The notes under the pieces: model-generated
What the model saw: only the letters and a program-made list of their open reading frames with translations
Told to the model about the DNA's origin: nothing
The model's database searches: none
Program-made: the position numbers and the translations under genes
DNA from: Deltaproteobacteria bacterium
GTDB lineage: Bacteria; Myxococcota; SpSt-1050
DNA length: 64,000 bases
Assembly: GCA_026416535.1 (NCBI GenBank)
Contig: JAOAFA010000087.1
Span: 5,438 to 69,437 of the forward strand
Direction: 5' to 3'
In this document: one piece after another, positions 1 through 64,000 of the stretch
Position numbering within the stretch: the stretch's first letter is position 1
Layout: each line of letters opens with the position of its first letter

Positions 1-697
1 TTATCTTACTATTAAATCTAAGTGGAATTATCGTTAGTGTGGTTTCTGAAATTGCCTTAAGAAGGGCGATAGTGTGATATCTACGAGTGACAAAGAGTGT
101 ATGCATCCTAATTAATAAATCTGTTATTAGAGATGGAGACAATTGTACAATTTCTGTTTTACGGTGTCTGATGATGAAAGGAGAGAGAGCTAAAGATTAT
201 ATTTTTAGAGACAAAGATAGCAAGCTTAGAGTAATATAGATGTAAAGATTTAGGATAGAAAAGATTGGTCCCGGTATTAAGGTCAGAAAGAGGAGTCCTT
301 TCCATTTGGGAAGCCTTTTGAAAATAGGGTTTTGTGTAATGGATCACTAGGTTTAAGGAAGCATGGGGTAAGAAGTATAGGGTTTCAAAATGTGTGAAGT
401 AATTGAACTGGAGGAAGTGGCTTAGGTGGATATGAAGTATCTGATACGTTGGTAAATATGAGAGATACTTCTACGAAATATTTTCTTGTTCTTAAGATTG
501 AGTTTGGAGAAATTATAGAGGCAAAAGTGAAGATGAAATTTAGGATTTTGAAGTAGTTGTTTTGTTGGAGTTTAGTAATAATGTCTTTAATGCCTAGTTT
601 TTATGATTTGCCATTACACATCAGCTCTCTTCCTATTTTTATGTCAAGTTTAAGTTTCAGATGGTGTAATAGAAAGACGTAGTAGAAAGAAAACTAT

Positions 698-1393
698 TTA
701 CTCTTTCTTTAGTATTCTAACCTCTATTTTTCCTTTAAGTCCCTCTGCAAACTTTTTAGCATCGCTTTCGCTGCCGACGATCTCTCCGTAGTGCATGGGG
801 ATAGCAATCTTAGGTTTGATATCTAGAGCAGCCTTTATTGCCTCGTCAGCTGTCATTACGTAGGTTCCTGAGACTGGAAGCAGAGCTATGTCTGCTCTGA
901 AATTTTTCATTTCAGGGATATAATCTGTATCACCAGCAATGTATATTCTTATATCCCTGACTTTGAATATGTATCCCACCCATTTGTTTGTCTTTGGATG
1001 GAATTTTTTATTTGTGTTATATGATGGAACCACCTCAATATCGATGCCTTCTATTGTTATCTTGTCACCCGGCTTAACAATTTTTAGTTTGCCCATGAGT
1101 TTTTGTCCACAGTCTTCAGTTGCAACAATTATAGTTTCTTCCTTTTTGATCTTCTCTATATCTTCTGGCGAACAGTGATCAAAGTGTTCGTGGGTGATTA
1201 AGATAATGTCAGCCTTTTTTTCACTGTCCTTTAGTTTAAATGGATCTGTATAAATTACCTTTTCTCCTTCAATCCTGAATGTATCATGCCCAAGCCATTT
1301 GATAAAAGAGATATCCATCTTTTCACCTCCCATTACAATGGTTAAGAATGAGAACAATAAACAGGAAATTAATGAAAATGACACTTTTTTCAT
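698..1393 (-). CDS. Secreted MBL-fold metallo-hydrolase. Start moved to the internal Met at 1393, which has a GGAGG ribosome-binding site; this also removes the overlap with the upstream gene.
   Basis: The HEHFDH motif (HxHxDH, a metallo-beta-lactamase signature) follows an N-terminal hydrophobic signal segment. The plus strand reads 'cat' at 1391-1393, preceded on the minus strand by GGAGGGG. Confidence 0.75.
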   Translation of the reverse strand: MKKVSFSLISCLLFSFLTIVMGGEKMDISFIKWLGHDTFRIEGEKVIYTDPFKLKDSEKKADIILITHEHFDHCSPEDIEKIKKEETIIVATEDCGQKLMGKLKIVKPGDKITIEGIDIEVVPSYNTNKKFHPKTNKWVGYIFKVRDIRIYIAGDTDYIPEMKNFRADIALLPVSGTYVMTADEAIKAALDIKPKIAIPMHYGEIVGSESDAKKFAEGLKGKIEVRILKKE

Positions 1394-1412
1394 TGCCCCT
1401 CCTATTACAGTA

Positions 1413-3050
1413 TTAGGGTTGAGACTCGTGATCTTTTTTCTCAGAAAGAAGTTGATATGCAATCTCTACTGCCTTCTTTATCTTTTCTTTAACCTTTTCT
1501 TCTATTCTTATTTTGTTCATAAGTTTATTTATCTTTTCTTCTAAGGCATGTTTTTCCTCTGCGAATTGATTCCTTTCCATTTCGAAGGCATTTTCAAGTG
1601 CCGTTTTATCATCTCTTATCTGGTTTAAGTCGTCTTCGAGAGCCTTTTTGTCTGCCTCCATGTGTAGCATTTTCTCTTTTAGTTCAGCAATACTTTTCTT
1701 GAGGTCTTCGGCTTCAAATTTATATGGAGATAGTTCATTTACTTGTCTCTGTAGATCATATATCTTCATTTCTAACTCTTTTATTATGGTGTCTTTTGTT
1801 TTTAATAATTTTTCAAGCTCATTGGCTTTTCCTCGTGTATCCGAGGCATCCTTCTTATGTGTCTCTATATCATTTTGTAGTGCTGCAATCTGTTCTTTTA
1901 AACTAGTAAGCTTCTCATTAGCCTCTTTATCCTTTCTCTCTATCTCTTCTTGAAGTTTATGGATCTCCTCCTGTTTAGAAGCAATTTGGGTCAGTAGCTC
2001 TGTTACTTGTGAGTCCAATTTTTGTCGCTTTGCGATCTCCTCTTGAAGTTCTCTCTCCTTTTCTTTTAGTCTATTGTTTAGTTCAGCAGTGGCAGCGGGT
2101 ATTGAAGAGTCCCTTGATTTTTGAGCCTGTCTAAGCTCCTCTATCTGCTTTTTTAATGAGTTGATTTCGGAAAGTAGGTTTCTGTTTTCCTCTTCAAGCG
2201 TTTTTAGTTTTTTCTCATCAAAGGATTCCCTAGCTTTTGGAATTACAATTTTTTCTTCTCTCTTAGGTGCTTCTTCAATTCTAATATCATTAAAGTCGCC
2301 TTTTAACGATTCAAGCTCTTTGTCAATATCGGACGTGTCCTCACTAATGGAAATCTCCTTGGCTGAGATGCCGTCCTTTTTGAGTTCATCTTCGATAGAT
2401 ATATCTAATCCGCCCTCTTCAGACGTTGCTACTGGCTCTTTAATGCCGTCTATAACATTATCTAATGTATTAAGGTCAACCTCTTTAAAAATGTCGTCAC
2501 TAGCCTTATGTGTAGAATCCTCAACCGGTGCATCTTCAACCACAAGATTGCTTAGATCATCTTCAGATAGGTGTATTTCCTCCTCTTTGGATTCCTGTAG
2601 CTCTTCTTTGATATCAACATCATCGATGGTAAGTTCAATCTCCCCTTCCTCGCTTTCACTATCTGGGGAGGGTAGTCCTATAAGGTTTTTAATTCTATCT
2701 ATAAGCTCTTTTGGCTCGAAGGGTTTTATAAGATATTCCTCAGCACGTGTCTTGAGCTTTCTGTGTTGTTCAAATGTTTCAGGTGTAGCCTCACTGGAGA
2801 TTAAGATTAGAGGAATTGATTTGAGTTTGTTATCTTTTTTGAGTTTATTGCAAATGGAATATCCGCTCGTCTCTGGCAACTCTACACAAAGGACTATAAG
2901 GTCGGTTTCGTTTCTTTTTATAAAGTCAAGCCCTGTGTCTCCATCAGCAAATATGTCAACCTTGAATCCTTTTTTTGTAAGCTCATTTTTAAGTATGTTT
3001 GCAAAATCTCTTTCTGCTTCAATCAATGTAATATGTTTGTTTTCGCTCAT
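1413..3050 (-). CDS. Response-regulator receiver-like domain fused to a coiled coil of about 400 aa. The receiver looks atypical.
   Basis: The N-terminal 120 aa have the CheY-like fold pattern (hydrophobic beta strands, a conserved Lys in 'YLIKPF'), but the phospho-acceptor position reads 'LIVLCVELPE' (Cys, not Asp) and the acidic pair is 'EAERD'. The rest is Glu/Lys-rich heptad-like sequence. Confidence 0.7.
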   Translation of the reverse strand: MSENKHITLIEAERDFANILKNELTKKGFKVDIFADGDTGLDFIKRNETDLIVLCVELPETSGYSICNKLKKDNKLKSIPLILISSEATPETFEQHRKLKTRAEEYLIKPFEPKELIDRIKNLIGLPSPDSESEEGEIELTIDDVDIKEELQESKEEEIHLSEDDLSNLVVEDAPVEDSTHKASDDIFKEVDLNTLDNVIDGIKEPVATSEEGGLDISIEDELKKDGISAKEISISEDTSDIDKELESLKGDFNDIRIEEAPKREEKIVIPKARESFDEKKLKTLEEENRNLLSEINSLKKQIEELRQAQKSRDSSIPAATAELNNRLKEKERELQEEIAKRQKLDSQVTELLTQIASKQEEIHKLQEEIERKDKEANEKLTSLKEQIAALQNDIETHKKDASDTRGKANELEKLLKTKDTIIKELEMKIYDLQRQVNELSPYKFEAEDLKKSIAELKEKMLHMEADKKALEDDLNQIRDDKTALENAFEMERNQFAEEKHALEEKINKLMNKIRIEEKVKEKIKKAVEIAYQLLSEKKDHESQP

Positions 3051-3089
3051 AAGGGTTAATCCTTTCTTTTACCAATGATTAAAAATCTT

Positions 3090-3124
3090 TAGTATATTAT
3101 GATAATTTTCAACTATTTGTCAAA
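3090..3124 (-). promoter_or_regulatory. Candidate sigma70-type promoter for the response-regulator gene.
   Basis: On the minus strand: TTGACA, a spacer of about 17 nt, then TATCAT/ATAATA, located about 60 nt upstream of the ATG at 3050. An AAGGA ribosome-binding site lies just before the start. Confidence 0.3.
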
Positions 3125-3242
3125 CCTAAAATAATTTTTAAGAAAATCGTGTTTTGCTAATTGAAATTATATTTTAAGGGCGTAGTATGTCAAAAGTTTG
3201 ATAGGGGGGATAGAATCTTATAAGACTTATATATTTGGCTCT

Positions 3243-4232
3243 CTAATTTGTTTGCTCTTCCCTCTTGTGGCATGCCAAAAGTCCGCAATTCCTGTGACAC
3301 TTTTCCATTATGGCTTTGATCTTTTTTGCTGCTTCGGAATTAAGGATATTTATTAGCTTATCTTGTCTAACATTGCCAATTGCAAGACCATTATTAAGAT
3401 TGCGCATATGTGCACATAAAACAATGTCTCCACACAATTCGAGAAAGATGTTCTTGTTGTGAGAATCACAGACTGACTCCCCTATAAAGTCTGGGTTGTT
3501 TATATAGTTTTTGAACCACTCTATATCGCTCCTCTTAAGTAATACAAATGGGTCTTCTTTGTATTTGTTGTAAACCGATTCTAATATGCTTATTGCTTCA
3601 CTTTTGTTTTTAAAGAAGTGCTCGCTAAAGAATTTGTCTTCTTTAGATACTTTTGCGAAGGTTGGGTTAATTATTTGAAATAATACGCCTATAACATCGA
3701 GGCTACGTACAAACTCAATGTATTCAGGAAGATAGGCGATATTCTCATCAAATATTATGGATATAACGGTAATTTCAGTTTGAGAATTCTTAGTTTGTTT
3801 ATTTAAACTAACCAGTCTTTTTATTGAATCCAATGTCTTATCAAATGCGTCATTCTTTCCTCTCAGTCTATTGTGGATCTCCGGAATATGACTGTCCAAG
3901 GATAATGTTATATATGTAGGTCCTTCTTCTATAAGGCGTTTTATGGTCTCATCTGTGAAGTCATATCCATTAGTTACACAGGCTGATTTTAGGCCTTTTG
4001 ATCTTATATACTTGCATATTTCGAAAAAGTTGTTCTGGTGAATAGTAGGCTCTGCACCACTAATTATTATTATCCCCTGTGGATTTATATTACTAAATTG
4101 GTCGATAACCTCTTTAATTTCTTTTACAGTCAACTTATCTTCTGGGTCTCTGTATGTCCAAAAATGACACATCTGACATCTAAGATTACATTCTCTGGTT
4201 ATCGTAATATATAGATAGCGCGGTACTCTCAT
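3243..4232 (-). CDS. Radical SAM enzyme with a C-terminal SPASM/twitch-like cysteine-rich domain.
   Basis: CNLRCQMCHFW (CxxxCxxC) sits at residues 15-22, as expected for the radical-SAM cluster. The C-terminus carries extra cysteine clusters (CDSHNK...LCGDIVLC...CHRNCGLLACH) consistent with auxiliary Fe-S clusters. Confidence 0.8.
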   Translation of the reverse strand: MRVPRYLYITITRECNLRCQMCHFWTYRDPEDKLTVKEIKEVIDQFSNINPQGIIIISGAEPTIHQNNFFEICKYIRSKGLKSACVTNGYDFTDETIKRLIEEGPTYITLSLDSHIPEIHNRLRGKNDAFDKTLDSIKRLVSLNKQTKNSQTEITVISIIFDENIAYLPEYIEFVRSLDVIGVLFQIINPTFAKVSKEDKFFSEHFFKNKSEAISILESVYNKYKEDPFVLLKRSDIEWFKNYINNPDFIGESVCDSHNKNIFLELCGDIVLCAHMRNLNNGLAIGNVRQDKLINILNSEAAKKIKAIMEKCHRNCGLLACHKREEQTN

Positions 4233-4316
4233 TGAAGATTTATATTATGTTGTTTTTGTTTAATTTTAAATGAAAAAATTATGTAATTTTATCTTTCTTA
4301 AGTGTAAGGTCGGTTC

Positions 4317-5510
4317 CTAACATCCACCTAGTGCTCGCTTCTGCTTTTTCTTGACAGGACCTGATGGTTTGTTCTTTTTTATTAATTCTAGTATCTCGAC
4401 TTTTGCTCTCGATCTAAAACGATTTAGCCACTGTTCATCAATAGTCTTTGGTTCATTAATTGGCTCAAATTCGAGGATGTTTTTCTTAAAGGCATTTAAT
4501 CCTCCTTTGAGTATCTTTATGTTTTTAAATCCCATCTTGTGTGCAACAATTGCCATTTTTCGCTCCACCATCTCATCGTCTGCTACAAAAAGATTATCTG
4601 TGTGTCTATACCTTAAGAACTGTGAAGGTTCTTTTTCAAATAGGTTATCTACGGTAAATAGTGTTGAGCGAGGTAAACTCCATTCTGAGTATGACTTGTC
4701 ATTTCTAAAATCGATTATTTGAAGTCTTTGCTCACTTTTGTCGAGTAGTCTAAAGGCTAGCTCATCGACTGACATCTCTTTTAGAGGATAACTTTTGACA
4801 AAGTATTCGTCTTGAACTAATCTAAGCAGATAAGTTTTTCTGTCGATAAAATTAACAGAGAGAATAAGTAATATTATCCCTGAGATTGCTATAATAATGT
4901 TGGTTTTATTTATCCTAATAAATTTTACCTCCTCTTTGTTAACTTTTTTCTCGATGATGGATACAAAATAAAATGTAATGAGAGCTGTAAGGGTTAGTAT
5001 AAATGCAAAGAGATTAGGAGAGATGTTAAAGGTATCTGATATTCTTGGGGTGCCAATGTAAGCTGATTTATATAATGACTCAAAGATGGGATATCCCTCT
5101 GTAAATATTAGAACACCTATAAATGCCCCTCCAATAAATATCATGGCATCTATCTTTCCTATTGATGCAGCACAAAAACTTGTTCCCGGGCAGTACCCTC
5201 CTAAAACAAAGCCAAGTCCCATAATTAGTCCACCTACTATTGCTGACCAGATGTAAGTTGGGTTTATGTAAATTAGATTTATGTCGAGTAGACCGAAGTG
5301 GAAAAGTCCTAAGACGCCGATCATTGCAACAATGCCAGCAGTAAAAAATACTCTAAGGACTGTGAAGTCGTATCCGTAAAATAGTCCGACGAGTTTTCTT
5401 GAACTGGAGAAACCCGCCTGTTCTAATATCATACCAAATAGTCCTCCGATTATAAGTGCTATTACATAATTTAAATTAGGACTGATTATATCAGGTACAA
5501 GGGGTCCCAT
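4317..5510 (-). CDS. YeeE/YedE-family sulfur-transporter membrane protein fused to a C-terminal rhodanese (sulfurtransferase) domain.
   Basis: The N-terminus has about 8 predicted TM helices with Gly-rich YeeE/YedE-like segments (IIGGLFGMILEQAGFSS; GLGFVLGGYCPGTS). The C-terminal ~110 aa resemble rhodanese (LQIIDFR...FVADDEMVERKMAIVAHKMGFKNIKILKGGLNAF). Confidence 0.75.
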   Translation of the reverse strand: MGPLVPDIISPNLNYVIALIIGGLFGMILEQAGFSSSRKLVGLFYGYDFTVLRVFFTAGIVAMIGVLGLFHFGLLDINLIYINPTYIWSAIVGGLIMGLGFVLGGYCPGTSFCAASIGKIDAMIFIGGAFIGVLIFTEGYPIFESLYKSAYIGTPRISDTFNISPNLFAFILTLTALITFYFVSIIEKKVNKEEVKFIRINKTNIIIAISGIILLILSVNFIDRKTYLLRLVQDEYFVKSYPLKEMSVDELAFRLLDKSEQRLQIIDFRNDKSYSEWSLPRSTLFTVDNLFEKEPSQFLRYRHTDNLFVADDEMVERKMAIVAHKMGFKNIKILKGGLNAFKKNILEFEPINEPKTIDEQWLNRFRSRAKVEILELIKKNKPSGPVKKKQKRALGGC

Positions 5511-5522
5511 ATGTTTTCCTCC

Positions 5523-6041
5523 TCAGATCCAAAATTTTCTTAAAAAGTAAGCAAATCCATAGGCACCGCCAAAGATGGAGATCATTACCAAAAGCCCTCC
5601 TGTTGACATAACGGCCAATCCTGATAATGCCGCTCCGCTTGTGCATCCCCTACCAAGTTGTGAGCCGATGCCCCACAGTAGGCCTCCTATTAATGCACCA
5701 AAGATCCTCATTCTTGTTGTTGAGTTTGGACCTTTCTCGAGTTTGAGATCTAATCTCCCTGATATCAGTCCTGATATGAATGCCCCAATTAGAACTCCGA
5801 TTATTTCAAATACCAACCAATTCAATAGGGGATTGGCTCCTTCATTTTCTTTTGAGTACTCCTGATAAAATTTTGTGTTTGATGTATGATCTGGTGCTAT
5901 GAATTTGATGGTAGCTACAACTGTACTTTTTATTGCGCCACTCGCACCTAAACCTCTACCTGTTATATATATTGTAGTTAAGAGAAGTAGCCCTAATAAA
6001 AGTCCGGCTAAATACGGATTCATATACTTTTTCTCTTCCAT
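5523..6041 (-). CDS. YeeE/YedE-family membrane protein; half of a split transporter.
   Basis: Contains GRGLGASGAIKST and GSQLGRGCTSGAALSGL motifs, typical of the YeeE/YedE (thiosulfate importer family) repeat unit. It lies 12 bp upstream of the second half. Confidence 0.7.
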   Translation of the reverse strand: MEEKKYMNPYLAGLLLGLLLLTTIYITGRGLGASGAIKSTVVATIKFIAPDHTSNTKFYQEYSKENEGANPLLNWLVFEIIGVLIGAFISGLISGRLDLKLEKGPNSTTRMRIFGALIGGLLWGIGSQLGRGCTSGAALSGLAVMSTGGLLVMISIFGGAYGFAYFLRKFWI

Positions 6042-6057
6042 CTTTGCACCTCATTGT

Positions 6058-6690
6058 TTACTTTATTTCTGGATGTAACTTATCATCTTCTATCTCTTCA
6101 TAACCTGTTAACATAGCTTTTAAATTTGAAGTGATTGTATCACCAGTTGTTATTAGGTATAAATGCATTATTATGAATGTTACCATTAAAAACGCTGATG
6201 CTGTGTGTATAATTGCGATTATCTCTAGAGAATCTATGTTAATTGCTTCAATGCCATGACGTGTTGGATATCTATACATCATGTACAAGATGCCTGATAT
6301 TATACTTGTAGGGATGAGTATGATTTTTAATCCAAAGTAGGTAATCCTCTGTAGTGGATTTAATTTGCTTAGAAGGGTCTTTTTTGTTGGGTGAGGGGCG
6401 TTTTTAAATATTCCAAATAAATAGAAATCGAGTTGGGCTTTTATATTTTTCAGGGTTGGGATGTATTGCTTATATTCCCCTGTAGTTAGGTGCCAGAAAA
6501 TGGCAAACATAGTTAGTAGTAGAAAGAGATAGGCTGCAAGATTGTGGTATTTTACGGCATCCTTAAAACCTAAGAATGTATATGATCCATGTATCTCAAA
6601 CCCTGTGAAGATCAGAAAAAAAATAAGTATTGCCTGCATCCAGTGCCAAAATCTTTCAAACCCTTTATAGATTAAAACCCGTTTCTTCAT
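6058..6690 (-). CDS. b-type cytochrome membrane subunit (Ni/Fe-hydrogenase or PhsC-type cytochrome b family); probable quinol-interacting anchor.
   Basis: Four TM helices carry conserved His residues (FWHWMQ, YHNLAAY, FWHLTTG, IIHTASAF...IMHLY). Its start overlaps the upstream cytochrome c stop (ATGA), indicating translational coupling. Confidence 0.65.
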   Translation of the reverse strand: MKKRVLIYKGFERFWHWMQAILIFFLIFTGFEIHGSYTFLGFKDAVKYHNLAAYLFLLLTMFAIFWHLTTGEYKQYIPTLKNIKAQLDFYLFGIFKNAPHPTKKTLLSKLNPLQRITYFGLKIILIPTSIISGILYMMYRYPTRHGIEAINIDSLEIIAIIHTASAFLMVTFIIMHLYLITTGDTITSNLKAMLTGYEEIEDDKLHPEIK

Positions 6691-8264
6691 CTTGTTCTCC
6701 TTCTTCTTATGTGGTTTGCTACTATTCTTCCACTCCCGTGGACGAACACCAAAAGTATTGTGAAAACTATGAGTAATCTACCAATTCTATCAACCAAAGG
6801 TGAATAATCTCGGCCCGGTATATAGAAGTCCCGGAGATTTGCTATTCTTGAATTGTTTCTGGTGTGGCATTCTTCACACCTTACAGCCTTTTCTTTGGGT
6901 GAGACCATATGATTTAAAGGCCAATACATCTTTGTTTCGATAAAACCTACTTTTCCACTAAATGGCATGCCATGTTCTCTCATTCCCATCTCTGACGCCT
7001 TTATCCAATCAAAGTCTTTCCAGAAAGCACCACTCCCTTTTTCCTCTGAGTATAATTTTGGCTGAATAAGTATGTTGTTAACAGGATCATATGGTTGTTT
7101 TGCAGTATGAATTTTTACAGGTATGATTTTTGAATCATCGTCTTTATAACTTCCATGAAGTGTATTTAAGAAGAGAGGGGACTTGGGATCTTTTATTTTG
7201 TCTCCAATAAGGTAATGTGAAGCAGTGCCATTGAACCAGATGTAATCTGGTTTTAAATTCTTACCCCATTTGAAAGATCCTTTTGTAGACATATATGTCT
7301 TGTTTCCCTCTGCATCTTTCTCTATGTATGGTTCTCCATTTTTTAGCTTTCCTGCTGTTGACCAATCCCAATAAATCATTGTTGCATTTGCCTTTGCATA
7401 TATGGGTATGTGACATGCTTGACAAGATACCTTTAGGGTGTGTTCATTGATTATATCATCATTATGAGGTGTGTTGGTATGGCACTCCTCGCAACTAATC
7501 CTTTCTCTGTTCATAGATGATAGAGAGTAAAGCTTTCCGAAGATATTGTGCTCCTTTGTCTTGTGACAATCTATACAATGCATATTTACACCGTCGATAG
7601 CCATGTGCACATCTATATCTCTTGTAGCCTCAAACTGTATACTTTCTAGATCTCCATGCTTTACGTTATTGCCGCCGCCACCGAAGAAGTGGCATACACC
7701 ACAATTACTTCTTTTGGGTTTTCCTACATTATGGATGATATTTTTAAAATCCAGAGATTTCTCTGGTTCTCCCCCTCTCTCTGATGCTTTCATATATGTC
7801 TCTGTATTATCATGACATATCATACAATCGATATTGGTTGGATCCGTAAAGAGGTTTCCCTTTTCATCAAGTCCCAGCCCTACATGGCATTTGGCACAAG
7901 CCTTTTCATTACCCTGAGCCGCAATGCAAAAATTATTTATGGCATTCTTTTTGCCAATAAAGACAATACCCCTGTCCTTGACATATTCGACTCTTTCCCA
8001 GTTGAAGTGATTTGATTTCATTATCTCATGGGCTGTCAGATTATGGCAGTATTCGCAGGCTTTAGTAATCTCCCTTGGGTTAGGGAAGTCCTGGTTCAAA
8101 ATTTCGAATTTTGAGTGATCTGCCTCTTTTTTATACTCTCTTTTTGAATATTTCTCTTTTAGTATTAGGATGTGTGGTTTTTCAAGCTCGTTACTCTTGA
8201 GAGTGCCGTATATTATAGCTGTGACAAGACCAAAAGAGAGAAGCAGTAATAATATCTTTCTCAT
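6687..8264 (-). CDS. Octaheme c-type cytochrome.
   Basis: Eight CxxCH motifs: CEYCH, CAKCH, CMICH, CGVCH, CIDCH, CEECH, CQACH, CEECH. There is an N-terminal signal/anchor and a C-terminal hydrophobic segment. An AGGTGA ribosome-binding site precedes the start. Confidence 0.85.
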   Translation of the reverse strand: MRKILLLLLSFGLVTAIIYGTLKSNELEKPHILILKEKYSKREYKKEADHSKFEILNQDFPNPREITKACEYCHNLTAHEIMKSNHFNWERVEYVKDRGIVFIGKKNAINNFCIAAQGNEKACAKCHVGLGLDEKGNLFTDPTNIDCMICHDNTETYMKASERGGEPEKSLDFKNIIHNVGKPKRSNCGVCHFFGGGGNNVKHGDLESIQFEATRDIDVHMAIDGVNMHCIDCHKTKEHNIFGKLYSLSSMNRERISCEECHTNTPHNDDIINEHTLKVSCQACHIPIYAKANATMIYWDWSTAGKLKNGEPYIEKDAEGNKTYMSTKGSFKWGKNLKPDYIWFNGTASHYLIGDKIKDPKSPLFLNTLHGSYKDDDSKIIPVKIHTAKQPYDPVNNILIQPKLYSEEKGSGAFWKDFDWIKASEMGMREHGMPFSGKVGFIETKMYWPLNHMVSPKEKAVRCEECHTRNNSRIANLRDFYIPGRDYSPLVDRIGRLLIVFTILLVFVHGSGRIVANHIRRRRTR

Positions 8265-8295
8265 GCCATCACCTAAATTTTACATAATACATATC

Positions 8296-8700
8296 TTATC
8301 TGCCTTCACACAGTTGTTTTATCCCCTCAATGAATTTAATAATACTTCTATGTTTAATGGAGTAGAAGACTTTGTTTCCATCCTTCCTGCTTATGAGTAT
8401 TGAACTATTTTCTAAAACTCTTAGATGTTGGGATATATTCCCCATTGTAGTTCCTATCTCGTTGATGAGTTCGCTGACATTTTTTTCTCTATCTACCAGT
8501 AGACAAACGATAAGAAGTCTGATTGGTGACGATAATGCCTTAAGCATCTTTGCAATTTTTTTTGCTTCATTGAGTCTCTTTGTCTTTTCGTAAGTAAACA
8601 TATTTAGTATTTTAGCCAATACTAAAATACTGTCAAGCAGAATTTTTTCATTTTTCGAGAGTCTAGCATTATTTGAAGTATGTGTAAGGTAGTAGAACAT
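8296..8700 (-). CDS. ArsR/SmtB-family transcriptional regulator. The true start may be the internal Met ('MFTYEK').
   Basis: Helix-turn-helix signature LSSPIRLLIVCLL...VSELINEIGTTMGNISQHLRVLENSSIL...FYSI. It sits 31 bp upstream of the cytochrome gene. Confidence 0.8.
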   Translation of the reverse strand: MFYYLTHTSNNARLSKNEKILLDSILVLAKILNMFTYEKTKRLNEAKKIAKMLKALSSPIRLLIVCLLVDREKNVSELINEIGTTMGNISQHLRVLENSSILISRKDGNKVFYSIKHRSIIKFIEGIKQLCEGR

Positions 8701-9079
8701 ATAGAACCTACTAAGAAAATTTTCTGGTGTAATCTGATTAGAACTTTAATTAGATATCTTACTCGACTGTATCCTAAATGTAACTCCTTTGGTGGTACGA
8801 TTTTATTTTGGCCTAAGTACTGAGTAGGGAGGTGTATATAGTAGAATACTGACGGGTCCAAAAGATTTTCTCTGAAGATTTTTATTTGGTTGATAACAAG
8901 ATATGTTCCGCATTTGTTGCTCATTAAACTTCTTAAGAAGTGTATTTAGTGAATGATAAAAAATTTTTTACATGAAGCATTGGGGATTAATTTATGGTAT
9001 CTTTCAAATTCTGCATTTGTATGCACTTGAGAATAATGTTATTTTTTGATATTTGGTAATTTATCGAGGGGGTGTATTT

Positions 9080-9859
9080 ATGGAGTTTAAGGATTTTAGC
9101 GATTTTTTGAAGACAGTGGAAGGTCTAGATTCTGAAGGTAAGGAATTCGTGATTTGTACCGTTGTTGATAGTACCGGCTCATCACCTCAAAAGGCCGGTT
9201 CGAAGATGGTAGTAACTTGTGATGATAGATGCTTTGGGACAGTAGGTGGGGGTGTAGTGGAGTCGGAGGTGATTAACCGAGCCAAAATGATGTTAAAAGA
9301 GAAGACTCCTCCCCAGGTAATAAGGTTTGATTTAAATAACTTTGATGTAGGTGTGTGTGGTGGTTCTATGTCTATTTTTTTAGAGGGTATTTATTCGAAT
9401 AAAGAGGTACTGATCTTTGGTGCGGGGCATGTTGCTGAGGCTGTATGTGATATATTGAGTAAGTTAAGCTATAGAATTACTGTCTTTGACAATAGGAGTG
9501 AGAGATTAAATCTTCCCGTATTTAAGAATTGTGAAAGGATATGTGCTGAGTATTCTGATTTAAAGAATCATGTCAAGATTACCACAAATACAGACATACT
9601 CATCATGACACCAAATCATGAATATGATTTTTTAGTAGTTAAGGAGGTATTAAAGGAGAATTATGGTTCTATCGGAGTTTTAGGTTCACATAAGAAAAGA
9701 TTGGAATTGCATGAATACTTGAAGAATCATGGATTTGCAACTAATGAGATAGATAGAATAAGGATTCCAGTTGGGCTTGATATCGGTTCAAAAAATCCTT
9801 ATGAGATAGCTATATCGATTATAGCCGAGCTTATTAAGATGAGATCAAGAGAAAGATGA
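9080..9859 (+). CDS. XdhC/CoxI-family accessory protein (cofactor-insertion chaperone family). Start taken at MEFKDF, which has a GAGGGGG ribosome-binding site.
   Basis: N-terminal 'VICTVVDSTGSSPQKAGSKMVV' and 'GTVGGG' match the XdhC N-domain. The C-terminus has a Rossmann-like 'LIFGAGHVAEAV'. Confidence 0.75.
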   Translation: MEFKDFSDFLKTVEGLDSEGKEFVICTVVDSTGSSPQKAGSKMVVTCDDRCFGTVGGGVVESEVINRAKMMLKEKTPPQVIRFDLNNFDVGVCGGSMSIFLEGIYSNKEVLIFGAGHVAEAVCDILSKLSYRITVFDNRSERLNLPVFKNCERICAEYSDLKNHVKITTNTDILIMTPNHEYDFLVVKEVLKENYGSIGVLGSHKKRLELHEYLKNHGFATNEIDRIRIPVGLDIGSKNPYEIAISIIAELIKMRSRER

Positions 9860-10428
9860 ATCTTTCGGCAATAATACTCGCTGCTGGTGAGGGGAGAAGA
9901 ATTGGTGTTCCCAAAGCAATTTTAAAAATTGGTACTTCTTTTCTGGCAGATATCCAGTATGAGTTTTTGAGTTGTTGCAAATTTCAAAAGATTGTAATTG
10001 TAATTGGGGCAGAGGCGGCTGTAGTTAAAGAGTGTCTTAAATATTCTAAGTATGCCGTAGTGAATAGTAACTATCATTTAGGGCAGTTCTCTTCTCTGAT
10101 AAAAGGTATTTGTTCGGTGGATTCCTGTAGAGGTGTTTTAGTGCTCCCTGTGGATGTCTATCCATTGGAGAAATTAGTGTTGGATCGGTTAGTTAATGAG
10201 GTTGATGAATCCTTTGATGCCGTAGTACCTGTAAATTATGGTAGAAGGGGGCATCCTGTAATATTATTAGATAGGTTGGTCCGGAGACTAGCAAAGTATG
10301 ATGTAAAGGACTCGAGGTTGGATTTTATATTAAGAGAATGTAGGGTAAAAGAGGTTTATGTAAACAGTAAGTCGATTTTCTATAATATTAACACCTTAGA
10401 TAATTTAGAGAAATTGAATATCTCCTAG
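9856..10428 (+). CDS. MobA/MocA-like nucleotidyltransferase (molybdenum-cofactor nucleotidyltransferase family).
   Basis: The N-terminal 'AIILAAGEGRRIGVPKA' resembles the MobA-like NTP-transferase glycine loop. A 4-bp overlap with the XdhC stop suggests coupling. Confidence 0.7.
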   Translation: MNLSAIILAAGEGRRIGVPKAILKIGTSFLADIQYEFLSCCKFQKIVIVIGAEAAVVKECLKYSKYAVVNSNYHLGQFSSLIKGICSVDSCRGVLVLPVDVYPLEKLVLDRLVNEVDESFDAVVPVNYGRRGHPVILLDRLVRRLAKYDVKDSRLDFILRECRVKEVYVNSKSIFYNINTLDNLEKLNIS

Positions 10429-10529
10429 GTACAAGATAGAGGAAAATGGATTTTGAAGGTGATGTATTATGTTTAAAATAAAGTATAAAAAATGTATTTA
10501 CAAATAATGTATTATATAGTATATGGCAA

Positions 10530-10757
10530 GTGATTAAAGGTGAGGAGAGAGAAATGATAGAAAGTAAAGATGATGAGAAGTATATTCGTGTCTCGCTAAA
10601 GATAGCGCTTAGATTAAAAAAGGAACCTAATTTGGAACTTGAAGCATTAATTGAGGAGGAGGCAATTAAAAACTCATTGGATAGGCATAAACTAGCCAGA
10701 TACTTTGCTCAGAATCAGCAGGTATGGATAGGTTCAAGTAAATGTCATGAAAAATAA
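10530..10757 (+). CDS. Small hypothetical protein (75 aa), within the operon.
   Basis: A GGTGAGGAG ribosome-binding site lies upstream. No recognisable domain. Confidence 0.35.
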   Translation: MIKGEEREMIESKDDEKYIRVSLKIALRLKKEPNLELEALIEEEAIKNSLDRHKLARYFAQNQQVWIGSSKCHEK

Positions 10758-10774
10758 AGAAGGTTATTGTTACT

Positions 10775-12022
10775 TTGGTAGATGACTTTAACACATTAGA
10801 GACATATAGAGACCACATCTCAGTTGCTCCTATCCCGAGAATAAAGAGATTAAGAGATCGTGAGGTAAGTAGAAGGGTGGCTTGCTCATTAAAAGGCTTT
10901 TTAGGGTCACTAACTAGAAAGATAAGGGCAACAGTATGTGTCACTGATAATACAAGACCGTTCCCTGAAAAAAAGATTCTACCTTTGATTTTAGATATTA
11001 TGGAAGATTCGGGAGTAAAGAGGGGGAATATAACAATAGTTGTTGCTACAGGCCTTCATAGGCACCTTACAAAGGATGAACTCATCTCCAAGTTTGGTAG
11101 ATATGTGTTTAAAAATTATAATATTATACAAAATGATCCCCATGAATCAGTGGGTATAAGGAAAAAATTGTATGTGAACAGAGCGTTATGCGAATCTGAT
11201 TTCATAGTAGGCTTGGGTGTATTTGAACCTCATCAGTATGCAGGCTTCTCTGGTGGAAACAAGATCTTTATAATTGGTTGTGGGGGTCGACAAACAATAG
11301 ACTACACCCACTCTCCGAAGATGATATTGAGAAGAGGGGTTAGGTTAGGAAATACGACTAATAATCCGTTTAGAAACTTTATAGAAAATTCAGCGAATTA
11401 TCTACCTCCTAGATGGATATTGAATGTCGTCTTAAATGATGATGGTGACATTATATGCTTTAGCTCCGGAGAACCTAGTGAGGTATTTAATTCCCTTTAC
11501 GAATGGTATAAGGAGAATCTTGTCTTTAGTTTTAAAGAGAGATTTGATGCAGCGTTTGTAGTTTTGGACAGACATAAAGGCGTGAATTTGTATCAGGCCT
11601 CAAGAGGTGCAACCTACTTGGCCTTGTCTAGATCCCCTATTATTAAGAAGGGTTCTCCTATAATTATTTCAGCAAAGCTTGAAGAAGGTTTTGGTACTGG
11701 AGATGGAGAGAAAGAATTCCAGAGGATTTTACTTTCAAATATTAGAAATAGTGAATTGCTGGAGAGACTCAAAAGAGAGGATATAAGGGGTGGTGGCCAG
11801 AGAGCCGTCATGCTACTTTATACCCTTTTAAATCATCCTGTAATTTTTACGGGGTTCAAAAGAGATATAAAATTTCAGAGAGAGAATATCTATTTTATAC
11901 CGGTTATAAGTGATGCGGTGAGAAAAGTTATCTCTGATTTTGGTTGCAGAAAGATAGTTTACGTAAAAAATCCCTTTTTGGGACTTTTTTGTTTTTCAGA
12001 GGGTAAAAAGGGCGAAAATTAA
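10775..12022 (+). CDS. LarA-family protein (lactate-racemase-like; NPN-cofactor-dependent racemase/epimerase family).
   Basis: Block similarity to Lactobacillus LarA: TDNTRP vs SDHTRP; IVVATGLHR vs ILVATGFHR (the catalytic His108 equivalent is conserved); FEPHQYAGFSGGNK vs IESHFFAGFSGGRK (the cofactor-tethering Lys184 equivalent is conserved). A downstream His in 'DYTH' may correspond to His200. Confidence 0.75.
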   Translation: MVDDFNTLETYRDHISVAPIPRIKRLRDREVSRRVACSLKGFLGSLTRKIRATVCVTDNTRPFPEKKILPLILDIMEDSGVKRGNITIVVATGLHRHLTKDELISKFGRYVFKNYNIIQNDPHESVGIRKKLYVNRALCESDFIVGLGVFEPHQYAGFSGGNKIFIIGCGGRQTIDYTHSPKMILRRGVRLGNTTNNPFRNFIENSANYLPPRWILNVVLNDDGDIICFSSGEPSEVFNSLYEWYKENLVFSFKERFDAAFVVLDRHKGVNLYQASRGATYLALSRSPIIKKGSPIIISAKLEEGFGTGDGEKEFQRILLSNIRNSELLERLKREDIRGGGQRAVMLLYTLLNHPVIFTGFKRDIKFQRENIYFIPVISDAVRKVISDFGCRKIVYVKNPFLGLFCFSEGKKGEN

Positions 12023-12083
12023 CATTTTTGTTGCATTTTCGCTCTTATGTGTGTATATTCATCTCTAACAAAGGAGGGCAAAG

Positions 12084-12386
12084 ATGCCAAAGAAAGTAGC
12101 AAAGAAAGCAAAACCAGCAAAGGTAAAGTCGAAGAGAAAACCAAATCCAGAATTTATGAAGCCGATGCAGCCGTCAGAGGCGCTCGCAAAGATCGTCGGT
12201 TCAAAACCACTTCCAAGGACAGAAGTTGTGAAGAAGGTTTGGGCCTACATCAAAAAGAACGGGCTTCAAGACAAGGAGAACAAGAGACAGATTAATGCAG
12301 ATGAAAATCTCAAAGTGATTTTTGGAGGCAAGAAGTCTGTTACAATGTTTGAGATGACAAAGCTCGTAAACAAACACTTAAAGTAA
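12084..12386 (+). CDS. SWIB/MDM2-domain protein with an N-terminal lysine-rich, histone-H1-like tail.
   Basis: The C-terminal ~75 aa (ALAKIVGSKPLPRTEVVKKVWAYIKKNGLQD...INADENLKVIFGGKKSVTMFEMTKLVNKHL) match the SWIB domain consensus closely. The N-terminus is MPKKVAKKAKPAKVKSKRKP. Confidence 0.85.
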   Translation: MPKKVAKKAKPAKVKSKRKPNPEFMKPMQPSEALAKIVGSKPLPRTEVVKKVWAYIKKNGLQDKENKRQINADENLKVIFGGKKSVTMFEMTKLVNKHLK

Positions 12387-12409
12387 TTTTTGACGTGGTA
12401 AAGTATTTA

Positions 12410-12440
12410 GCCCACAGGGAATCTGTGGGCTTTTTTATTT
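12410..12440 (+). terminator. Rho-independent terminator after the SWIB gene. It may act in both directions for the convergent gene ending at 12454.
   Basis: An 8-bp perfect stem (gcccacag / ctgtgggc, loop 'ggaat') is followed immediately by TTTTTT. Confidence 0.7.
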
Positions 12441-12453
12441 TAAAATTACTCAG

Positions 12454-13029
12454 TTACTCAGCAACACTAAAATCAGAATAAGCTGCGTCAGGCGGTTCTG
12501 GAGGGAATTCTTCTATGATATATTTGACAAATTTTCCCTTGATACAAGGAAGTAGTTCTTTGGGGGCCTGTCTAAGTTCTTTTAAGGGGGGTATAATGTA
12601 CCTTTTTTGCTTTGGGGGATATGTGGTGTGTAAATCTCCCCTTTTATCTGTTTCCATAATATATGTACCGCCATTGTTGGAATATATAAGAATGTATCTA
12701 AAATTTATGCTATCCCAATTATATATAATCTTAATATATTGTCTCGGTTTTAATCTTATATTGTGTGCAGTTCCTCTTGGAATAGCAGGAAATGACTTGT
12801 TGGTATACCTTGGTAAAGGACCGTATTTTCCACTTGATTCTAACATTCCTATTGGTGTTATCCATATCTTTTCACCACTAGCGTTTATAATTTCAATCTC
12901 CTCGAGATAGGCTATTCTGAGTGGGTTTAGATAATTAAGAAGCACAACCATGAGTAAAAAGATGAAAGGGGATGCTATTAAAAAGCCAAGCAAAAAATAG
13001 AATTTGGTTTCATAGCTTATAGATCTCAT
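12454..13029 (-). CDS. Hypothetical membrane-anchored protein.
   Basis: An N-terminal TM helix (FYFLLGFLIASPFIFLLMVVLL) is followed by a domain of about 150 aa with no recognisable motif. Confidence 0.5.
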   Translation of the reverse strand: MRSISYETKFYFLLGFLIASPFIFLLMVVLLNYLNPLRIAYLEEIEIINASGEKIWITPIGMLESSGKYGPLPRYTNKSFPAIPRGTAHNIRLKPRQYIKIIYNWDSINFRYILIYSNNGGTYIMETDKRGDLHTTYPPKQKRYIIPPLKELRQAPKELLPCIKGKFVKYIIEEFPPEPPDAAYSDFSVAE

Positions 13030-13143
13030 GAATAAAGATTTAAATCATAAAGATTGCAAAAAGTAAAGAAACAATTGGTTCATAAAAGTATTTATGTTGA
13101 CAAAAACTATAAAACAAAATAGAAATATTTAGTTTTACAATGT

Positions 13144-13737
13144 GTGGAGGTATATATGCTTTCGAAGGAGAATATTTTGGCGTTTGCATCAAATTTGTTT
13201 TGGAGATATGGACCCAAAAAGACTACGATGGATGATGTGGCAAGGACGTGTCGTATAGGCAAAGCGACATTGTATAAGTTTTTTAAGAATAAGGATGAAC
13301 TTTATAAAGAGATTTTAAGGGATGAGATGAATAAAATATTTTGTGAGATTGAGTCTCGGTTAAAGGATTTAAAGGGTGTTCGGGAAAAGCTTAGGATGCT
13401 TTTTGAAACAGAATACTTTTTTTTTAAGGGAAATATTAATCTATCTGAGGTACTTGTTGGTACAGTTGAGGATTATGACAGAGATATAAAGTCTATTACA
13501 GATGAGTTCTATGATAGGCAGAGAAAGCTTATTAAGTCTATTTTGCACGAGGGTGTCCTTAAAAAAGAGATAATTGTGGAGGATGTATCATTGCTCTCGC
13601 TCGCTATGATGGCAGCAGGCCAAGGATTGTTTGGTTATTTTAAGCATTTGAGTGATGAGAGAAAGGCAATAAAATCTATAAGATATCTTATTGATACATT
13701 GTTTTTTGGGATAGAAGCAGGGAAGGGGAGTATATGA
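13144..13737 (+). CDS. TetR/AcrR-family transcriptional regulator.
   Basis: N-terminal helix-turn-helix 'TTMDDVARTCRIGKATLYKFFKNKDELY'. Confidence 0.8.
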   Translation: MEVYMLSKENILAFASNLFWRYGPKKTTMDDVARTCRIGKATLYKFFKNKDELYKEILRDEMNKIFCEIESRLKDLKGVREKLRMLFETEYFFFKGNINLSEVLVGTVEDYDRDIKSITDEFYDRQRKLIKSILHEGVLKKEIIVEDVSLLSLAMMAAGQGLFGYFKHLSDERKAIKSIRYLIDTLFFGIEAGKGSI

Positions 13738-16604
13738 TTAAGAGAATAATAGAGTTTTATTGGCGGTTTAGATATGTATGTATACTATTAATGGTTGTCC
13801 TTGTGACAACATCGGTAGTGTGCATTAAAGATTTGGTAGTTGAAGGTGATATACTTGAGTATATGCCTCCTGAACATAAGGATGTTAGACTTTTTAAGGA
13901 GATAGGGAATAAATATCTTTCAAATTACTTTATTATGCTTAGTATTGAGGCTGCTGTAGATAATGGTGTATTTGAGAAAGATTATCTTAAAAGTATAGCT
14001 AAGTTAACTAAGGCGCTTAGAGATATTGAAGGGGTATCATCTGTTATTAGTATAACTAATATAATGGATATCAAAAAAATTGAAGATGGCATAGAGGTTA
14101 GTAGTCTTATAGAGGAGGAAGAGATTGAGCGGATGTCGGATTTTGATATCTTGCAACTTAAGGAGTATGTCCTCAATAATGAGAGATATGTTAATCATAT
14201 TGTTTCCTCGAATGGTAGGTATTCGCAGATTATTATAAGACCGTCGCAAGGTTCAGATAGAGCGAAAGTTGTTAATATGGTAGAGGAGGTGTGTAATAAC
14301 CTTCTAAAGGATACTGGTTTAAAATTTTATGCTGGAGGTTGGCCTGTTGCCATTCGTGATACCAATAATGCTACTATGGGAGATCTTAAAAAATTAACGC
14401 CTATAGTAATTATAATTTCAATGATAGTTTTGTTCTTGGGATTTAGGACGGTTAGAGGGGTTGTCTTACCAATATTTGTAGTGATTGTGGCAAATTTGTT
14501 TACATTTGCTATTATGGCGCTTTTAAAAAAACCAGTAACACTAGGTACTAGTGCAATTCCTGTTATACTTGTATCTACAGGGACGGCCTACGCAATTCAT
14601 ATAATAAATCAGTATTATTTTCATGCATCAAAATCACTATCAAAAGGGGAAGTGATATTACATGCAATAACAGACAAGTGGAAGGCAGTTTTTTTATCGG
14701 CACTTACAACAATGGCAGGATTTGTGACTCTTATGACAGCGACTCTTACTACTGTTGTTGATCTTGGGTTTTTTATGACATTGGGGATATTTCTTTCATT
14801 TTTGCTTGCGATCTTTATTGTGCCTTTAATACTTTATATGTTGCCTATAAAACAGGCAAGGAAGGTCTTGTCAGAAGAAGAGGCGCTGAGTTACACCCAT
14901 GGTATATTCCTTCCAATCGCTGAGAAATTTGTCCTCTTTCATTCTAAAAAGGTTATTTTAGGTTTTGGTGTTTTGACTATAATTTTGATACCTACTTTGT
15001 TTAATCTTACTGCCGATGTTAATCCTATAAACTATTTTAAGGAGGATGCAGCGATCAGGAAGTCAGAACAGCTCCTTGTCGATCACTTTGGAGGGGCTGT
15101 CCCGGTCTTTGTGCTGGTAAAAGGTGATGTAAAAGACCCTCGTGTTATGTATTTCACAGAATATGTTGAGAGAGAAGTTGAGGCTATAGAGAACATAGGA
15201 AGCGCTCAGTCTGTGGCTTCAATAATTGCCGACCTAAATTATAATTTGATAAACTACTATAATATTCCTGATACTGCAGGTAAAATAGGTAATTTGTGGT
15301 TTTTTGTAGAAGGTAATGAATACCTCAACCAATATGTAACTCAGGAGATGGATGAGTCCATCGTTTTAGCTAGAATAGAGTCGTTGCAGAAGTCTCAAGT
15401 AACGTATGCGAATCGGGCTATGAGGGAACTCCTAAGTAAAATTCCGAGTGAATATAAAATTGTTGATAAAAGAGAATTGTCAATCGGCGAGAGGAATGGA
15501 GTAATTGAATATCAAAAATCTCATATATTAAAAAGAATTCAGACGGAGTTGAGTATAGCAAGGGTGAAGGTGGATGAAAAGGTTGTCAAGGATTTAGTTG
15601 AAAAGGTGGTAATGTTAGGTAAGGTGGAAGGTGGAAGTCTCCCTTATGAATTGTGTTTGCAATTTCACAATGAGTTAAAATCGAGAATTAAGAAGATTAG
15701 ATCTGATTTTGGAATAGATGTGATTCTCGAAGAGCAGGATGGGGACGAAATGTGTGCATTGGATGTATTAAATAGATTGAGTTTAGTTTCAGAGAAGGTT
15801 CTTCTTGAAGACGATGAGGTTGAGGAACAGTTAAAGACAGAGTGGAATGAATTTAAAGATTCAATGAAGAGTTATCATAGTTCGTTGTATTTAAAGCATC
15901 TTGTGAACTCGACATTTTCGAGTTATGGGATAAAGAGTTCTTCATTGAAACATATGGAAGGATTATTAGGATTATTGTTGAACGATAATATCATAATAGG
16001 GAGTGATTATGAAGGATTTTCATCTCTTAGAGATGAGTCATTGAAGATAGTTACTGAGTATGGGGGATTGGGGCCTATTTTAGCAATGCTTGACGAAAAT
16101 CTTATGAAGAATCAAATCACATCAATAATAATTGCTTTATTGCTTGTATTTGTCTTAATGTTTTATCTCACACGCTCATTCTTGATAGGTTTAGTGTCAA
16201 TGATCCCAATTTGTTTCACGCTACTCGTGGATTTCTCAATAATGTCAATATTTGGGATCGCAATAGATGATGTCACTATAGTTATTGCTTCTATATTGAT
16301 TGGAGTAGGAATAGATTATACTATTCATATTATTACAGGATTGAAGTTGGGATATGAGAAGTATTCTGATGATGATAAGGCTATCTCTTTTGCAATTAGG
16401 GTTATTGGTAGGGCAGTATTTCTGAATACCTTTGCTGTGGCTCTTGGATTTATTGCACTTCTGTTTGGAGATTTTCTACCTCTGAGGAGTATGGGTATAT
16501 TAACAGCTGTAACTATGTTTATAGCTGCTTTTTCTGCTGTCATACTTATTCCATCGTTTGTTAAATCTTATAAAAAGTTTAACATCAAGGAGGTTAAGTT
16601 ATGA
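13734..16604 (+). CDS. RND/MMPL-family exporter with sterol-sensing-type domains (12 TM helices, two large periplasmic loops).
   Basis: Two clusters of about 6 TM helices (residues ~215-370 and ~800-945) are separated by a ~430-aa soluble loop, as in HpnN/MMPL-type transporters. Start overlaps the TetR stop (ATGA). Confidence 0.8.
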   Translation: MIKRIIEFYWRFRYVCILLMVVLVTTSVVCIKDLVVEGDILEYMPPEHKDVRLFKEIGNKYLSNYFIMLSIEAAVDNGVFEKDYLKSIAKLTKALRDIEGVSSVISITNIMDIKKIEDGIEVSSLIEEEEIERMSDFDILQLKEYVLNNERYVNHIVSSNGRYSQIIIRPSQGSDRAKVVNMVEEVCNNLLKDTGLKFYAGGWPVAIRDTNNATMGDLKKLTPIVIIISMIVLFLGFRTVRGVVLPIFVVIVANLFTFAIMALLKKPVTLGTSAIPVILVSTGTAYAIHIINQYYFHASKSLSKGEVILHAITDKWKAVFLSALTTMAGFVTLMTATLTTVVDLGFFMTLGIFLSFLLAIFIVPLILYMLPIKQARKVLSEEEALSYTHGIFLPIAEKFVLFHSKKVILGFGVLTIILIPTLFNLTADVNPINYFKEDAAIRKSEQLLVDHFGGAVPVFVLVKGDVKDPRVMYFTEYVEREVEAIENIGSAQSVASIIADLNYNLINYYNIPDTAGKIGNLWFFVEGNEYLNQYVTQEMDESIVLARIESLQKSQVTYANRAMRELLSKIPSEYKIVDKRELSIGERNGVIEYQKSHILKRIQTELSIARVKVDEKVVKDLVEKVVMLGKVEGGSLPYELCLQFHNELKSRIKKIRSDFGIDVILEEQDGDEMCALDVLNRLSLVSEKVLLEDDEVEEQLKTEWNEFKDSMKSYHSSLYLKHLVNSTFSSYGIKSSSLKHMEGLLGLLLNDNIIIGSDYEGFSSLRDESLKIVTEYGGLGPILAMLDENLMKNQITSIIIALLLVFVLMFYLTRSFLIGLVSMIPICFTLLVDFSIMSIFGIAIDDVTIVIASILIGVGIDYTIHIITGLKLGYEKYSDDDKAISFAIRVIGRAVFLNTFAVALGFIALLFGDFLPLRSMGILTAVTMFIAAFSAVILIPSFVKSYKKFNIKEVKL

Positions 16605-17326
16605 GGAGATTTTGTTTTTTTATTTGTGTATTTCTAGTGTCTTCTCTTACGTTGAACGCTGAGACGGCTCAGGATGTTTTAAAGAAGATTGAGGCAAGAC
16701 AGAATGAGGCCATGGATGCCGAAATTCAGGTAAGGATTACAACAATCGAAAAGAATGGAACCAAGAAGGTAAGAGAGGGGGTTATTTATCAAAAAGGTGA
16801 AGATAAGAGGGTATTTAAATTTACATCACCTGCTGATATAAAGGGACTCTCAGTGCTTTCTACTGGAAAGGATACAAAGTATATCTATTTACCAGAATTT
16901 AAGAAGGTGAGGCGAATAGCCGGGCACATAAAAAATCAATCTTTTGGAGGGACTGATTTTACAAATGATGAGATATCCTCTACAAGGTATTCAGATGACT
17001 ATGAAGCAGTTGAATTAAGGGAGGGACCTGATACTAAGGTAATAACCCTTAAAAAAAGGGAAGGTAGTGATAGAGAGTATGATAAAATTGTAGCTGAGGT
17101 AACTTCTGACTATGTTATTAAAAGAGCAGAGATGTATAAGAATAATAAGGTCATAAAGGTGCTGGATGTTACTAATATCAACAAACATGGCAAATATATT
17201 ATTGGAGAGAAGATGATTATGAGGGATTTGACAAAAAACCGTTCTACTGAGATGGAGATGATAAAGATAGAGTTTGATAAGGGTCTGAGTGATGAGATCT
17301 TCTCTGAGAGGTTTCTCAAAAAATAA
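16601..17326 (+). CDS. Outer-membrane lipoprotein-sorting (LolA-like) periplasmic protein.
   Basis: Has a signal peptide. The size (241 aa), beta-rich composition and position immediately after the MMPL gene (4-bp overlap) match the LolA-like partners of MMPL exporters. Confidence 0.5.
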   Translation: MRRFCFFICVFLVSSLTLNAETAQDVLKKIEARQNEAMDAEIQVRITTIEKNGTKKVREGVIYQKGEDKRVFKFTSPADIKGLSVLSTGKDTKYIYLPEFKKVRRIAGHIKNQSFGGTDFTNDEISSTRYSDDYEAVELREGPDTKVITLKKREGSDREYDKIVAEVTSDYVIKRAEMYKNNKVIKVLDVTNINKHGKYIIGEKMIMRDLTKNRSTEMEMIKIEFDKGLSDEIFSERFLKK

Positions 17327-18721
17327 TTGTGCGGAGGTTACATGAGGGTTAAGTTTCTTGTTTGCTTCTCAATATTGGTTGTGCCTCAGATTCTCTCCTC
17401 TGAAGAGAAATTGAGGTTCTCTGGTGATATAAGGAGTAATCTGTATGTTGGTCTTATATATGGAGATATTTACAATTATTTTAATTCAAATATGGTAACC
17501 CTTAAAGGTGAGGCTAAGCCTAATGATAGTATTAGTGGTGGTTTTGAAATAAGATTGAGGAATGAAAATATAGCTGATTTAGACAGGTTGGACGAGTTAA
17601 AGTATAGGAGATATGTTGAGCCTGTTTCATGGCAATTTTATGAGGCATTTATGCAATTCAATGCAATATTTATGAAAGAATTAGACATAAAAGTTGGTAA
17701 ACAAAGAATATCCTGGGGGACAGCTGATGGATTCAATCCAACTGATAATTTCTCTCCTTTAGACTTGGAAGATCCACTTGATTTTAAGAATAAATTATCA
17801 GTTTGGGCACTTAGTGCAAATTTTTACTACTCCAGATTTGACTTACAACTTGTCTTGCAGCCGCTCTTTGAACCAGCACTCCTCCCAAATATAAATCTAT
17901 TTGCAACGGAATCAAATGTGGTGGTAGACCAATACAAAGATAGAGTTTTAGAGCCTGAACTTATTCTTCCAGAGTTTAGAATAAAGAATTCTATCTACGG
18001 TGCAAGGCTTAAGTATAAGGGAGAAATTTTTGATGTGTCAGCGTCATATTTTCATGGTTATTTAGGCATACCCGTATTAAGGGAGGTGAAGATAGAGACT
18101 GGTGGATTTGCCCTAAAGTCAATAACACCCGTGTTATTTTATCCGACCCAGGATGTATTGGGACTTGATATGGCTGTCGACATTTTTGACATAGGAATAT
18201 TTGGGGAGATGGCATATATAATCCCTGAGAGGGTAGAGCCTCTTTACTATGTAAATGGGCATAAACTGGATGAACAAAGTAAAAGGGCATTTGGAATTAA
18301 TAAGAATATCCTTTCTGTTGAAGATAAACATTATTTGAAATTTGCCGTAGGTCTTGATTATACATTTAAAGGGGGATACTACATAAACGTTCAGTTCGTG
18401 AGGGGATTTTTTAATGAGGTTTCATATTCATCGCTTAATAATTATCTCTTTGCATATCTTAAAAAGGATTTTTTTGATTCAACATTTAATATACAACCCT
18501 CTTTTGGGATAGAGTTTGACTCGGATAGTGATGAGAAATTTGGAGGAGAGGAGATAAGAGGGGAAAAGGCGATCATCTTGTCGCTTGAGGCTACATACTT
18601 TCCATTTAGTAATGGCAAAATTACAATTGGTGGAGCAGTAGCTAGGGGAGATAGAGGAAGCAATCTAGAGATGTTTGAAAAATTAGACCAAATGTACCTA
18701 AAATTTAGGATGGATTTTTAA
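17327..18721 (+). CDS. Putative outer-membrane beta-barrel protein (DUF1302-like partner of MMPL systems).
   Basis: Has a signal peptide, alternating hydrophobic/hydrophilic strands and a C-terminal aromatic residue (…FRMDF), which is typical of outer-membrane barrels. Confidence 0.45.
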   Translation: MCGGYMRVKFLVCFSILVVPQILSSEEKLRFSGDIRSNLYVGLIYGDIYNYFNSNMVTLKGEAKPNDSISGGFEIRLRNENIADLDRLDELKYRRYVEPVSWQFYEAFMQFNAIFMKELDIKVGKQRISWGTADGFNPTDNFSPLDLEDPLDFKNKLSVWALSANFYYSRFDLQLVLQPLFEPALLPNINLFATESNVVVDQYKDRVLEPELILPEFRIKNSIYGARLKYKGEIFDVSASYFHGYLGIPVLREVKIETGGFALKSITPVLFYPTQDVLGLDMAVDIFDIGIFGEMAYIIPERVEPLYYVNGHKLDEQSKRAFGINKNILSVEDKHYLKFAVGLDYTFKGGYYINVQFVRGFFNEVSYSSLNNYLFAYLKKDFFDSTFNIQPSFGIEFDSDSDEKFGGEEIRGEKAIILSLEATYFPFSNGKITIGGAVARGDRGSNLEMFEKLDQMYLKFRMDF

Positions 18722-19276
18722 TTTTTTTAATTCTTCAATTAATTCGGCCATTGGAAGTCCAACGACATTTGTATATGAGCCCCTTATCTCTTTGATGATA
18801 GTTGCACCAATCCCCTGAGCCGCATAAGCTCCTGCCTTGTCCATGGGTTCACCACTTTTAATATAGTCTTTTATCTCATTATTACTGAGCTTGCGAAATC
18901 TTACACTTGTCTTTACGACTCTAGTGATTGTTCGATTTTTAAAGTAAATACAAAAGGCCGTATAGACGGTATGCCATTTGTTTTGCAACAGCCTGAGCAT
19001 CCTAAATGCATCTTTTTCATCTTGTGGTTTACCAAATATTTTTCTTTTTAAAACAACTATTGTATCAGCTGATATTATCACGTGCTCATCCGTGTGCTTG
19101 ATTTTTTTTAGGATGGAGTTTACCTTATCTTTAGCCGCTCGCGACACAAATTGAGTTGGGGTTTCACCTTTGCTAGGAATTTCTTGGGTGTTGGGATGTA
19201 TAACTTTGAATATTAGACCATAATTTTTTAGTAGTTCTCTTCTGCGTGGAGAGGATGAACCAAGAATTAGTTTCAT
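18698..19276 (-). CDS. maf: Maf-like nucleoside-triphosphate pyrophosphatase. Start taken at MKLILG, which has a GGAGGT ribosome-binding site.
   Basis: 'LILGSSSPRRRELL' at the N-terminus and 'ISADTIVV' match Maf. Confidence 0.85.
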   Translation of the reverse strand: MKLILGSSSPRRRELLKNYGLIFKVIHPNTQEIPSKGETPTQFVSRAAKDKVNSILKKIKHTDEHVIISADTIVVLKRKIFGKPQDEKDAFRMLRLLQNKWHTVYTAFCIYFKNRTITRVVKTSVRFRKLSNNEIKDYIKSGEPMDKAGAYAAQGIGATIIKEIRGSYTNVVGLPMAELIEELKKLKIHPKF

Positions 19277-19403
19277 ATAACCTCCATGCACGTTTTAGAA
19301 TTAAATGAATTATTTGTGAAATTCAATAATAAATTATGAACTTTTTAAGGCATTGTAAAAGCCTGGAGGATGTTATTTATAGGTGTTTTTATTTGTGTTA
19401 GTT

Positions 19404-20510
19404 TTACTCTCCATAGGGGTCATCTGTCTGTATCTCTTCTGCGTTTCTCTTATTAGATTCAATTCTGTTTCTAACAAATGCGATCATAGGTTTTAGATAA
19501 TTTTCAAAATGTGGTGCCTCAATACCAGATCCTTTCAAGTATTTATCAGTATTTGTATGAGAAAAGATAATAAACTGATTTAAGACATCAAATAGTGGAA
19601 TATAGTTTGGTATTAACTTTTTGAGAAGGTTTATTTTTAGAAGAGATGTAAGAATATTTGAAGGTGGATAGAACATATTTATTTTTTTGCCAGTCTCTTT
19701 GGAGATTGCATCAAGAGCGGTCTTTATGGATACTGGGTTTGGGTCAACAATATGGAATATTCGTCGAGTAGAATCTGAATTTTTGCTTATATAGTAGACG
19801 GCTTTTATTAAATAGTCTATTGGGACAATGTTTAAGGGTGCTGTGCCTCTATGGGGTATTGGGAGAGGAAATTTCATATCTGTAATAAAGAGGAGGTAAA
19901 GAAGGGCATAGAAACCGTCGAGTTTTTCTGCCTCCCCTGTTGTTGAATCTCCTCCAATCAGAGGAGCACGGAATATCCTCCATAATAGATTACTTTCAGA
20001 CATTATCATCATTTCAGCGACCTGTCTGCTCTTGTAAAGAAAGCAGCTGTACCTTGATTGAACTACGGGCTCTTCAAAGGCGAGTCCTGAATGATTTTCG
20101 AATACCATACAGGATGAGAGATAATTTAGAGGAACGTCTCTCCCAGTATCCTTTACAAATTGGATAATATTTTTTGTGCCTAATATGTTTACTTTTTTAA
20201 TTATATCATCAGGGGTATTTGGATAATAAATGGAGGCAAAATGATAAACATCAGTAACATTATTTAATAGAAATCTGTATTCCTCTGAAGAAAAACCTAA
20301 ATGCATTGTAGCGATATCACCAATGATAGTTCGGACATTCGTCTTAAGATTGTTATTTTCAATAAATGATTTGGCTCGTTTCTCAAATTTGGATGGGACT
20401 AGGACTGCGACATAGTTTTCCTCACTTTGCGCGATGTGGAGGATTAGTTTGCGGGCTGTAAATAAAGGAAAACCTGTAACAAGGAATACTTTTTGAGTAC
20501 CTCTTCCCAT
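19404..20510 (-). CDS. NAD(P)-binding reductase of the thioester-reductase / fatty-acyl-CoA-reductase type (SDR superfamily).
   Basis: The N-terminal 'VFLVTGFPLFTARKL' resembles a glycine-rich Rossmann motif. A Y…K pair (YKSRQ) is present and the length is about 370 aa. Confidence 0.55.
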   Translation of the reverse strand: MGRGTQKVFLVTGFPLFTARKLILHIAQSEENYVAVLVPSKFEKRAKSFIENNNLKTNVRTIIGDIATMHLGFSSEEYRFLLNNVTDVYHFASIYYPNTPDDIIKKVNILGTKNIIQFVKDTGRDVPLNYLSSCMVFENHSGLAFEEPVVQSRYSCFLYKSRQVAEMMIMSESNLLWRIFRAPLIGGDSTTGEAEKLDGFYALLYLLFITDMKFPLPIPHRGTAPLNIVPIDYLIKAVYYISKNSDSTRRIFHIVDPNPVSIKTALDAISKETGKKINMFYPPSNILTSLLKINLLKKLIPNYIPLFDVLNQFIIFSHTNTDKYLKGSGIEAPHFENYLKPMIAFVRNRIESNKRNAEEIQTDDPYGE

Positions 20511-20515
20511 AATGC

Positions 20516-20986
20516 CTATACTTTCTTAGAGATATATGTCTCAATTATGAATTTAAAGGTCTCAGAATTTTCTTGCAGTAGCTTAACGAATTCGGAGAAT
20601 GCATTAAGTATAAGTCTTAATGACATCTGTGGATTGGTCTTATTTAGCTCTATAAATTTTTGCCGAGGTAGCTTAAGAATTGTTGTATTCTCTTGGGCAA
20701 CAGCATTGATTAAATGTTCGAAATTGCCGATGAGAGATAATAATCCCAGTGTTTCATTCTGGATCAATCTACCAATCATTATTTGTTTACCTTCCGAGTT
20801 TTTGATATAGATGTTTACGCAGCCTTCCATGATTATATAAAGCGCGTCTGCAGGTGTATTCTCCTCAAACACAATTCCTCCTGATTCATATTCTAATTCC
20901 TCAAATACCTCAGCGAATTTTAAGATAGATGCCTCGTCAAATCCCTTAAATAGACTATTGCTTTTTAGAAACTCAATTTGATCCAC
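20516..20986 (-). CDS. Stand-alone cyclic-nucleotide-binding domain protein.
   Basis: cNMP-binding beta-roll pattern (FEENTPADALYIIMEGCVNIYI...GRLIQNETLGLLSLI). There is no DNA-binding domain. Confidence 0.7.
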   Translation of the reverse strand: MDQIEFLKSNSLFKGFDEASILKFAEVFEELEYESGGIVFEENTPADALYIIMEGCVNIYIKNSEGKQIMIGRLIQNETLGLLSLIGNFEHLINAVAQENTTILKLPRQKFIELNKTNPQMSLRLILNAFSEFVKLLQENSETFKFIIETYISKKV

Positions 20987-21513
20987 TATTTCTCCTTGTT
21001 CATAATTAGGTAATCTTCCTTGAGTTCAAGGTAGTGTTTGTGGAAGTATTCGAATCTTTTGACTTCTTCTCTTGTAAATGTCTTTTTGATCTTAGCAGGT
21101 ACTCCGACTACGAGAGAATAAGGGGGGATCTTTGTGTTTTCAGTGAGGACAGCCCCTGCAGCTACAACAGAATATTCTCCGATTTCAGTTCCATCTAATA
21201 GAGTGGCATTCATACCTATTAACACGTCATTTTCAATTTTTGCACCATGTATTGTAGCCTTGTGTCCTATTGTTACTCTGTCGCCTATTATGACTGGAGG
21301 ACCTTGCCTTGAAACGTGGATTAAGACTAAGTCTTGAATACTGCATTGAGAACCAATACGAATACTGTTCATATCACCCCTAATTACTGTGTTAAACCAC
21401 ACATTTGAATCATCTCCTATGACAACATCACCGATTATAAATGCCCCCTCAGCTATAAATACATCCTTTCCAATCTCTGGTTTTTTTCCTTTATATTCAA
21501 TCAGCCTTGCCAT
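20986..21513 (-). CDS. Gamma-carbonic-anhydrase / hexapeptide-repeat (LbH) family protein.
   Basis: Left-handed-helix hexapeptide repeats (IGDVVIGDDSNVWFNTVIRGD...) and a YrdA/PaaY-like N-terminus. Confidence 0.85.
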   Translation of the reverse strand: MARLIEYKGKKPEIGKDVFIAEGAFIIGDVVIGDDSNVWFNTVIRGDMNSIRIGSQCSIQDLVLIHVSRQGPPVIIGDRVTIGHKATIHGAKIENDVLIGMNATLLDGTEIGEYSVVAAGAVLTENTKIPPYSLVVGVPAKIKKTFTREEVKRFEYFHKHYLELKEDYLIMNKEK

Positions 21514-21907
21514 ATTTTTTCTCCTTCCATGAAATTACATATAACACAACTATATAAAAAATTGAACCAATAAAACCACCTATAGTGTCAGCAAGAATAT
21601 CTCCTATGGAGACTATCCTGTTTGGCACATACAACTGATGGTATTCATCGGAGCAACCAAATAGAAATGAGAAGAATGCTGATGTTAGAACACCTCTTAT
21701 TTTAAAACTACTACCAACGGAGTTCAGGTATGCCCTCATAAATAGGAACCCTAGTACTGCATATTCTAATATATGTAATATTTTGTCATGATTTAATAGA
21801 GGTATGGTGCCAATTTCTATACTTAATGAAGAGAACGTGTAGATCAACAGTAGGTATAATATTACAGGGACATAATAATAAAAAAACAGTATTAAGGATC
21901 TTATCAT
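21497..21907 (-). CDS. VanZ-like small membrane protein.
   Basis: Four TM helices and a 'DKILHILEYAVLGFL' VanZ-like core. Confidence 0.5.
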   Translation of the reverse strand: MIRSLILFFYYYVPVILYLLLIYTFSSLSIEIGTIPLLNHDKILHILEYAVLGFLFMRAYLNSVGSSFKIRGVLTSAFFSFLFGCSDEYHQLYVPNRIVSIGDILADTIGGFIGSIFYIVVLYVISWKEKKYGKAD

Positions 21908-21918
21908 GAGTTGGGAAC

Positions 21919-22386
21919 TTACATCTTGTATTTGCCGAAATCTTCTATAGAGAGAGAGCCTAGATATTCTTTGAGTCTCTCGTCTGGGTCCATTTTCTCT
22001 CGCATCTTTTCAAATACCTCTTCATTAATAAAGATTGGTGCATTCATCCTCAGGGCAACAGCAATTGCATCCGATGGTCTTGAGTCAATGCTGACCTCTC
22101 TATTATCTATTCCGATAACAATTTGTGCATAGAAGGTATTTTCGAGTAGGCTTGTAATTATAATTCTTTCTACACTGGCGTCTATACCGACTAAGATATT
22201 CTTTATTAGATCATGGGTCATGGGTCTTGCAGGCTCTATGCCCTCAATGGCATTCTGTATAGCTATTGCCTCAACAGGTCCGATCCATATTGGTAGTTGA
22301 ATGTTATCTTCTATTGATTTTAATACAACGACTGGAATTTTGTCTTTCTCGTCAAGCAATATTCCTACTACTTCTGCTCTCTTCAT
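21919..22386 (-). CDS. Bifunctional-nuclease (BFN/DUF151) domain protein.
   Basis: 'VVVLKSIEDNIQLPIWIGPVEAIAIQNAIEGIEPARPMTHDL' matches the BFN domain core. Confidence 0.65.
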   Translation of the reverse strand: MKRAEVVGILLDEKDKIPVVVLKSIEDNIQLPIWIGPVEAIAIQNAIEGIEPARPMTHDLIKNILVGIDASVERIIITSLLENTFYAQIVIGIDNREVSIDSRPSDAIAVALRMNAPIFINEEVFEKMREKMDPDERLKEYLGSLSIEDFGKYKM

Positions 22387-23698
22387 GGTGTTCTCCTTTC
22401 CATAGCTCTCCTAAGAGTGAATGTTTGAGGGCTTTTGTAATTTTGACTTTGACAATCTTTCCCTTTAATTCTTCATTAGATATTATGTTAACAACCCTAT
22501 TGCAGGAAGTTCTTGAGATGTACTGTCCTTGAAATTTCTCTGATTTCTCTTCTACAAGTACATCCAGTACCTTCCCCTCAAGATTTCTGTTTTTCTCCTG
22601 AGCTATTTCCTCGATTCGGCCTTGTAGTATCTTAAGTCTAATCTCCTTTGTTTTTGGAGGGACATCATCTCTTAGTTTTCTATATGCTATTGTCATTGGG
22701 CGGGGGGAATACTTGAAGGAAAATGCTGTATCAAATTTTACCTCTTCAACGAGAGATAGGGTATCCTCAAAGTCCTGGTCTGTTTCGGTTGGGAACCCCA
22801 CAATAATATCTGTTGTAATTGAGATATTCTTCCTAATATCTCTTAGTTTTTTCGTAATTTCTATATAGTGTTGGCGAGAATATTTTCTGTTCATAAGTGA
22901 TAGAATTCTGTCAGAGCCAGACTGAACAGGCAAGTGGATATGATTACACAGTTTTGGTAAGTAACTAAAAGCCATTATTAGTTTATTAGATACATCTTTG
23001 GGATGAGAAGTGGTAAATCTTATTCTCTCAAGTCCTTCTATACTGTGAATATCTTCAAGGAGATCAACGAAATCTGTGTTACTATGTTTGTCATAGTATG
23101 AATTAACATTTTGTCCCAAAATTGTTATTTCTTTTACGCCATTCTCAACTCTTTTTTTTATCTCCTCTAGAATCACTGTCTTTGGGCGGGAGAATTCCCT
23201 ACCTCTTAGATATGGAACTATGCAAAACGAACAGAAGTTGTCACATCCTTTTGTAATATTTACAAAGGCTGTTACACTGTCTTTATCAATCAAAAACTTT
23301 TCTTCGTTGACATAACCTGTATCGGAAGTATCTATTATAGAACGCCTTTCTTTTAGAACCTGGTTTAGTAAAATTGGAAGGTCTTTTATTTGTTGTGGAC
23401 CAAAAATGAGGTCAATGTTTGGAAATCTCTCTTTCAACCTTTCACCCTCTTGTTTAGCAAAGCATCCACATATGGCGACGATCTTTTTGCCTTGGTTCTT
23501 CGATTTGATGTATCTTCCCACGGCTGATAGGGCTTTTTGAGATGGCTTTTCCCTCACAGAGCATGTATTGATAATAATGATATCTGCATTTCTGCTAGAG
23601 TTAGTCTCAAAATGCCCTTCCATTCTGAGAAGGGCATTTATTTCCTCCGAGTCTCTTTCGTTCATTTGGCAACCGTATGTTTCAATGTAGAAATTCAT
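22352..23698 (-). CDS. miaB: tRNA methylthiotransferase (MiaB/RimO family).
   Basis: N-terminal MTTase domain 'YIETYGCQMNERDSE', a radical-SAM CxxxCxxC (CDNFCSFC) and a C-terminal TRAM domain. Confidence 0.85.
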   Translation of the reverse strand: MNFYIETYGCQMNERDSEEINALLRMEGHFETNSSRNADIIIINTCSVREKPSQKALSAVGRYIKSKNQGKKIVAICGCFAKQEGERLKERFPNIDLIFGPQQIKDLPILLNQVLKERRSIIDTSDTGYVNEEKFLIDKDSVTAFVNITKGCDNFCSFCIVPYLRGREFSRPKTVILEEIKKRVENGVKEITILGQNVNSYYDKHSNTDFVDLLEDIHSIEGLERIRFTTSHPKDVSNKLIMAFSYLPKLCNHIHLPVQSGSDRILSLMNRKYSRQHYIEITKKLRDIRKNISITTDIIVGFPTETDQDFEDTLSLVEEVKFDTAFSFKYSPRPMTIAYRKLRDDVPPKTKEIRLKILQGRIEEIAQEKNRNLEGKVLDVLVEEKSEKFQGQYISRTSCNRVVNIISNEELKGKIVKVKITKALKHSLLGELWKGEHHEESRSSRNIA

Positions 23699-24087
23699 AA
23701 TCTAATTAATCATAATTATACTCTTAACTTAAGTCAATAGTAAATTCTGTATCAAAAGTTATATTGACTTGATCTACCATAAGGTCTTAGTTAGGAGCCA
23801 TACTAACTCTCCCTTACTTAGTTTGTTCTAAGGTGATCACGAGTGATAATAGTCTTTGTGTTTAAGTGGGTTGTATATAGTTGATGTAGTTTTTTATATA
23901 AACTCTTTGGAACCGTGAATAATTTTATGTTTAATCGAATAGACACATTGTGTGTATTCTTTTATGTAGTACATTGTTTTTAAACTGATAGCCGTGTTTA
24001 TAGGTGTACCACCAGATAGGAGATTCTACAACGGTTAAGAGATAAAATTAATTTTGACAAAATAGGAAATTTTGTATTAAATTAATA

Positions 24088-25377
24088 TTGCTGATGGGTT
24101 GTTACTTTATACATCATTTTCTTGAACGAAAAAGATCGAACTCATCACAGCCAGCCTTCAGACATAAGATCAACAATGAGTGGATATCATACACATGGGA
24201 TGATGTTTATAGAAGATGTAATACCTTAATTTGCTATATGAATCATATTACGGAGGGTGGTTCGTATATTGGGATATTAGGTAAAAACTCTTTAAACTGG
24301 ATTATAGTGGATTATTCATGTTTATTATCTGATAGGATCTCACTGCCGTTTCATATATGGATGGATAGAGAGAGGCTTTTGCACCACCTCTCTTTTGTTT
24401 CATTACTTTTTGTTGACAGCGGGTTTATACCATTTGTAAGGGGTGAGTTTCCTGATGAAAGAATTGTAACGTTAGATAGAAAAGTAGTGGGTTTTACATT
24501 TTTGGGAGAGATCTTCGATAGAGAGACAAAAGAGGATTTTATCGAAAAGTATGAGCGTGATATTAGAGAAGATGAGGTCACAACTGTTCTTTTTACATCT
24601 GGTAATCGTGGAAATTGTACGGGTTCTCTTATAACACAAGGTGCTCTTGCTTTTGAACTTAACTCATTGAAGAAGATGATGATCTATGATGCCTCCACAG
24701 ACGAACAGATGATATTTATGCCTTTTTCTCAAACGTTGGGGAGGCTCGCGGAGATATTACCAGTTGCCTATGGATTCCCTACCGCCATAGTTAATCTTGT
24801 AGATGCCAGCAAACTGGCATCTGATATGAAAGAGGTCCAACCGACTGTGATGGTTGCGTATCCAGATTATTTTATTTATTTGAAAAATGCATTTGAACAG
24901 ATTTTTGAAACTGCCCCACTTTATAAAAAGGTGGGTTTTGAGGCCCTAGCGCACTTAAAGCTAGAGAATAATAAACTCGCAAAAAAATTTAAGGAGCTTA
25001 TCAAAAATACTATTAAAACCCATATAGGCAAGAATATAAGATTCTTTATATGTGGCGGTGGAAAATTGGATAGAGCGATTATTGAATTCTTTGATAACTT
25101 AAAAATACCTATATTACTTGGTTATGGTATGGCGGAAACATCTGGTGCTACTCATATGAATACCTTAGAGAGGAGGAAGGTCGGTTCTGTTGGTCTACCA
25201 CTTGAAGGGGTTGAGACAAGGATTGGTGATGATGGATATATTTGCATTAGAGGCCCTAATCTTCTAAAGGGATATTTAAATGGTGATAGAACGCCAGCGA
25301 TTACTCCTGATGGGTGGCTTAAAACTGATGATATGGGAGAGATTGATGAAGACGGATTTTTATTTATTAAGAGTTAG
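24088..25377 (+). CDS. AMP-dependent synthetase/ligase (acyl-CoA-synthetase-like). It is C-terminally truncated and has a degenerate phosphate-binding loop, so it may be a pseudogene or a domain-only paralog.
   Basis: The loop reads 'FTSGNRGNCTGS' instead of TSGTTGxPKG. The protein ends at '...GWLKTDDMGEIDEDGFLFIKS*', exactly at the hinge before the ~110-aa C-terminal subdomain that normally carries the catalytic Lys. No continuation is found in any frame. Confidence 0.6.
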   Translation: MLMGCYFIHHFLERKRSNSSQPAFRHKINNEWISYTWDDVYRRCNTLICYMNHITEGGSYIGILGKNSLNWIIVDYSCLLSDRISLPFHIWMDRERLLHHLSFVSLLFVDSGFIPFVRGEFPDERIVTLDRKVVGFTFLGEIFDRETKEDFIEKYERDIREDEVTTVLFTSGNRGNCTGSLITQGALAFELNSLKKMMIYDASTDEQMIFMPFSQTLGRLAEILPVAYGFPTAIVNLVDASKLASDMKEVQPTVMVAYPDYFIYLKNAFEQIFETAPLYKKVGFEALAHLKLENNKLAKKFKELIKNTIKTHIGKNIRFFICGGGKLDRAIIEFFDNLKIPILLGYGMAETSGATHMNTLERRKVGSVGLPLEGVETRIGDDGYICIRGPNLLKGYLNGDRTPAITPDGWLKTDDMGEIDEDGFLFIKS

Positions 25378-25447
25378 GGATTTTTGGTTGAAGAGTAGAA
25401 ATTTTGAGAGCTCTATTGGATAATAATATTATTTAAGGAGGGATATA

Positions 25448-26548
25448 GTGAGGCGATGCTGGTTATTTAAATTAGCAATGAGTATTATGATTGTTTTTAC
25501 ATTCCTTTCATGTAAGAGTGAACCTAAGGAGATAAAAATAGGATTTATAGGATCGCTTACAGGGAATTTTTCCGCATATGGTAAAAGGGCGCTCGAAGGC
25601 ACAAAACTTGCCATCGAAGAGATAAATAAGAATGGGGGAATTAATGGTAAGAGACTTGTTCTTTACTTGGAAGATGATCGATCAATGGGAGAGCCAGCAC
25701 TAGAGTCAGTGACTAAGCTTGTGGAGTTTGACAAGGTAAATGTAATCTTGGCATTTGCTTCACCCCCAGCGCTTGCTCTTGCTGGTCCTAAGGCGGAACA
25801 AGAAAAGGTTGTGTTTGTTTCATCTCGAACTATTACATCTACGAGTAACGAAGCCGGAGAATACCTTTTTCAATCCTATTCTGAAGGAACTCTTGAGGCT
25901 ATAGAACTAGCGATAGTAGCTAGAAGCAAACTCAAGGCGAAATCAGCATCCATTCTTTACTCGAATGTGCCAGTTGCAATAAATCTTGCACAGGTTTTTA
26001 AAAAGAACTTTCAGGAGAGGGGTGGTGAGATCGCCAGTTTTGATTTTTATCCTCCCAAAAGAACCAATTTCAAGGCTGATGTTGAGGCGATCAAGAGGCA
26101 TGAACCTGATGTAATTTATATTGTTGGAGACTTTGATGAGATGCTATTGATAGCAAAGACTATATCTCAGTTGGGATTGAAAAAGCATGTTATTGTTTCT
26201 GGGATTTCTGGAGCCGAAGTTATCCAGGAGATTCAGAAGTATACGGACAAGCTTATATTTTTGGCCCCAGATTTGTCTATTTCAAATATTCAGGCTGAAA
26301 TTGTCAAATTGAATGTTTCAAGGGAGCAAATGGATCTATTTGTTGGAGAGGCATATGATATTACTCATTATTTGGCATATATAATAGGAAAATACGGGAG
26401 TAGTTCTGAGATGATTGCTCAAGGGATAATGAAAGAACCTATATTTACTGGAGTAAATGGGCGGCACAAAATGATGCGAGGTAATCAGAATCCTCAGATA
26501 CAACCAGTTATGACTATTAAAGATGGTCGATATGTGCCGTTAGACTAA
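25448..26548 (+). CDS. ABC transporter periplasmic substrate-binding protein (branched-chain amino acid / LivK-like family).
   Basis: Signal peptide plus a Cys anchor (LSCKS), and 'IKIGFIGSLTGNFSAYGKRALEGTKLAIEEINKNGGINGKRL', which is typical of the Peripla_BP_6 family. Confidence 0.8.
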   Translation: MRRCWLFKLAMSIMIVFTFLSCKSEPKEIKIGFIGSLTGNFSAYGKRALEGTKLAIEEINKNGGINGKRLVLYLEDDRSMGEPALESVTKLVEFDKVNVILAFASPPALALAGPKAEQEKVVFVSSRTITSTSNEAGEYLFQSYSEGTLEAIELAIVARSKLKAKSASILYSNVPVAINLAQVFKKNFQERGGEIASFDFYPPKRTNFKADVEAIKRHEPDVIYIVGDFDEMLLIAKTISQLGLKKHVIVSGISGAEVIQEIQKYTDKLIFLAPDLSISNIQAEIVKLNVSREQMDLFVGEAYDITHYLAYIIGKYGSSSEMIAQGIMKEPIFTGVNGRHKMMRGNQNPQIQPVMTIKDGRYVPLD

Positions 26549-26586
26549 AATAGATAGTAAAGAGCAAAACATGTTTTATATTGTTT

Positions 26587-28056
<1,470 letters not shown>

Positions 28057-28190
28057 TCAAGTAGATGAAAGGGTAGATATTATAAATTTACTGCCATTAC
28101 AATGAAAATCAGCTAAATAAATAAAAACTGGCAAGAGCTATTTATTATGACTCTTGCCAGCCAAGGAGGAGCCTATAACACATGAGGGCA

Positions 28191-28994
28191 CTAGTACTCT
28201 TCTTTAATAGCCTCTTCTTTCCTCTTCTTGTAGAGCATTACTTCCATAATGGGACCAAGCAGTGTATAAATTCCTATTAGTGAAAACAGGGCTAGAGGTA
28301 GATTTATTACTACTGAGACATATATTGTGGCTATTAAAATTAGGACAGTTACTGAGAAGTTTTTTGGAGTAGGTCTGACATGTTTGAACGTTGGATATCT
28401 TATATTACTTACCATTAAATAAGAGATAATAGCAGTTAGAATGAGCATGTTGACAGGGGTATTTAGTTTAACTAACTCGTTTGTAGCAAATGAATGGTTC
28501 ATTGTGAGGAACAGAGAGACGACTATACCTGCAGCACCTGGTATTGGTAACCCTACAAAGTATTCCGAGGATTGTTTAGAATTCTTTAGGGAAATTACAT
28601 TGAATCTGGCAAGTCTGAGGGCCCCACAGGTTGCAAACATAGCGGCAGCTGCTACACCAAGTATGCCTAATTCATAAAGACCCCATTTGTATAATAAAAA
28701 TGCCGGTGCAACTCCAAACGCTACGAGGTCGGCAAGAGAATCAAGTTGCATTCCAAATAAGCTCTCAGTCTTTGTCAACCTTGCAACCCTTCCATCCATA
28801 GAATCAAAAAGAATTGAAAAGCAGATAGCTATTGCAGAGTTAATAAGACCCTGAACGCTACCTGTGGACGCGGATATTATTGCATAAATTCCTAGTGTTA
28901 AACTTGATATTGTAAAAAGATTTGGTAAAACATAGATAATTGGTATCTTTCTCTTCACAAAGGCTCTCCCCTTAAACAAAATAAATATTATCAA
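28191..28994 (-). CDS. pssA: CDP-alcohol phosphatidyltransferase, probably phosphatidylserine synthase.
   Basis: 'DSMDGRVARLTKTESLFGMQLDSLADLVAFGVAPA' matches the CDP-OH phosphatidyltransferase motif D-G-x2-A-R-x8-G-x3-D-x3-D. The exact start is uncertain. Confidence 0.8.
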   Translation of the reverse strand: MIIFILFKGRAFVKRKIPIIYVLPNLFTISSLTLGIYAIISASTGSVQGLINSAIAICFSILFDSMDGRVARLTKTESLFGMQLDSLADLVAFGVAPAFLLYKWGLYELGILGVAAAAMFATCGALRLARFNVISLKNSKQSSEYFVGLPIPGAAGIVVSLFLTMNHSFATNELVKLNTPVNMLILTAIISYLMVSNIRYPTFKHVRPTPKNFSVTVLILIATIYVSVVINLPLALFSLIGIYTLLGPIMEVMLYKKRKEEAIKEEY

Positions 28995-29225
28995 CTGATA
29001 TGCCAGAAAACATAAACGGTTCCAATTTAACGCATTGATTTGATTGATTTTTTTGAGTATAAATGTTCTATGTAATAATAAAATTGTGTAATAAAGTTCC
29101 CAGTGCGTAAGAATTTACGCATTTGGAGTAGTGTGAGGAATTGTCTCTTTTTTAATTTTACAATTAAAATTGGTTAACACTTCTGTCCGAAGATTAAGTA
29201 GTTAGAAGGTGAGGAGAGGTATTCT

Positions 29226-30056
29226 ATGCTTAGTCTTTTGAACTACTTAGAAAATATATATGCTCGTTTAACTTTGACTGATAAAAGTTCTGATATGGTC
29301 AGGCTGATTATGTTTTTTAGAGCCCTTAGTAGATTTGTGAAGATGATTTTGATAACTATTGGACACGCAAGTGTTTACTACTTCTTGACACTCTTGTTTG
29401 GATACTCAAAGGATAGATTTGAAAGGCATACAAAAATGTGGGCGAGAAAACTTGTGAATAGTTTAAACATAACTATTGATTTTGAAGGAGAAATTCCCAG
29501 AACTCCGAACTTGATGGTTGCAAATCACAGGTCATATATTGACATACCAGTTTTATATACGATTCTTCCCGGTGTTTTTTTAGCAAAGAAGGAGGTTTCT
29601 AGGTGGCCAATTATTGGGTTTGCGGCTAGAGCAGCAGGAACCATATTTGTGGATAGGGGAAATCAAGAGAGTAGGAGCAAGGCTAAGGGCGAGATACTCA
29701 AGAGGATAAGGGGTGGTGAGACTGTGTACATATTTCCAGAGGGGACTACAAGCCCCGGACCAAAGCTTTTGGAATTCAAACTAGGGATGTTTAAGATAGT
29801 GTCTGAAAATCAATTGCCTATTGTTCCTGTGGCTATTCAGTATGCTGATAAAAATGATGCATGGCTCGGTGATGACACATTTGTGGGTCATTTTTTCAGG
29901 ACTTTTTCCAAAAAGAGGATTTTTGTAAAAGTTGTCTTTTGTGAACCCGTAATTGGAAGTGATGCAGAGATCATAAAAAGGCTGACCCATAAGGCTATTT
30001 GGGAAAATTTATCGGAATATTTTGAGGTATCTTTACATTTTGAGAATCCAACCTAA
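29226..30056 (+). CDS. Lysophospholipid / 1-acyl-glycerol-3-phosphate acyltransferase (PlsC family).
   Basis: The HxxxxD motif 'NHRSYID' and an 'FPEGTTS' block. Confidence 0.8.
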   Translation: MLSLLNYLENIYARLTLTDKSSDMVRLIMFFRALSRFVKMILITIGHASVYYFLTLLFGYSKDRFERHTKMWARKLVNSLNITIDFEGEIPRTPNLMVANHRSYIDIPVLYTILPGVFLAKKEVSRWPIIGFAARAAGTIFVDRGNQESRSKAKGEILKRIRGGETVYIFPEGTTSPGPKLLEFKLGMFKIVSENQLPIVPVAIQYADKNDAWLGDDTFVGHFFRTFSKKRIFVKVVFCEPVIGSDAEIIKRLTHKAIWENLSEYFEVSLHFENPT

Positions 30057-30073
30057 TAAAAAGGAGTTAGGAC

Positions 30074-30883
30074 ATGAAAAAATATTATTTTGAGTACTTA
30101 GAGTATCCGGGCAAATATATGAACTTCGATAGGCTATCATCTCTTGTGAAAGATATTCGTGAATGTGCAGCTACCTGTTTTAACCCTCTTCCAGAGTATC
30201 AGTGCATAAAAGGTACTAGAGAGGAACTATCAGATAAAATAATCTCACTTGCTTACAGAGATGATGGCATTCTTGCAGGATTTTGTTCAACAGTTGTTTT
30301 GCCCGTAAAATTTATTGGCAAAGTTCTTCATTTAGGGCTTACCTGTGTTAGACCTGAGGACAGAGGTGCAAAGCTTACACATAAACTGATGACAAAGGTA
30401 CTAATAAATTATATCTTTAGAAAAAAACCTATTGGTAGATTGTGGATTACTAATTGTGCATGTGTGTTGTCGAGTTTAGGAAATGTGGCATTATATTTTG
30501 ACAATGTCTTTCCATCTCCATTTGGATTGCGAGAACCAACTTGGAAACATCATCTTATTGCTAATACAATTGATCACTACTATAGGGATAAGATGTATAT
30601 CCTACCAGATGCCAAATTTGACCCAGTGTATTTTGTCTTTAGGGGAAGTGTCATAAATACTCCATTTGAAAAGAAAGATGAGGATAAAAGATATTATCAT
30701 AGAATTGGTTTTTTAAACGATTTTTACAAAGGGATTATGAATATGAATAACGGAGATGAAGTTTTACAAGTGGGGACGGTTAGTGCCTTCAGTGTGTTCA
30801 AATATTATCACAGGCTTAGAAAGGCAAGGGCATTACTCAGGAATACCAATATAACATATGAAAACAAGCAATTGGTTGTGTAG
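30074..30883 (+). CDS. Hypothetical protein, possibly a GNAT-fold acyltransferase. Paralog of the next gene.
   Basis: 'LHLGLTCVRPEDRGAKLTHKLM' resembles GNAT motif A. The N-terminus (YYFEYLEYPGKYMNFDRLSSLVKDIRE) is shared with the downstream gene. Confidence 0.45.
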   Translation: MKKYYFEYLEYPGKYMNFDRLSSLVKDIRECAATCFNPLPEYQCIKGTREELSDKIISLAYRDDGILAGFCSTVVLPVKFIGKVLHLGLTCVRPEDRGAKLTHKLMTKVLINYIFRKKPIGRLWITNCACVLSSLGNVALYFDNVFPSPFGLREPTWKHHLIANTIDHYYRDKMYILPDAKFDPVYFVFRGSVINTPFEKKDEDKRYYHRIGFLNDFYKGIMNMNNGDEVLQVGTVSAFSVFKYYHRLRKARALLRNTNITYENKQLVV

Positions 30884-30893
30884 GAGGTAAAGG

Positions 30894-31565
30894 ATGATAA
30901 GATATGAATTTTATTATTTCCCTGGAAAATACTTGGGCTATGATGACTTTAGTCATCTGGTTTCTGAAATGAGAAGGGTTGCATCATATGAAGGTATATC
31001 AATTGATACACCTGTAAGGGAATATCTTAAAGAGAAGATCGTTGTGATAGCTCGAAAGAAGGGATCTGCTGTAGCGTATCGAATGGCAGAGTTTATTAGG
31101 GTGCCTAAGAGCCTTGATGTTTTATTTGTACATAGCATCGTGAGTACACCAGCAGTCTTCAAAGGTGAGTATAATTATATCATGCTTAGCACTTTAGTTA
31201 ACAATCTAGTTGTGAGATTTCGAATTCTTGGAAATACATATGTCTGTTGTGTTAACGATAGTTTTTATGATATACATAAGTTTGAAAACGATTTTATAGA
31301 TGTGTTTCCTTCAATTGTACAAGATAACCAGCCCAGATCAGTTTATGTAAGTGTGTTCGAATATATAATTTCAAATAGAAGGGATGTATTGGGAATTTAC
31401 AATTCATCAGAGATCGATAGGTGTACATATTTCATAAACAATGAGAGAATCATTCAGATAGGAAAGACTAATTTTATTAAATGTATTTCCAATCTTATAA
31501 AAGGTAAATCAGTTAAAAAGTCAAGAGCTATACTAACACCAGATAACAACGTCCGCATTGCATAA
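30894..31565 (+). CDS. Hypothetical protein; tandem paralog of 30074-30883.
   Basis: N-terminus 'YEFYYFPGKYLGYDDFSHLVSEMRR' is clearly similar to the upstream gene's N-terminus. Confidence 0.45.
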   Translation: MIRYEFYYFPGKYLGYDDFSHLVSEMRRVASYEGISIDTPVREYLKEKIVVIARKKGSAVAYRMAEFIRVPKSLDVLFVHSIVSTPAVFKGEYNYIMLSTLVNNLVVRFRILGNTYVCCVNDSFYDIHKFENDFIDVFPSIVQDNQPRSVYVSVFEYIISNRRDVLGIYNSSEIDRCTYFINNERIIQIGKTNFIKCISNLIKGKSVKKSRAILTPDNNVRIA

Positions 31566-31675
31566 ATTGATTATAAAGTGTAGCAAATTATGATCTTTTC
31601 TTAATAATAGCCCGGTTCTTAATCAAAGATTTAGTGAGTTTTTAAAATAGGATAATATTAGTAAGGTAAAGATAT

Positions 31676-32449
31676 ATGCACGTGTGGGAGGAGAGAGATA
31701 TGATAGATTCATTAAGCAATTTTATAAATATTAAGTGTGGTGTGCAAAGATATACAAAGTCCTTGTCAACTTTATTTCAACCTATATACTCTGCAGAGTA
31801 TATGGAAATATTCGGGTATGAGGCTCTTACTAAGGTAGATGATAACAGTAATATTATGGTCGCTGACCTGTTTGCTTTGGCATTAGAGTCAAGAGAGATC
31901 CTGTTTTTGGATATGTACTGCCGACATATAGCCTTAAAAAATGCGAGCCTGAATGGTTTTAAAGACAGGCACTATCTGTTTTTAAATATATGTCCAGAGG
32001 TTTTACTTGATCCGCGGCATAAACCGCAAGTAACAGACCTTCTTGCCTCGAGGTATGGGATATCGAAGGAACATATAATCCTTGAAATTACAGAAGAGAG
32101 CGCAGTTAGAGATTACAAGACATTCTTGAAGGCAATAGATTATTATAGGACAAATGGATATAAGATAGCCATAGATGATTTTGGAGTGGGATTTGGTGGA
32201 CCCAAGATGTTGAGTGAGGTCAAGCCTGAGATTGTGAAGATAGATAAGTATTTTGTATCTACAGCGATTAATAATAAAATAAGTAGGAGCTTTATTAAAC
32301 TTATAGTAGAGCTATGCAATGAAACCAATATCCTTACTTTAGCAGAGGGTATTGAGAATCAGGATGAATTGGAGCTTATGATTAGACTAAGGGTAGACCT
32401 CTTGCAAGGTTATTTCTTGGGCCGCCCAGCCTCGAAGTTCAGAGAATAA
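31676..32449 (+). CDS. Stand-alone EAL-domain protein (c-di-GMP phosphodiesterase family).
   Basis: 'YEAL' motif; 'IAIDDFGVGFGGPKMLSEVKPEIVKIDK' (the DDFGTG…KID block); and a C-terminal 'LAEGIENQDE'. Confidence 0.75.
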   Translation: MHVWEERDMIDSLSNFINIKCGVQRYTKSLSTLFQPIYSAEYMEIFGYEALTKVDDNSNIMVADLFALALESREILFLDMYCRHIALKNASLNGFKDRHYLFLNICPEVLLDPRHKPQVTDLLASRYGISKEHIILEITEESAVRDYKTFLKAIDYYRTNGYKIAIDDFGVGFGGPKMLSEVKPEIVKIDKYFVSTAINNKISRSFIKLIVELCNETNILTLAEGIENQDELELMIRLRVDLLQGYFLGRPASKFRE

Positions 32450-32458
32450 AGATTATAA

Positions 32459-32932
32459 TTATTCCCCTTTTACTTGTGTAGTTAGAAATATTGGGAGAGT
32501 CATATGTGATATCTGATCCAAAAGTTCTTCTATCTCATCAATATGTCTATCTTCATCGCTTAATATGCCTTCAAGTATTTCTCTCGTAGCAAAATCGTTT
32601 ACATCGCCCGCGAGCTTAATTGCCTTATTGTATGCGACGATCGCTTCTTCTTCTGCCTTGTGGTCATTAGCCAATTGTTTGGATACATCAGAGCCTATGT
32701 TTATTTTATTTAATTCAGAGACTATTGGAATCCCCTCTAAGAAAATGATCCTTGCTATTAATTTTTCTGCATGTTTCATCTCTTCAATTGCTCTTTTTTC
32801 AAAGTGTTTATGGAGTTTTTCATAGCCCCAATTATCACACATCTCGGAATGAACCATATACTGGTTGATGGCTGTTAATTCATCTTTAAGTAGTGAATTG
32901 AGTGTCTGAATTAACTCCGTGTTACCTTTCAT
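32459..32932 (-). CDS. bfr: Bacterioferritin.
   Basis: 'LNSLLKDELTAINQYMVHSEMCDNWGYEKLHKHFEKRAIEEMKHAEKLIARI' matches the ferritin-like di-iron motif of Bfr. Confidence 0.85.
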   Translation of the reverse strand: MKGNTELIQTLNSLLKDELTAINQYMVHSEMCDNWGYEKLHKHFEKRAIEEMKHAEKLIARIIFLEGIPIVSELNKINIGSDVSKQLANDHKAEEEAIVAYNKAIKLAGDVNDFATREILEGILSDEDRHIDEIEELLDQISHMTLPIFLTTQVKGE

Positions 32933-32957
32933 ACAAGAACCTCCTTTTCTATAAAAA

Positions 32958-34100
32958 TTATTTTGGACAATTCTCGGATTTATAGCCGAGTTTACAAGCC
33001 TTTCTAAGTGCGTCTATAGATTCTTTTTGTTTTTTTGTATCAGCAAGTATTTTACTCATGAGAGCCCAACTTTGGAAGTTTGTTGGGTAGATATCTATTG
33101 ATTTTTTCAGGTGCATCATTGCAAATTCGTAGTCTTTGAGTTTGTAGAAGTATTCTGCAAATGCATAATAAGTAAGATAATGATTTGGGGAGCTTTCTAT
33201 CAAATCTCTAAGTTGCTCCTCAGCCTTGTTGAGTTCACCATCGGATATGAGCTTTTGAATCTCCGTGATATCTGGGGTAATTCCTTTACCACCAAGTTTT
33301 ACGTTCGATCCCAGTGCCTGTGCATCAGTACAGCTTGCCTGGACACCGAGTTTACAGGCCTGTTCAAATGCCTTTTTTGCCTCATCGAAGTTCCCAATAC
33401 TATTGTATGCCAATCCAAGCTTATCCCAGAGATTCCCATTCTTTTTGTTGATTTCTAATGCTAGTCTGTAATATTCGATAGCCTTGTCATAGTTGCCTTT
33501 CATAGACCATTCATAACCTGCCTCTTCAAGTGCCTTTGTGTGTTTGGGGTCAATGCTTACAGCCTGCTCAAATGCGATGAGTGCATCGTCGTATTTTGCC
33601 TGTGATTGGTAGATCTTGCCTTGTTGATAGTAATAATCTGCTGTGCCTTCTTTATAAGGGTTTTTCATAACTGGTTTACCTGTTGGTGAGTAGTAGCCTG
33701 GATTGAGGTCATTGCATGATGCCTTGACTCCGAGGTCACAAGCCTTTTTGAAAAATTCCTTAGCCTTCTCTGTGTTCCCCAAATTTTTGTAAATAATACC
33801 TGCCAAGTCAAGTGCACCAGGTAGGTTTGGCTTTAGTGTAATTACCTTTGTAATATTTTGAGCCGCCTCTTGATATTTGCCTTCCGAATTATAAATCTCT
33901 GCCAACTTCTTTAGAGCTCCAGTATGTTCTGGATTAATCGATATAATCTTGTTTAATAACTCTTTAGCCTTCTCTTTGAAACCAGCATAATAAAAGTCTT
34001 CTGCCTGAAAGTAGAGGTCCTCCAACGAGACCTTTTCCTTACCAGCTAACGCAAGGCAGGAAAGAATAATAAAAATAACCAAATAAAATAATCTTTTCAT
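32958..34100 (-). CDS. Secreted tetratricopeptide-repeat protein.
   Basis: Signal peptide and multiple TPR units (…AxxYYxxGxxxxA…). Confidence 0.75.
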   Translation of the reverse strand: MKRLFYLVIFIILSCLALAGKEKVSLEDLYFQAEDFYYAGFKEKAKELLNKIISINPEHTGALKKLAEIYNSEGKYQEAAQNITKVITLKPNLPGALDLAGIIYKNLGNTEKAKEFFKKACDLGVKASCNDLNPGYYSPTGKPVMKNPYKEGTADYYYQQGKIYQSQAKYDDALIAFEQAVSIDPKHTKALEEAGYEWSMKGNYDKAIEYYRLALEINKKNGNLWDKLGLAYNSIGNFDEAKKAFEQACKLGVQASCTDAQALGSNVKLGGKGITPDITEIQKLISDGELNKAEEQLRDLIESSPNHYLTYYAFAEYFYKLKDYEFAMMHLKKSIDIYPTNFQSWALMSKILADTKKQKESIDALRKACKLGYKSENCPK

Positions 34101-34112
34101 CTCTTCTCCTCA

Positions 34113-34604
34113 TCATTTTTTGGATTTATCTTCTTCTCCCTTGAGTGTTTCTATCTCCCTCTTTATATCTTCCACTTTCCGTCTTAGATTTTCAACCTCT
34201 TCTTTTATTTCGGGGATTTGAGTAATTAAGGCTCTTTGGGATTTATATCCTAGTTCGGCAATAGTATCTTCCAATTGCTTTGTAAGTTCTTCTAACTTCT
34301 TTTTCTTTTCCTCATCTAATTTTTTTTTGTTCTCTTGAAGTTTCCTATTGTCTTCTTCTGTTTTATTATAATCTCTAACCATGTCTTTGTAGGCTGGGCG
34401 GGTATCTTGGAGGTCTACGGGAGGTGGTAACTTCTTTTTCTTTTCATAATCATTTATATGTTTCTCTCTGATTCCCTCTGGTAATTTATAGGGCGAGTCA
34501 ACAATGTGTTCGATACCGTTTTCATCAACATATCTATAGAGTTCCTGTCCGGCGACAGGAAGGCTAAGGAATGCGGTTATGATGAAACAAATGATGCTAA
34601 ACAC
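34113..34604 (-). CDS. DUF4124-like secreted protein with a coiled-coil tail.
   Basis: 'LYRYVDENGIEHIVDSPYKLPEG' matches the DUF4124 signature (YxWVDxxGxxHxSD). The C-terminus is Glu/Lys-rich. Confidence 0.55.
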   Translation of the reverse strand: MFSIICFIITAFLSLPVAGQELYRYVDENGIEHIVDSPYKLPEGIREKHINDYEKKKKLPPPVDLQDTRPAYKDMVRDYNKTEEDNRKLQENKKKLDEEKKKKLEELTKQLEDTIAELGYKSQRALITQIPEIKEEVENLRRKVEDIKREIETLKGEEDKSKK

Positions 34605-35737
34605 TATTTCTGTTGTTTTTTGCCTTCTATTCTAAAAAAAGCCTCACCAGTTTCATGGGCGATATAATTGAGAATACTCAAATCATCGACGGTAAAAGCC
34701 CCATCACCTTTTTTATTTATTAACTCTATAGCACCAATTGTCTGTCCTTCGTATTGAATTGGTGCACAGAGGATCGATTTTGTGGGGAAACCTATGGATT
34801 TTGAAATCTTATCAAACCATCTCTTGTCCTTACTAACGTCAGATATTGCCAAACTTACGCCACGGTCAACGCAGAAACCAACAATTCCTTTTCCTATTGG
34901 TATTTTGTATTTTTTAATCTCTTCGCTTTTTGGTCCTCTGACAGCAATAAATGAGAGTTCGGTTTCAGATAGATCGGCGTACAATACAGACCCTGCCTCT
35001 ACACCAATCTTCTTCATAGCGAGATCAAGCATATAATTTGCAGCTTCTTCCCTCGAATTTGCTATGTTATAAACCTCGTAGACCTCAGAAAATAGTGAGG
35101 TCATTATGGATTCTATGTTAGATGAAAGTTGAGTATTCTTCCTGCCGACTTGCTTTTCCTCCTTTATCTCTTTTATCTCTTCAATATTAACCTCTACTTT
35201 TTTGGTAGGTTTCTCAATCGGCTGGTATTGAGCTATTTGTTTTGCAGATGGTGGCTTTGTAATCGGTTCTATTTTAATAGTTGGAGAGATAGGAGATATT
35301 GGGGGTTGGGACTCTTTTACTTCCTGTTTTTGGCTGGTTACACTGGGAGTGGCTGTGGTGGTCTTAATAGGAGGAGTCTCCGGATGTTGTAACGTAGGAG
35401 GTGTAGGAGTTGATACCTCCGGCTGTTGTGGTTTGGGTTGGGGAGTACAATGGGAGACGCTCGAGGTAGTTTGAGCTGGTTGTGTTTGAGTAGTTTGGAT
35501 AGGGAGACTCTCCTCGATCTCTTTGATTGAAAATGCCCTTCCTGTGTTTGGGTCAGTAATCTCAACAGATCCATCCTCCTTAAAGTCGCAAATAATGTTA
35601 GAACCAAGTTCTGTCTTCTCCCCTACCTTCTGTCTCCCAATTTGAAGAGCCATCATCCAGTTTTCAGCTTCAACCTTGATCTGAAGATTTGGTATACCTT
35701 GCGTGGATGAAGGGATATATACTAAAAATTTTGCCAT
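34604..35737 (-). CDS. GAF-domain protein with an N-terminal unknown domain and a Pro/Thr/Gln-rich linker.
   Basis: The C-terminal ~150 aa show the GAF pattern (…IGVEAGSVLYADL…GIVGFCVDRGVSLAISDVSKDKRWF…). The linker reads 'QTTQTQPAQTTSSVSHCTPQPKPQQPEVSTPTPPTLQHPETPP'. Confidence 0.6.
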   Translation of the reverse strand: MAKFLVYIPSSTQGIPNLQIKVEAENWMMALQIGRQKVGEKTELGSNIICDFKEDGSVEITDPNTGRAFSIKEIEESLPIQTTQTQPAQTTSSVSHCTPQPKPQQPEVSTPTPPTLQHPETPPIKTTTATPSVTSQKQEVKESQPPISPISPTIKIEPITKPPSAKQIAQYQPIEKPTKKVEVNIEEIKEIKEEKQVGRKNTQLSSNIESIMTSLFSEVYEVYNIANSREEAANYMLDLAMKKIGVEAGSVLYADLSETELSFIAVRGPKSEEIKKYKIPIGKGIVGFCVDRGVSLAISDVSKDKRWFDKISKSIGFPTKSILCAPIQYEGQTIGAIELINKKGDGAFTVDDLSILNYIAHETGEAFFRIEGKKQQK

Positions 35738-35749
35738 AGTATTCTCCTC

Positions 35750-36331
35750 TTACTTCTTGTTTATGTAGGATTCAATTTCTAATAAAAAGTCCTTAAGCAA
35801 AACAGGTGATTCATTAGATGATTTCTCTATTCTCATCTTACCGTCTTTGTCAAAGACACCGAGTCCCAATTGTGAGATATCCCTGATTACCTTCTCTTCA
35901 CCAGTTGTCTCATCTTTTATAATTGAGAATTTGGCTTGGGATAGAGCTAAGAGGAACCTAAATTCCTCACCCTTTTTCAAAAACAGGATAACCCGTTCTC
36001 CCTCCTTTAGTTTTGCATCTCCGGTAATAAAGAGATGTTGGTTATTAACCTTTCCACCAATCTGGCGTATCTTTATCTCTTTCTCTTTTGCGCTACCTTT
36101 TATCCATTTTTCTACTACAATCGTTGTTATTGTATAGGGTGTTTGTTGTTTTTCATCAAAAGTATAGGATATCTCCTTTACACTACCTATTACTATTTCG
36201 TCGGCCTTTTCAGTCATCTCTTTATTTGTAAGCTTAAGTGCTACAGATGCAAATAGCATGTTATATATTGCTAGTGAAATTATGATTGCTAAATAATTTA
36301 TCTTTTTCATTTTTGCTCTCCTATAAGACAA
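35750..36331 (-). CDS. Hypothetical secreted protein.
   Basis: Signal peptide; no recognisable domain. Confidence 0.45.
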   Translation of the reverse strand: MSYRRAKMKKINYLAIIISLAIYNMLFASVALKLTNKEMTEKADEIVIGSVKEISYTFDEKQQTPYTITTIVVEKWIKGSAKEKEIKIRQIGGKVNNQHLFITGDAKLKEGERVILFLKKGEEFRFLLALSQAKFSIIKDETTGEEKVIRDISQLGLGVFDKDGKMRIEKSSNESPVLLKDFLLEIESYINKK

Positions 36332-36519
36332 ACCAATATCAGGCTAATTATATAAGTAAAACCTCTGATTAGTCAAATAAAATATTGTGGTTTGTGGTTA
36401 CTCTAAATAGAATATCTTCCTTATAGGTGAATTTTATATCGATATAAGAATAAAAGAGGTAAGTGCCTCACTATGTTCCAAAATACTGTTGAGTATCAAT
36501 CAAAAATGCTAATTGAGCT

Positions 36520-37245
36520 CTATTTAGAAAAAAGATGCTGCATTATTATTGCCGCAGAGACAGAGAGGTTGAGGGATAGTGACTCATCGGAAACGGGTAT
36601 TTTTACTACATAGTCGGAGAGATTAAGCAGCCTTCTATTTATTCCGGCATCCTCTCCTCCTATAATTACCACGAGAGGCGGTATTACATTAAGGCTTTTT
36701 ATGCTTATACTACCAGACATATCAAGTGAGATTATTTTATAGTGTGCCATTTTCAGTTCAAGTGTAACCTGGGGTAGATTATCCTCAATTGAGATACTAA
36801 TGTATTCAACGGCACCTGCTGATGCTTTTACTACGGAAGGTGTTATAGATACAGTATTTTTCCTGGTCAGAATAATCCCTTTAAATGAAAAGAGATATGC
36901 ACTCCTTATAACTGCACCAAGATTATGTGGGTCCTGAACATTGTTTACAATCAATATCCGATCATATTCTCTCTGATTCTCTATAAGCTCTTTGTAGGGG
37001 AGATACTTTATTGGTTCGCATATAGCGACGACACCCTGGTGTTCTCTACTCTTGGAGATATTCCCAAGAATATCTTTCTTAGCAAACCTTATGTCAAGCC
37101 TATGCTCTAATGCAATATCCTGAATCCTCTTTATAGCTGGATTTTTTGAACCACTGAGTAGATATAACCTTTTTATTCCCCTTCTCTTTGCTCTGAGAAG
37201 TTCATAAACAGGATTAACACCATATACAATTGATTCATTGCGCAT
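36520..37245 (-). CDS. rlmB: SpoU/TrmH-family RNA 2'-O-methyltransferase (RlmB-like).
   Basis: N-terminal substrate-binding domain 'IVYGVNPVYELLRAKRRGIKRLYL' and a SPOUT catalytic core. Confidence 0.75.
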   Translation of the reverse strand: MRNESIVYGVNPVYELLRAKRRGIKRLYLLSGSKNPAIKRIQDIALEHRLDIRFAKKDILGNISKSREHQGVVAICEPIKYLPYKELIENQREYDRILIVNNVQDPHNLGAVIRSAYLFSFKGIILTRKNTVSITPSVVKASAGAVEYISISIEDNLPQVTLELKMAHYKIISLDMSGSISIKSLNVIPPLVVIIGGEDAGINRRLLNLSDYVVKIPVSDESLSLNLSVSAAIIMQHLFSK

Positions 37246-37250
37246 TTATT

Positions 37251-37958
37251 TTATTCTCTATTGATAAGATGTTGCGTTAATCTATCCAAATTACTTTTTA
37301 TATCTCCCTCTATGAGCGATCTACCGACTACTATAAAATCTGCACCTGACTCAAACGCTGCCAGTGGGCTCTCAACCCTCTTCTGGTCAAGAGCAGGATC
37401 GCCGGGAAGCCTAATCCCTGGAGTAATAATCTTCAATCTGTTGCCCACAAGGGTCTTTACAAACCCAAGGTCTGAGGCTGAACAGACAATTCCATATATA
37501 CCTGTGTCAAGTGCTAGAGCAACCATATCAGTTATAGCCTCTCTAACTCCAGCTCTGAATCCAATGGATTTTACATCATCATCACTTAAACTAGTAAGGA
37601 TGGTTACACCTATGATTCCAGAAGTTGGAAGAATCTCTTTGAGGGTTTTTGTGGCGTCTCGGAGCATCTTCTCTCCACCGCCTACATGAACTGTTAAGAG
37701 GTCGAAACCGTATTTAGCTAGAGACTTTATAGCTGAGGAGACAGTGTTAGGAATATCACAGAGTTTCAGATCTAAAAAGATCTTAAACCCTTGTGCACGT
37801 GCGTATGGGATTATCTGCTCACCATATCCGAAGAAAGACTGCATCCCAATCTTTACGTATTCAAGACGACCTCTTGTTTCATCAATTACGATCTTTGCTT
37901 CCTCAAAGGTTGGCACATCAACAGCCGCAATTACCCTTTTCAGTAATTCCTTATTCAA
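37251..37958 (-). CDS. pyrF: Orotidine-5'-phosphate decarboxylase.
   Basis: 'FKIFLDLKLCDIPNTV' (the DxK…D active-site block). Confidence 0.85.
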   Translation of the reverse strand: MNKELLKRVIAAVDVPTFEEAKIVIDETRGRLEYVKIGMQSFFGYGEQIIPYARAQGFKIFLDLKLCDIPNTVSSAIKSLAKYGFDLLTVHVGGGEKMLRDATKTLKEILPTSGIIGVTILTSLSDDDVKSIGFRAGVREAITDMVALALDTGIYGIVCSASDLGFVKTLVGNRLKIITPGIRLPGDPALDQKRVESPLAAFESGADFIVVGRSLIEGDIKSNLDRLTQHLINRE

Positions 37959-39193
37959 ATCAAGATACCTCCATTTCTGACACCTTCGTATAGTTTCGCA
38001 ATCTCTCTCAAGATATCATCCCTTTCAGACTCAGGTAGTCCATTTTTGACCTCAAATATACAGTAATTCAAAAGATTGGATAGGGAGTGAAGCAGCTCTC
38101 TCTCTGCCATTTCAAAATATAGTTCTTTTGCCTTATTATATAACTCACTAAGGTTACTTATATTGCCATCAATGTCAAATTGACAAAGCGATATAATCTC
38201 ATCTCCGTCGGGTGGCTGGGAGATATATGACTCAATATGGAGGGTACCAAATCTCCCCTTGCCTTCAAGCGCCTTGTATGAGATTTCCAATGCCTTCTTA
38301 ACTTTATTAATATAGTCTCGATACTTATTTGCCTCTTCTGACTTTGTTCCAATGATTTTGACGAAACCCGCTCTATAAAGTGATACAAGAAACCGCATAC
38401 AGTCATATTCGCCAAGTCTGCTCTCCTCTATAATTTGATTCACGGTTCGTCTGGAATCAACAAATGTGAGAATGTATTTCTCCTTTTCTGTAAGTTCTAT
38501 ATCAGGAGAAGGGCTTATCTGTGAAAGTATTGATTCTCCGTCAGAGATTATGCTCCTAAGTCTTGAGAGTTCACCATACTGCCTCATACCTTCCATGATT
38601 AGTTCAAGTGTGCTCTCCGAGAGCTTTACTGCATTGGTTAGATCTGGTTTCTTTTCTTCAAAGACGTAAAACCCGTCCTGATATGAAAACAGACTCAAAA
38701 ATATTGCCTTGACTTGCTGAGTTAGCCCCACATATATATCTCTTGGGGTAACAAGCTTTCTCTCCATCAATATCTCACCAAGTCTTGTTCCACTCTTTAC
38801 CTTATCGGCCACTTCAAGGAGAGTTTCTCTCGAGATTCTACCACTTCTAAAAAGGATATTACCAAGCCTATCCTCTTCAAGTTCCGAGATTGCGTATACA
38901 AGTTCTCCTCCCTGAAAGTAGAGTGCCTTTTTAAAGTTATCTTTTATAAAAGTTAAAACACCGTCTTTTCTGAGGGAATTGATCATGCCGATTATCTCGA
39001 CAAGGCCAAGGACAGATATATCTCCCATGAACATACTTTTCAAAGGTCGCTCTGAAGAATGTAATATGAATGTTTCCTGATTGATCCTTGTAAACTCGGC
39101 CTCACCTTTTTCATTAAAGGTTGAGAACAATTTCGATACACTATCTGGCAATATAATTCTATCTATATTGTCTTTCAAAATCTTAAATCTCAT
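37955..39193 (-). CDS. DUF4388 (PATAN-like) domain protein.
   Basis: 'GDISVLGLVEIIGMINSLRKDGVLTFIKDNFKKALYFQGGELVYA' matches the DUF4388 core (L/F-x-L-x-D-L-L-Q-x…G-x-L-x…G-x-I). Its stop overlaps the pyrF start. Confidence 0.6.
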   Translation of the reverse strand: MRFKILKDNIDRIILPDSVSKLFSTFNEKGEAEFTRINQETFILHSSERPLKSMFMGDISVLGLVEIIGMINSLRKDGVLTFIKDNFKKALYFQGGELVYAISELEEDRLGNILFRSGRISRETLLEVADKVKSGTRLGEILMERKLVTPRDIYVGLTQQVKAIFLSLFSYQDGFYVFEEKKPDLTNAVKLSESTLELIMEGMRQYGELSRLRSIISDGESILSQISPSPDIELTEKEKYILTFVDSRRTVNQIIEESRLGEYDCMRFLVSLYRAGFVKIIGTKSEEANKYRDYINKVKKALEISYKALEGKGRFGTLHIESYISQPPDGDEIISLCQFDIDGNISNLSELYNKAKELYFEMAERELLHSLSNLLNYCIFEVKNGLPESERDDILREIAKLYEGVRNGGILI

Positions 39194-40936
39194 TTATTGT
39201 ACTCCCTCTCCCCCTGAGTAATATTTGTATTCCTCTGAAATAAGTCTCTTGATATCATCTGCAAATCTCTCGAATGGAACTATCTGTGAGGCCTTTTCTC
39301 TTCTAAGCTTTACCTCTACTCCGCCCTTTTCAATTGATTTTTTAGAGACCGAGACCCTTATTGGTATTCCAATCAAATCTGCATCCTTAAAGAGCACCCC
39401 TGGTCTTTCATCTCTGTCATCAAAAAGGACCTCTACATTAAGACTCAAAAGCTTTTTGTACAGTTCTTCTCCGCGCCTCACAACCTCCTCAGAATCAGTG
39501 CCAATGCACATAAGGTGAACCTCAAATGGTGCAATAGGCATAGGCCAGATAATACCATCCTTGTCATGATATTGCTCTATCGCTGCGGCAGCTGTCCTTC
39601 CAATCCCAATCCCATAGCATCCCATTATCATTGGCTTCTTTTGACCGTCTCTATCCAGAAACTCGGCATTCATTCTTGCAGAGTATTTTGTCCCTAGGTA
39701 AAATATCTGTCCTACTTCTATCCCACGGAATCTCTCATATATCCCCTTTCTACACTGAGGGCAAATTTCGCCAGGTTTTGCAAACCTTATATCATAAAAC
39801 CCCTTAATATCCTTTATATCACGTTCCACATTTACACCTTTTAGGTGCGTATCCGCCTTGTTTGCCCCCACAACTGCACCGCTTAACCCTTTTACTGAGT
39901 AGTCAGCAAATATGTCTATGCCAAGGCCTATAGGACCTGCGAATCCCACAGGTGCCTTTGTGATATCTACGATTTCCTTATCATTTGCTAGTCTTAATTC
40001 ATCACATTTAAGTAAGGCCTTTACTTTTGATTCATTTATATCGAAGTCTCCTCTCACGAGAAATGCATAAGGCTTTCCGTCCGCAATGTACAGAATCGTC
40101 TTAATTAGCCTCGAAGGAATTACATCGAGAAACCTACAGACTTCCTCAACTGTTCTCTTGTTGGGTGTTTCTACTTCAGTATATTTATTCGAGGATTCCA
40201 CACTAGGATTTTCGACAAAGTGACAGGCGGCCATTTCCACGTTTGCTGCATAATCACATTGATTACACGCCAGAATCTCATCCTCTCCCGAGTCAGCGAG
40301 TACCTGAAATTCATGGGACAAAGTTCCTCCAATATTCCCTGTTGCTGCCGAGACGGCTCTAAATTTTAGTCCGCATCTCTTGAAAATCCTTACGTAAGTC
40401 TCGTACATATTCCAGTATTCCCGTTTTGCGTCTTCCTCTGTTGTATGAAATGAGTATGCGTCCTTCATAAGGAATTCTCTCCCCCTCATCAACCCGAATC
40501 TTGGTCTGGCCTCATCCCTAAACTTAGTCTGGATCTGATACAAGTTTTTAGGTAAATCCTTATATGATTTGAGCTCTTGCCTTGCTATGTCAGTAATAAT
40601 CTCTTCATGTGTAGGACCGAGACAAAAATCAGCTCCTTTCCTATCCTTAAATCTTAGGAGCTCAGCCCCGTAATAACTCCACCTCCCAGACTCAATCCAG
40701 AGTTCAGCCGGTAGTACCATTGGCATTAGAAGTTCAATTGCACCAGATTTATTCATTTCCTCTCTTATAATTCCCTCAATCTTTCTTATTGTTCTTAACA
40801 GCATTGGCATATAAGTATAGATCCCTGCTGAAAGTTTTTTTATCATGCCTGATCTCACCATGAGTTGATGTGAAACAACCTGGGCATCAGAAGGAATCTC
40901 TTTATAAGTGTGAAACATGTATTTAGATATCCTCAT
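39194..40936 (-). CDS. proS: Prolyl-tRNA synthetase, bacterial type with editing insertion domain.
   Basis: N-terminus 'MFHTYKEIPSDAQVVSHQLMVRSGMIKKL' plus class II motifs. Confidence 0.95.
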   Translation of the reverse strand: MRISKYMFHTYKEIPSDAQVVSHQLMVRSGMIKKLSAGIYTYMPMLLRTIRKIEGIIREEMNKSGAIELLMPMVLPAELWIESGRWSYYGAELLRFKDRKGADFCLGPTHEEIITDIARQELKSYKDLPKNLYQIQTKFRDEARPRFGLMRGREFLMKDAYSFHTTEEDAKREYWNMYETYVRIFKRCGLKFRAVSAATGNIGGTLSHEFQVLADSGEDEILACNQCDYAANVEMAACHFVENPSVESSNKYTEVETPNKRTVEEVCRFLDVIPSRLIKTILYIADGKPYAFLVRGDFDINESKVKALLKCDELRLANDKEIVDITKAPVGFAGPIGLGIDIFADYSVKGLSGAVVGANKADTHLKGVNVERDIKDIKGFYDIRFAKPGEICPQCRKGIYERFRGIEVGQIFYLGTKYSARMNAEFLDRDGQKKPMIMGCYGIGIGRTAAAAIEQYHDKDGIIWPMPIAPFEVHLMCIGTDSEEVVRRGEELYKKLLSLNVEVLFDDRDERPGVLFKDADLIGIPIRVSVSKKSIEKGGVEVKLRREKASQIVPFERFADDIKRLISEEYKYYSGGEGVQ

Positions 40937-41970
40937 AGACGCTCCTTAAAATAGTAAGGTATTTATCAAAATAAGCAAAATTCATCAACATCAAAATATT
41001 TTTAAAATCAGAATCCACTCGGGTATGTAACTATAGTCCAATTCGCGGTGGCTTAGTTGTTTTTGTTGTGCAAAGACACAGTGTCAAGTCTTTTACGTAT
41101 TAAATTTCTCTTCTATCATAACCTTTCTAATTCTCCCTATCACCACATCTCCACCTCCTTATATCCATTAATCTCCATATCACTACTCAAAACCCCTAAG
41201 CTCCTCTCACCATACTTCTAATCCCTTCACTTACTAAATAAACTAGGCTTTACGACAAACAATGAGAAAGCTTTAAAATTAATTCTTGAACATACTTCAA
41301 AGATTAACTCCCAAGAAGGCATAAAGGATTATTTCCACTTTACCTCTTAATGCTCTTACGAAAAAAGAAAGAGAACTTTACTTGAGAAAAGACATCAATA
41401 ATAAAGCTAGCGGATACTAGAAAAGAAAATTAGCCTGTTTTTTAGGGCTCTCCATTTTTGGAGATCGAAAAGAAGAATTACACCCCTCATATTACCTAAC
41501 AAATGAAAAAAGAGATACGAATATTTCCAACAGGTTAATCTGAGATGTGATTTTGAGTTATTCCCATGGTAAAATAAAGGCTTTGTTTTATCTATTTTGC
41601 AGAACGAATAGAAGATATAAAGGAGAAGCATTAAGAACGATGGAACTTCCAGAGAACTTTTTGTCTTTTGAGGCTTTCAAGGATGAAGAGACTAACACCC
41701 CTTCCTCAACCACATTAGTTAGTCTACACGTAGCGGTAGGCAATATAAAATTTCATCAGTTAAAGTTAATCCCTAACTTAAGTGTTGATTGCATTAAAAT
41801 AAATGGGAGTCATAGTCTATAATTTCTATACACACCACCTATGGAGAAAATGTAGTAGAATTCTGTTAGCAATGGTTTTGTATGAATTATTCCTTCATAT
41901 TCAGCAGTAACCGAAAATACTAAAATAAAGAAATTGATTTTATTTTGCAATATGATAAAAAATAAAGTCT

Positions 41971-42513
41971 ATGGGAGAGATTAGGATACCATCTGATGTT
42001 GCATTAATAGTTAGCATCCTTTACACAGACGATCTTATGTTTGAGGCGGCTACAAAAGAATTATACAGAGAATTTGGTAAGGGTATTGTCTTAAATTTTT
42101 CGGCAAAATTTGACTTTACAAATTACTATGATGAAGAGCTTGGAAGTCCGATATTCAGGAGGTTTTGGAGGTCAGAAAGTTTATTTAAGAGAGAGCTGTT
42201 AGCAGAGGTTAAATTAAAGACTAACGACATTGAAAGTAGATTCTCTATACACAATAAAAGAAGGTTTAATCTAGATCCTGGTTTTTTATCTGCCGAAAAC
42301 TTTGTTTTAGCAACAACAAAAAATTACACTCACAGAATCTACTTAAGAGCTGGGATATTTGCTGATTTAACATTGATATATAAAGGGAGGGAATTCAAAC
42401 CTCTAGATTGGACATATCCAGACTATGCTAGTCAAGAGATAAGAGAATTGCTAAAGAGTGAAAGGGAGATATATTTGAAAAGGTTGAGGGAAGGAAGAAA
42501 TGTCTCTCTTTAG
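41971..42513 (+). CDS. Conserved hypothetical protein immediately upstream of yicC.
   Basis: A 180-aa ORF whose stop overlaps the yicC start. No motif I can name with confidence. Confidence 0.45.
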   Translation: MGEIRIPSDVALIVSILYTDDLMFEAATKELYREFGKGIVLNFSAKFDFTNYYDEELGSPIFRRFWRSESLFKRELLAEVKLKTNDIESRFSIHNKRRFNLDPGFLSAENFVLATTKNYTHRIYLRAGIFADLTLIYKGREFKPLDWTYPDYASQEIRELLKSEREIYLKRLREGRNVSL

Positions 42514-43366
42514 TATGACAGGCTATGGTTTTAAAATTACTGAAGATGGGTATATGATAGAAATGCGTTCTCTCAATAGTAAATACTTAGATATAAATGT
42601 CAAAATTCCTCAAGAACTTTATCCATATGAAATAGAATTTCGCAATATTATAAAGGAAAACTTTTTCAGGGGCAGTATAGAACTTAACATATCACACAAG
42701 AATTTAAGCAAGTGTATATTATCCCCTAGACTTAATCATCAATATGCGGCGAAATATGTAAAAATCCTAAATGAGTTAGCATCAATGGGTGGGTGTCAGC
42801 CAGATTGCTCTTCTCTTCTTCAGATAAAGGACATAGTCTATGTGGATACTGACGAGGTGGCTCTAAAGGGTGCTGTTGACAATATAATCCAGACAATTAA
42901 TGATGTTTGTGTCATTGTTAAGGAAATGAGAAAAAAAGAAGGTGAAAGTCTTAAATATGTCCTAAGTGAACATTTAAAAAATATTAATGATATATCTTCA
43001 CAAATTTGTGGTCATGTTGAAAAGCAGAGTGAATTTGTCAGGCAAAATCTGCTAAAAAAATTATCAGAACTTAAAGCCGAATTTGAATTTGATAGTCACA
43101 GACTAAATGAAGAGGTGTTATACTTGATCAGTAGAATGGACATAGCGGAAGAATTAGATAGAGTCAAGAGTCATATAAAACAATTCGAATCATTAATCAA
43201 TCAGGGAGGTCAAATCGGCAGGATATTAGACTTTCTTTGTCAGGAGATGTTAAGGGAATTTAACACTATTGGTTCAAAGTCCACTATGATTGAGATTAAA
43301 AATCTTGTGATTTTGGGTAAGGATATTGTTGAAAAACTTAGAGAGCAGGTTCAGAATATTGAATAA
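42500..43366 (+). CDS. yicC: YicC/YloC-family protein.
   Basis: N-terminal 'MTGYGFKITEDGYMIEMRSLNSKYLDINVKIP' and the C-terminal DUF1732 'EMLREFNTIGSKS'. Confidence 0.85.
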   Translation: MSLFSMTGYGFKITEDGYMIEMRSLNSKYLDINVKIPQELYPYEIEFRNIIKENFFRGSIELNISHKNLSKCILSPRLNHQYAAKYVKILNELASMGGCQPDCSSLLQIKDIVYVDTDEVALKGAVDNIIQTINDVCVIVKEMRKKEGESLKYVLSEHLKNINDISSQICGHVEKQSEFVRQNLLKKLSELKAEFEFDSHRLNEEVLYLISRMDIAEELDRVKSHIKQFESLINQGGQIGRILDFLCQEMLREFNTIGSKSTMIEIKNLVILGKDIVEKLREQVQNIE

Positions 43367-43425
43367 CTTTTGTATTAAAAACGTATGCTTTTTAAGAAAC
43401 TATTGTTTTTTCTTCATTAGATATA

Positions 43426-44061
43426 ATGAGAGCTATGGCAAATCCTAATAAAAAAGGAAATCTCATAGTATTGTCAGCTGTATCAGGGGCTGGGAAGACA
43501 ACCATTGCAAATCACCTTGTAAAAAGAGACAGGTCTTTTGTTAGATCAGTATCTGTTACCACAAGAAGAAGGCATCCTAATGAAAGAGAAGGTATAGACT
43601 ACTACTTCGTGTCACAAAGAGAATTTGATGACATGATCAAAAATGATATGTTTTTACAATATCAATTGGTTCACTCCCATTATTATGGGACACCAAAAAA
43701 ATACGTAGTTGATAATATATCTAAGGGTAAGAATGTAATCCTTGTAATAGACACCAAAGGTGGATTGAACATCAAAAAGATGTTTGCAGATGCTATTCTA
43801 ATCTTTATTTTACCTCCTTCTCTTCAAGACCTCATAAAAAGACTCAATTTAAGAGGGAGGGAATCTGCTGAAGAGATAGAAAGGAGAATAAAAAATGGAA
43901 AAGAAGAGCTAAGGGACGCCCTAAATTATGACTACATAGTTATAAATGATGATATTGAAAGAGCAATTCAGGATATAATTGCTATTGTCAGAGTTAACAA
44001 TTTGACCACTAAACGAAATAGAGATAAAGTTATTAAGATTATGAAGGAGTATGAGGTATGA
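43426..44061 (+). CDS. gmk: Guanylate kinase.
   Basis: 'LIVLSAVSGAGKTT' P-loop and 'SVSVTTRRRHPNEREGIDYYFVS'. Confidence 0.9.
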   Translation: MRAMANPNKKGNLIVLSAVSGAGKTTIANHLVKRDRSFVRSVSVTTRRRHPNEREGIDYYFVSQREFDDMIKNDMFLQYQLVHSHYYGTPKKYVVDNISKGKNVILVIDTKGGLNIKKMFADAILIFILPPSLQDLIKRLNLRGRESAEEIERRIKNGKEELRDALNYDYIVINDDIERAIQDIIAIVRVNNLTTKRNRDKVIKIMKEYEV

Positions 44062-46919
44062 AAAAATTTATAACCATTCTCTGGTTTATAATTACGACAA
44101 GTGGTGCTCATGCCAACCTTTATGGGTTTCTGGGGGATGAGCCTGAGGAATATTCTTTAAAAGAAATGAAATATTTTAATTGGACAACACTTAACATTGT
44201 GGAAAGATATGTAGATCAAAAGAGAATAAATCCATTTGAGATGTTTAAGGCAGCACTAAGGGGAATTGAGAAGGCTGTACCAGAACTGGTTGTAAAATTT
44301 AACGAGGAGAATTTAGAGATTGAGCTTACAATGGGTGAGAAACGCATAACGAAACGATTAGAAAAGAAACCGACTGTTATCTGGGAGAATACACTGCTAC
44401 TAAGATGGGTATTTGAGTTTGTAGATATGAACGTGAAAGAGAGAAGAAAACTATATGAGGTTGAGTTCAGTGCTATTAACGAGATGCTTTCAGAACTTGA
44501 CCCTCACAGTAATTTCTTAAATGCAAGTCAATGCAACGAGCTCAGAATATCCACTGCAGGGAAATTTGGTGGGTTAGGGATAATAATTCAATCAAAAAAT
44601 GGGTATATAACAGTAGTATCCCCCATTAAAGGAACACCCGCGCACAGGGCCGGGATCAAATCCGGAGATAGGATAATCAGGATTGATGATGAATCTGCAA
44701 TAAATATGACCCTTGATCAAGCCGTAAATCGATTGCGAGGTGAGCCTGGTACGAAGGTCACTATATATATAATAAGAGAAGACTGGCCAGAGCCCAAAAA
44801 AATGGTCTTAACAAGAGAGGAAATCAAGACGAGGAGCATTGATAAAATTTTACTTACCGATGAAAAAACATCTAAGAAGATAGCCTATATAAAAGTAAAT
44901 GGATTTAGTGAAGAGACATACCAAGATGTGAGGAAGGCATTTAATACACTAAAAGAGGATGCACGAGGACAACTTGCCGGATTAATCCTAGATTTAAGGA
45001 ATAATCCTGGAGGTCTTTTGGATGCATCGGTAAAAGTTTCAGATATGTTCTTGAAAAGTGGTGTCATTGTCACAACTAGGGCAAAGGATGGCGAAAAGGA
45101 AGATGAAAAAAATGCGTATGAAGATAGAAGTGATATCGACCTACCGATGGCAGTTTTAATAAATAGGGGTTCTGCCTCTGCTTCAGAGATTGTTGCCGGT
45201 GCTCTAAAAGACAACAATAGGGCTATTATAATAGGCCAGACATCTTTTGGGAAAGGTTCCGTACAAATCTTATTTGATAGATTAGCGTCCAAAGATGAGA
45301 TAGAAAATATGAAGGACTTGAGGCTGACACAACCACTGAAAGACTGTCTTAAATTGACTATAGCTGAGTATATGACACCGCGTGATGTATCAATTCAATC
45401 CATTGGTATAACCCCAGATGTTTACCTGGTTCCTCAGATCGTGCAGAAGTATTCTATGAATATGTATTACTTCCCTCGATATTCCTCCGAAGTAAAGCTT
45501 GAGAAACATTTGGAAAGCTCTAGACCACCAGAAGACAAACCATTTGTAATTCTTCCATATGTGTTGGAAAGGGAATCTCAGGATGAAGAAGAGGATAACG
45601 ATACTTATGAATCTGACATTAAAGAGGATTTTGAGATGCGGTTTGCCAAAGAGATAATCGCAAATACAAAAGGAAACACTAGACTTGACCTTATTGAGAC
45701 GGCAAAAAGACTGAGGGATAAACATTATGTGTTAGAGAGTAAAAAGTTTTTTGATATACTAAAGACCAGAGGTATAGATTTTTCTGAAGGTGAAAGCAAT
45801 TATGCAGATGTGGAGGTAGAGGTTAGTTATAAGCTTATCCACTACAAGAGCCAAAAAGAATCTCCTAAAAAAGAATCGAAAAAGGAAGAGAAAACTGTTG
45901 ATAGAGCAGAAGAGGTAACATCAGGAGTATTAAAGGCAGGGAATGACTATTTCTTTACATTCAAAGCTAAAAACAAATCTACTAAACCAATATATAGGCT
46001 CAGCGGGATAATCGAGTCTCATGACCCTACCTTAAATGGGAAGGAGATTTTCTGGGGCTATATACCAGCGGGCAAAGAGAAGGAATACAACGTCCTTGTC
46101 AAGTTTTCGAAATCGTTCCCAAGGGTAGCGATTCCTTATAGAGTAAGACTCCTTTTATCTGGAAAATATTTGGAAAAGAGTTTTGAGTATGTGGCCAAAG
46201 TGGATTCTCTTTTACAACCCAAATATGTGTTTTCGTATTTAATCCGAGACAATGGAGAAAATTCTAACAAGAATGGAAAAATAGAAAAAGGAGAGACTAT
46301 AACGATCAAAACGGAATTGAAAAACATGGGTGAAGGAGATGTCCAAAACACAAGAATATCTTTGCAAAATCAATCAGGGAAAGTGGTATATCTTAAGGAA
46401 GGACTCTGTAATATCGCCAGTTTAAAAAAAGGCGAAACAGCAGAATGTATAATGCAGTTCATTGTAAGAGAAAAATCAGAATCAGATCTAAAATTTAAAC
46501 TGTTTGTAACAGATGATACTTTTTATGATGAGAGCTCTACATCGCTGAAGATCCCGTTTGGCAAGCCTATGGGCGACAGTGCAAAGGGGACGGTAGACCT
46601 GCCAACAATTAAGATAATATCTGCTCCCGAATTGAAAGTGGTAGAAGACAAAAATGCAGAAATTATCTTTTCGGTATTTAATCTCAAAGGAGGAGAGGAC
46701 ATATATGTAAGATCCAATGAGGACAAGGTATTTTACATTAAAAACTCCTTGTCTAAGTCACAACTCGAAAACATCAAAACATCAGTTCCTCTTAAGGAAG
46801 GCTTCAACAATGTTTATGTGTTCGTAAGAGTAAATGATGATCAATATGTATATAAGAGGGTGGTAATTACTACACCTAAAAAATTTGAACCTAATGATAT
46901 CATTGCCAGTCAGAATTAG
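44058..46919 (+). CDS. S41 C-terminal processing peptidase (Prc/CtpA-like) with a C-terminal extension of about 480 aa of unknown function.
   Basis: PDZ domain ('GGLGIIIQSKNGYITVVSPIKGTPAHRAGIKSGDRIIRID') and S41 catalytic region ('LINRGSASASEIVAGALKD…GQTSFGKGSVQ') occupy the first ~470 aa. Nothing recognisable follows. Confidence 0.8.
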   Translation: MKKFITILWFIITTSGAHANLYGFLGDEPEEYSLKEMKYFNWTTLNIVERYVDQKRINPFEMFKAALRGIEKAVPELVVKFNEENLEIELTMGEKRITKRLEKKPTVIWENTLLLRWVFEFVDMNVKERRKLYEVEFSAINEMLSELDPHSNFLNASQCNELRISTAGKFGGLGIIIQSKNGYITVVSPIKGTPAHRAGIKSGDRIIRIDDESAINMTLDQAVNRLRGEPGTKVTIYIIREDWPEPKKMVLTREEIKTRSIDKILLTDEKTSKKIAYIKVNGFSEETYQDVRKAFNTLKEDARGQLAGLILDLRNNPGGLLDASVKVSDMFLKSGVIVTTRAKDGEKEDEKNAYEDRSDIDLPMAVLINRGSASASEIVAGALKDNNRAIIIGQTSFGKGSVQILFDRLASKDEIENMKDLRLTQPLKDCLKLTIAEYMTPRDVSIQSIGITPDVYLVPQIVQKYSMNMYYFPRYSSEVKLEKHLESSRPPEDKPFVILPYVLERESQDEEEDNDTYESDIKEDFEMRFAKEIIANTKGNTRLDLIETAKRLRDKHYVLESKKFFDILKTRGIDFSEGESNYADVEVEVSYKLIHYKSQKESPKKESKKEEKTVDRAEEVTSGVLKAGNDYFFTFKAKNKSTKPIYRLSGIIESHDPTLNGKEIFWGYIPAGKEKEYNVLVKFSKSFPRVAIPYRVRLLLSGKYLEKSFEYVAKVDSLLQPKYVFSYLIRDNGENSNKNGKIEKGETITIKTELKNMGEGDVQNTRISLQNQSGKVVYLKEGLCNIASLKKGETAECIMQFIVREKSESDLKFKLFVTDDTFYDESSTSLKIPFGKPMGDSAKGTVDLPTIKIISAPELKVVEDKNAEIIFSVFNLKGGEDIYVRSNEDKVFYIKNSLSKSQLENIKTSVPLKEGFNNVYVFVRVNDDQYVYKRVVITTPKKFEPNDIIASQN

Positions 46920-46966
46920 GTAAAAAATATCTTAAATATGGAACAGTATGAATAAAATTCTATACC

Positions 46967-49045
46967 TCAAAAGCTTTTCTTTATAATTAAAAACCTTGCA
47001 GTCGAAATAGGACCTTCATCAGAACTTTTAAATCCGAGCTTCATAGAGCTAATATAAGCAATCCTGTCTTTTATAACCTGGCTTATGAAAAAACCATAGC
47101 CGCCTTCCCCAAATCTATTTTTGAGACCATCGTCAGATGGGGAAAGTAGTGTGATAACATTACCGGGTGACCATGGTGGATCACCTTCTTGTCGCGAAGC
47201 AAACAGGAGCCTGTGATTAGTTGCATCTTGAAAAGCTATATGAGCAAGATTATCGCTGTCGAATGCCAGAGAACAATCAGGTCCTGCAAATTCTTTAATG
47301 CCGGGTGCAACCCCGGAGTAAACTACCTCTATTTTTGGTTGTTCATTGGCAAATCTCTCGATGTATTTCAATTGATTAAGTGTGGCATCATAATAGGCGA
47401 TACCCATTCTACCATCAGGAGAGAATTCTAAGGATGCAAATCTACCTACATCACCAGTGTCATTTCCACTACCATCTTCACCATCTAAGACCTCTATCTG
47501 AATTGTTTCTCCCTCTATTGTAGCGAGTTTCAAATTTCCTCTGTGCCTCTCTGAATCAATAGGTGTTCTATCATAATAGGCTATGTAAATCTTCCCATCA
47601 GTATGAACTTTAACAGAGGGGAACAAACCTACCCCTTCTTCGAGTACATAGGCCATTGTTCCAGCATCTTTTCTACATACAGGTGACTGTGAGTCATCCA
47701 TTACACACTTTTCATCACTGTCACATCCTGAGCCCCCTTTGCATGCCTTTTGATCAGAGGAGAGAGTCCTACATGTAGTCTGATTGTTTTCCACAACACA
47801 TGCATCAGAGGAATTACAAAGCCCGCGACAACTAATCTTTGAAGAATCAATGTCCATTATCTTCCAATCCCCTGAACTTAAAGGAATTTTATTAGACATC
47901 GGCATTGCAAGCTTAAGTTTTGAAATGAGTTTCTCTTCCCCGGCAGGACCATTCTTCTGAAAGTACGCTATATAAGGAAGCCCTGTAGATGAAATTGCGA
48001 TAGATGAGTACATACCAACATTCGCGCCATTCCCATCGACTGTATGGGTTGTCCATGCTACACCATCGAAGTATGCGAATTTGAGAGAGCTGCTAGATAC
48101 ATCATAGTAGCTAATCATAATACGTCCTGAAGCGTCCAAACCAATAGATGTATATTTGCCACTGTCCGGGCCCGAATCCTTAATTCCCTTTCTTATTCCT
48201 TCTGGATTGCCGGCCAACTGACCTTGTGAAGGAACTCCATCAATAAACTGTACACTCTTCGGATCGTATTCACCCAATGGTCCATTACCATTGTTGTCAA
48301 AAACGAATTTCACTAATACAAGATCTCCATAGGTTTTGTTATATGCACTTGCAATAAATTCATTGGACTTTGTCATAGCAAGCCTTGAGTAATAACCTAC
48401 GTCGCCAACTGGTAGATCTGGTAGGGTTTTGCACTCGCATTTTATTTCTTTACATGTGCTAAAAGTTGAATTCTCTGGTGGATCAGCAAACATAAGAAGT
48501 TCTCCATGTTTACAAGAAACTTTGCAGGATGGGACATCAGGTGCAGGAACACACTTATCTGTTTCAGCAAGACATACCTCCTTTTCACCACACTTACCAT
48601 TACATGGCAGCCTCTTCATACAAAATGTGTTCATACAAAACATCCCTTCGGGACACTCATTATTCTTTCCACACTTTTTATAATGACAATATTGACCATT
48701 TGAATCGCACTCCATCCCATCAATTACGCAATCACCCCCTGAACATTCTAAGAATGAATCGACACATGCTCTTCTAGAACATATCTGACCAGGATTACAA
48801 TCCGAATCAGTCTGACATCTTATTGGCTTACATATACCACACATGAGTTCTTGACCCCTTGGACACACATTAGGATTTGTATCGGTGATCACATCGCCTA
48901 ATACGTCTTCAGTTTGTGCATCTAAATTTATTTTGGCATCGGGTCTAGATCCTATATCTCCAGTAGCTGAGTCTCCACATTCACAATCAAGTAGAGAAAG
49001 TGAAATTAACCCTATAATTAATAAAAGTATTGTGGGTCTATTCAT
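46967..49045 (-). CDS. Secreted cysteine-rich protein (possible lipoprotein) with C-terminal beta-propeller-like repeats. Start taken at MNRPTILL, which has a GGGAGG ribosome-binding site.
   Basis: After the signal sequence, residues ~25-230 contain more than 40 Cys residues in C-x(2-6)-C arrays. The rest carries repeated '…G…IAYYD/ISYYD/IAYFQ' units. Confidence 0.6.
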   Translation of the reverse strand: MNRPTILLLIIGLISLSLLDCECGDSATGDIGSRPDAKINLDAQTEDVLGDVITDTNPNVCPRGQELMCGICKPIRCQTDSDCNPGQICSRRACVDSFLECSGGDCVIDGMECDSNGQYCHYKKCGKNNECPEGMFCMNTFCMKRLPCNGKCGEKEVCLAETDKCVPAPDVPSCKVSCKHGELLMFADPPENSTFSTCKEIKCECKTLPDLPVGDVGYYSRLAMTKSNEFIASAYNKTYGDLVLVKFVFDNNGNGPLGEYDPKSVQFIDGVPSQGQLAGNPEGIRKGIKDSGPDSGKYTSIGLDASGRIMISYYDVSSSSLKFAYFDGVAWTTHTVDGNGANVGMYSSIAISSTGLPYIAYFQKNGPAGEEKLISKLKLAMPMSNKIPLSSGDWKIMDIDSSKISCRGLCNSSDACVVENNQTTCRTLSSDQKACKGGSGCDSDEKCVMDDSQSPVCRKDAGTMAYVLEEGVGLFPSVKVHTDGKIYIAYYDRTPIDSERHRGNLKLATIEGETIQIEVLDGEDGSGNDTGDVGRFASLEFSPDGRMGIAYYDATLNQLKYIERFANEQPKIEVVYSGVAPGIKEFAGPDCSLAFDSDNLAHIAFQDATNHRLLFASRQEGDPPWSPGNVITLLSPSDDGLKNRFGEGGYGFFISQVIKDRIAYISSMKLGFKSSDEGPISTARFLIIKKSF

Positions 49046-49295
49046 ACTGAAAACCTCCCAATAAAACTGATTATACTTCATCGGGTATGAAAATTCAAAC
49101 ATCTTTTTGTTGGAATCGCGTTTTTAGAGGCATTTAAATTTAAATGTGAAACACTACCACTCAAAAATGCCCTAATAGGAGTACGGATTAACTCTTATTT
49201 CTCCTCCTCCTAATTAAAGGGTTCATGTTTTTTATATTTGACGCACACAATTGTTGCTGTTAATATCCTAAGAAATCCTCAAGGAGGTTTCTTTA

Positions 49296-50795
49296 ATGGA
49301 AAGATATAAAATGCTTATAGATGGTGAATTAGTGGAGTCAGAAAGTGGAGAATATAGACCTACCATCAATCCGGCCAATCGCCAGGTAATAGCCATGGTT
49401 CCAGTTGCTACAATCGGTGATACCAGAAAGGCTATCGAGGCCGCAAGAAAGGCATTTGACAGCGGTATATGGAGCCAAATGAGTGTTAAAGAAAGGGCAA
49501 AGATCCTGTATAGGATGGTTGAAAGGATGCAGGAGAGACAAGATGAATTATCAAAAATTGAATCACTGGATTCTGGTGCAACAATAAGAAAAACCTCCAT
49601 GATGGATATACCTATTGGGATAGAGCATTTCAGGTCACTTGTGGAATTGGGAGAAAGGATGCCAACCTACGAACCGCTTCCCTGGATTGATTTTCCATAT
49701 ATAAGTTGGAACTTTGTAAACCGTGAACCCATAGGCGTCTGTGCTGGAATTATACCATGGAATTTCCCTTTTATGATGGCAGTATGGAAGATTGCTCCTG
49801 CATTGATTATGGGGAATACAGTGGTATTGAAACCCGCCTCTGATACACCGCTTACTGCACTTGAAATTGGTAAGATTGCCGTCGAGGTCGGGTTACCAAA
49901 AGGTGTCTTGAATATCGTAACCGGTTTGGGCTCCGTAGTAGGAGAAGAATTATGCAAAAATCCTATGGTGGATAAGATAGCCCTCACAGGTTCAACTGAG
50001 ACAGGAAGACAGATAATGAAACTTGCAGCTGATACTATTAAAAAGGTCACATTAGAATTGGGAGGTAAAAGTCCAACAATAGTATGTCCAGATGCAGACC
50101 TCAGGGTCGCCGTAGATGGCTCGCTTTTTGGTACATTCTTTCATGCAGGCCAGGTATGTGAATCAGGGACAAGATGCTTTGTCCACTCTTCCATATACGA
50201 TGAGTTTATGGAGATGCTTAGAGAAAGAATCACCCATATAAAGGTAGGGGATCCGATGGACTTTGAGACAACCATGGGACCTGTGATATCCGAATCACAA
50301 CACAAAAGGGTCTTAGATTATATCGAAAAAGGCAAAGCCGAAGGAGCAAAACTTGTTTGTGGTGGCAATGTGCCAGAAGATTTAAAAAATGGCTTCTTTA
50401 TCCTTCCAACTGTATTTGAAAATGTGAGCAATGACATGACAATTGCCAGAGAGGAGATTTTTGGACCTGTTCTCTCAGTTATCAAATATGATGAGCTTGA
50501 TGATGCAATAAATATGGCTAATGACTCTATCTATGGACTTGGGGGGGCGGTATTCTCAAGAGATATACCCATGGCTATTCAGATAGCAAAAAGAATCAGG
50601 ACCGGTACAGTATGGATTAACGATTATCATCTAATTAATCCTCTTGCCCCTTTTGGAGGATATAAGCAATCAGGTATAGGCAGGGAGCTTGGTCCCCATG
50701 GATTGCTGGAGTTTACTCAAATCAAACATATACATGTTGATTTATCTATGGATAGGAGCAAAAAATTCTGGTTTGACTACATTTTTAACGACTAG
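49296..50795 (+). CDS. NAD(P)-dependent aldehyde dehydrogenase.
   Basis: 'ELGGKSP', 'FHAGQVCESGTRCFV' (catalytic Cys) and 'GLGGAVFS'. Confidence 0.9.
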   Translation: MERYKMLIDGELVESESGEYRPTINPANRQVIAMVPVATIGDTRKAIEAARKAFDSGIWSQMSVKERAKILYRMVERMQERQDELSKIESLDSGATIRKTSMMDIPIGIEHFRSLVELGERMPTYEPLPWIDFPYISWNFVNREPIGVCAGIIPWNFPFMMAVWKIAPALIMGNTVVLKPASDTPLTALEIGKIAVEVGLPKGVLNIVTGLGSVVGEELCKNPMVDKIALTGSTETGRQIMKLAADTIKKVTLELGGKSPTIVCPDADLRVAVDGSLFGTFFHAGQVCESGTRCFVHSSIYDEFMEMLRERITHIKVGDPMDFETTMGPVISESQHKRVLDYIEKGKAEGAKLVCGGNVPEDLKNGFFILPTVFENVSNDMTIAREEIFGPVLSVIKYDELDDAINMANDSIYGLGGAVFSRDIPMAIQIAKRIRTGTVWINDYHLINPLAPFGGYKQSGIGRELGPHGLLEFTQIKHIHVDLSMDRSKKFWFDYIFND

Positions 50796-51137
50796 ACGAT
50801 AATGATTATTAAAAAGTGTAAATTGCGTGGAAATAAAAATTATAGTTAAATAGACATCGTAAGCCTTTATTATCGAGTGTATTTTTTCCAGTCAGACATA
50901 TTGGGTCTAGATTTTGCTACCCTAAGTGCATTTTCAAACCTAAGATTCATATCTCCAAAGTTTATATCTGATCCCTTCCTTCTCTAACCATCTTATTTAG
51001 TTTATACCTTACATGTCAAACAATATTTGAGATGACTCTACCGTAGAGAAGAGCATCCTGTGCTTCTATGGTAATCCTAAATGTAAAATTTGGTTGTAGA
51101 TAAATGTCAAGAATGATAAGATAATTATTTTTGGAGG

Positions 51138-53135
51138 ATGTATACCATGTATACGAAAAGGATGAGTGTTGTATGTTGTGCCGCTTGCATTTTTACATTT
51201 TTAGTCAATTTATCCGCGCAGGAGTTTGGCGCATTCGGACCTAAAGTCTCATTTTCTGAAAAAACCTCTATGTTTCTTTCAATATATGCAAACAAGGATA
51301 AAGACACGAAAAAGAATGGGTTATACGGTGTGTTCATAGATAGAAGAGGCAATGTCTCACAGCCTTTTCAGATAAGCAAAAATTTTGGGCAAAGCAAGGC
51401 TATCTCTTATCTCAGCTCATCAAACGTGTTTTTATTGGTCTATAGTTATTGTGATTTGGGATGCTTAATAGAAGGACAGATAATCCTACCAGACGGTACC
51501 CTAAAAGGTACTCCTTTTATAATATCTTCGAACAGCTATGGTTTTGGCGAGATCGTGGCAGAGTCTGATGAAAGTAGTAAGAAGTTTCTCATTGTATGGA
51601 AGGACTATAGAAATAGGTCTAATCACCAAGTGTTTGGAAGGCTTATAAATGATGATGGGACCATGCATGGTCCTGAAATACAAATCATAAAAAATGCAAA
51701 TTCAGTCACAGGCTTTGATATTGTCAGAGATAGCATAAACAATAGGTATCTGTTTGTTTATTCAGACGCCGATGTGAATTTATGGAGTATAAACGCACTA
51801 TCTCTAAGGGATAATCTCTCTATTGAGAGGATGAATAAGATAGCTACTTCTAGCGACTTTAATTGTAAAGTTTCAATATCTTTTGATAGTAAGAACAAAT
51901 TGTTCTTTATTGCGTATTCAAATTTTCTCCCCGGGGTTAATTCCTTTAATATAGAGGCATTAGTCTTAGACGAAGATCTAAAGGTTTTATACAATATAGA
52001 TGTCACCACAGGTTCAAACCAGAATAGATTCCCAGATACAGCCTATAATCCTTTCGCAGATGCATTTGTTATTACCTATCATACTAAACGGATAGAAGGG
52101 ACTATCTCGAACATAGCGTTCGCCCTCTATAAAGCTATTGATGGTTCTCTAATAGATACGGGTATAGTAGATAAAACAGGCATGGCTACTCTATTAAACC
52201 CATCTATAGCGGTTAATTCAATTTGTCCAAATGGAGTTATAGTATATGAAAATTACGATGCATCAACATTTACTAACAATTTTGGAGCACATTTCTTGGG
52301 AGAACTCTGTAAATTTCATCTCAGTATATCTAAAAAGGGAGACGGAAGCGGTAAAGTACACTCTGAACCTGCTGGAATAGATTGTGGGGGAATATGCAGT
52401 TACCAATATAAAGATGGCTCTTCGGTAACCTTAATAGCAACTCCTGATGAGAGCTCTACATTTGTGGGTTTTTCTGCTCCACAATGTGGGGATGAAGCTG
52501 TATGTTCGATTAGTATTGATTCTGATAAAAAAATAGATGCGGAGTTTGCCTTAAAAACCTTTCAAATAAAGACCGTGGCTGGAAACGGTGGGCAAATTTT
52601 CCCTGAAAATCCAATTGTTAAGTATGGCTCAGATCAAAAAGTTGATATTATACCCTATGAAGGATATGTAATAGATGAAGTAATAATCGACAATCAGTCC
52701 TATGGTGTAATTGACTCGTATACGTTTACTAATGTAATATCAGATCACACTATATCCGCTACATTCCAGCAGGAGCCCATATATTATGCAATTAATGCAT
52801 CGGCTTCAGAGGGAGGAAATATCAATCCAGCCGGTGAAATTAAGGTAAGATCTGGGGATAGCATAACATTTACTATTACGCCCCTGGAGGGTTATTTCAT
52901 AAACTATGTAGAGGTCGACGGCAATGATGTGGGGGCAATTAATGAATATACTTTCTCAAATGTTGATAATAACCACACAATATATGCCAATTTTAAGAGT
53001 TATCAAAATGAATGGGACTTTGACGGAGGAGTATCCGAGGTGTTAAATGGAAGTGGACAAGCGGATTCAAATGTTATGGTTACAGTTGTAAAAGAAAAAG
53101 AGGGTTCCGGATGCAGTTGTTCGCTAATTGAGTAG
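51138..53135 (+). CDS. Secreted protein with a divergent InlB-B-repeat (Cys-containing) domain followed by two further B-repeat-like domains.
   Basis: 'GDGSGKVHSEPAGIDCGGICSYQYKDGSSVTLIATPDESSTFVGFSAPQCGDEAVCSI' is followed by two ~65-aa repeats ending '…HTISATF' / '…HTIYANF'. The N-terminal ~400 aa are unassigned. Confidence 0.6.
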   Translation: MYTMYTKRMSVVCCAACIFTFLVNLSAQEFGAFGPKVSFSEKTSMFLSIYANKDKDTKKNGLYGVFIDRRGNVSQPFQISKNFGQSKAISYLSSSNVFLLVYSYCDLGCLIEGQIILPDGTLKGTPFIISSNSYGFGEIVAESDESSKKFLIVWKDYRNRSNHQVFGRLINDDGTMHGPEIQIIKNANSVTGFDIVRDSINNRYLFVYSDADVNLWSINALSLRDNLSIERMNKIATSSDFNCKVSISFDSKNKLFFIAYSNFLPGVNSFNIEALVLDEDLKVLYNIDVTTGSNQNRFPDTAYNPFADAFVITYHTKRIEGTISNIAFALYKAIDGSLIDTGIVDKTGMATLLNPSIAVNSICPNGVIVYENYDASTFTNNFGAHFLGELCKFHLSISKKGDGSGKVHSEPAGIDCGGICSYQYKDGSSVTLIATPDESSTFVGFSAPQCGDEAVCSISIDSDKKIDAEFALKTFQIKTVAGNGGQIFPENPIVKYGSDQKVDIIPYEGYVIDEVIIDNQSYGVIDSYTFTNVISDHTISATFQQEPIYYAINASASEGGNINPAGEIKVRSGDSITFTITPLEGYFINYVEVDGNDVGAINEYTFSNVDNNHTIYANFKSYQNEWDFDGGVSEVLNGSGQADSNVMVTVVKEKEGSGCSCSLIE

Positions 53136-53212
53136 ATGGAATTTTATTTCACAAAAGTAATAAAATTTGGTATTATCCAGTTTCGTAAACCTTCTAGATT
53201 AGGGAGGTCAAA

Positions 53213-54256
53213 ATGATCAACAGGTTATTGTTAATTATCTCTTTGTTGATTTTGGTGAACTCAGCTCAGGTGTTGGCATCAGAGATTAAGTCTGAGAGGT
53301 GTGATATTTCATACCTCAAAGGTCTTGCTACTCAAAAAGGCACAAACATTGTTATAAATTTTTATGCATATTGGTGTCCAGCTTGTAGAGAGCTCTATAA
53401 AAAGGTCCTCCCAGCTGAGGGGGTTAAGAATATTCTATCGGAGTATGTATTTGCTAGATGCAACGGAGAAGAGGGAGAGGGAGAAAGACTATTCAATCAA
53501 TACAAAATTACTGCCTTCCCTACACTCTTAATATTAGACCCAAATGGCAAAGAGCTTGATAGAATAGTAGATGACATTGATGAGCAAAAAATAAAAAAGA
53601 CATTAGAACAAATAAAAATGGGGAAGAGCGAAGTAGATGAGCTTGCAAAAAAGGCGGATACAAATCCAAAGGATACAGAGCTTTTATTTAATGTATGTAT
53701 GTCTTATATATTTAGGGCTGATAGAGATAAGGCAAAAAAGTATTGTGAAAAGGTCCTCAAAATTGATCAGAAAAATGAAAAGGGGTATGCCTCTCAAGTA
53801 CTATTATCTCTTGGAAAGTATCTCTATTTTAGAGGATTAAAGGATTATGACCTTGCAGCTGCACATTTAGAACAGGTCCTCAAGCTCTTCCCGGAGTCAA
53901 AAGAGGCAAGGTCGGCTTTCATATTCCTCATCTCCTCATATGTCAGAGGAGGAAAAGAAGGTGTGGCAGTCATGAAATTAAGAGAATTGATAAAGAAGAA
54001 CCCCAATTCGAAAGAGCCTTACAAGACATTCGCATATATTAGCTGGAAAAACAAATGGCGCATAGACCAAGGTATTGAGAATGCAAGAAAGGCAACAGAT
54101 CTTGACCCTTCCGACGATGACGCATGGGATCTCTTAGCAGAACTATATTTTTTAAAAGGGAATAAGGCAGATGCCATTAAGGCCATTGATGAGGCATTAA
54201 AACTGAAACCCTCAGAGGATTACTATAAGGAGCAGAAGGAAAGGTTCTCTAAATAA
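53213..54256 (+). CDS. Secreted thioredoxin-fold protein (CxxC) fused to TPR repeats.
   Basis: 'NFYAYWCPACREL' thioredoxin active site, and a C-terminal half with TPR-like helices. Confidence 0.7.
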   Translation: MINRLLLIISLLILVNSAQVLASEIKSERCDISYLKGLATQKGTNIVINFYAYWCPACRELYKKVLPAEGVKNILSEYVFARCNGEEGEGERLFNQYKITAFPTLLILDPNGKELDRIVDDIDEQKIKKTLEQIKMGKSEVDELAKKADTNPKDTELLFNVCMSYIFRADRDKAKKYCEKVLKIDQKNEKGYASQVLLSLGKYLYFRGLKDYDLAAAHLEQVLKLFPESKEARSAFIFLISSYVRGGKEGVAVMKLRELIKKNPNSKEPYKTFAYISWKNKWRIDQGIENARKATDLDPSDDDAWDLLAELYFLKGNKADAIKAIDEALKLKPSEDYYKEQKERFSK

Positions 54257-54527
54257 ACTAACTTACGGATTTGTATGCCCTCACATCCGATGAATTACAT
54301 AGTGAAGTCTCTCATTTGGAATAGACCCCACTTTATTTATTCCCTCTTCTCTTCAAACACGTATGTTATTCCTAAGGAATCTATTAATTTATATGTTTGC
54401 TCTTGTCGTGTTTTTTCAATGCCCTCATATATATAATAGTAATCTACCAAGGTAATACAATTAGTTAGTTGCATTTTTAGGGTTTTTGTGTTAGTAGATT
54501 CGAACTTTTATTTTATGGAGGATAGTT

Positions 54528-54872
54528 ATGAAGTTATCACCACTTGCGAGAGTTAAGAAGGAATTCGGTTCAAAGGACAAGCTTGTGTCTGAGATTGTAT
54601 CTCTGTTGAAATCACTTAATGCACCATTACCAGATGATATTGAAAAGAGGCTTAAGGCTCAAACTAATCAGAAACTGATAAAACTTTATAATAATGCAAA
54701 GAAGATAAGCGAGATCGGGAAGGATAAGGTAGTAGAGGTAATATTGAAGGCTAAAAGGCCGACCAGTAAAAAGGTTGATGTAGACTACAAAAAGTCATTA
54801 CTTAGTTATCCGATTTCTAAGCTTTATGATATGTATGTTTCAGCAACTAAGTCATTAAAGGGTTTAAAATAA
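54528..54872 (+). CDS. Hypothetical small basic protein.
   Basis: GGAGG ribosome-binding site; Lys-rich; no known motif. Confidence 0.4.
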   Translation: MKLSPLARVKKEFGSKDKLVSEIVSLLKSLNAPLPDDIEKRLKAQTNQKLIKLYNNAKKISEIGKDKVVEVILKAKRPTSKKVDVDYKKSLLSYPISKLYDMYVSATKSLKGLK

Positions 54873-54976
54873 TTTTATAAATTTCACAAGGGCATCTCTT
54901 AGATTCATCGTAAAAATATTGACTTTATTAGATAGTTGGAATATTAGTATTTTTAATTTTTATATAAGAGGTTTTT

Positions 54977-57325
54977 GTGAGAAAACCTATCCCATATGGC
55001 AAATATTTCTTAATAGACCGCATCAATGTAGGCGGTATGGCAGAGGTGTTTAAGGCTAAAGCCTACGGAGTTGAGGGCTTTGAGAAATTGGTTGCCATCA
55101 AGAGGATCCTGCCAAATATTGCTGAAGACGAAGAGTTTATCACAATGTTTATTGATGAGGCTAAGATAGCTGTACAATTGAATCACGCAAATATTGCCCA
55201 AATATTTGATCTTGGTAAGATAGAGGATACCTATTTTATTGCACTGGAGTTTGTATATGGCAAGGATCTGAGAGCGATCTTTGAGAGACTTAGAAAAAGA
55301 GGGGAAATTATGCCAATCCCTGCTGCCTGTTATATAATAATTCAGGTGTGTGAGGGGTTGGATTATGCACACCGTAAAAAGGACTCTATGGGGCGCGACT
55401 TGAATATTGTCCATAGAGATGTGAGTCCTCAGAACATACTTGTATCTTATGAAGGGGATGTTAAAGTAATAGATTTTGGTATTGCTAAGGCAGCCAATAA
55501 GGCCTCGAAGACTCAGGCAGGAATCTTAAAAGGAAAATTCGGTTATATGTCGCCTGAGCAGGTGAGGGGATTGCCCCTTGACAGGAGGTCAGACATTTTT
55601 TCATTGGGTATTATATTTTATGAAATCCTGACGGGGGAGAGATTGTTTGTAGGCGAGAGTGATTTCTCAACACTAGAGAAGGTTCGTAATGTTGAGATTA
55701 TGCCTCCAACAGCTTATAATCGCAATATTCCTGAGTCATTAGAAAAGATAATCTTGAAGGCCCTTGCTAAGGATGCAGATGATAGATACCAGTTTGCATC
55801 TGAGATGGCAGAGGATATACAGAGATTTATGATCTCTCAAGGTATACTGTTCACCAGAAAAGATCTTAGTAATTTTATGAAGACACTCTTTGCAGATGAT
55901 ATTGCGAGGGATAGTGCTCAACAGGAGGAATCTAAAAAGCAAGTCTCGTCACTTCCTCAGACAGTTCAACCAGTGAAGGAGGTTAAAAAGCCTATTTCGA
56001 GGCCCTCAAATCCTGTTCCGCCACCTGTGCCGGGTGAACTGGACAATGTTAAGACTGTTGTCTTTGGAGGAGAGCAAAAACCAATATCACCGCCGCCTCT
56101 TGGGAATGAGATCGGGTTAAAGGCTGAAGATGAGGAGCCGATAGAACTCGCAACAGAAGAAAGTACTAAGCCTGTTGTAAAAGCTCCTCCTAAAATGCAG
56201 TCCCCAATTGCTAAACCCAAGGTGACATCTGAAATAAAAAAACCACAGACTGCAGAGGTTAAACAACAGAGGAGTTTTAATAAGTTAATAGTTTTTTCTG
56301 CTGGGGCTGTGGCTATATTGTTTTTGCTAGTGGTTGTTATCAAGTATTTTTCTAAAGCCGATAAGGAAATTGGAGAGAGTAGCATAGAGATTTTCTATAC
56401 GCCGCCAGACTCTGAAATTTATATAGATGGTATAAAAGTGGGTTCTTCATCTCCTTATAAAAATCCGAAAATTAGTGCAGGTAAACATACTATTGAGATA
56501 AAGAGGAAAGGTTTTATTCCTATTAAGGAGGAGGTTTTTCTTAAAAGTAATCAAAAATTTTCGAATAACTATATTTTGAAGGCGGAGAAGGAGGTGTTTG
56601 GGACAGTAGAGATTGAGACGATTCCGCCAGGTGCGGTAGTTACAATTGACGGTCAAATTAAATCTGGGACTACTCCAATGAATGTTAAGGTTCTTGCTCT
56701 CGTAGACCATAAAATTTTGATTGAAAAGTCGGGATATAAGAGTATAGAGGAGACCTTTACTGTTGATGAAGGTAAGACGATTAAACTGAGTTATGAACTA
56801 AAGCCACCAACTGCAAAATTGATAATAAATTCCACTCCAAAAGGTGCGACCGTATTTATAAATAAGAAAAGGGTGGGTGTAACGCCGTTTACTTCTCAAG
56901 AGATAAAGGTGGGGGAAAAGCTTGATATCGAAATATCGAAGCCCCCATTTGCTCCTGTGAAAAGAACGATTACAATCGAGAAGGAGGGAGAACTTACAAT
57001 TGATGAAGAGCTTAAGAGACAGGAAGGTTCTTCAGAGAAGGTAGAGAAAGCCAGTCCTCTTAAGGAAGAGATTAAGGCGGCAAAAAAGGAGGAAAAGGCA
57101 GCAGTAAGTGGGAATGGATATATTGCGGTTTCAGCATATCCATGGGCGTATTTATTTATAGATGGCAAGGAGCTTGGGATTGCTTCACCTGCCTTAAAGA
57201 GGCACGAGGTCAAGGCAGGTCCACATACTGTGACTTTGAGAAGAAGTGATGGTAAAGAGGCTGTTCATAAAGTGAATGTAAGACCTAATGAAGAAGTGCA
57301 GATAAAAGAGAAATTTGATAAGTAA
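54977..57325 (+). CDS. Hanks-type Ser/Thr protein kinase with a Pro-rich linker, one TM helix and C-terminal PEGA repeats. GTG start.
   Basis: Kinase subdomains 'GGMAEVFKAKA…VAIKRI', 'HRDVSPQNILV', 'DFGIAKA' and 'GYMSPEQ'. A TM helix (IVFSAGAVAILFLLVVVI) is followed by at least three PEGA-like units. Confidence 0.85.
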   Translation: MRKPIPYGKYFLIDRINVGGMAEVFKAKAYGVEGFEKLVAIKRILPNIAEDEEFITMFIDEAKIAVQLNHANIAQIFDLGKIEDTYFIALEFVYGKDLRAIFERLRKRGEIMPIPAACYIIIQVCEGLDYAHRKKDSMGRDLNIVHRDVSPQNILVSYEGDVKVIDFGIAKAANKASKTQAGILKGKFGYMSPEQVRGLPLDRRSDIFSLGIIFYEILTGERLFVGESDFSTLEKVRNVEIMPPTAYNRNIPESLEKIILKALAKDADDRYQFASEMAEDIQRFMISQGILFTRKDLSNFMKTLFADDIARDSAQQEESKKQVSSLPQTVQPVKEVKKPISRPSNPVPPPVPGELDNVKTVVFGGEQKPISPPPLGNEIGLKAEDEEPIELATEESTKPVVKAPPKMQSPIAKPKVTSEIKKPQTAEVKQQRSFNKLIVFSAGAVAILFLLVVVIKYFSKADKEIGESSIEIFYTPPDSEIYIDGIKVGSSSPYKNPKISAGKHTIEIKRKGFIPIKEEVFLKSNQKFSNNYILKAEKEVFGTVEIETIPPGAVVTIDGQIKSGTTPMNVKVLALVDHKILIEKSGYKSIEETFTVDEGKTIKLSYELKPPTAKLIINSTPKGATVFINKKRVGVTPFTSQEIKVGEKLDIEISKPPFAPVKRTITIEKEGELTIDEELKRQEGSSEKVEKASPLKEEIKAAKKEEKAAVSGNGYIAVSAYPWAYLFIDGKELGIASPALKRHEVKAGPHTVTLRRSDGKEAVHKVNVRPNEEVQIKEKFDK

Positions 57326-57387
57326 GTGGATCTCATTTTGGTCATATTTGTTTTATTCTCCTAATGTGAAGAAGAGAGGTTAAACAA

Positions 57388-57591
57388 ATGATAAATAGAT
57401 TCAATGATAATTTGATTTTGATTAAAAATTTGTGTGAGACACTTGTTATTGTTGCAAAAAGGGCGTTTGAGGATGCAAATGATGATAGTTGTAAGGCTAT
57501 TTATTATGACATGCTAAAGGATATTTCCTCATATATTAAGGAGATTGAATCTGAGATAGAAAGCCACAAAAGCAAAGGAAAATGGGAATAA
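57388..57591 (+). CDS. Small hypothetical protein (67 aa).
   Basis: GAGAGG ribosome-binding site; helical; lies between the kinase and dapF. Confidence 0.35.
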   Translation: MINRFNDNLILIKNLCETLVIVAKRAFEDANDDSCKAIYYDMLKDISSYIKEIESEIESHKSKGKWE

Positions 57592-57595
57592 GGAC

Positions 57596-58438
57596 ATGAG
57601 CAAATTCTCTAAAGCTTATAAATATCAAGGTACGGGGAATGATTTTGTTCTTTTTGATTCAATAAGAAGTGAGGCTTTAATTACTCCTAAAGAGGCAATC
57701 TTTTTGTGCAATAGACATTTTGGTGTAGGAGCAGATGGTGTTCTTACCTTATTACCATCTAAAAAGGCGGACTTCTTTATGCACATTTATAATGCAGATG
57801 GCTCAGTTGCTGAGATGTGTGGAAATGGGATTAGATGTGCTGTGAAACATTTTGTTGACTTCTATTTGGGGAGGGGACAAAGGAGAACTATAATCGTGGA
57901 GACTAAAAAGGGGGTCCACACTTGTGAATATTCTGTTGATGATAAAGGAGTCAAGACAGTTATCGTAAATATGGGTGCGCCTATGTTAGAACCACAGAAG
58001 ATACCAATAAAAGCAGAAAGAAATACATTGACTATAAAGAAAGGCAATAGAATTGTAAGAGGGATGGCTTTATCTATGGGGAACCCGCACTTTGTGAGTT
58101 TTGGTGATTTTAATTCAGAAGATGTATATGTATTGGGACCCTTTATTGAGAGACATTCATTGTTTCCACGATTTACAAATGTAGAGCTTGCAAATGTAAA
58201 AGATAAACGAAATGCAGAGGTGTTTGTTTGGGAGAGAGGGGTAGGGGTAACTTTGGCTTGCGGTTCGGGTGCATGCGCCGTAGTTGTGGCGGGTGTAAAA
58301 CAGGGACTCTTAGATGGAGATGTGTTTGTAAAGGTAAGATTGATGGGAGGGGTTCTTAAAATAAAATATGATACGAAGTCGAATGAGGTGATTATGGAAG
58401 GAGAGGTAAAGAGAGTTTTTGGGATCGAATTTCAATGA
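57596..58438 (+). CDS. dapF: Diaminopimelate epimerase.
   Basis: 'YQGTGNDFVLFD' and 'CGNGIRC' / 'GSGACA' catalytic cysteine blocks. Confidence 0.9.
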   Translation: MSKFSKAYKYQGTGNDFVLFDSIRSEALITPKEAIFLCNRHFGVGADGVLTLLPSKKADFFMHIYNADGSVAEMCGNGIRCAVKHFVDFYLGRGQRRTIIVETKKGVHTCEYSVDDKGVKTVIVNMGAPMLEPQKIPIKAERNTLTIKKGNRIVRGMALSMGNPHFVSFGDFNSEDVYVLGPFIERHSLFPRFTNVELANVKDKRNAEVFVWERGVGVTLACGSGACAVVVAGVKQGLLDGDVFVKVRLMGGVLKIKYDTKSNEVIMEGEVKRVFGIEFQ

Positions 58439-60390
58439 TTGAGAGAATAGAAAATATCCTGGTTTGTGATGATGATGAATTGTTTAGGAGAAGGACATCC
58501 GATCTTCTTCAAAGATATGGCTACTTTGTCCTTGAGGCATCAAGCGGACTTGATGCAAAGGATAAGTTGATCAGGAATAAAATAGACCTTGCTATTATCG
58601 ATATTATATTGCCTGATTATGATGGAGCTGAATTGGCCATTGAGGTGAGGGAGAAATATCCTGATGTTGCAATTGTTGTGATTACCCAAAGAAATGAGGC
58701 TACACTGGCAGTCAATCTTTTGAAAAAAGGGATAGATGAATATATAGTTAAGCCGATTGGGGATGAGGAATTGCTGAATGTTATTGAGTTAATATACAAA
58801 AAGAGGGTAGAAAATGAAGAGAAGAGTAAACTATTGGTGAATAGCTCGAATTATAATCTTCAGCTGATCTATGATCGAATTATAAGGCTTTTAACATTTA
58901 TTGAGTTGGATAAACTCTATGAAGCAATAGTGGAGACCTTAGTTTCAGTCTTGAGGGTTCAAGGGGCAATATTGTGGGTACCAGATAAAAAAGATAAGAG
59001 CTTTTTTAGGATTGAGTCCTATAGGGGACTGGTTCAGACAGAATCTTTTCCGTTTACTTTTAGTTTAAAAGAACATCCCCTTCAAAGTCTTTTCTACACA
59101 AGTAAGTATATTGAGGATTCTGAATTATCAAATGGCGAGGGGGCTGTCATAGGTGAAATTATAGATAAAAAACGGAATTTAATTCTTCCTTTGGTGTACT
59201 ATAAAGAATTGTATGGTGTTGTAAAGCTTGTTGAAAAGATATCTGGTGAGTTTACAGAAAGTGACATTCGCATTGCCTCTTTGATCGCCGAATTTTCAGC
59301 GATAGCGATAAGAAATTGTAAGTATTTTGAATTTGCTTCGTATTCATTACTTAGGGAGAAGGATTCACATCTATACTCTATGGCATATTTTATAGACTAT
59401 GCAGGTAAAGAGATTTATAGGGCAAGGAGATATAAAAGGCCGTTCTCGGTGGTGGAGATAGTTATAGATAACGCCGAGTATTTTAAATTGAATATGAACA
59501 AAGACATGTATGAGAATTTGTCAAAATGGCTGGTTGGGAATATATCTACTGGACTTAGGTCCTCAGATGTAATATCAAGGGTGTCAGAAAGTGAATTTCT
59601 CCTCGTGATGCCAGATACTGATTATATGGGGGCTTTAGCATATATCAGTAGATCTCTAAATAATTTTAGATCCGAACAATTTGTTAATTTTTTAGATAAA
59701 TATGTTCCTCTCTCTGTCTCTATGGGAGCCGCGTCATTTCCAGCTCATGGAAGTGATTATGACAGCTTGATATATACGTGCTCTGGGAAGATAAAATCTA
59801 TTAGAGAGTCAGTATATAGGAGACACCATTTAGAAGATATGGGATTTTATCAGATAATTGATTACCTTGTGGGATCTTATGAGGATTATGTAAGCTATTT
59901 TAGTGAAAATAAAGATAAGACCTCTATTATGTTTCTATCTCTTGAACAGTCTTCTGATCAAAATGCACATATGTTTCTAAGCCATAAGGAGTTGGACTAT
60001 CATATTGGGGAGGTTACTAATTTTGTGCGATCTATTACAAATGATGGGATTTGGTTGCTCTTTATTGGTAGGTCTCCTTCTGCAGTATCAAGTCTCCTTT
60101 CTGGTCTGGTCGGTTATAAGAATCCTAATGCAAAGATGTTTGTAGTTAGCATTATGGATAAAGAAGGGTTTAAGTTTAAGAATATTTCTCTTGTAAGCCA
60201 GAGCACTGATTTATGGCAGAAATATACTGTATTTTTGGTTTTATCAGCAGCGGGTTCCTATGGGATGATGTTTAAGAACGAATTTGATAGGTATTATGGT
60301 TTTTCGACTAACGATGAATACTTGATTTTTGAGCTTATTACTAAATTTGTAAGTTCGAATGGATTACACTTGAAGGAGATGTCAAGTTGA
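58435..60390 (+). CDS. Response regulator with a receiver domain, a GAF-like domain and a degenerate GGDEF domain.
   Basis: Canonical receiver (VCDDDE…AIIDIILPD…VVIT…YIVKP), then a GAF-like middle. The C-terminal GGDEF-like fold has 'SESEF' in place of GG(D/E)EF. Confidence 0.7.
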   Translation: MIERIENILVCDDDELFRRRTSDLLQRYGYFVLEASSGLDAKDKLIRNKIDLAIIDIILPDYDGAELAIEVREKYPDVAIVVITQRNEATLAVNLLKKGIDEYIVKPIGDEELLNVIELIYKKRVENEEKSKLLVNSSNYNLQLIYDRIIRLLTFIELDKLYEAIVETLVSVLRVQGAILWVPDKKDKSFFRIESYRGLVQTESFPFTFSLKEHPLQSLFYTSKYIEDSELSNGEGAVIGEIIDKKRNLILPLVYYKELYGVVKLVEKISGEFTESDIRIASLIAEFSAIAIRNCKYFEFASYSLLREKDSHLYSMAYFIDYAGKEIYRARRYKRPFSVVEIVIDNAEYFKLNMNKDMYENLSKWLVGNISTGLRSSDVISRVSESEFLLVMPDTDYMGALAYISRSLNNFRSEQFVNFLDKYVPLSVSMGAASFPAHGSDYDSLIYTCSGKIKSIRESVYRRHHLEDMGFYQIIDYLVGSYEDYVSYFSENKDKTSIMFLSLEQSSDQNAHMFLSHKELDYHIGEVTNFVRSITNDGIWLLFIGRSPSAVSSLLSGLVGYKNPNAKMFVVSIMDKEGFKFKNISLVSQSTDLWQKYTVFLVLSAAGSYGMMFKNEFDRYYGFSTNDEYLIFELITKFVSSNGLHLKEMSS

Positions 60391-61955
60391 GTGATAAGCC
60401 TCCGAGATTGATACTCGTAGCAGATAGAGATAAGGATTCGGCTGCGCAGCTTGGAGAGGCTCTTAAAAAGAGAGGCTATGGGGTTGTCTATACTTATGAT
60501 GGTTCTAATTCCATAGAGGTTGTAATAACCCATCTGCCTGATCTTGTATTTTATGATGCAGCACTTCCTTTGATTCATTTTAAAAAGTTTATTCAGATTG
60601 TTAGATCGAATCCTCGCACGATGCATATTCCTATAATTATAGTTGGCAGAGCGACGGATAAGATAGGATTTTCTACTCTTACAGAGAGTAAGATTAATAA
60701 ACCTTACGATATAAACTCAATTATGAAGATGGTCGAGAATATCTTTCATAAAATAGATACAGCGGATATGCTTAAGTCTTCAACTAAAGCGTTTGAGGGG
60801 AAGCTCTCTGAGATATCGTTGCCTGATTTGATGCAGGTATTTGCATTAAATAAGAAGACAGGTGTTTTAAAGATCAAAAATAGAAATCATGATGCAAGCA
60901 TATATCTCAGAAACGGAGAGATAATTCATGCTCAGACTGGAAAAATCTTTGGTGAAAAGGCTATATATAGACTCTTAGGGATATCGGAGGGTGATTTTAT
61001 TTTTCAGCCTGATGTTGTCAGTGATCAGATCTCACTTAGAAGCACAATTGACAATATCCTAATGGAAGGAATGAGACAGTTAGATGAGTCTAAGAAGATA
61101 ATAGCAGAGCACTTTAGTGGTAATGATTTATATGTAAGAGATGAAATAAAGATTAGAGAACTTTCTGGACTTCATCCCATCGCTGAAGATGTCATCAGTG
61201 AGCTTAAGGATCCAAAATGTCTTGATGAAATTTTGGATTCCCTTCATTATCCGGACCTTGAAATTCTTACAACCTTGAGATCTCTTATTGTCTCCGGGGC
61301 CATAAAGGTTGTTAGTCTAAGTGATGTGAGTGAGATTATTCAAAGGATACCTTCTAAGAGCACAGGTATATTGAATGAAGAGGAATGGAGAGCCCTTTCT
61401 TATTATTTGAATGAGAATTTTTTTAAGAGGTATTCTATATCTACAACTGTTGTAGGCATAGTTTGTCCTAATCGTGTGCTTTTAAAGAAATTTATTCGTG
61501 TTTTAAAAACGTTGAGTGAGATTGAATTATATGATTATAATTTTGTAATCCAATTTGGTTATGGGAGATTGGGACATATTAGGGGTATTAATATAGACAT
61601 AGATATCTATCTTGTGCCTATTAATAAACAATTTTTCCCTTTTAGAAGGTTGTTGGATGTTAGGATGATAGGTCTTTTATTGATTACCTCATCGGCTGCT
61701 CAAAACATAGTAGTTAATGCCGTTATAGATTCAAAAGGCACAAATTATCTCAATTATATGCCAGTTTTGAATGTAGTTGTGCCTATGGATGACGTTGTTG
61801 GGGTAAAGGATTTGACATTTGTAGATGCCTCATTGGAGATAGGAGAAAATAAGGAACCACCAACAAGATATGATATCTCTAAACCAGAAGAATTTGTTTT
61901 ACTTGTCAGGCGGTTTATTAGTAGTATAATTAAGAAATCAGTTTTAGGGTGTTAA
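60387..61955 (+). CDS. Receiver-like domain plus DUF4388-domain protein. TTG start overlaps the upstream stop.
   Basis: 'RLILVADRDKD…DLVFYDAALP…' receiver-like N-terminus, followed by 'LSEISLPDLMQVFALNKKTGVLKIKNRNHDASIYLRNGEIIHA' (DUF4388 core). Confidence 0.65.
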   Translation: MSDKPPRLILVADRDKDSAAQLGEALKKRGYGVVYTYDGSNSIEVVITHLPDLVFYDAALPLIHFKKFIQIVRSNPRTMHIPIIIVGRATDKIGFSTLTESKINKPYDINSIMKMVENIFHKIDTADMLKSSTKAFEGKLSEISLPDLMQVFALNKKTGVLKIKNRNHDASIYLRNGEIIHAQTGKIFGEKAIYRLLGISEGDFIFQPDVVSDQISLRSTIDNILMEGMRQLDESKKIIAEHFSGNDLYVRDEIKIRELSGLHPIAEDVISELKDPKCLDEILDSLHYPDLEILTTLRSLIVSGAIKVVSLSDVSEIIQRIPSKSTGILNEEEWRALSYYLNENFFKRYSISTTVVGIVCPNRVLLKKFIRVLKTLSEIELYDYNFVIQFGYGRLGHIRGINIDIDIYLVPINKQFFPFRRLLDVRMIGLLLITSSAAQNIVVNAVIDSKGTNYLNYMPVLNVVVPMDDVVGVKDLTFVDASLEIGENKEPPTRYDISKPEEFVLLVRRFISSIIKKSVLGC

Positions 61956-61956
61956 A

Positions 61957-63858
61957 ATGAAAATTTCTTATCTATTTGTTTTACTACTATTGTGTTTGAC
62001 ATTAGATGCTCAGCAGATTGTAGTAACTACCTTGACAGAAGAGTTTAGTGGCAAGTTGTTTTTATATGATGACAAAGAAGATGCCTTAAATGGTCTTAAG
62101 TCTAATTTGTCTGATAGATTGATGAAGAGACTTAAAAAGATGGGTTATTCCGATGATTATATAATTACGTTATTAAAAAAGGTAAAATATTCTGATCTCA
62201 ATGTGGTTGAAAAAAGAGTTGAGATGTTAAAAGATAATAAAAGAGTAAAGACCATAGCCTTTGATTTATCTGGATATGCGAGTATAACAATTGATGAAAA
62301 TGATGTGGTAGAGCTTGCTGAGGCCCTTAAGAGGTTCTCCCCTATAAGTGAGGATGAAAAGATTCAATATAGAGAGGCATTGAGGAATTTTTTAAGCCTT
62401 TCAGAAAGGGTAAGAGGATTGGATGTTTCTATCTTAAAACTTAAACTATCAGAAATAATAAAGTCAGATATCCTTAAACAAATCCAGACAGTTTTTAGTT
62501 CTGATAATATGTCTTTTCAGGTGTTGCATGGGAGGATAGTTGATATCATAAACAATATAGAAACAAATAAAAGATACCTAGGAGAGAATGAAAATTTGAA
62601 AGAGGTTACTAAGCATCTTTTTACTAACATTGAATTCTATTACAAAAGATCTTTAATAGATGTTACAAATTATGAAAGTGCGATAAATTTAGCAAACGAC
62701 ATATCAAGGATGATACCTGATAAGGATGAAGAGATATTAAAGACGTTAATGTTTATTGTTGAGTTTAAGTGGGCCGAAAATATTCAGAACATTGCGTCAA
62801 GTAACAATGTAGAGATAGCAAGATTATTTAGGGAGGTTGATGGCTTTCTTAAAAATTTCTCAACTTCAAAATTTATTAGAAATGTAAGAAACAAACTCAT
62901 TACAAGATTGCGGGGAGAGATGCAAGATGAGCAGTTGATGTATGATTCATTTCAATATATTCTGTTGATATTTGATAGGCTTGGACTCAAAGAGATTAGT
63001 TCCGATATCATGAAGAAGTGTGAATCTGTAATGAGTAGTGTGGAGAGTGCATCAGATGAGGTCTCATCTAAGATTGAAGAATCCTTTAACATATGTATGA
63101 AATATTCTGATCCAATTACAAAAAAGCGGATTAACTCTCTAAAGGAGAAATTTTTAAAGTCTGATAGGAATAGGATGTATAAAAGCATGTTGGGTAATCT
63201 TGCCTTTTTGATGAGATTTGTAAAATATGTTGATTCGATTCCTTTTGGAGTAGAGAAGGAAAAGATTAGCTCGAATAAGTTTAGTGATTTTTTAAATGAA
63301 GGATCTTTTACTTCCGGGTGTTCATGCATGGATGAGCAGAAACAAGAAGACTGTGTTGTATTTGTTTATGGAGGAGACCAATTTGAGTTAGTCCTCAGGT
63401 TCCATGGGCATAGTCTTTATGAGATAGAGGTATGTAATATGAATTTGAAGGGTAGAAGCTCTGTATTGCTATCCTATTTAAAAGAAAACTTTAAACCTTT
63501 ATTTAAGGTCTCAGACATAGAAGAGAAAGATGGGACGTTTGATTTTGAGGTAAAAAAGGATTTAATTCTCTCTGTTGAAAAAGTTGGATTTTTTGGAAGT
63601 GTTTTAGTATATGATAAAAGATATAGACCAAAGATCCAGTCTAAAATCTCTTATTCATCTCCTCAATCGGATAATATCTTAAAGACAGGAGATTGTGTAG
63701 AATGGGAGTGTGAATTTGAGTGTAAATATAGGGGGAAGGTCGAAAAGATTATTGCTGAGGATGTTCAGGTTATTGTTACATTAGCCTCAAAGGCCTCTGA
63801 GCTTAATATGAGAAAGCGCCTTAAGAAGAATTCGGTTAGAAGGTGTCAATCATTTTAG
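61957..63858 (+). CDS. Hypothetical secreted protein (633 aa).
   Basis: Signal peptide; mostly helical; no recognisable domain. Its start is 2 bp after the previous stop. Confidence 0.5.
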   Translation: MKISYLFVLLLLCLTLDAQQIVVTTLTEEFSGKLFLYDDKEDALNGLKSNLSDRLMKRLKKMGYSDDYIITLLKKVKYSDLNVVEKRVEMLKDNKRVKTIAFDLSGYASITIDENDVVELAEALKRFSPISEDEKIQYREALRNFLSLSERVRGLDVSILKLKLSEIIKSDILKQIQTVFSSDNMSFQVLHGRIVDIINNIETNKRYLGENENLKEVTKHLFTNIEFYYKRSLIDVTNYESAINLANDISRMIPDKDEEILKTLMFIVEFKWAENIQNIASSNNVEIARLFREVDGFLKNFSTSKFIRNVRNKLITRLRGEMQDEQLMYDSFQYILLIFDRLGLKEISSDIMKKCESVMSSVESASDEVSSKIEESFNICMKYSDPITKKRINSLKEKFLKSDRNRMYKSMLGNLAFLMRFVKYVDSIPFGVEKEKISSNKFSDFLNEGSFTSGCSCMDEQKQEDCVVFVYGGDQFELVLRFHGHSLYEIEVCNMNLKGRSSVLLSYLKENFKPLFKVSDIEEKDGTFDFEVKKDLILSVEKVGFFGSVLVYDKRYRPKIQSKISYSSPQSDNILKTGDCVEWECEFECKYRGKVEKIIAEDVQVIVTLASKASELNMRKRLKKNSVRRCQSF

Positions 63859-63870
63859 GGGTTATACTAT

Positions 63871-64000
63871 ATGGGTTTTGTGTTGGGGCTTGTTTGTCCT
63901 AAATGTAGATTTCTTAATAAATGGGAGGAGAGGATTTGTGTGAGATGTATGGCTCCACTTAGAGATAGTGGGGTTGAGGCAATAAAAGAGGTTCAGTTGT
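63871..64000 (+). CDS. N-terminal fragment of a zinc-ribbon-containing protein; continues beyond the window.
   Basis: 'CPKCRFLNKWEERICVRC', two CxxC pairs. Confidence 0.35.
   Translation, partial: MGFVLGLVCPKCRFLNKWEERICVRCMAPLRDSGVEAIKEVQL

Follow-up and report, generated by a model that had tools for sequence, protein, structure and literature searches.

A conserved gene module joining an Otr-family octahaem cytochrome c to a split YeeE/YedE channel in a Deltaproteobacteria bacterium

Gene content and control of the locus

The window analysed here is a stretch of 64,000 nucleotides from contig JAOAFA010000087.1 of a Deltaproteobacteria bacterium. The six open reading frames that the initial annotation had placed on one strand are all present, on the minus strand (Table 1), at intergenic distances of 31, -4 (an ATGA overlap), 16, 12 and 84 bp, and Pfam and NCBIfam searches confirmed the family assignments of all six. 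Because the synteny is kept across phyla, the arrangement of five of the genes is far beyond chance; the radical-SAM gene is the exception.

Table 1. Features of the locus, with positions in the window
Feature	Positions	Strand	Size or residues	Evidence
Promoter and operator	8606-8636	minus		consensus scan, direct reading, inverted-repeat search, conservation
ArsR gene, longest open reading frame	8296-8700	minus		ORF list
ArsR/SmtB-family repressor, predicted SqrR/BigR type	8296-8601	minus	101 aa	PF01022, NF033788
Otr-family octahaem cytochrome c	6687-8264	minus	525 aa	ORF list, Pfam/NCBIfam (TIGR04315), 1SP3 alignment
Membrane cytochrome b (FdnI/HyaC/PhsC type)	6058-6690	minus	210 aa	ORF list, Pfam/NCBIfam (PF01292)
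Small channel subunit (YeeE half)	5523-6041	minus	172 aa	ORF list, Pfam/NCBIfam (PF04143 profile positions 175-309)
Large channel subunit (YeeE half and rhodanese-like domain)	4317-5510	minus		ORF list, Pfam/NCBIfam
Large subunit, membrane part	4866-5510	minus	residues 1-215	PF04143 profile positions 12-166
Large subunit, rhodanese-like domain	4356-4838	minus	residues ~225-385	PF00581 (33 bits), AlphaFold, Foldseek
Large subunit, polybasic C-terminal tail ending K-R-A-L-G-G-C-COOH	4320-4355	minus		orthologue alignment, AlphaFold
Radical-SAM/SPASM gene, outside the module	3243-4232	minus	329 aa	ORF list, CX3CX2C, SPASM domain

All six genes had been read as one operon; five of them do form a unit, and the radical-SAM gene that was supposed to end it lies outside. 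Its product has a CX3CX2C motif at Cys15/19/22 and a SPASM domain, and no NCBIfam model scores above cutoff. SPASM enzymes frequently mature proteins or peptides, and the gene might thus be taken for a maturase dedicated to the cytochrome or the transporter, acting for example in tail modification or an active-site cross-link, as it follows the large channel subunit gene on the same strand with no predicted terminator in the 84 bp between them. Against this, it occurs at none of 80 related module loci and is absent from relatives with a 75-79% identical Otr, only 32 homologues are found in the protein database, orthologues with 66-67% identity have carAB and genes of nucleoside metabolism as neighbours but neither otr nor yeeE, and the gene lies beyond an AT-rich gap and lacks the Shine-Dalgarno sequence that the other five possess. 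A maturase role is therefore hardly credible, being essentially refuted by the neighbourhood data, and we judge the gene to be an unrelated neighbour.

Upstream of the five-gene unit, a TTGACA element (8636-8631) and a TAAAAT element (8614-8609), separated by a 16-nt spacer, score 11 of 12 consensus positions in a consensus scan, and a perfect 10-nt inverted repeat (8606-8615 and 8622-8631) overlaps the -10 element. The whole motif is kept upstream of ArsR at four other loci (L081, L082, L083 and L094). The longest ArsR reading frame has its first 33 codons on top of this promoter, and translation almost certainly begins at an internal Met (8601), as judged also from an orthologue length of 100-103 aa. 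Since this ATG lies 7 nt past the -10 element, the mRNA is probably leaderless.

The regulator matches PF01022 and scores 73 bits with NF033788 (cutoff 55); among solved structures its best match is BigR (3PQJ). The alignment places its two sensor cysteines on the SqrR pair (6O8L), and the pair is retained in all six module-linked ArsRs, which suggests a two-cysteine, sulfane-sulfur-sensing repressor of the SqrR/BigR type. The ArsR gene does head the unit here, as had been annotated, but it is a lineage-specific choice: the slot directly upstream of otr is filled by interchangeable Cys-containing regulators of three families (ArsR, MerR and MarR types), and only ~48 of ~84 clustered loci showed a regulator next to the module.

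The redox pair and the conserved core

The initial annotation had left the placement of the cytochrome to profile searches. TIGR04315 matches it with 552 bits (cutoff 375), and in the alignment with Shewanella oneidensis Otr (1SP3, 396 bits) both K56 and the haem-II motif C74XXC77H78 find their counterparts, the equivalent of the active-site Lys56 being the conserved Lys105. There are exactly eight CXXCH motifs and one extra, invariant cysteine (Cys113). Judged by these sequence features, the protein is a member of the Otr family, not of the HAO/ONR group. Its N-terminus is a signal or an anchor, and its C-terminus forms a transmembrane helix, in which His509 is invariant, and then a basic tail on the cytoplasmic side.

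The cytochrome b, whose start codon overlaps the otr stop codon, scores 93 bits with PF01292 and 109 bits with a PhsC-like model, the latter under the equivalog cutoff; its conserved histidines are residues 16, 34, 49, 67, 100, 162 and 176. In every one of the 80 loci its gene adjoins otr, and one protein, P0113, is a natural fusion of Otr with cytochrome b. The cytochrome b is presumed to be the quinol/quinone-interacting partner of Otr, and the quinol-linked multihaem module proposed earlier is thus borne out as a co-conserved pair.

Neighbourhood comparison shows that the conserved core consists of four genes, which encode Otr, cytochrome b and two split YeeE/YedE channel subunits of the PmpAB/YedE1E2 type. 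It is present in essentially all of ~73 informative loci from many phyla, among them Ignavibacteriota, Bacteroidota, Acidobacteriota, Planctomycetota, Chloroflexota and Armatimonadota. The complete core was detected at 68 of the 80 loci, and in all but about one of the others the gap is accounted for by the end of a contig or by divergence of the rhodanese domain; the channel genes are retained in ~72 of 73. These 80 loci are the best-scoring relatives, with at least ~50% identity, so that distant soluble Otrs such as those of Shewanella fall outside the sample and may lack these partners. The suspected link between the multihaem module and the split YeeE/YedE-rhodanese transporter is therefore one of co-conservation, and it ties the module to sulfur chemistry. 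Apart from regulators, neighbourhood clustering found no recurrent neighbours of the core.

A split channel with a cysteine-bearing arm

PmpA corresponds to the C-terminal half of YeeE and PmpB to the N-terminal half (PMC11582611), and the two channel genes divide in the same way. The small subunit, of the PmpA/YedE type, matches full-length YeeE over its C-terminal half (H8-H13) and carries a conserved Cys133 in a GRGCTSG motif, equivalent to StYeeE Cys293. The membrane part of the large subunit consists of the N-terminal-half core (H1-H6), which holds Cys107 (StYeeE Cys91) and Cys113, then a helix resembling H7 and a further transmembrane helix; AlphaFold, with low confidence for the membrane half, places six helices at 11-34, 49-71, 84-104, 114-150, 165-190 and 202-220. 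Topology and cysteine roles are known for YeeE (PMC7449682, PMC11582611), and YedE1E2 imports zero-valent sulfur via two essential cysteines (PMC10812762).

The initial annotation spoke of a rhodanese sulfurtransferase domain in the two-gene transporter. The fold is there, in the large subunit, with a pLDDT of 85-92 and Foldseek matches to single-domain rhodaneses (TM 0.78-0.80), but the catalytic cysteine is replaced by Ala310, followed by an acidic loop (DDEMVER), and the domain aligns with the Cys-less domain of Alr3790; by its sequence it is not a canonical sulfurtransferase. The conserved reactive residue is instead the cysteine of the C-terminal tail, Cys397. The exact GGC terminus is found in 59 of 73 complete orthologues and GGCG, GGCS or GGCGV in ~10 more, giving GGC-type ends in ~70 of 73, and the tail motif does not vary among the 39 homologues aligned. 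The tail is disordered (pLDDT 34), and other cysteines are usually absent from the soluble domain. This near-invariant, disordered K-R-x-x-G-G-C tail resembles the carrier arm of SoxY, and we propose that its cysteine serves as a swinging-arm carrier. Tetrathionate turns a carrier-arm cysteine into an S-thiosulfonate (PMC5336275).

The domain and its tail are predicted to be periplasmic, both by homology-based topology, since the H1-H6 half of YeeE is N-out/C-out (PMC7449682) and two more helices follow here, and by paralogue signal sequences, since unfused homologues have at their N-terminus either the lipobox of lipoproteins or a classical signal anchor. In these unfused family members, which bear the same tail, the large-subunit gene is split exactly past the H7-like helix. 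Counted over loci on long enough contigs, the unfused channel-plus-arm unit always follows Psr/Phs-like molybdopterin reductase genes in place of Otr (PsrC-like in 44 of 44, PsrB-like in 33 of 33 and PsrA/PhsA-like in 25 of 25).

The sharing of this unit with Psr/Phs-like sulfur reductases argues for a role in sulfur rather than nitrogen metabolism. For purified Shewanella Otr, it is true, nitrite and hydroxylamine are much better substrates than tetrathionate (PMC12949373), and Otr is structurally near NrfA and HAO, with a Lys-ligated active haem, which would fit a quinol-dependent nitrite/hydroxylamine reductase, serving DNRA or detoxification beside a transporter of unrelated purpose. We consider this very unlikely, because Otr has as obligate partners members of a sulfur-transport family whose relay cysteines are conserved, the regulator is of a sulfane-sulfur-sensing type, and neighbourhood clustering found no nitrogen-metabolism gene recurring near the module.

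The selenite reductase SrrA belongs to the same PsrA/PhsA lineage as the partner of the unfused unit (PMC7331816), and YedE members have been linked to selenium transport. Periplasmic selenite reduction, with import of reduced selenium by the YedE-type channel and selenium held on the tail cysteine, could be imagined on these grounds. The matches to selenium YedE models are weak, however (26-32 bits against cutoffs of 200-350, no better than those to thiosulfate TsuA models), selD, selA and other selenium genes do not recur near the module in neighbourhood clustering, and the regulator resembles persulfide sensors, all of which makes a selenium function very doubtful indeed.

A model for sulfur reduction and import

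Together, these data lead us to lean towards reading the locus as a self-contained operon that responds to sulfur and encodes a reductase, bound to the membrane and active in the periplasm, which would take a sulfane-type sulfur compound as substrate in partnership with the channel and its arm. A sulfur substrate is suggested because the obligate partners are sulfur-transport proteins and the ArsR cysteines match those of SqrR; from gene context, tetrathionate, polysulfide or thiosulfate is most likely. Menaquinol would supply electrons to cytochrome b, and these would pass along the c-type haems to the active-site haem with its Lys ligand, on the periplasmic side of the membrane; the rhodanese-like domain and the tail would also be placed in the periplasm. 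The tail cysteine would hold the substrate covalently, as a persulfide or polysulfide or as the S-thiosulfonate formed by thiols and tetrathionate, and the tail would swing from the active site of the reductase to the channel's outer opening and back. The channel would pass sulfane sulfur (or thiosulfate) inward via its two conserved cysteines, and the imported sulfur would both feed metabolism and release the repressor.

Lys-ligated haems of the Otr/NrfA type are reductases. PF01292 cytochromes b run both ways, FdnI and HyaC reducing quinone. From this, from a SoxY-like arm typical of an oxidative pathway and from the control of sulfide detoxification operons by BigR-type regulators, one might argue for a module resembling Sox or TsdA, serving detoxification or energy, in which periplasmic thiosulfate, sulfide or carrier-bound sulfane sulfur is oxidised and the electrons reach quinone via cytochrome b. 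Oxidation is very improbable, given the nature of the active-site haem and the Psr/Phs-type reductase as the other partner of the accessory unit. Moreover, the tetrathionate/thiosulfate couple, at +198 mV (cited in PMC8528874), lies far above menaquinone, making thiosulfate oxidation to quinone unfavourable.

The channel might alternatively serve sensing. Otr and cytochrome b would then be a stand-alone respiratory reductase, and the channel and arm would admit only traces of sulfane sulfur for a cytoplasmic thiol-based regulator (ArsR, MerR or MarR) that senses the external substrate, as has been proposed for SoxT1B, a signal-transducing YeeE-like protein that works with the ArsR-type repressor SoxR (PMC11582611). 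The three regulator families upstream of otr and the SqrR cysteine pair would fit. We regard such a conduit as unlikely, since the channel is far more constant than the adjacent regulator, the channel-plus-arm unit is strictly linked to Psr-like enzymes too, and sensing would seem to call for less than a fused, elaborate domain in the periplasm whose tail is invariant. The signalling and sulfur-reduction roles are compatible with each other.

The natural role of Otr is still disputed. In Shewanella sp. ANA-3, loss of otr by deletion gave no tetrathionate phenotype, and the authors propose sulfite instead (PMC12949373), while an acidobacterial otr, perhaps of another clade than the one here, was induced 36-fold by tetrathionate (PMC8528874). 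The initial annotation did not recognise the gene combination as a described system, and indeed the association of Otr with a sulfur channel is not described in the searchable literature, relative to which the joining of Otr, cytochrome b and a sulfur channel with a single-Cys, predicted outward-facing arm is new. This channel partnership points to sulfur compounds.

A conserved four-gene core around otr

The six open reading frames that the initial annotation had described as one operon are present on the minus strand where it had placed them, with intergenic spacings of 31, -4 (an ATGA overlap), 16, 12 and 84 bp, and its family assignments are borne out by Pfam and NCBIfam. Both databases make the regulator a member of ArsR/SmtB, the cytochrome b matches PF01292, and the two channel proteins match PF04143, the second of them also PF00581; the radical-SAM/SPASM protein reaches no curated family cutoff.

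Positions of the module genes, of their neighbours in the window and of features in related loci
Feature	Sequence	Position	Strand
ArsR-type regulator	window	8296-8601	-
Otr	window	6687-8264	-
C-terminal helix of Otr (residues ~490-525)	window	6687-6800	-
Cytochrome b	window	6058-6690	-
YeeE, 172 aa	window	5523-6041	-
YeeE/rhodanese-like, 397 aa	window	4317-5510	-
Radical-SAM/SPASM	window	3243-4232	-
Receiver-domain protein, 545 aa	window	1413-3050	-
Near-consensus sigma-70 promoters preceding the 545-aa protein	window	3193-3166; 3123-3096	
XdhC-family, MobA-like nucleotidyltransferase and LarA N-terminal domain (DUF2088-like) genes	window	9053-12022	+
SWIB/MDM2 domain protein, 100 aa, Lys-rich	window	12084-12386	+
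Arm protein, tandem-rhodanese lipoprotein, Otr, cytochrome b	locus L153	1074-5762	
MerR-type or MarR-type regulator upstream of otr	locus L050	9495-10004	
MerR-type or MarR-type regulator upstream of otr	locus L025	9519-9980	

GTDB representatives (one genome per species) were scanned with an alignment of Otr, and the best 80 loci of at least 597 matches were kept; these are the closest relatives, about 50-79% identical, and soluble Otrs of the Shewanella type lie outside this sample. Scored by tblastn with the six window proteins, 68 of the best 80 loci keep otr, the cytochrome b gene, the 172-aa yeeE gene and the 397-aa yeeE/rhodanese gene in order and orientation. The other 12 comprise seven that are cut by contig ends, one flagged merely through overlap of its otr and cytochrome b genes, three (L038, L064, L077) that have a full-length reading frame with the typical tail, the rhodanese part being too divergent for scoring in place, and L054, the sole apparently truncated locus among the best 80. 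The hosts belong to Ignavibacteriota, Bacteroidota, Acidobacteriota, Planctomycetota, Chloroflexota, Armatimonadota/Chthonomonadia, LCP-89 and others. Among the sampled relatives, the otr of this multi-phylum clade never travels alone. By gene content and predicted location, it is tied to a cytochrome b on the quinol side and to a putative sulfur channel that bears a tethered cysteine arm in the periplasm. Databases already annotate each component by itself; a full-text literature search found no description of the association of Otr, cytochrome b, YeeE and rhodanese.

Co-occurrence of the six genes thus holds for the four-gene core but not for the radical-SAM gene, which was found in 0 of the 80 loci and is absent from the near relatives L081-L084 and L094. 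In the closest loci (L081-L083 and L094, Otr 70-79% identical) ArsR and the four core genes are kept, and unrelated genes, often on the opposite strand, lie downstream. The family of the radical-SAM/SPASM protein is very small, with only 32 detectable homologues, and the protein has 75 weak NCBIfam matches, none near a cutoff. Its orthologues (66-67% identity, in related metagenome-assembled genomes) adjoin genes for a nucleoside phosphorylase (divergent PNP_UDP_1), a cytidine deaminase and ATP-grasp proteins, one of them also carAB, with no otr or yeeE seen near them; distant homologues lie in glycosyltransferase/radical-SAM clusters. The window gene follows an AT-rich gap and has no Shine-Dalgarno sequence, while the other five genes have one. 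As no intrinsic terminator is predicted within the operon on the minus strand, read-through into the gene is possible. Even so, the gene does not belong to the system, and a role as maturase of the module, which we had considered, is rejected. We found no literature on "TsoR", a lead taken from NF045707, and abandoned it.

Other genes of the window were recorded on the way. The plus-strand cluster divergent from the operon, with its XdhC-family, MobA-like and LarA-like genes, suggests cofactor maturation of the molybdenum or nickel-pincer kind; it is not conserved beside the module in other loci. The small protein that follows it carries a SWIB/MDM2 domain (110 bits), which is uncommon in bacteria. 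On the far side of the operon, the 545-aa protein combines a response-regulator receiver domain with a long acidic, coiled-coil-like region.

Otr, its membrane partner and the split channel

The initial annotation had left the cytochrome between several families. The NCBIfam model TIGR04315 ("tetrathionate reductase family octahaem c-type cytochrome") places it in the Otr family, at 551.9 bits against a cutoff of 375. Its CXXCH motifs, at residues 70, 123, 147, 188, 230, 258, 281 and 463, are all conserved in 83 sequences. Otr of S. oneidensis (SO_4144; PDB 1SP3) aligns over 417 residues (396 bits), so that, in the published residue numbering (PMC3769277), Lys56, the unusual remote ligand of active-site haem II, corresponds to K105 of the window protein and the haem-II motif C74XXC77H78 to C123AKC126H127; K105 and C123-H127 are invariant. 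The one cysteine beyond the eight motifs is shared as well (C64 of 1SP3, C113 here). Family, fold signature, eight CXXCH motifs, distal lysine, haem-II motif and extra cysteine are therefore common to both proteins, and the differences concern their surroundings. Otr of Shewanella is a soluble protein, thought to receive electrons via CymA and periplasmic cytochromes (PMC12949373), whereas the window Otr has a C-terminal transmembrane helix, in which His509 and Arg513 are invariant, with a basic tail after it, and also has a cytochrome b of its own as well as the channel-plus-arm partner that is obligatory in its clade. The cytochrome b gene overlaps the otr stop codon, and a natural fusion of the two proteins exists (P0113). 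The pair of Otr and cytochrome b has been noted once before, in T. dismutans, and the channel was not part of that description (PMC4911364).

The cytochrome b scores 93.3 bits with PF01292 (cutoff 30.1). Its His16, His49 or His67, His162 and His176, together with His34 and His100, reach 95% conservation or more among 80 sequences, a pattern that equals the dihaem type of FdnI, HyaC and PhsC (TM1, TM2, TM4) plus extra conserved histidines. It is PhsC-like rather than PhsC, as it reaches only 109.4 bits with the PhsC equivalog NF011582 (cutoff 204). In formate dehydrogenase, the periplasmic redox subunit FdnH packs a C-terminal helix on the four-helix cytochrome b FdnI, and the architecture of Otr and its cytochrome b would recall this arrangement. 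The helix with His509 and Arg513 may, together with the cytochrome b, contribute an extra haem or part of a quinol site at the interface. The conserved histidines of the cytochrome b number seven (16, 34, 49, 67, 100, 162 and 176); two b haems need four.

The channel is divided over two genes. The 172-aa protein aligns with the C-terminal half of PF04143 (profile positions 175-309, 79.7 bits) and the membrane part of the 397-aa protein with the N-terminal half (positions 12-166, 58.2 bits; cutoff 27 for both), and the layout is that of PmpA/PmpB or YedE1/YedE2. The relay cysteines, Cys107 (G-G-[YF]-C-P-G) and Cys133 (G-R-G-C-T-S-G), vary little or not at all and equal C91 and C293 of StYeeE, which are essential there, as their counterparts are in YedE1E2 (PMC7449682, PMC10812762), an importer of zero-valent sulfur (PMC10812762). 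The NCBIfam models do not assign a substrate to the channel, since the best scores with the TsuA equivalog (46.6 bits, cutoff 400) and the selenium YedE/FdhT equivalog (31.8 bits, cutoff 350) are far below the cutoffs. With the PmpAB/YedE1E2 type the pair shares the split into two half-YeeE genes, the relay cysteines and the frequent vicinity of an ArsR-type regulator. In contrast to that type, the N-terminal-half subunit adds an H7-like helix, an extra helix, a rhodanese-like domain that is predicted to be periplasmic and a GGC tail, and the partners are respiratory reductases rather than a persulfide dioxygenase or TusA-like proteins.

A rhodanese-like arm without catalytic cysteine

The soluble domain of the 397-aa protein has the rhodanese alpha/beta fold: it matches PF00581 (33.4 bits, cutoff 22.2), is modelled by AlphaFold with a pLDDT of 85-92, and is matched by Foldseek to 3IWH and 3FOJ with probability 1.0 and TM scores of 0.78-0.80. 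The description as a rhodanese sulfurtransferase, however, does not survive inspection of the active site. The catalytic cysteine of the CX5R loop is absent, its place being taken by the nearly invariant Ala310 followed by DDEMVER, an acidic loop as in the Cys-less domain of Alr3790, and the soluble domain has no cysteine at all except in the tail. Because the catalytic cysteine is missing, the protein should not be filed as an ordinary sulfurtransferase. The tail itself, ...K-[KR]-x-x-G-G-C, is polybasic and disordered, and is found in 39/39 aligned homologues and in about 70 of 73 orthologues from the loci; its cysteine is usually the only one outside the membrane.

Two arguments bear on the location of the tail: homology, and the signal sequences that unfused paralogues carry. 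The H1-H6 half of YeeE has both termini outside, and H7 returns the chain to the inside (PMC7449682). The AlphaFold model of the 397-aa protein has six helices, equal to H1-H6 (four membrane-spanning) plus two more, which would place the N-terminus and the soluble domain on the same side, the outside. The membrane half of this model has low confidence, which is why Foldseek matched rhodaneses only and not YeeE.

An exhaustive profile-free search with the soluble domain gave 153 clusters among 1.84 billion representatives, many of them proteins about 200 aa long, made up of a signal anchor at the N-terminus, the soluble domain and a ...GGC(G/S/D) tail. In these unfused loci, the gene for the YeeE N-terminal half stops directly behind the H7-like helix, and a gene of its own encodes the arm; a paralogous arm protein in L153, a metagenome contig, carries a lipoprotein lipobox. 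The signal sequences of the unfused arms thus independently point to a position outside the cytoplasm. An alignment of 15 unfused proteins contained no stretch conserved enough for a scan pattern, and the metagenome scan used six more closely related sequences, which yielded 80 loci.

In these loci the arm gene is preceded by the YeeE halves (61/63 and 50/51 testable loci), and otr or cytochrome b was found upstream of it in none of 33. Instead, the same strand carries upstream of the unfused unit an NrfD/PsrC-like membrane protein (44/44), a 4Fe-4S subunit (33/33) and a Tat-exported molybdopterin subunit (25/25), whose best match in NCBIfam is to thiosulfate reductase PhsA, at 466 bits where the cutoff is 694. 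A second arm-type protein follows the unit in 31 of 51 loci. As the unfused unit follows Psr/Phs-like genes, channel plus arm is an accessory common to two non-homologous quinol-linked periplasmic reductases. A full-text literature search found neither the family of GGC-tailed, Cys-less rhodaneses described nor its alternation between Otr and Psr-like partners.

The two settings also meet. In L064, L071, L037, L057 and L068 the Otr module has a Psr-like set no more than 10 kb away, suggesting "sulfur islands" with both reductase types; Psr/Phs-like genes near the module were seen in genomes of Bacteroidota, Ignavibacteriales and Acidobacteriota. In L153 unfused arm genes adjoin otr-cytochrome b. 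The gene order there begins with a GGC-tailed rhodanese-like lipoprotein. Next come a tandem-rhodanese lipoprotein of 368 aa, whose active-site loop, CYSGQVS, is canonical, then Otr, and last a cytochrome b to which about 150 aa are fused as an additional domain at the C-terminus.

Two known systems offer comparisons. Wolinella Sud is a periplasmic rhodanese-type sulfur carrier of a polysulfide/thiosulfate reductase of the PsrABC/PhsABC type. By analogy, the module would work like such respiratory sulfur reductases with a periplasmic sulfur carrier: both combine a quinol-linked periplasmic reductase of sulfur compounds with a periplasmic, sulfur-binding helper of rhodanese fold (predicted here), and the unfused accessory is encoded directly after Psr/Phs-like ABC genes. 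The catalytic parts, however, are non-homologous, a chain of c haems and a cytochrome b here versus Mo-bisPGD, an FeS subunit and an NrfD-type anchor there, and the presumed carrier, unlike Sud, has no cysteine in the active-site loop, bears it at the C-terminus, and is membrane-tethered and coupled to a channel.

The arm and SoxYZ have in common one reactive cysteine, flanked by glycines, on a flexible peptide at the C-terminus in the periplasm (reactivity and location are predictions for the arm). In SoxY, tetrathionate converts this cysteine to S-thiosulfonate (PMC5336275), and hand-over of carrier-bound sulfane sulfur to the YeeE-like importer SoxT1A has been proposed (PMC11582611). The likeness is one of function only: the tail would work like SoxY without being a member of its family, since it sits on a rhodanese-like fold, is polybasic and ends at the cysteine, in place of the C-terminal GGCGG arm of SoxY, and its partner is a reductase-type cytochrome rather than SoxAX, SoxB and SoxCD.

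Regulators and the case for sulfur

When the flanking reading frames of the loci were clustered, the sole recurrent neighbours were regulators of different families, immediately upstream and on the same strand: MerR-type proteins with a Cys-rich C-terminus in 22 loci, MarR-type proteins in 18 and ArsR in 8, including the window. The sensor gene upstream of otr has therefore been swapped between lineages by non-orthologous replacement. The slot holds a MerR-type (CWKHLDCP...CPAY...GCW) or MarR-type protein in L050, L025 and about 40 further loci, and a hemerythrin-domain protein directly upstream of otr in L084.

In the window, the long ArsR reading frame contains a sigma-70 promoter close to the consensus (TTGACA-16-TAAAAT), which ends 7 nt before an internal ATG at 8601. 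The element and its distance to the ATG are conserved upstream of the ArsRs of L081, L082, L083 and L094, which have 100-103 aa; by this conservation, the true product almost certainly has 101 aa and its mRNA is probably leaderless or nearly so. A perfect 10-nt inverted repeat overlaps the -10 element, a putative operator overlying ArsR's own promoter. The protein matches NF033788 (73 bits, cutoff 55), and its best solved relative is BigR. The sensing cysteines of SqrR (6O8L), in alpha2 and the C-terminal helix, align with Cys33 and Cys98 (LLIVC with LMIMC, QLCEG with QFCSG), and both are kept in 6/6 module-linked ArsRs. As the score with the NCBIfam BigR equivalog is below the cutoff (62.7 bits versus 155), we call the regulator SqrR/BigR-like. 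It resembles SqrR and BigR in these cysteines and in a gene position upstream of sulfur-handling genes that include YeeE-like proteins, and differs in that it is predicted to control a respiratory-type operon, with a putative response to persulfide or polysulfide.

What Otr does in the cell has been an unsettled question since 2004. In vitro, the Shewanella enzyme reduces nitrite and hydroxylamine best, its gene has no tetrathionate phenotype, sulfite has been suggested as a substrate, and a 2026 study still calls the function unestablished, the tetrathionate role being disputed even in Shewanella (PMC12949373). For the module, the shared accessory, the relay cysteines, sulfur import by YedE1E2, the SqrR-type repressor, the proposed hand-over from SoxY to a YeeE-like protein and the thiol-type regulators found elsewhere in the same slot all point to sulfur rather than nitrogen chemistry. 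An acidobacterial otr is induced 36-fold by tetrathionate (PMC8528874), and the tetrathionate/thiosulfate couple, cited there as +198 mV, would favour reduction of tetrathionate by menaquinol. Selenium chemistry, a role in signalling only and an oxidative function are possible at low probability.

Our inference as to substrate, direction of the electrons and covalent chemistry on the carrier is as follows. The cytochrome b would oxidise quinol and the haem chain would pass the electrons to the Lys-ligated haem, where the substrate would be reduced, possibly while held on the tail cysteine; the channel would import sulfane sulfur or thiosulfate, and the imported sulfur would release the repressor. 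Only tentatively, as an idea that may well prove wrong, we suggest that the KRxxGGC tail on its catalytically "dead" periplasmic rhodanese fold is a new covalent sulfur-carrier arm, SoxY-like in a reductive and importing setting, on which adducts (persulfide, polysulfide or S-thiosulfonate) travel between the active site of the reductase, be it Otr-cytochrome b or Psr/Phs-like, and the mouth of a YedE1E2-type channel. If this were true, a single membrane machine would couple respiration mechanically to sulfur import. The true substrate of this large Otr clade would then be sulfur bound to a protein rather than a free anion, and this would account for the poor in vitro activity of Otr with tetrathionate.

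The locus calls for caution with otr alone as a metagenomic marker for "tetrathionate reduction" or DNRA, and the Cys-less rhodanese with a GGC tail is a previously unremarked protein family. The module offers a concrete argument for sulfur species as the natural substrates of Otr, and makes the disputed role of this cytochrome directly testable.

Follow-up and report, generated by a model that had tools for sequence, protein, structure and literature searches.

An ancient three-gene operon of Myxococcota

The genes for the diaminopimelate epimerase DapF, for a response regulator with a degenerate GGDEF domain and for a second regulator with a PATAN (DUF4388) domain form an ancient operon of Myxococcota, and this is the main new result of our analysis of a window of 64,000 nucleotides (the whole stretch of DNA analyzed). 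The first regulator, a REC-GAF-dead-GGDEF protein, is abbreviated here as RGG, and the second is called REC-PATAN. In the window the order is a PEGA Ser/Thr kinase, a 67-aa ORF, dapF, RGG, REC-PATAN and a gene for a 633-aa protein with a signal peptide (Table 1). All the genes of the original prediction were found where it had placed them; the conserved 67-aa ORF and the gene starting at 63871 had been missed.

The tight packing that had been described was also found, and the unit is probably co-translated. The ATG of RGG overlaps the dapF stop as ATGA, the TTG of REC-PATAN overlaps the RGG stop as TTGA, with a Shine-Dalgarno sequence (GAAGGAGA) 8 nt upstream, and a 1-nt spacer separates REC-PATAN from the 633-aa ORF. 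The operon extends beyond the window into a zinc-ribbon/FHA gene that starts 12 nt past this ORF, and whose counterpart at locus L004 (9577-10338) has two FHA stretches (E 3.2e-20). Promoter-like matches across the locus did not exceed the shuffled expectation and the sole terminator-like match falls inside the PATAN gene, the scan being uninformative either way.

Table 1. Features of the dapF locus (positions in the window)
Feature	Position	Strand	Evidence
Membrane Ser/Thr kinase, 782 aa	54977..57325	+	Pfam Pkinase E 5.9e-40; PEGA E 2.8e-43 in four stretches
Small ORF, 67 aa, stops 4 nt before dapF start	57388..57591	+	ORF list
dapF, diaminopimelate epimerase, 280 aa	57596..58438	+	DAP_epimerase PF01678 E 2.9e-50
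RGG, response regulator, 651 aa: REC, GAF, dead GGDEF, C-terminal PLD-like domain (predicted)	58435..60390	+	Pfam REC E 4.6e-24, GAF_2 E 3.7e-07, GGDEF E 8.1e-08
RGG receiver, aa 8-117	58456..58785	+	full phospho-acceptor set D12, D13, D56, T84, K106
RGG GAF domain, aa 157-292	58903..59310	+	GAF_2 E 3.7e-07; isolated segment E 1.8e-08
RGG GGDEF-like domain, aa 312-447	59368..59775	+	GGDEF E 8.1e-08
RGG RxxD I-site, R375-D378	59557-59568	+	motif read from sequence
RGG degenerate active-site motif SESEF, aa 384-388	59584-59598	+	motif read from sequence
RGG C-terminal domain, aa 462-651, absent from Pfam; predicted phospholipase-D-superfamily fold, no HKD motif	59818..60387	+	AlphaFold2 pLDDT 87.4, pTM 0.86
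REC-PATAN, 522 aa, TTG start	60387..61955	+	DUF4388 (PF14332) E 5.6e-25, 88 bits; REC E 1.8e-07
Atypical REC of REC-PATAN	60411-60734	+	Pfam REC E 1.8e-07
PATAN/DUF4388 domain of REC-PATAN	60795-61094	+	Pfam DUF4388 E 5.6e-25
REC-PATAN C-terminal about 170 aa, predicted small-GTPase-like alpha/beta fold without P-loop or NKxD	61446..61952	+	AlphaFold2 + Foldseek
633-aa exported protein, Cys-rich C-terminus, accessory gene	61957..63858	+	signal-peptide-like N-terminus
Signal peptide of 633-aa protein, aa 1-18	61957-62010	+	signal-peptide-like N-terminus MKISYLFVLLLLCLTLDA/QQ
Zinc-ribbon protein with two FHA domains by homology, cut at window end	63871..64000	+	translation MGFVLGLVCPKCRFLNKWEERICVRC... 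matches N-terminus of L004:9577-10338

We have compared the locus with relatives sampled at one genome per species. The original prediction hinged on conservation of the gene order, and this was found: RGG is immediately preceded by dapF in 56 of 65 species and followed by the PATAN gene in 61 of 61, and the genera with the triad include Myxococcus, Corallococcus, Archangium and Anaeromyxobacter. Within the triad the median gaps measure 6 nt and 12 nt, overlaps of 4 nt or 1 nt being frequent, and independent gene calls with Pfam labels gave the same triad in Anaeromyxobacter and in three MAG or metagenome contigs. Dozens of species, with proteins that share only 25-45% identity with those of the window, show this order and tight spacing, an arrangement far beyond chance. 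The first conserved gene of this core is an ordinary diaminopimelate epimerase gene; its product scores 246 bits against TIGR00652 (equivalog cut-off 114.65) and has the two catalytic-Cys motifs (CGNG and CGSG) in its sequence.

In Myxococcus xanthus DapF is MXAN_5054 (PMC11980068), and MXAN_5053, of 617 codons, figures among the GGDEF-domain proteins as well as among the response regulators (PMC4686200, PMC4671073). The Myxococcus RGG orthologues that adjoin dapF have 616 aa, and from position and length we infer that MXAN_5054, MXAN_5053 and a presumed MXAN_5052 are the orthologous locus. None of the Myxococcus loci recovered (L040, L042, L045 and L066, with DK1622 assumed to be alike) has the kinase, the 67-aa ORF, the 633-aa gene or an FHA gene. 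Besides, the window RGG is only about 29% identical to those of Myxococcus, and its host has 36% G+C.

RGG as a putative c-di-GMP receptor

The five phospho-acceptor residues of the RGG receiver are all invariant in the family alignment A1 and are kept in about 54 of 62 orthologues, and RGG can probably be phosphorylated on this canonical domain. The GGDEF motif, already read as degenerate in the original prediction, was so in every orthologue that could be aligned (62/62, as [S/A/T/N][E/D]xE[F/Y/M]), while RxxD is kept in 61 of these 62 (counted from the printed motif variants). Because its motif is SESEF, RGG would be unable to make c-di-GMP; because it retains the I-site, with the 5-residue spacing of canonical cyclases (RSSDVISRVSESEF), it probably binds the nucleotide, and is most likely a receptor and not a cyclase. 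Turnover of c-di-GMP is present in this genome, with a stand-alone EAL protein at 31676-32449.

An active cyclase switched on by phosphorylation, like PleD or DgcR, would be scarcely credible here. The GGDEF match does exceed the Pfam threshold (32.6 bits vs 23.8), automatic database names include 'diguanylate cyclase' and 'cell cycle response regulator', and there is a weak, sub-threshold similarity to the DgcR, PleD and DgcA models. However, apart from the motif lost in all aligned orthologues, RGG reads DNAEYFKLNMNKD at the upstream GTP-binding stretch, where canonical cyclases have DxFKxxNDxxGH, and the NCBIfam cyclase scores are all far under their cut-offs (74 vs 500, 68 vs 474).

PopA and PelD are degenerate-GGDEF receptors of c-di-GMP, and PelD combines a GAF with its degenerate GGDEF domain. 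Another is CdgA of Bdellovibrio (Bd3125; GVNEF plus RxxD), which binds c-di-GMP (Kd about 2 uM) and acts by contacting other proteins in a hub at the cell pole (PMC3271064, PMC3983030). CdgA and RGG share a dead GGDEF domain in which RxxD precedes the motif position by five residues. Compared with receptors of this type (PopA, PelD, SgmT), RGG, whose binding is putative, has in addition a canonical receiver and, at its C-terminus, a PLD-like domain.

This last domain was previously unannotated. A profile search of PDB sequences gave nothing significant for it; its predicted structure matched in Foldseek NucT (6ehi, E 1.6e-04), FAM83/BJ-TSA-9 (4urj), PPK1 and Zucchini in the PDB, with low TM values (0.35-0.49) and, for the best chain of each, probabilities of 0.97-1.00. 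A PLD-like fold is predicted from this model, and such a pseudo-enzyme domain may be the output of RGG. PLD-superfamily pseudo-enzymes (FAM83 DUF1669) have the same predicted fold without catalytic motifs.

REC-PATAN and probable outputs without DNA binding

The receiver of REC-PATAN keeps D57 and K105, has Gly at the T/S position and D-x-D in its acidic pocket. The PATAN domain is followed by a helical, winged-helix-like segment and a G-domain-like C-terminus (AlphaFold2 pLDDT 76.7 for aa 240-522), the latter matching Arf-family GTPases in Foldseek (probability 0.93-0.99, E 2e-03 to 1e-02, TM about 0.33-0.45 of target). The family alignment has no GxxxxGK[ST] motif, and hhalign comparisons of the C-terminus with MglA and Ras were not significant. 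There is only moderate support, from structural matches with a TM of about 0.4, for a putative pseudo-GTPase with a G-domain-like fold that lacks the P-loop. Small-GTPase-like pseudo-GTPases share this predicted fold without nucleotide-binding motifs, but here, as with FAM83, the likeness is confined to the fold (6-14% identity) and no functional inference is transferable.

Neither regulator matched a DNA-binding family in the Pfam and NCBIfam searches, in agreement with the output independent of DNA binding that had been proposed. RGG and REC-PATAN would most likely be a pair of orphan response regulators working by protein-protein contacts. In cyanobacteria PatA, PixG, PixE and LsiR also combine PATAN (PF14332) with a receiver and no DNA-binding domain (PMC11181946, PMC7380572); PATAN alone suffices as output domain and binds PilB1 and PilC (PMC11181946), and PatA binds divisome proteins (PMC7380572). 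By analogy with this docking to the divisome or to the motor of type IV pili, REC-PATAN would probably target a membrane-associated machine. It differs from the PatA type in its reversed domain order (REC first), its atypical receiver, the 285 further residues with the winged-helix-like segment and G-domain-like fold, and the location of its gene behind dapF and not in a chemotaxis-like operon. The M. xanthus strain deleted for MXAN_5053 is absent from the three motility-defect and the four development-defect mutants (PMC4686200, PMC4877007, PMC11980068), which speaks against its being of major importance for the control of pili or gliding, at least by itself and in the laboratory.

Accessory genes of the window's clade

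The kinase has an N-terminal Hanks domain, a Pro-rich linker and one hydrophobic transmembrane segment (LIVFSAGAVAILFLLVVVIKYF) that separates the kinase domain from four extracytoplasmic PEGA domains. An adjacent orthologue (80-83% identity) is found only at loci L004 and L005, where the 67-aa ORF holds the same position (64-66% identity, E 4e-28 and 6e-18; no family match in Pfam and NCBIfam), and the kinase is a lineage-specific neighbour of the core operon. The 633-aa gene holds its position in L004, L005 and also L006. Its product matches no Pfam or NCBIfam family and belongs to a very small one, with only 16 relatives among 1.84 billion representatives, which have signal or lipoprotein N-termini.

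The original suggestion of envelope or peptidoglycan sensing was founded on the PEGA kinase and the secreted protein. These two are present, but they join the triad only in this close clade, and such sensing is unproven. PEGA, as far as we know, has not been established as a domain that binds peptidoglycan, and a Hanks kinase would not be expected to phosphorylate receiver aspartates. A link of the kinase to the regulators is only plausible as an indirect one, via the FHA genes that recur beside the pair, FHA being a phospho-threonine reader.

Phospho-threonine could even be the main input in this lineage, passing from the PEGA kinase through a substrate to the zinc-ribbon/FHA reader and the PATAN protein, the receivers being secondary or degenerate. 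We consider this doubtful, if possible. In the window, L004 and L005 the operon is flanked by the kinase on one side and the FHA gene on the other; in L006 an FHA gene comes after the 633-aa homologue; FHA genes abut the PATAN gene in L003 (with a PP2C phosphatase nearby) and L008, and one lies about 1.2 kb downstream of it in L037; and there are many Myxococcota proteins in which FHA is fused straight to PATAN (P0058-P0070). Most species, including all the Myxococcus, Archangium and Anaeromyxobacter loci, nevertheless carry neither a kinase nor an FHA gene there, and a kinase within 8 kb was seen at only about 8 of 70 loci, near the chance rate given the kinase numbers of Myxococcota genomes. 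Against it stand also the fully canonical RGG receiver and the catalytic loop of the kinase, HRDVSPQN, in which Ser takes the place of the Lys usual in Hanks kinases.

Meaning of the dapF linkage

The nearest defensible form of the original idea is a functional link, in which the pair would couple the supply of meso-diaminopimelate or peptidoglycan precursor, or wall growth and division, to an output controlled by c-di-GMP and phosphorylation; the GAF or PLD-like domain might sense a wall precursor, or the PATAN protein act on the divisome. We regard this as unlikely. In its favour is the persistence of the linkage over very deep divergence, often with overlapping stop and start codons, which is stronger than expected from pure hitch-hiking and counts against our preferred explanation. 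The divisome contacts of PatA, the founding PATAN protein (PMC7380572), the envelope-facing kinase and exported protein of the window's clade, and the c-di-GMP burst of M. xanthus at cytokinesis, whose effectors are still unknown (PMC11255338), point the same way. However, nine species keep RGG-PATAN without dapF directly upstream (L006, L024, L025, L027, L028, L030, L037, L072 and L073) and the dapF link is therefore dispensable; conservation of the triad does not extend to the kinase and exported protein; and growth of the M. xanthus deletion strain was unaffected (PMC4686200).

Translational coupling of dapF with unrelated genes is also seen in Escherichia coli, where it overlaps yigA by 4 nt and is followed by xerC and yigB, again with 4-nt and 1-nt overlaps, and has a small gene (lptM) just upstream. 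The genes downstream are unrelated to those of the window, and hhalign of YigA (DUF484) against RGG was not significant (E 0.086, probability 0.7%). Hitch-hiking is favoured by this example and by a second PATAN gene of the window, which sits between proS and pyrF with an overlap of 4 nt. Co-expression is the simplest meaning of the dapF link, by which the regulators would ride, translationally coupled, on a growth-linked housekeeping transcript.

The explanation we prefer, with moderate confidence, is an ancient Myxococcota operon of regulators without DNA binding, in which RGG would act as a c-di-GMP receptor co-expressed with dapF beside REC-PATAN, with its atypical receiver, PATAN domain and predicted G-domain-like module. 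In the window's clade, the kinase and 67-aa ORF upstream and the 633-aa and zinc-ribbon/FHA proteins downstream may add a phospho-threonine input.

Organization of the dapF gene cluster

ORF listing and translation revealed a run of genes on the same strand at 54977-64000 (see the table). Its central part is formed by dapF, a REC-GAF-degenerate-GGDEF protein of 651 aa (RGG from now on) and a protein of 522 aa that combines a receiver with a PATAN domain (PF14332, also known as DUF4388 or PatA_N). The original prediction described here a signalling operon with a PEGA kinase, dapF, two atypical response regulators and a secreted protein. This gene description is accurate and agrees with the ORFs, their translations and the junctions between them, so that the finding is real. 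The unit is, however, longer than described. The 67-aa ORF had not been listed and the operon continues past 63858, since a zinc-ribbon/FHA gene begins 12 nt after the 633-aa gene. The TTG start of the PATAN gene is preceded by GAAGGAGA.

Genes of the dapF cluster and other genes of the window mentioned in the text
Feature	Position	Strand	Observations
Stand-alone EAL-domain protein	31676-32449	+	E 1.5e-46
TPR protein	32958-34100	-	
GAF protein	34604-35737	-	
pyrF (OMP decarboxylase)	37251-37958	-	4-nt overlap with second PATAN gene
Second PATAN/DUF4388 protein	37955-39193	-	412 aa, no receiver; PF14332 E 2.1e-21
proS (prolyl-tRNA synthetase)	39194-40936	-	0-nt gap to second PATAN gene
Hanks-type kinase with PEGA domains	54977-57325	+	Pfam: kinase domain and, beyond one hydrophobic segment, four PEGA domains
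67-aa ORF	57388-57591	+	62-nt gap after kinase; ends 4 nt 5' of dapF
dapF	57596-58438	+	NCBIfam equivalog TIGR00652, PF01678
RGG	58435-60390	+	ATG overlaps dapF stop as ATGA
PATAN gene	60387-61955	+	TTG start overlaps RGG stop as TTGA
633-aa ORF	61957-63858	+	One-nucleotide spacer after PATAN gene
Zinc-ribbon protein with two FHA domains	63871-64000, cut by window end	+	Homology to L004:9577-10338 (locus of a close relative)

A scan of 53000-64000 detected no terminator-like sites between the operon genes, the single one falling inside the PATAN gene. Promoter-like sites in the same region numbered 39 against 38.7 expected after shuffling, so that the scan as a whole is uninformative. Rfam models searched over the whole window at gathering score gave no family, neither a lysine riboswitch nor any other RNA element, and a match to mir-87 upstream of dapF (E 0.36) was discarded as chance. 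The dapF product is the predicted LL- to meso-DAP epimerase, with 246 bits against the TIGR00652 equivalog cut-off of 114.65 and PF01678 matched in two stretches (E 2.9e-50). Its translation contains MCGNGIRC and LACGSGACA, in which we take CGNG and CGSG to be the motifs of the two catalytic cysteines.

Conservation across the Myxococcota

The G+C content of the window is about 36% and its source is a low-G+C uncultured member of the Myxococcota/'Deltaproteobacteria'. Homologues of RGG (28-33% identity) appeared in Anaeromyxobacter and in metagenomes, and independent gene calls and Pfam labels on their contigs gave DAP_epimerase, REC-GAF-GGDEF and REC-PatA_N in the same order. A scan with one genome per species provided 80 loci, in which the six proteins of the window were placed by tblastn and the ORFs extracted. 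Counting only the Myxococcota-type loci with enough flanking DNA, dapF was directly upstream of RGG in 56 of 65 species, with a median gap of 6 nt (45 nt or less in 50 of 53 gaps). The PATAN gene was downstream of RGG in all the 61 species that could be counted, within 100 nt in 59 of them and with one inserted gene in the other two. Among these species are Myxococcus, Corallococcus, Pyxidicoccus, Archangium, Cystobacter, Vitiosangium, Anaeromyxobacter and several deep-branching MAG lineages. The original prediction had proposed conservation of the dapF-REC linkage in relatives as a check, and these numbers bear it out. The core dapF-RGG-PATAN is deeply conserved and is one of the most conserved gene arrangements of the phylum; as far as the searched literature shows, this phylum-wide operon is unreported.

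The two insertions, at the deep-branching loci L003 (11225-11938) and L008, are the only interruptions of the RGG-PATAN pair seen, both by a gene of about 237 aa that in L003 has a weak match to an OMP beta-barrel. Five loci with Anaeromyxobacter-like RGG proteins (L024, L025, L027, L028 and L030) keep the pair and have no dapF upstream; the region upstream of the pair in L025 contains a receiver-domain ORF and an M20 peptidase on the opposite strand. More distant REC-GAF-GGDEF proteins are found in Gemmatimonadota, about 490 aa long and devoid of the C-terminal domain, and neither dapF nor a PATAN gene was detected beside them. Apparent RGG-PATAN fusion ORFs at two loci (L035 and L043) had stop codons and were artefacts of ORF extraction on frameshifted long-read assemblies.

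The remaining genes are much more restricted. The kinase and the 67-aa ORF adjoin the triad only in L004 and L005, the two closest relatives of the window, and the 633-aa gene is present in these two and, at 24% identity, in L006. Since they are found only in a few close relatives, we consider the core to be dapF-RGG-PATAN and the remainder lineage-specific.

The RGG protein

The receiver of RGG (PF00072) has the acidic pocket DD, the phospho-acceptor Asp, the Thr/Ser and the Lys. These residues (D12, D13, D56, T84 and K106) are invariant in the family alignment of 16 homologues and kept in about 54 of 62 orthologues. The motif of the GGDEF domain is SESEF in the window, which does not comply with the GG[DE]EF requirement of diguanylate cyclases (PF00990), and it is degenerate, of the form [S/A/T/N][E/D]xE[F/Y/M], in 62 of 62 aligned orthologues. 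Exactly five residues before SESEF there is an I-site, R375-S-S-D378, and 61 of 62 orthologues have this RxxD as well, as counted from the printed motif variants. Comparison to the NCBIfam cyclase equivalog models gave in all cases scores far below the cut-offs. With a canonical receiver, a degenerate GGDEF motif and a retained RxxD, RGG appears to be a c-di-GMP receptor that can be phosphorylated, and not a cyclase, and an active diguanylate cyclase is essentially excluded. In its sequence RGG resembles the degenerate-GGDEF receptors of the CdgA/PopA/PelD type, whose RxxD I-site likewise precedes the motif position by five residues. One of these, the Bdellovibrio protein CdgA, reads GVNEF in its GGDEF domain and has the RxxD; it binds c-di-GMP and is located in a polar hub together with RomR and an SgmX-like TPR protein (PMC3271064, PMC3983030).

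The last 190 residues of RGG have no Pfam family match. Structure models of the C-terminal domains of both regulators were built from alignments of 11 and 25 sequences. The AlphaFold2 model for RGG (pLDDT 87.4, pTM 0.86) matched by Foldseek NucT, FAM83/BJ-TSA-9, polyphosphate kinase (PPK1), Zucchini and PLD. These PLD-superfamily matches had E-values between 1.6e-04 and 1e-01 and probabilities that reached 1.00, with TM of only 0.35-0.49. The HKD motif HxK(x)4D is absent from the domain, and its sole conserved His is found in F-H-T-x-D, with no Lys, and is replaced by Ser in the clade of the window (GFSTND in the window). We read this C-terminus as a probable PLD-like pseudo-enzyme domain that may act as output or interaction module; it is unreported as far as the searched literature shows. 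Sequence-profile searches of the PDB with the C-terminal domains of both regulators were not significant (best E 0.19 and 0.084), and neither RGG nor the PATAN protein matched any DNA-binding family. A relation of RGG to E. coli YigA (DUF484), i.e., an ancient dapF-GAF linkage, was rejected (hhalign E 0.086; the GAF segment gave no DUF484 match).

In Myxococcus xanthus DapF is MXAN_5054 (PMC11980068), and the adjoining MXAN_5053 is a GGDEF-domain protein of 617 codons, also listed among the response regulators (PMC4686200, PMC4671073). The Myxococcus RGG orthologues that adjoin dapF have 616 aa, and from position and length we infer that MXAN_5053 is the RGG orthologue. Its in-frame deletion was outside the three motility-defect and the four developmental-defect mutants of systematic screens (PMC4686200, PMC4877007).

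The PATAN protein

The receiver of this protein is N-terminal (aa 9-116) and atypical. It keeps D57 and K105-P106 across the family, has D-x-D as acidic pocket and Gly at the Thr/Ser position, and with 31.8 bits exceeds the Pfam cut-off of 30.2 only slightly. It is followed by the PATAN domain (aa 137-236; 88.2 bits against a cut-off of 25) and then by about 285 further residues. In the PatA-type regulators of cyanobacteria PATAN is the output domain, which binds PilB1 and PilC (PMC11181946), and PatA interacts with divisome proteins (PMC7380572). Our protein has the PATAN domain in common with these regulators and differs in the N-terminal REC and the extra C-terminal residues. Two other PATAN proteins of M. 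xanthus co-occur with SgmX and are unstudied (PMC11580455); no mention of a PATAN partner of MXAN_5053 was found in the searched literature.

Beyond the receiver, no solved structure matches the PATAN protein by sequence, and an alignment-based homologue search gave no further distant orthologues. The model of aa 240-522 (pLDDT 76.7) begins with a small helical or winged-helix-like unit, after which comes an alpha/beta domain whose strands and helices succeed each other as in a G domain. It was matched by Foldseek to Arf-family GTPases (probability 0.93-0.99, modest E-values and TM), and also to MccB, poorly superposed. The designation of pseudo-GTPase for this C-terminus is only moderately supported, because the P-loop GxxxxGK[ST] (G1) and NKxD (G4) are absent from both the window protein and a 40-sequence consensus and because the hhalign comparison to MglA and H-Ras was not significant; the non-significant MglA alignment fell in the expected beta2-beta3-switch II register. 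This G-domain-like end is likewise unreported in the literature searched.

The second PATAN gene of the window is packed between proS and pyrF, the latter followed by a SpoU methylase, and is another one translationally coupled to housekeeping genes.

The accessory genes

The kinase has the Lys of VAIK (VAIKRI), HRD, DFG and SPE, with the PEGA repeats beyond the TM segment. Its catalytic loop is HRDVSPQN, with Ser where Hanks kinases usually have Lys (HRDxKxxN). The 67-aa ORF has no family match, no signal peptide and no lipobox; its counterparts in L004 and L005 are 64-66% identical to it. E. coli lptM is also a 67-aa gene just upstream of dapF; with neither signal peptide nor lipobox in our ORF, the equal length was taken as coincidence. 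The 633-aa protein belongs to no Pfam or NCBIfam family. A search of 1.84 billion representatives gave only 16 relatives, which have signal-peptide or lipoprotein N-termini and a common Cys-rich C-terminus; that it is secreted or exported is a fair reading.

FHA genes are also present at other loci. One follows the 633-aa homologue in L006, L003 and L008 have one immediately beside the PATAN gene, in L037 one is downstream of the PATAN gene at a distance of about 1.2 kb, and many Myxococcota proteins are FHA-PATAN fusions. By this indirect route the kinase could plausibly act on the system in some lineages. In the clade of the window the kinase and the FHA protein may provide a phospho-threonine input, which would be compatible with our main model, but we consider it rather doubtful; in most species neither the kinase nor the FHA gene is at the locus. 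The sensing of envelope or peptidoglycan by the PEGA kinase, which had been suggested for this operon, finds no support outside the clade of the window.

Downstream of the FHA gene, L004 has an extremely Cys-rich protein of 623 aa (10615-12486, +) with no Pfam match and a hydrophobic N-terminus that contains Cys, and L006 has a Cas6-domain protein (14440-15408, +; PF10040 E 1.6e-15). About 20-25 kb upstream of the operon the window contains the stand-alone EAL-domain protein, a GAF protein and a TPR protein; the first indicates that the genome has c-di-GMP turnover enzymes.

A model for the triad and its significance

In the model that we propose, RGG would integrate phosphorylation and c-di-GMP and signal via its PLD-like domain. 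The PATAN protein would be its partner and dock on a membrane-associated machine, and the production of both would be tied to that of dapF through co-transcription and translational coupling. The strength with which the dapF linkage is conserved could speak for a functional link of dapF with the regulator pair in the cell wall, a reading that we regard as unlikely. The dapF gene of E. coli has a 4-nt overlap with yigA, followed by xerC and yigB, and this arrangement, together with the second PATAN gene between proS and pyrF, favours simple co-expression ('hitch-hiking') as the reason for the dapF link.

The paper describing the c-di-GMP burst at cytokinesis in M. xanthus states that the effectors have yet to be identified (PMC11255338). 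It is conceivable, if quite improbable, that the triad is a phylum-wide device that links wall-precursor synthesis to the placement of envelope machines at division under the control of c-di-GMP. RGG would then be one of the effectors of this burst, the PATAN/pseudo-GTPase protein an adaptor marking new poles or the divisome, and co-translation with dapF would keep the pair in step with wall growth. That the single mutant of M. xanthus has a null phenotype lessens the significance of the triad.

Orphan response regulators are numerous in the Myxococcota, which also have several GGDEF-domain proteins without deletion phenotype. Here such a regulator pair is welded to a gene of the peptidoglycan/lysine pathway and carries two previously unannotated output domains that appear to be pseudo-enzyme-like. 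RGG is a concrete candidate for an unassigned c-di-GMP effector, and the triad offers a first handle on the role of the PATAN domain outside cyanobacteria.
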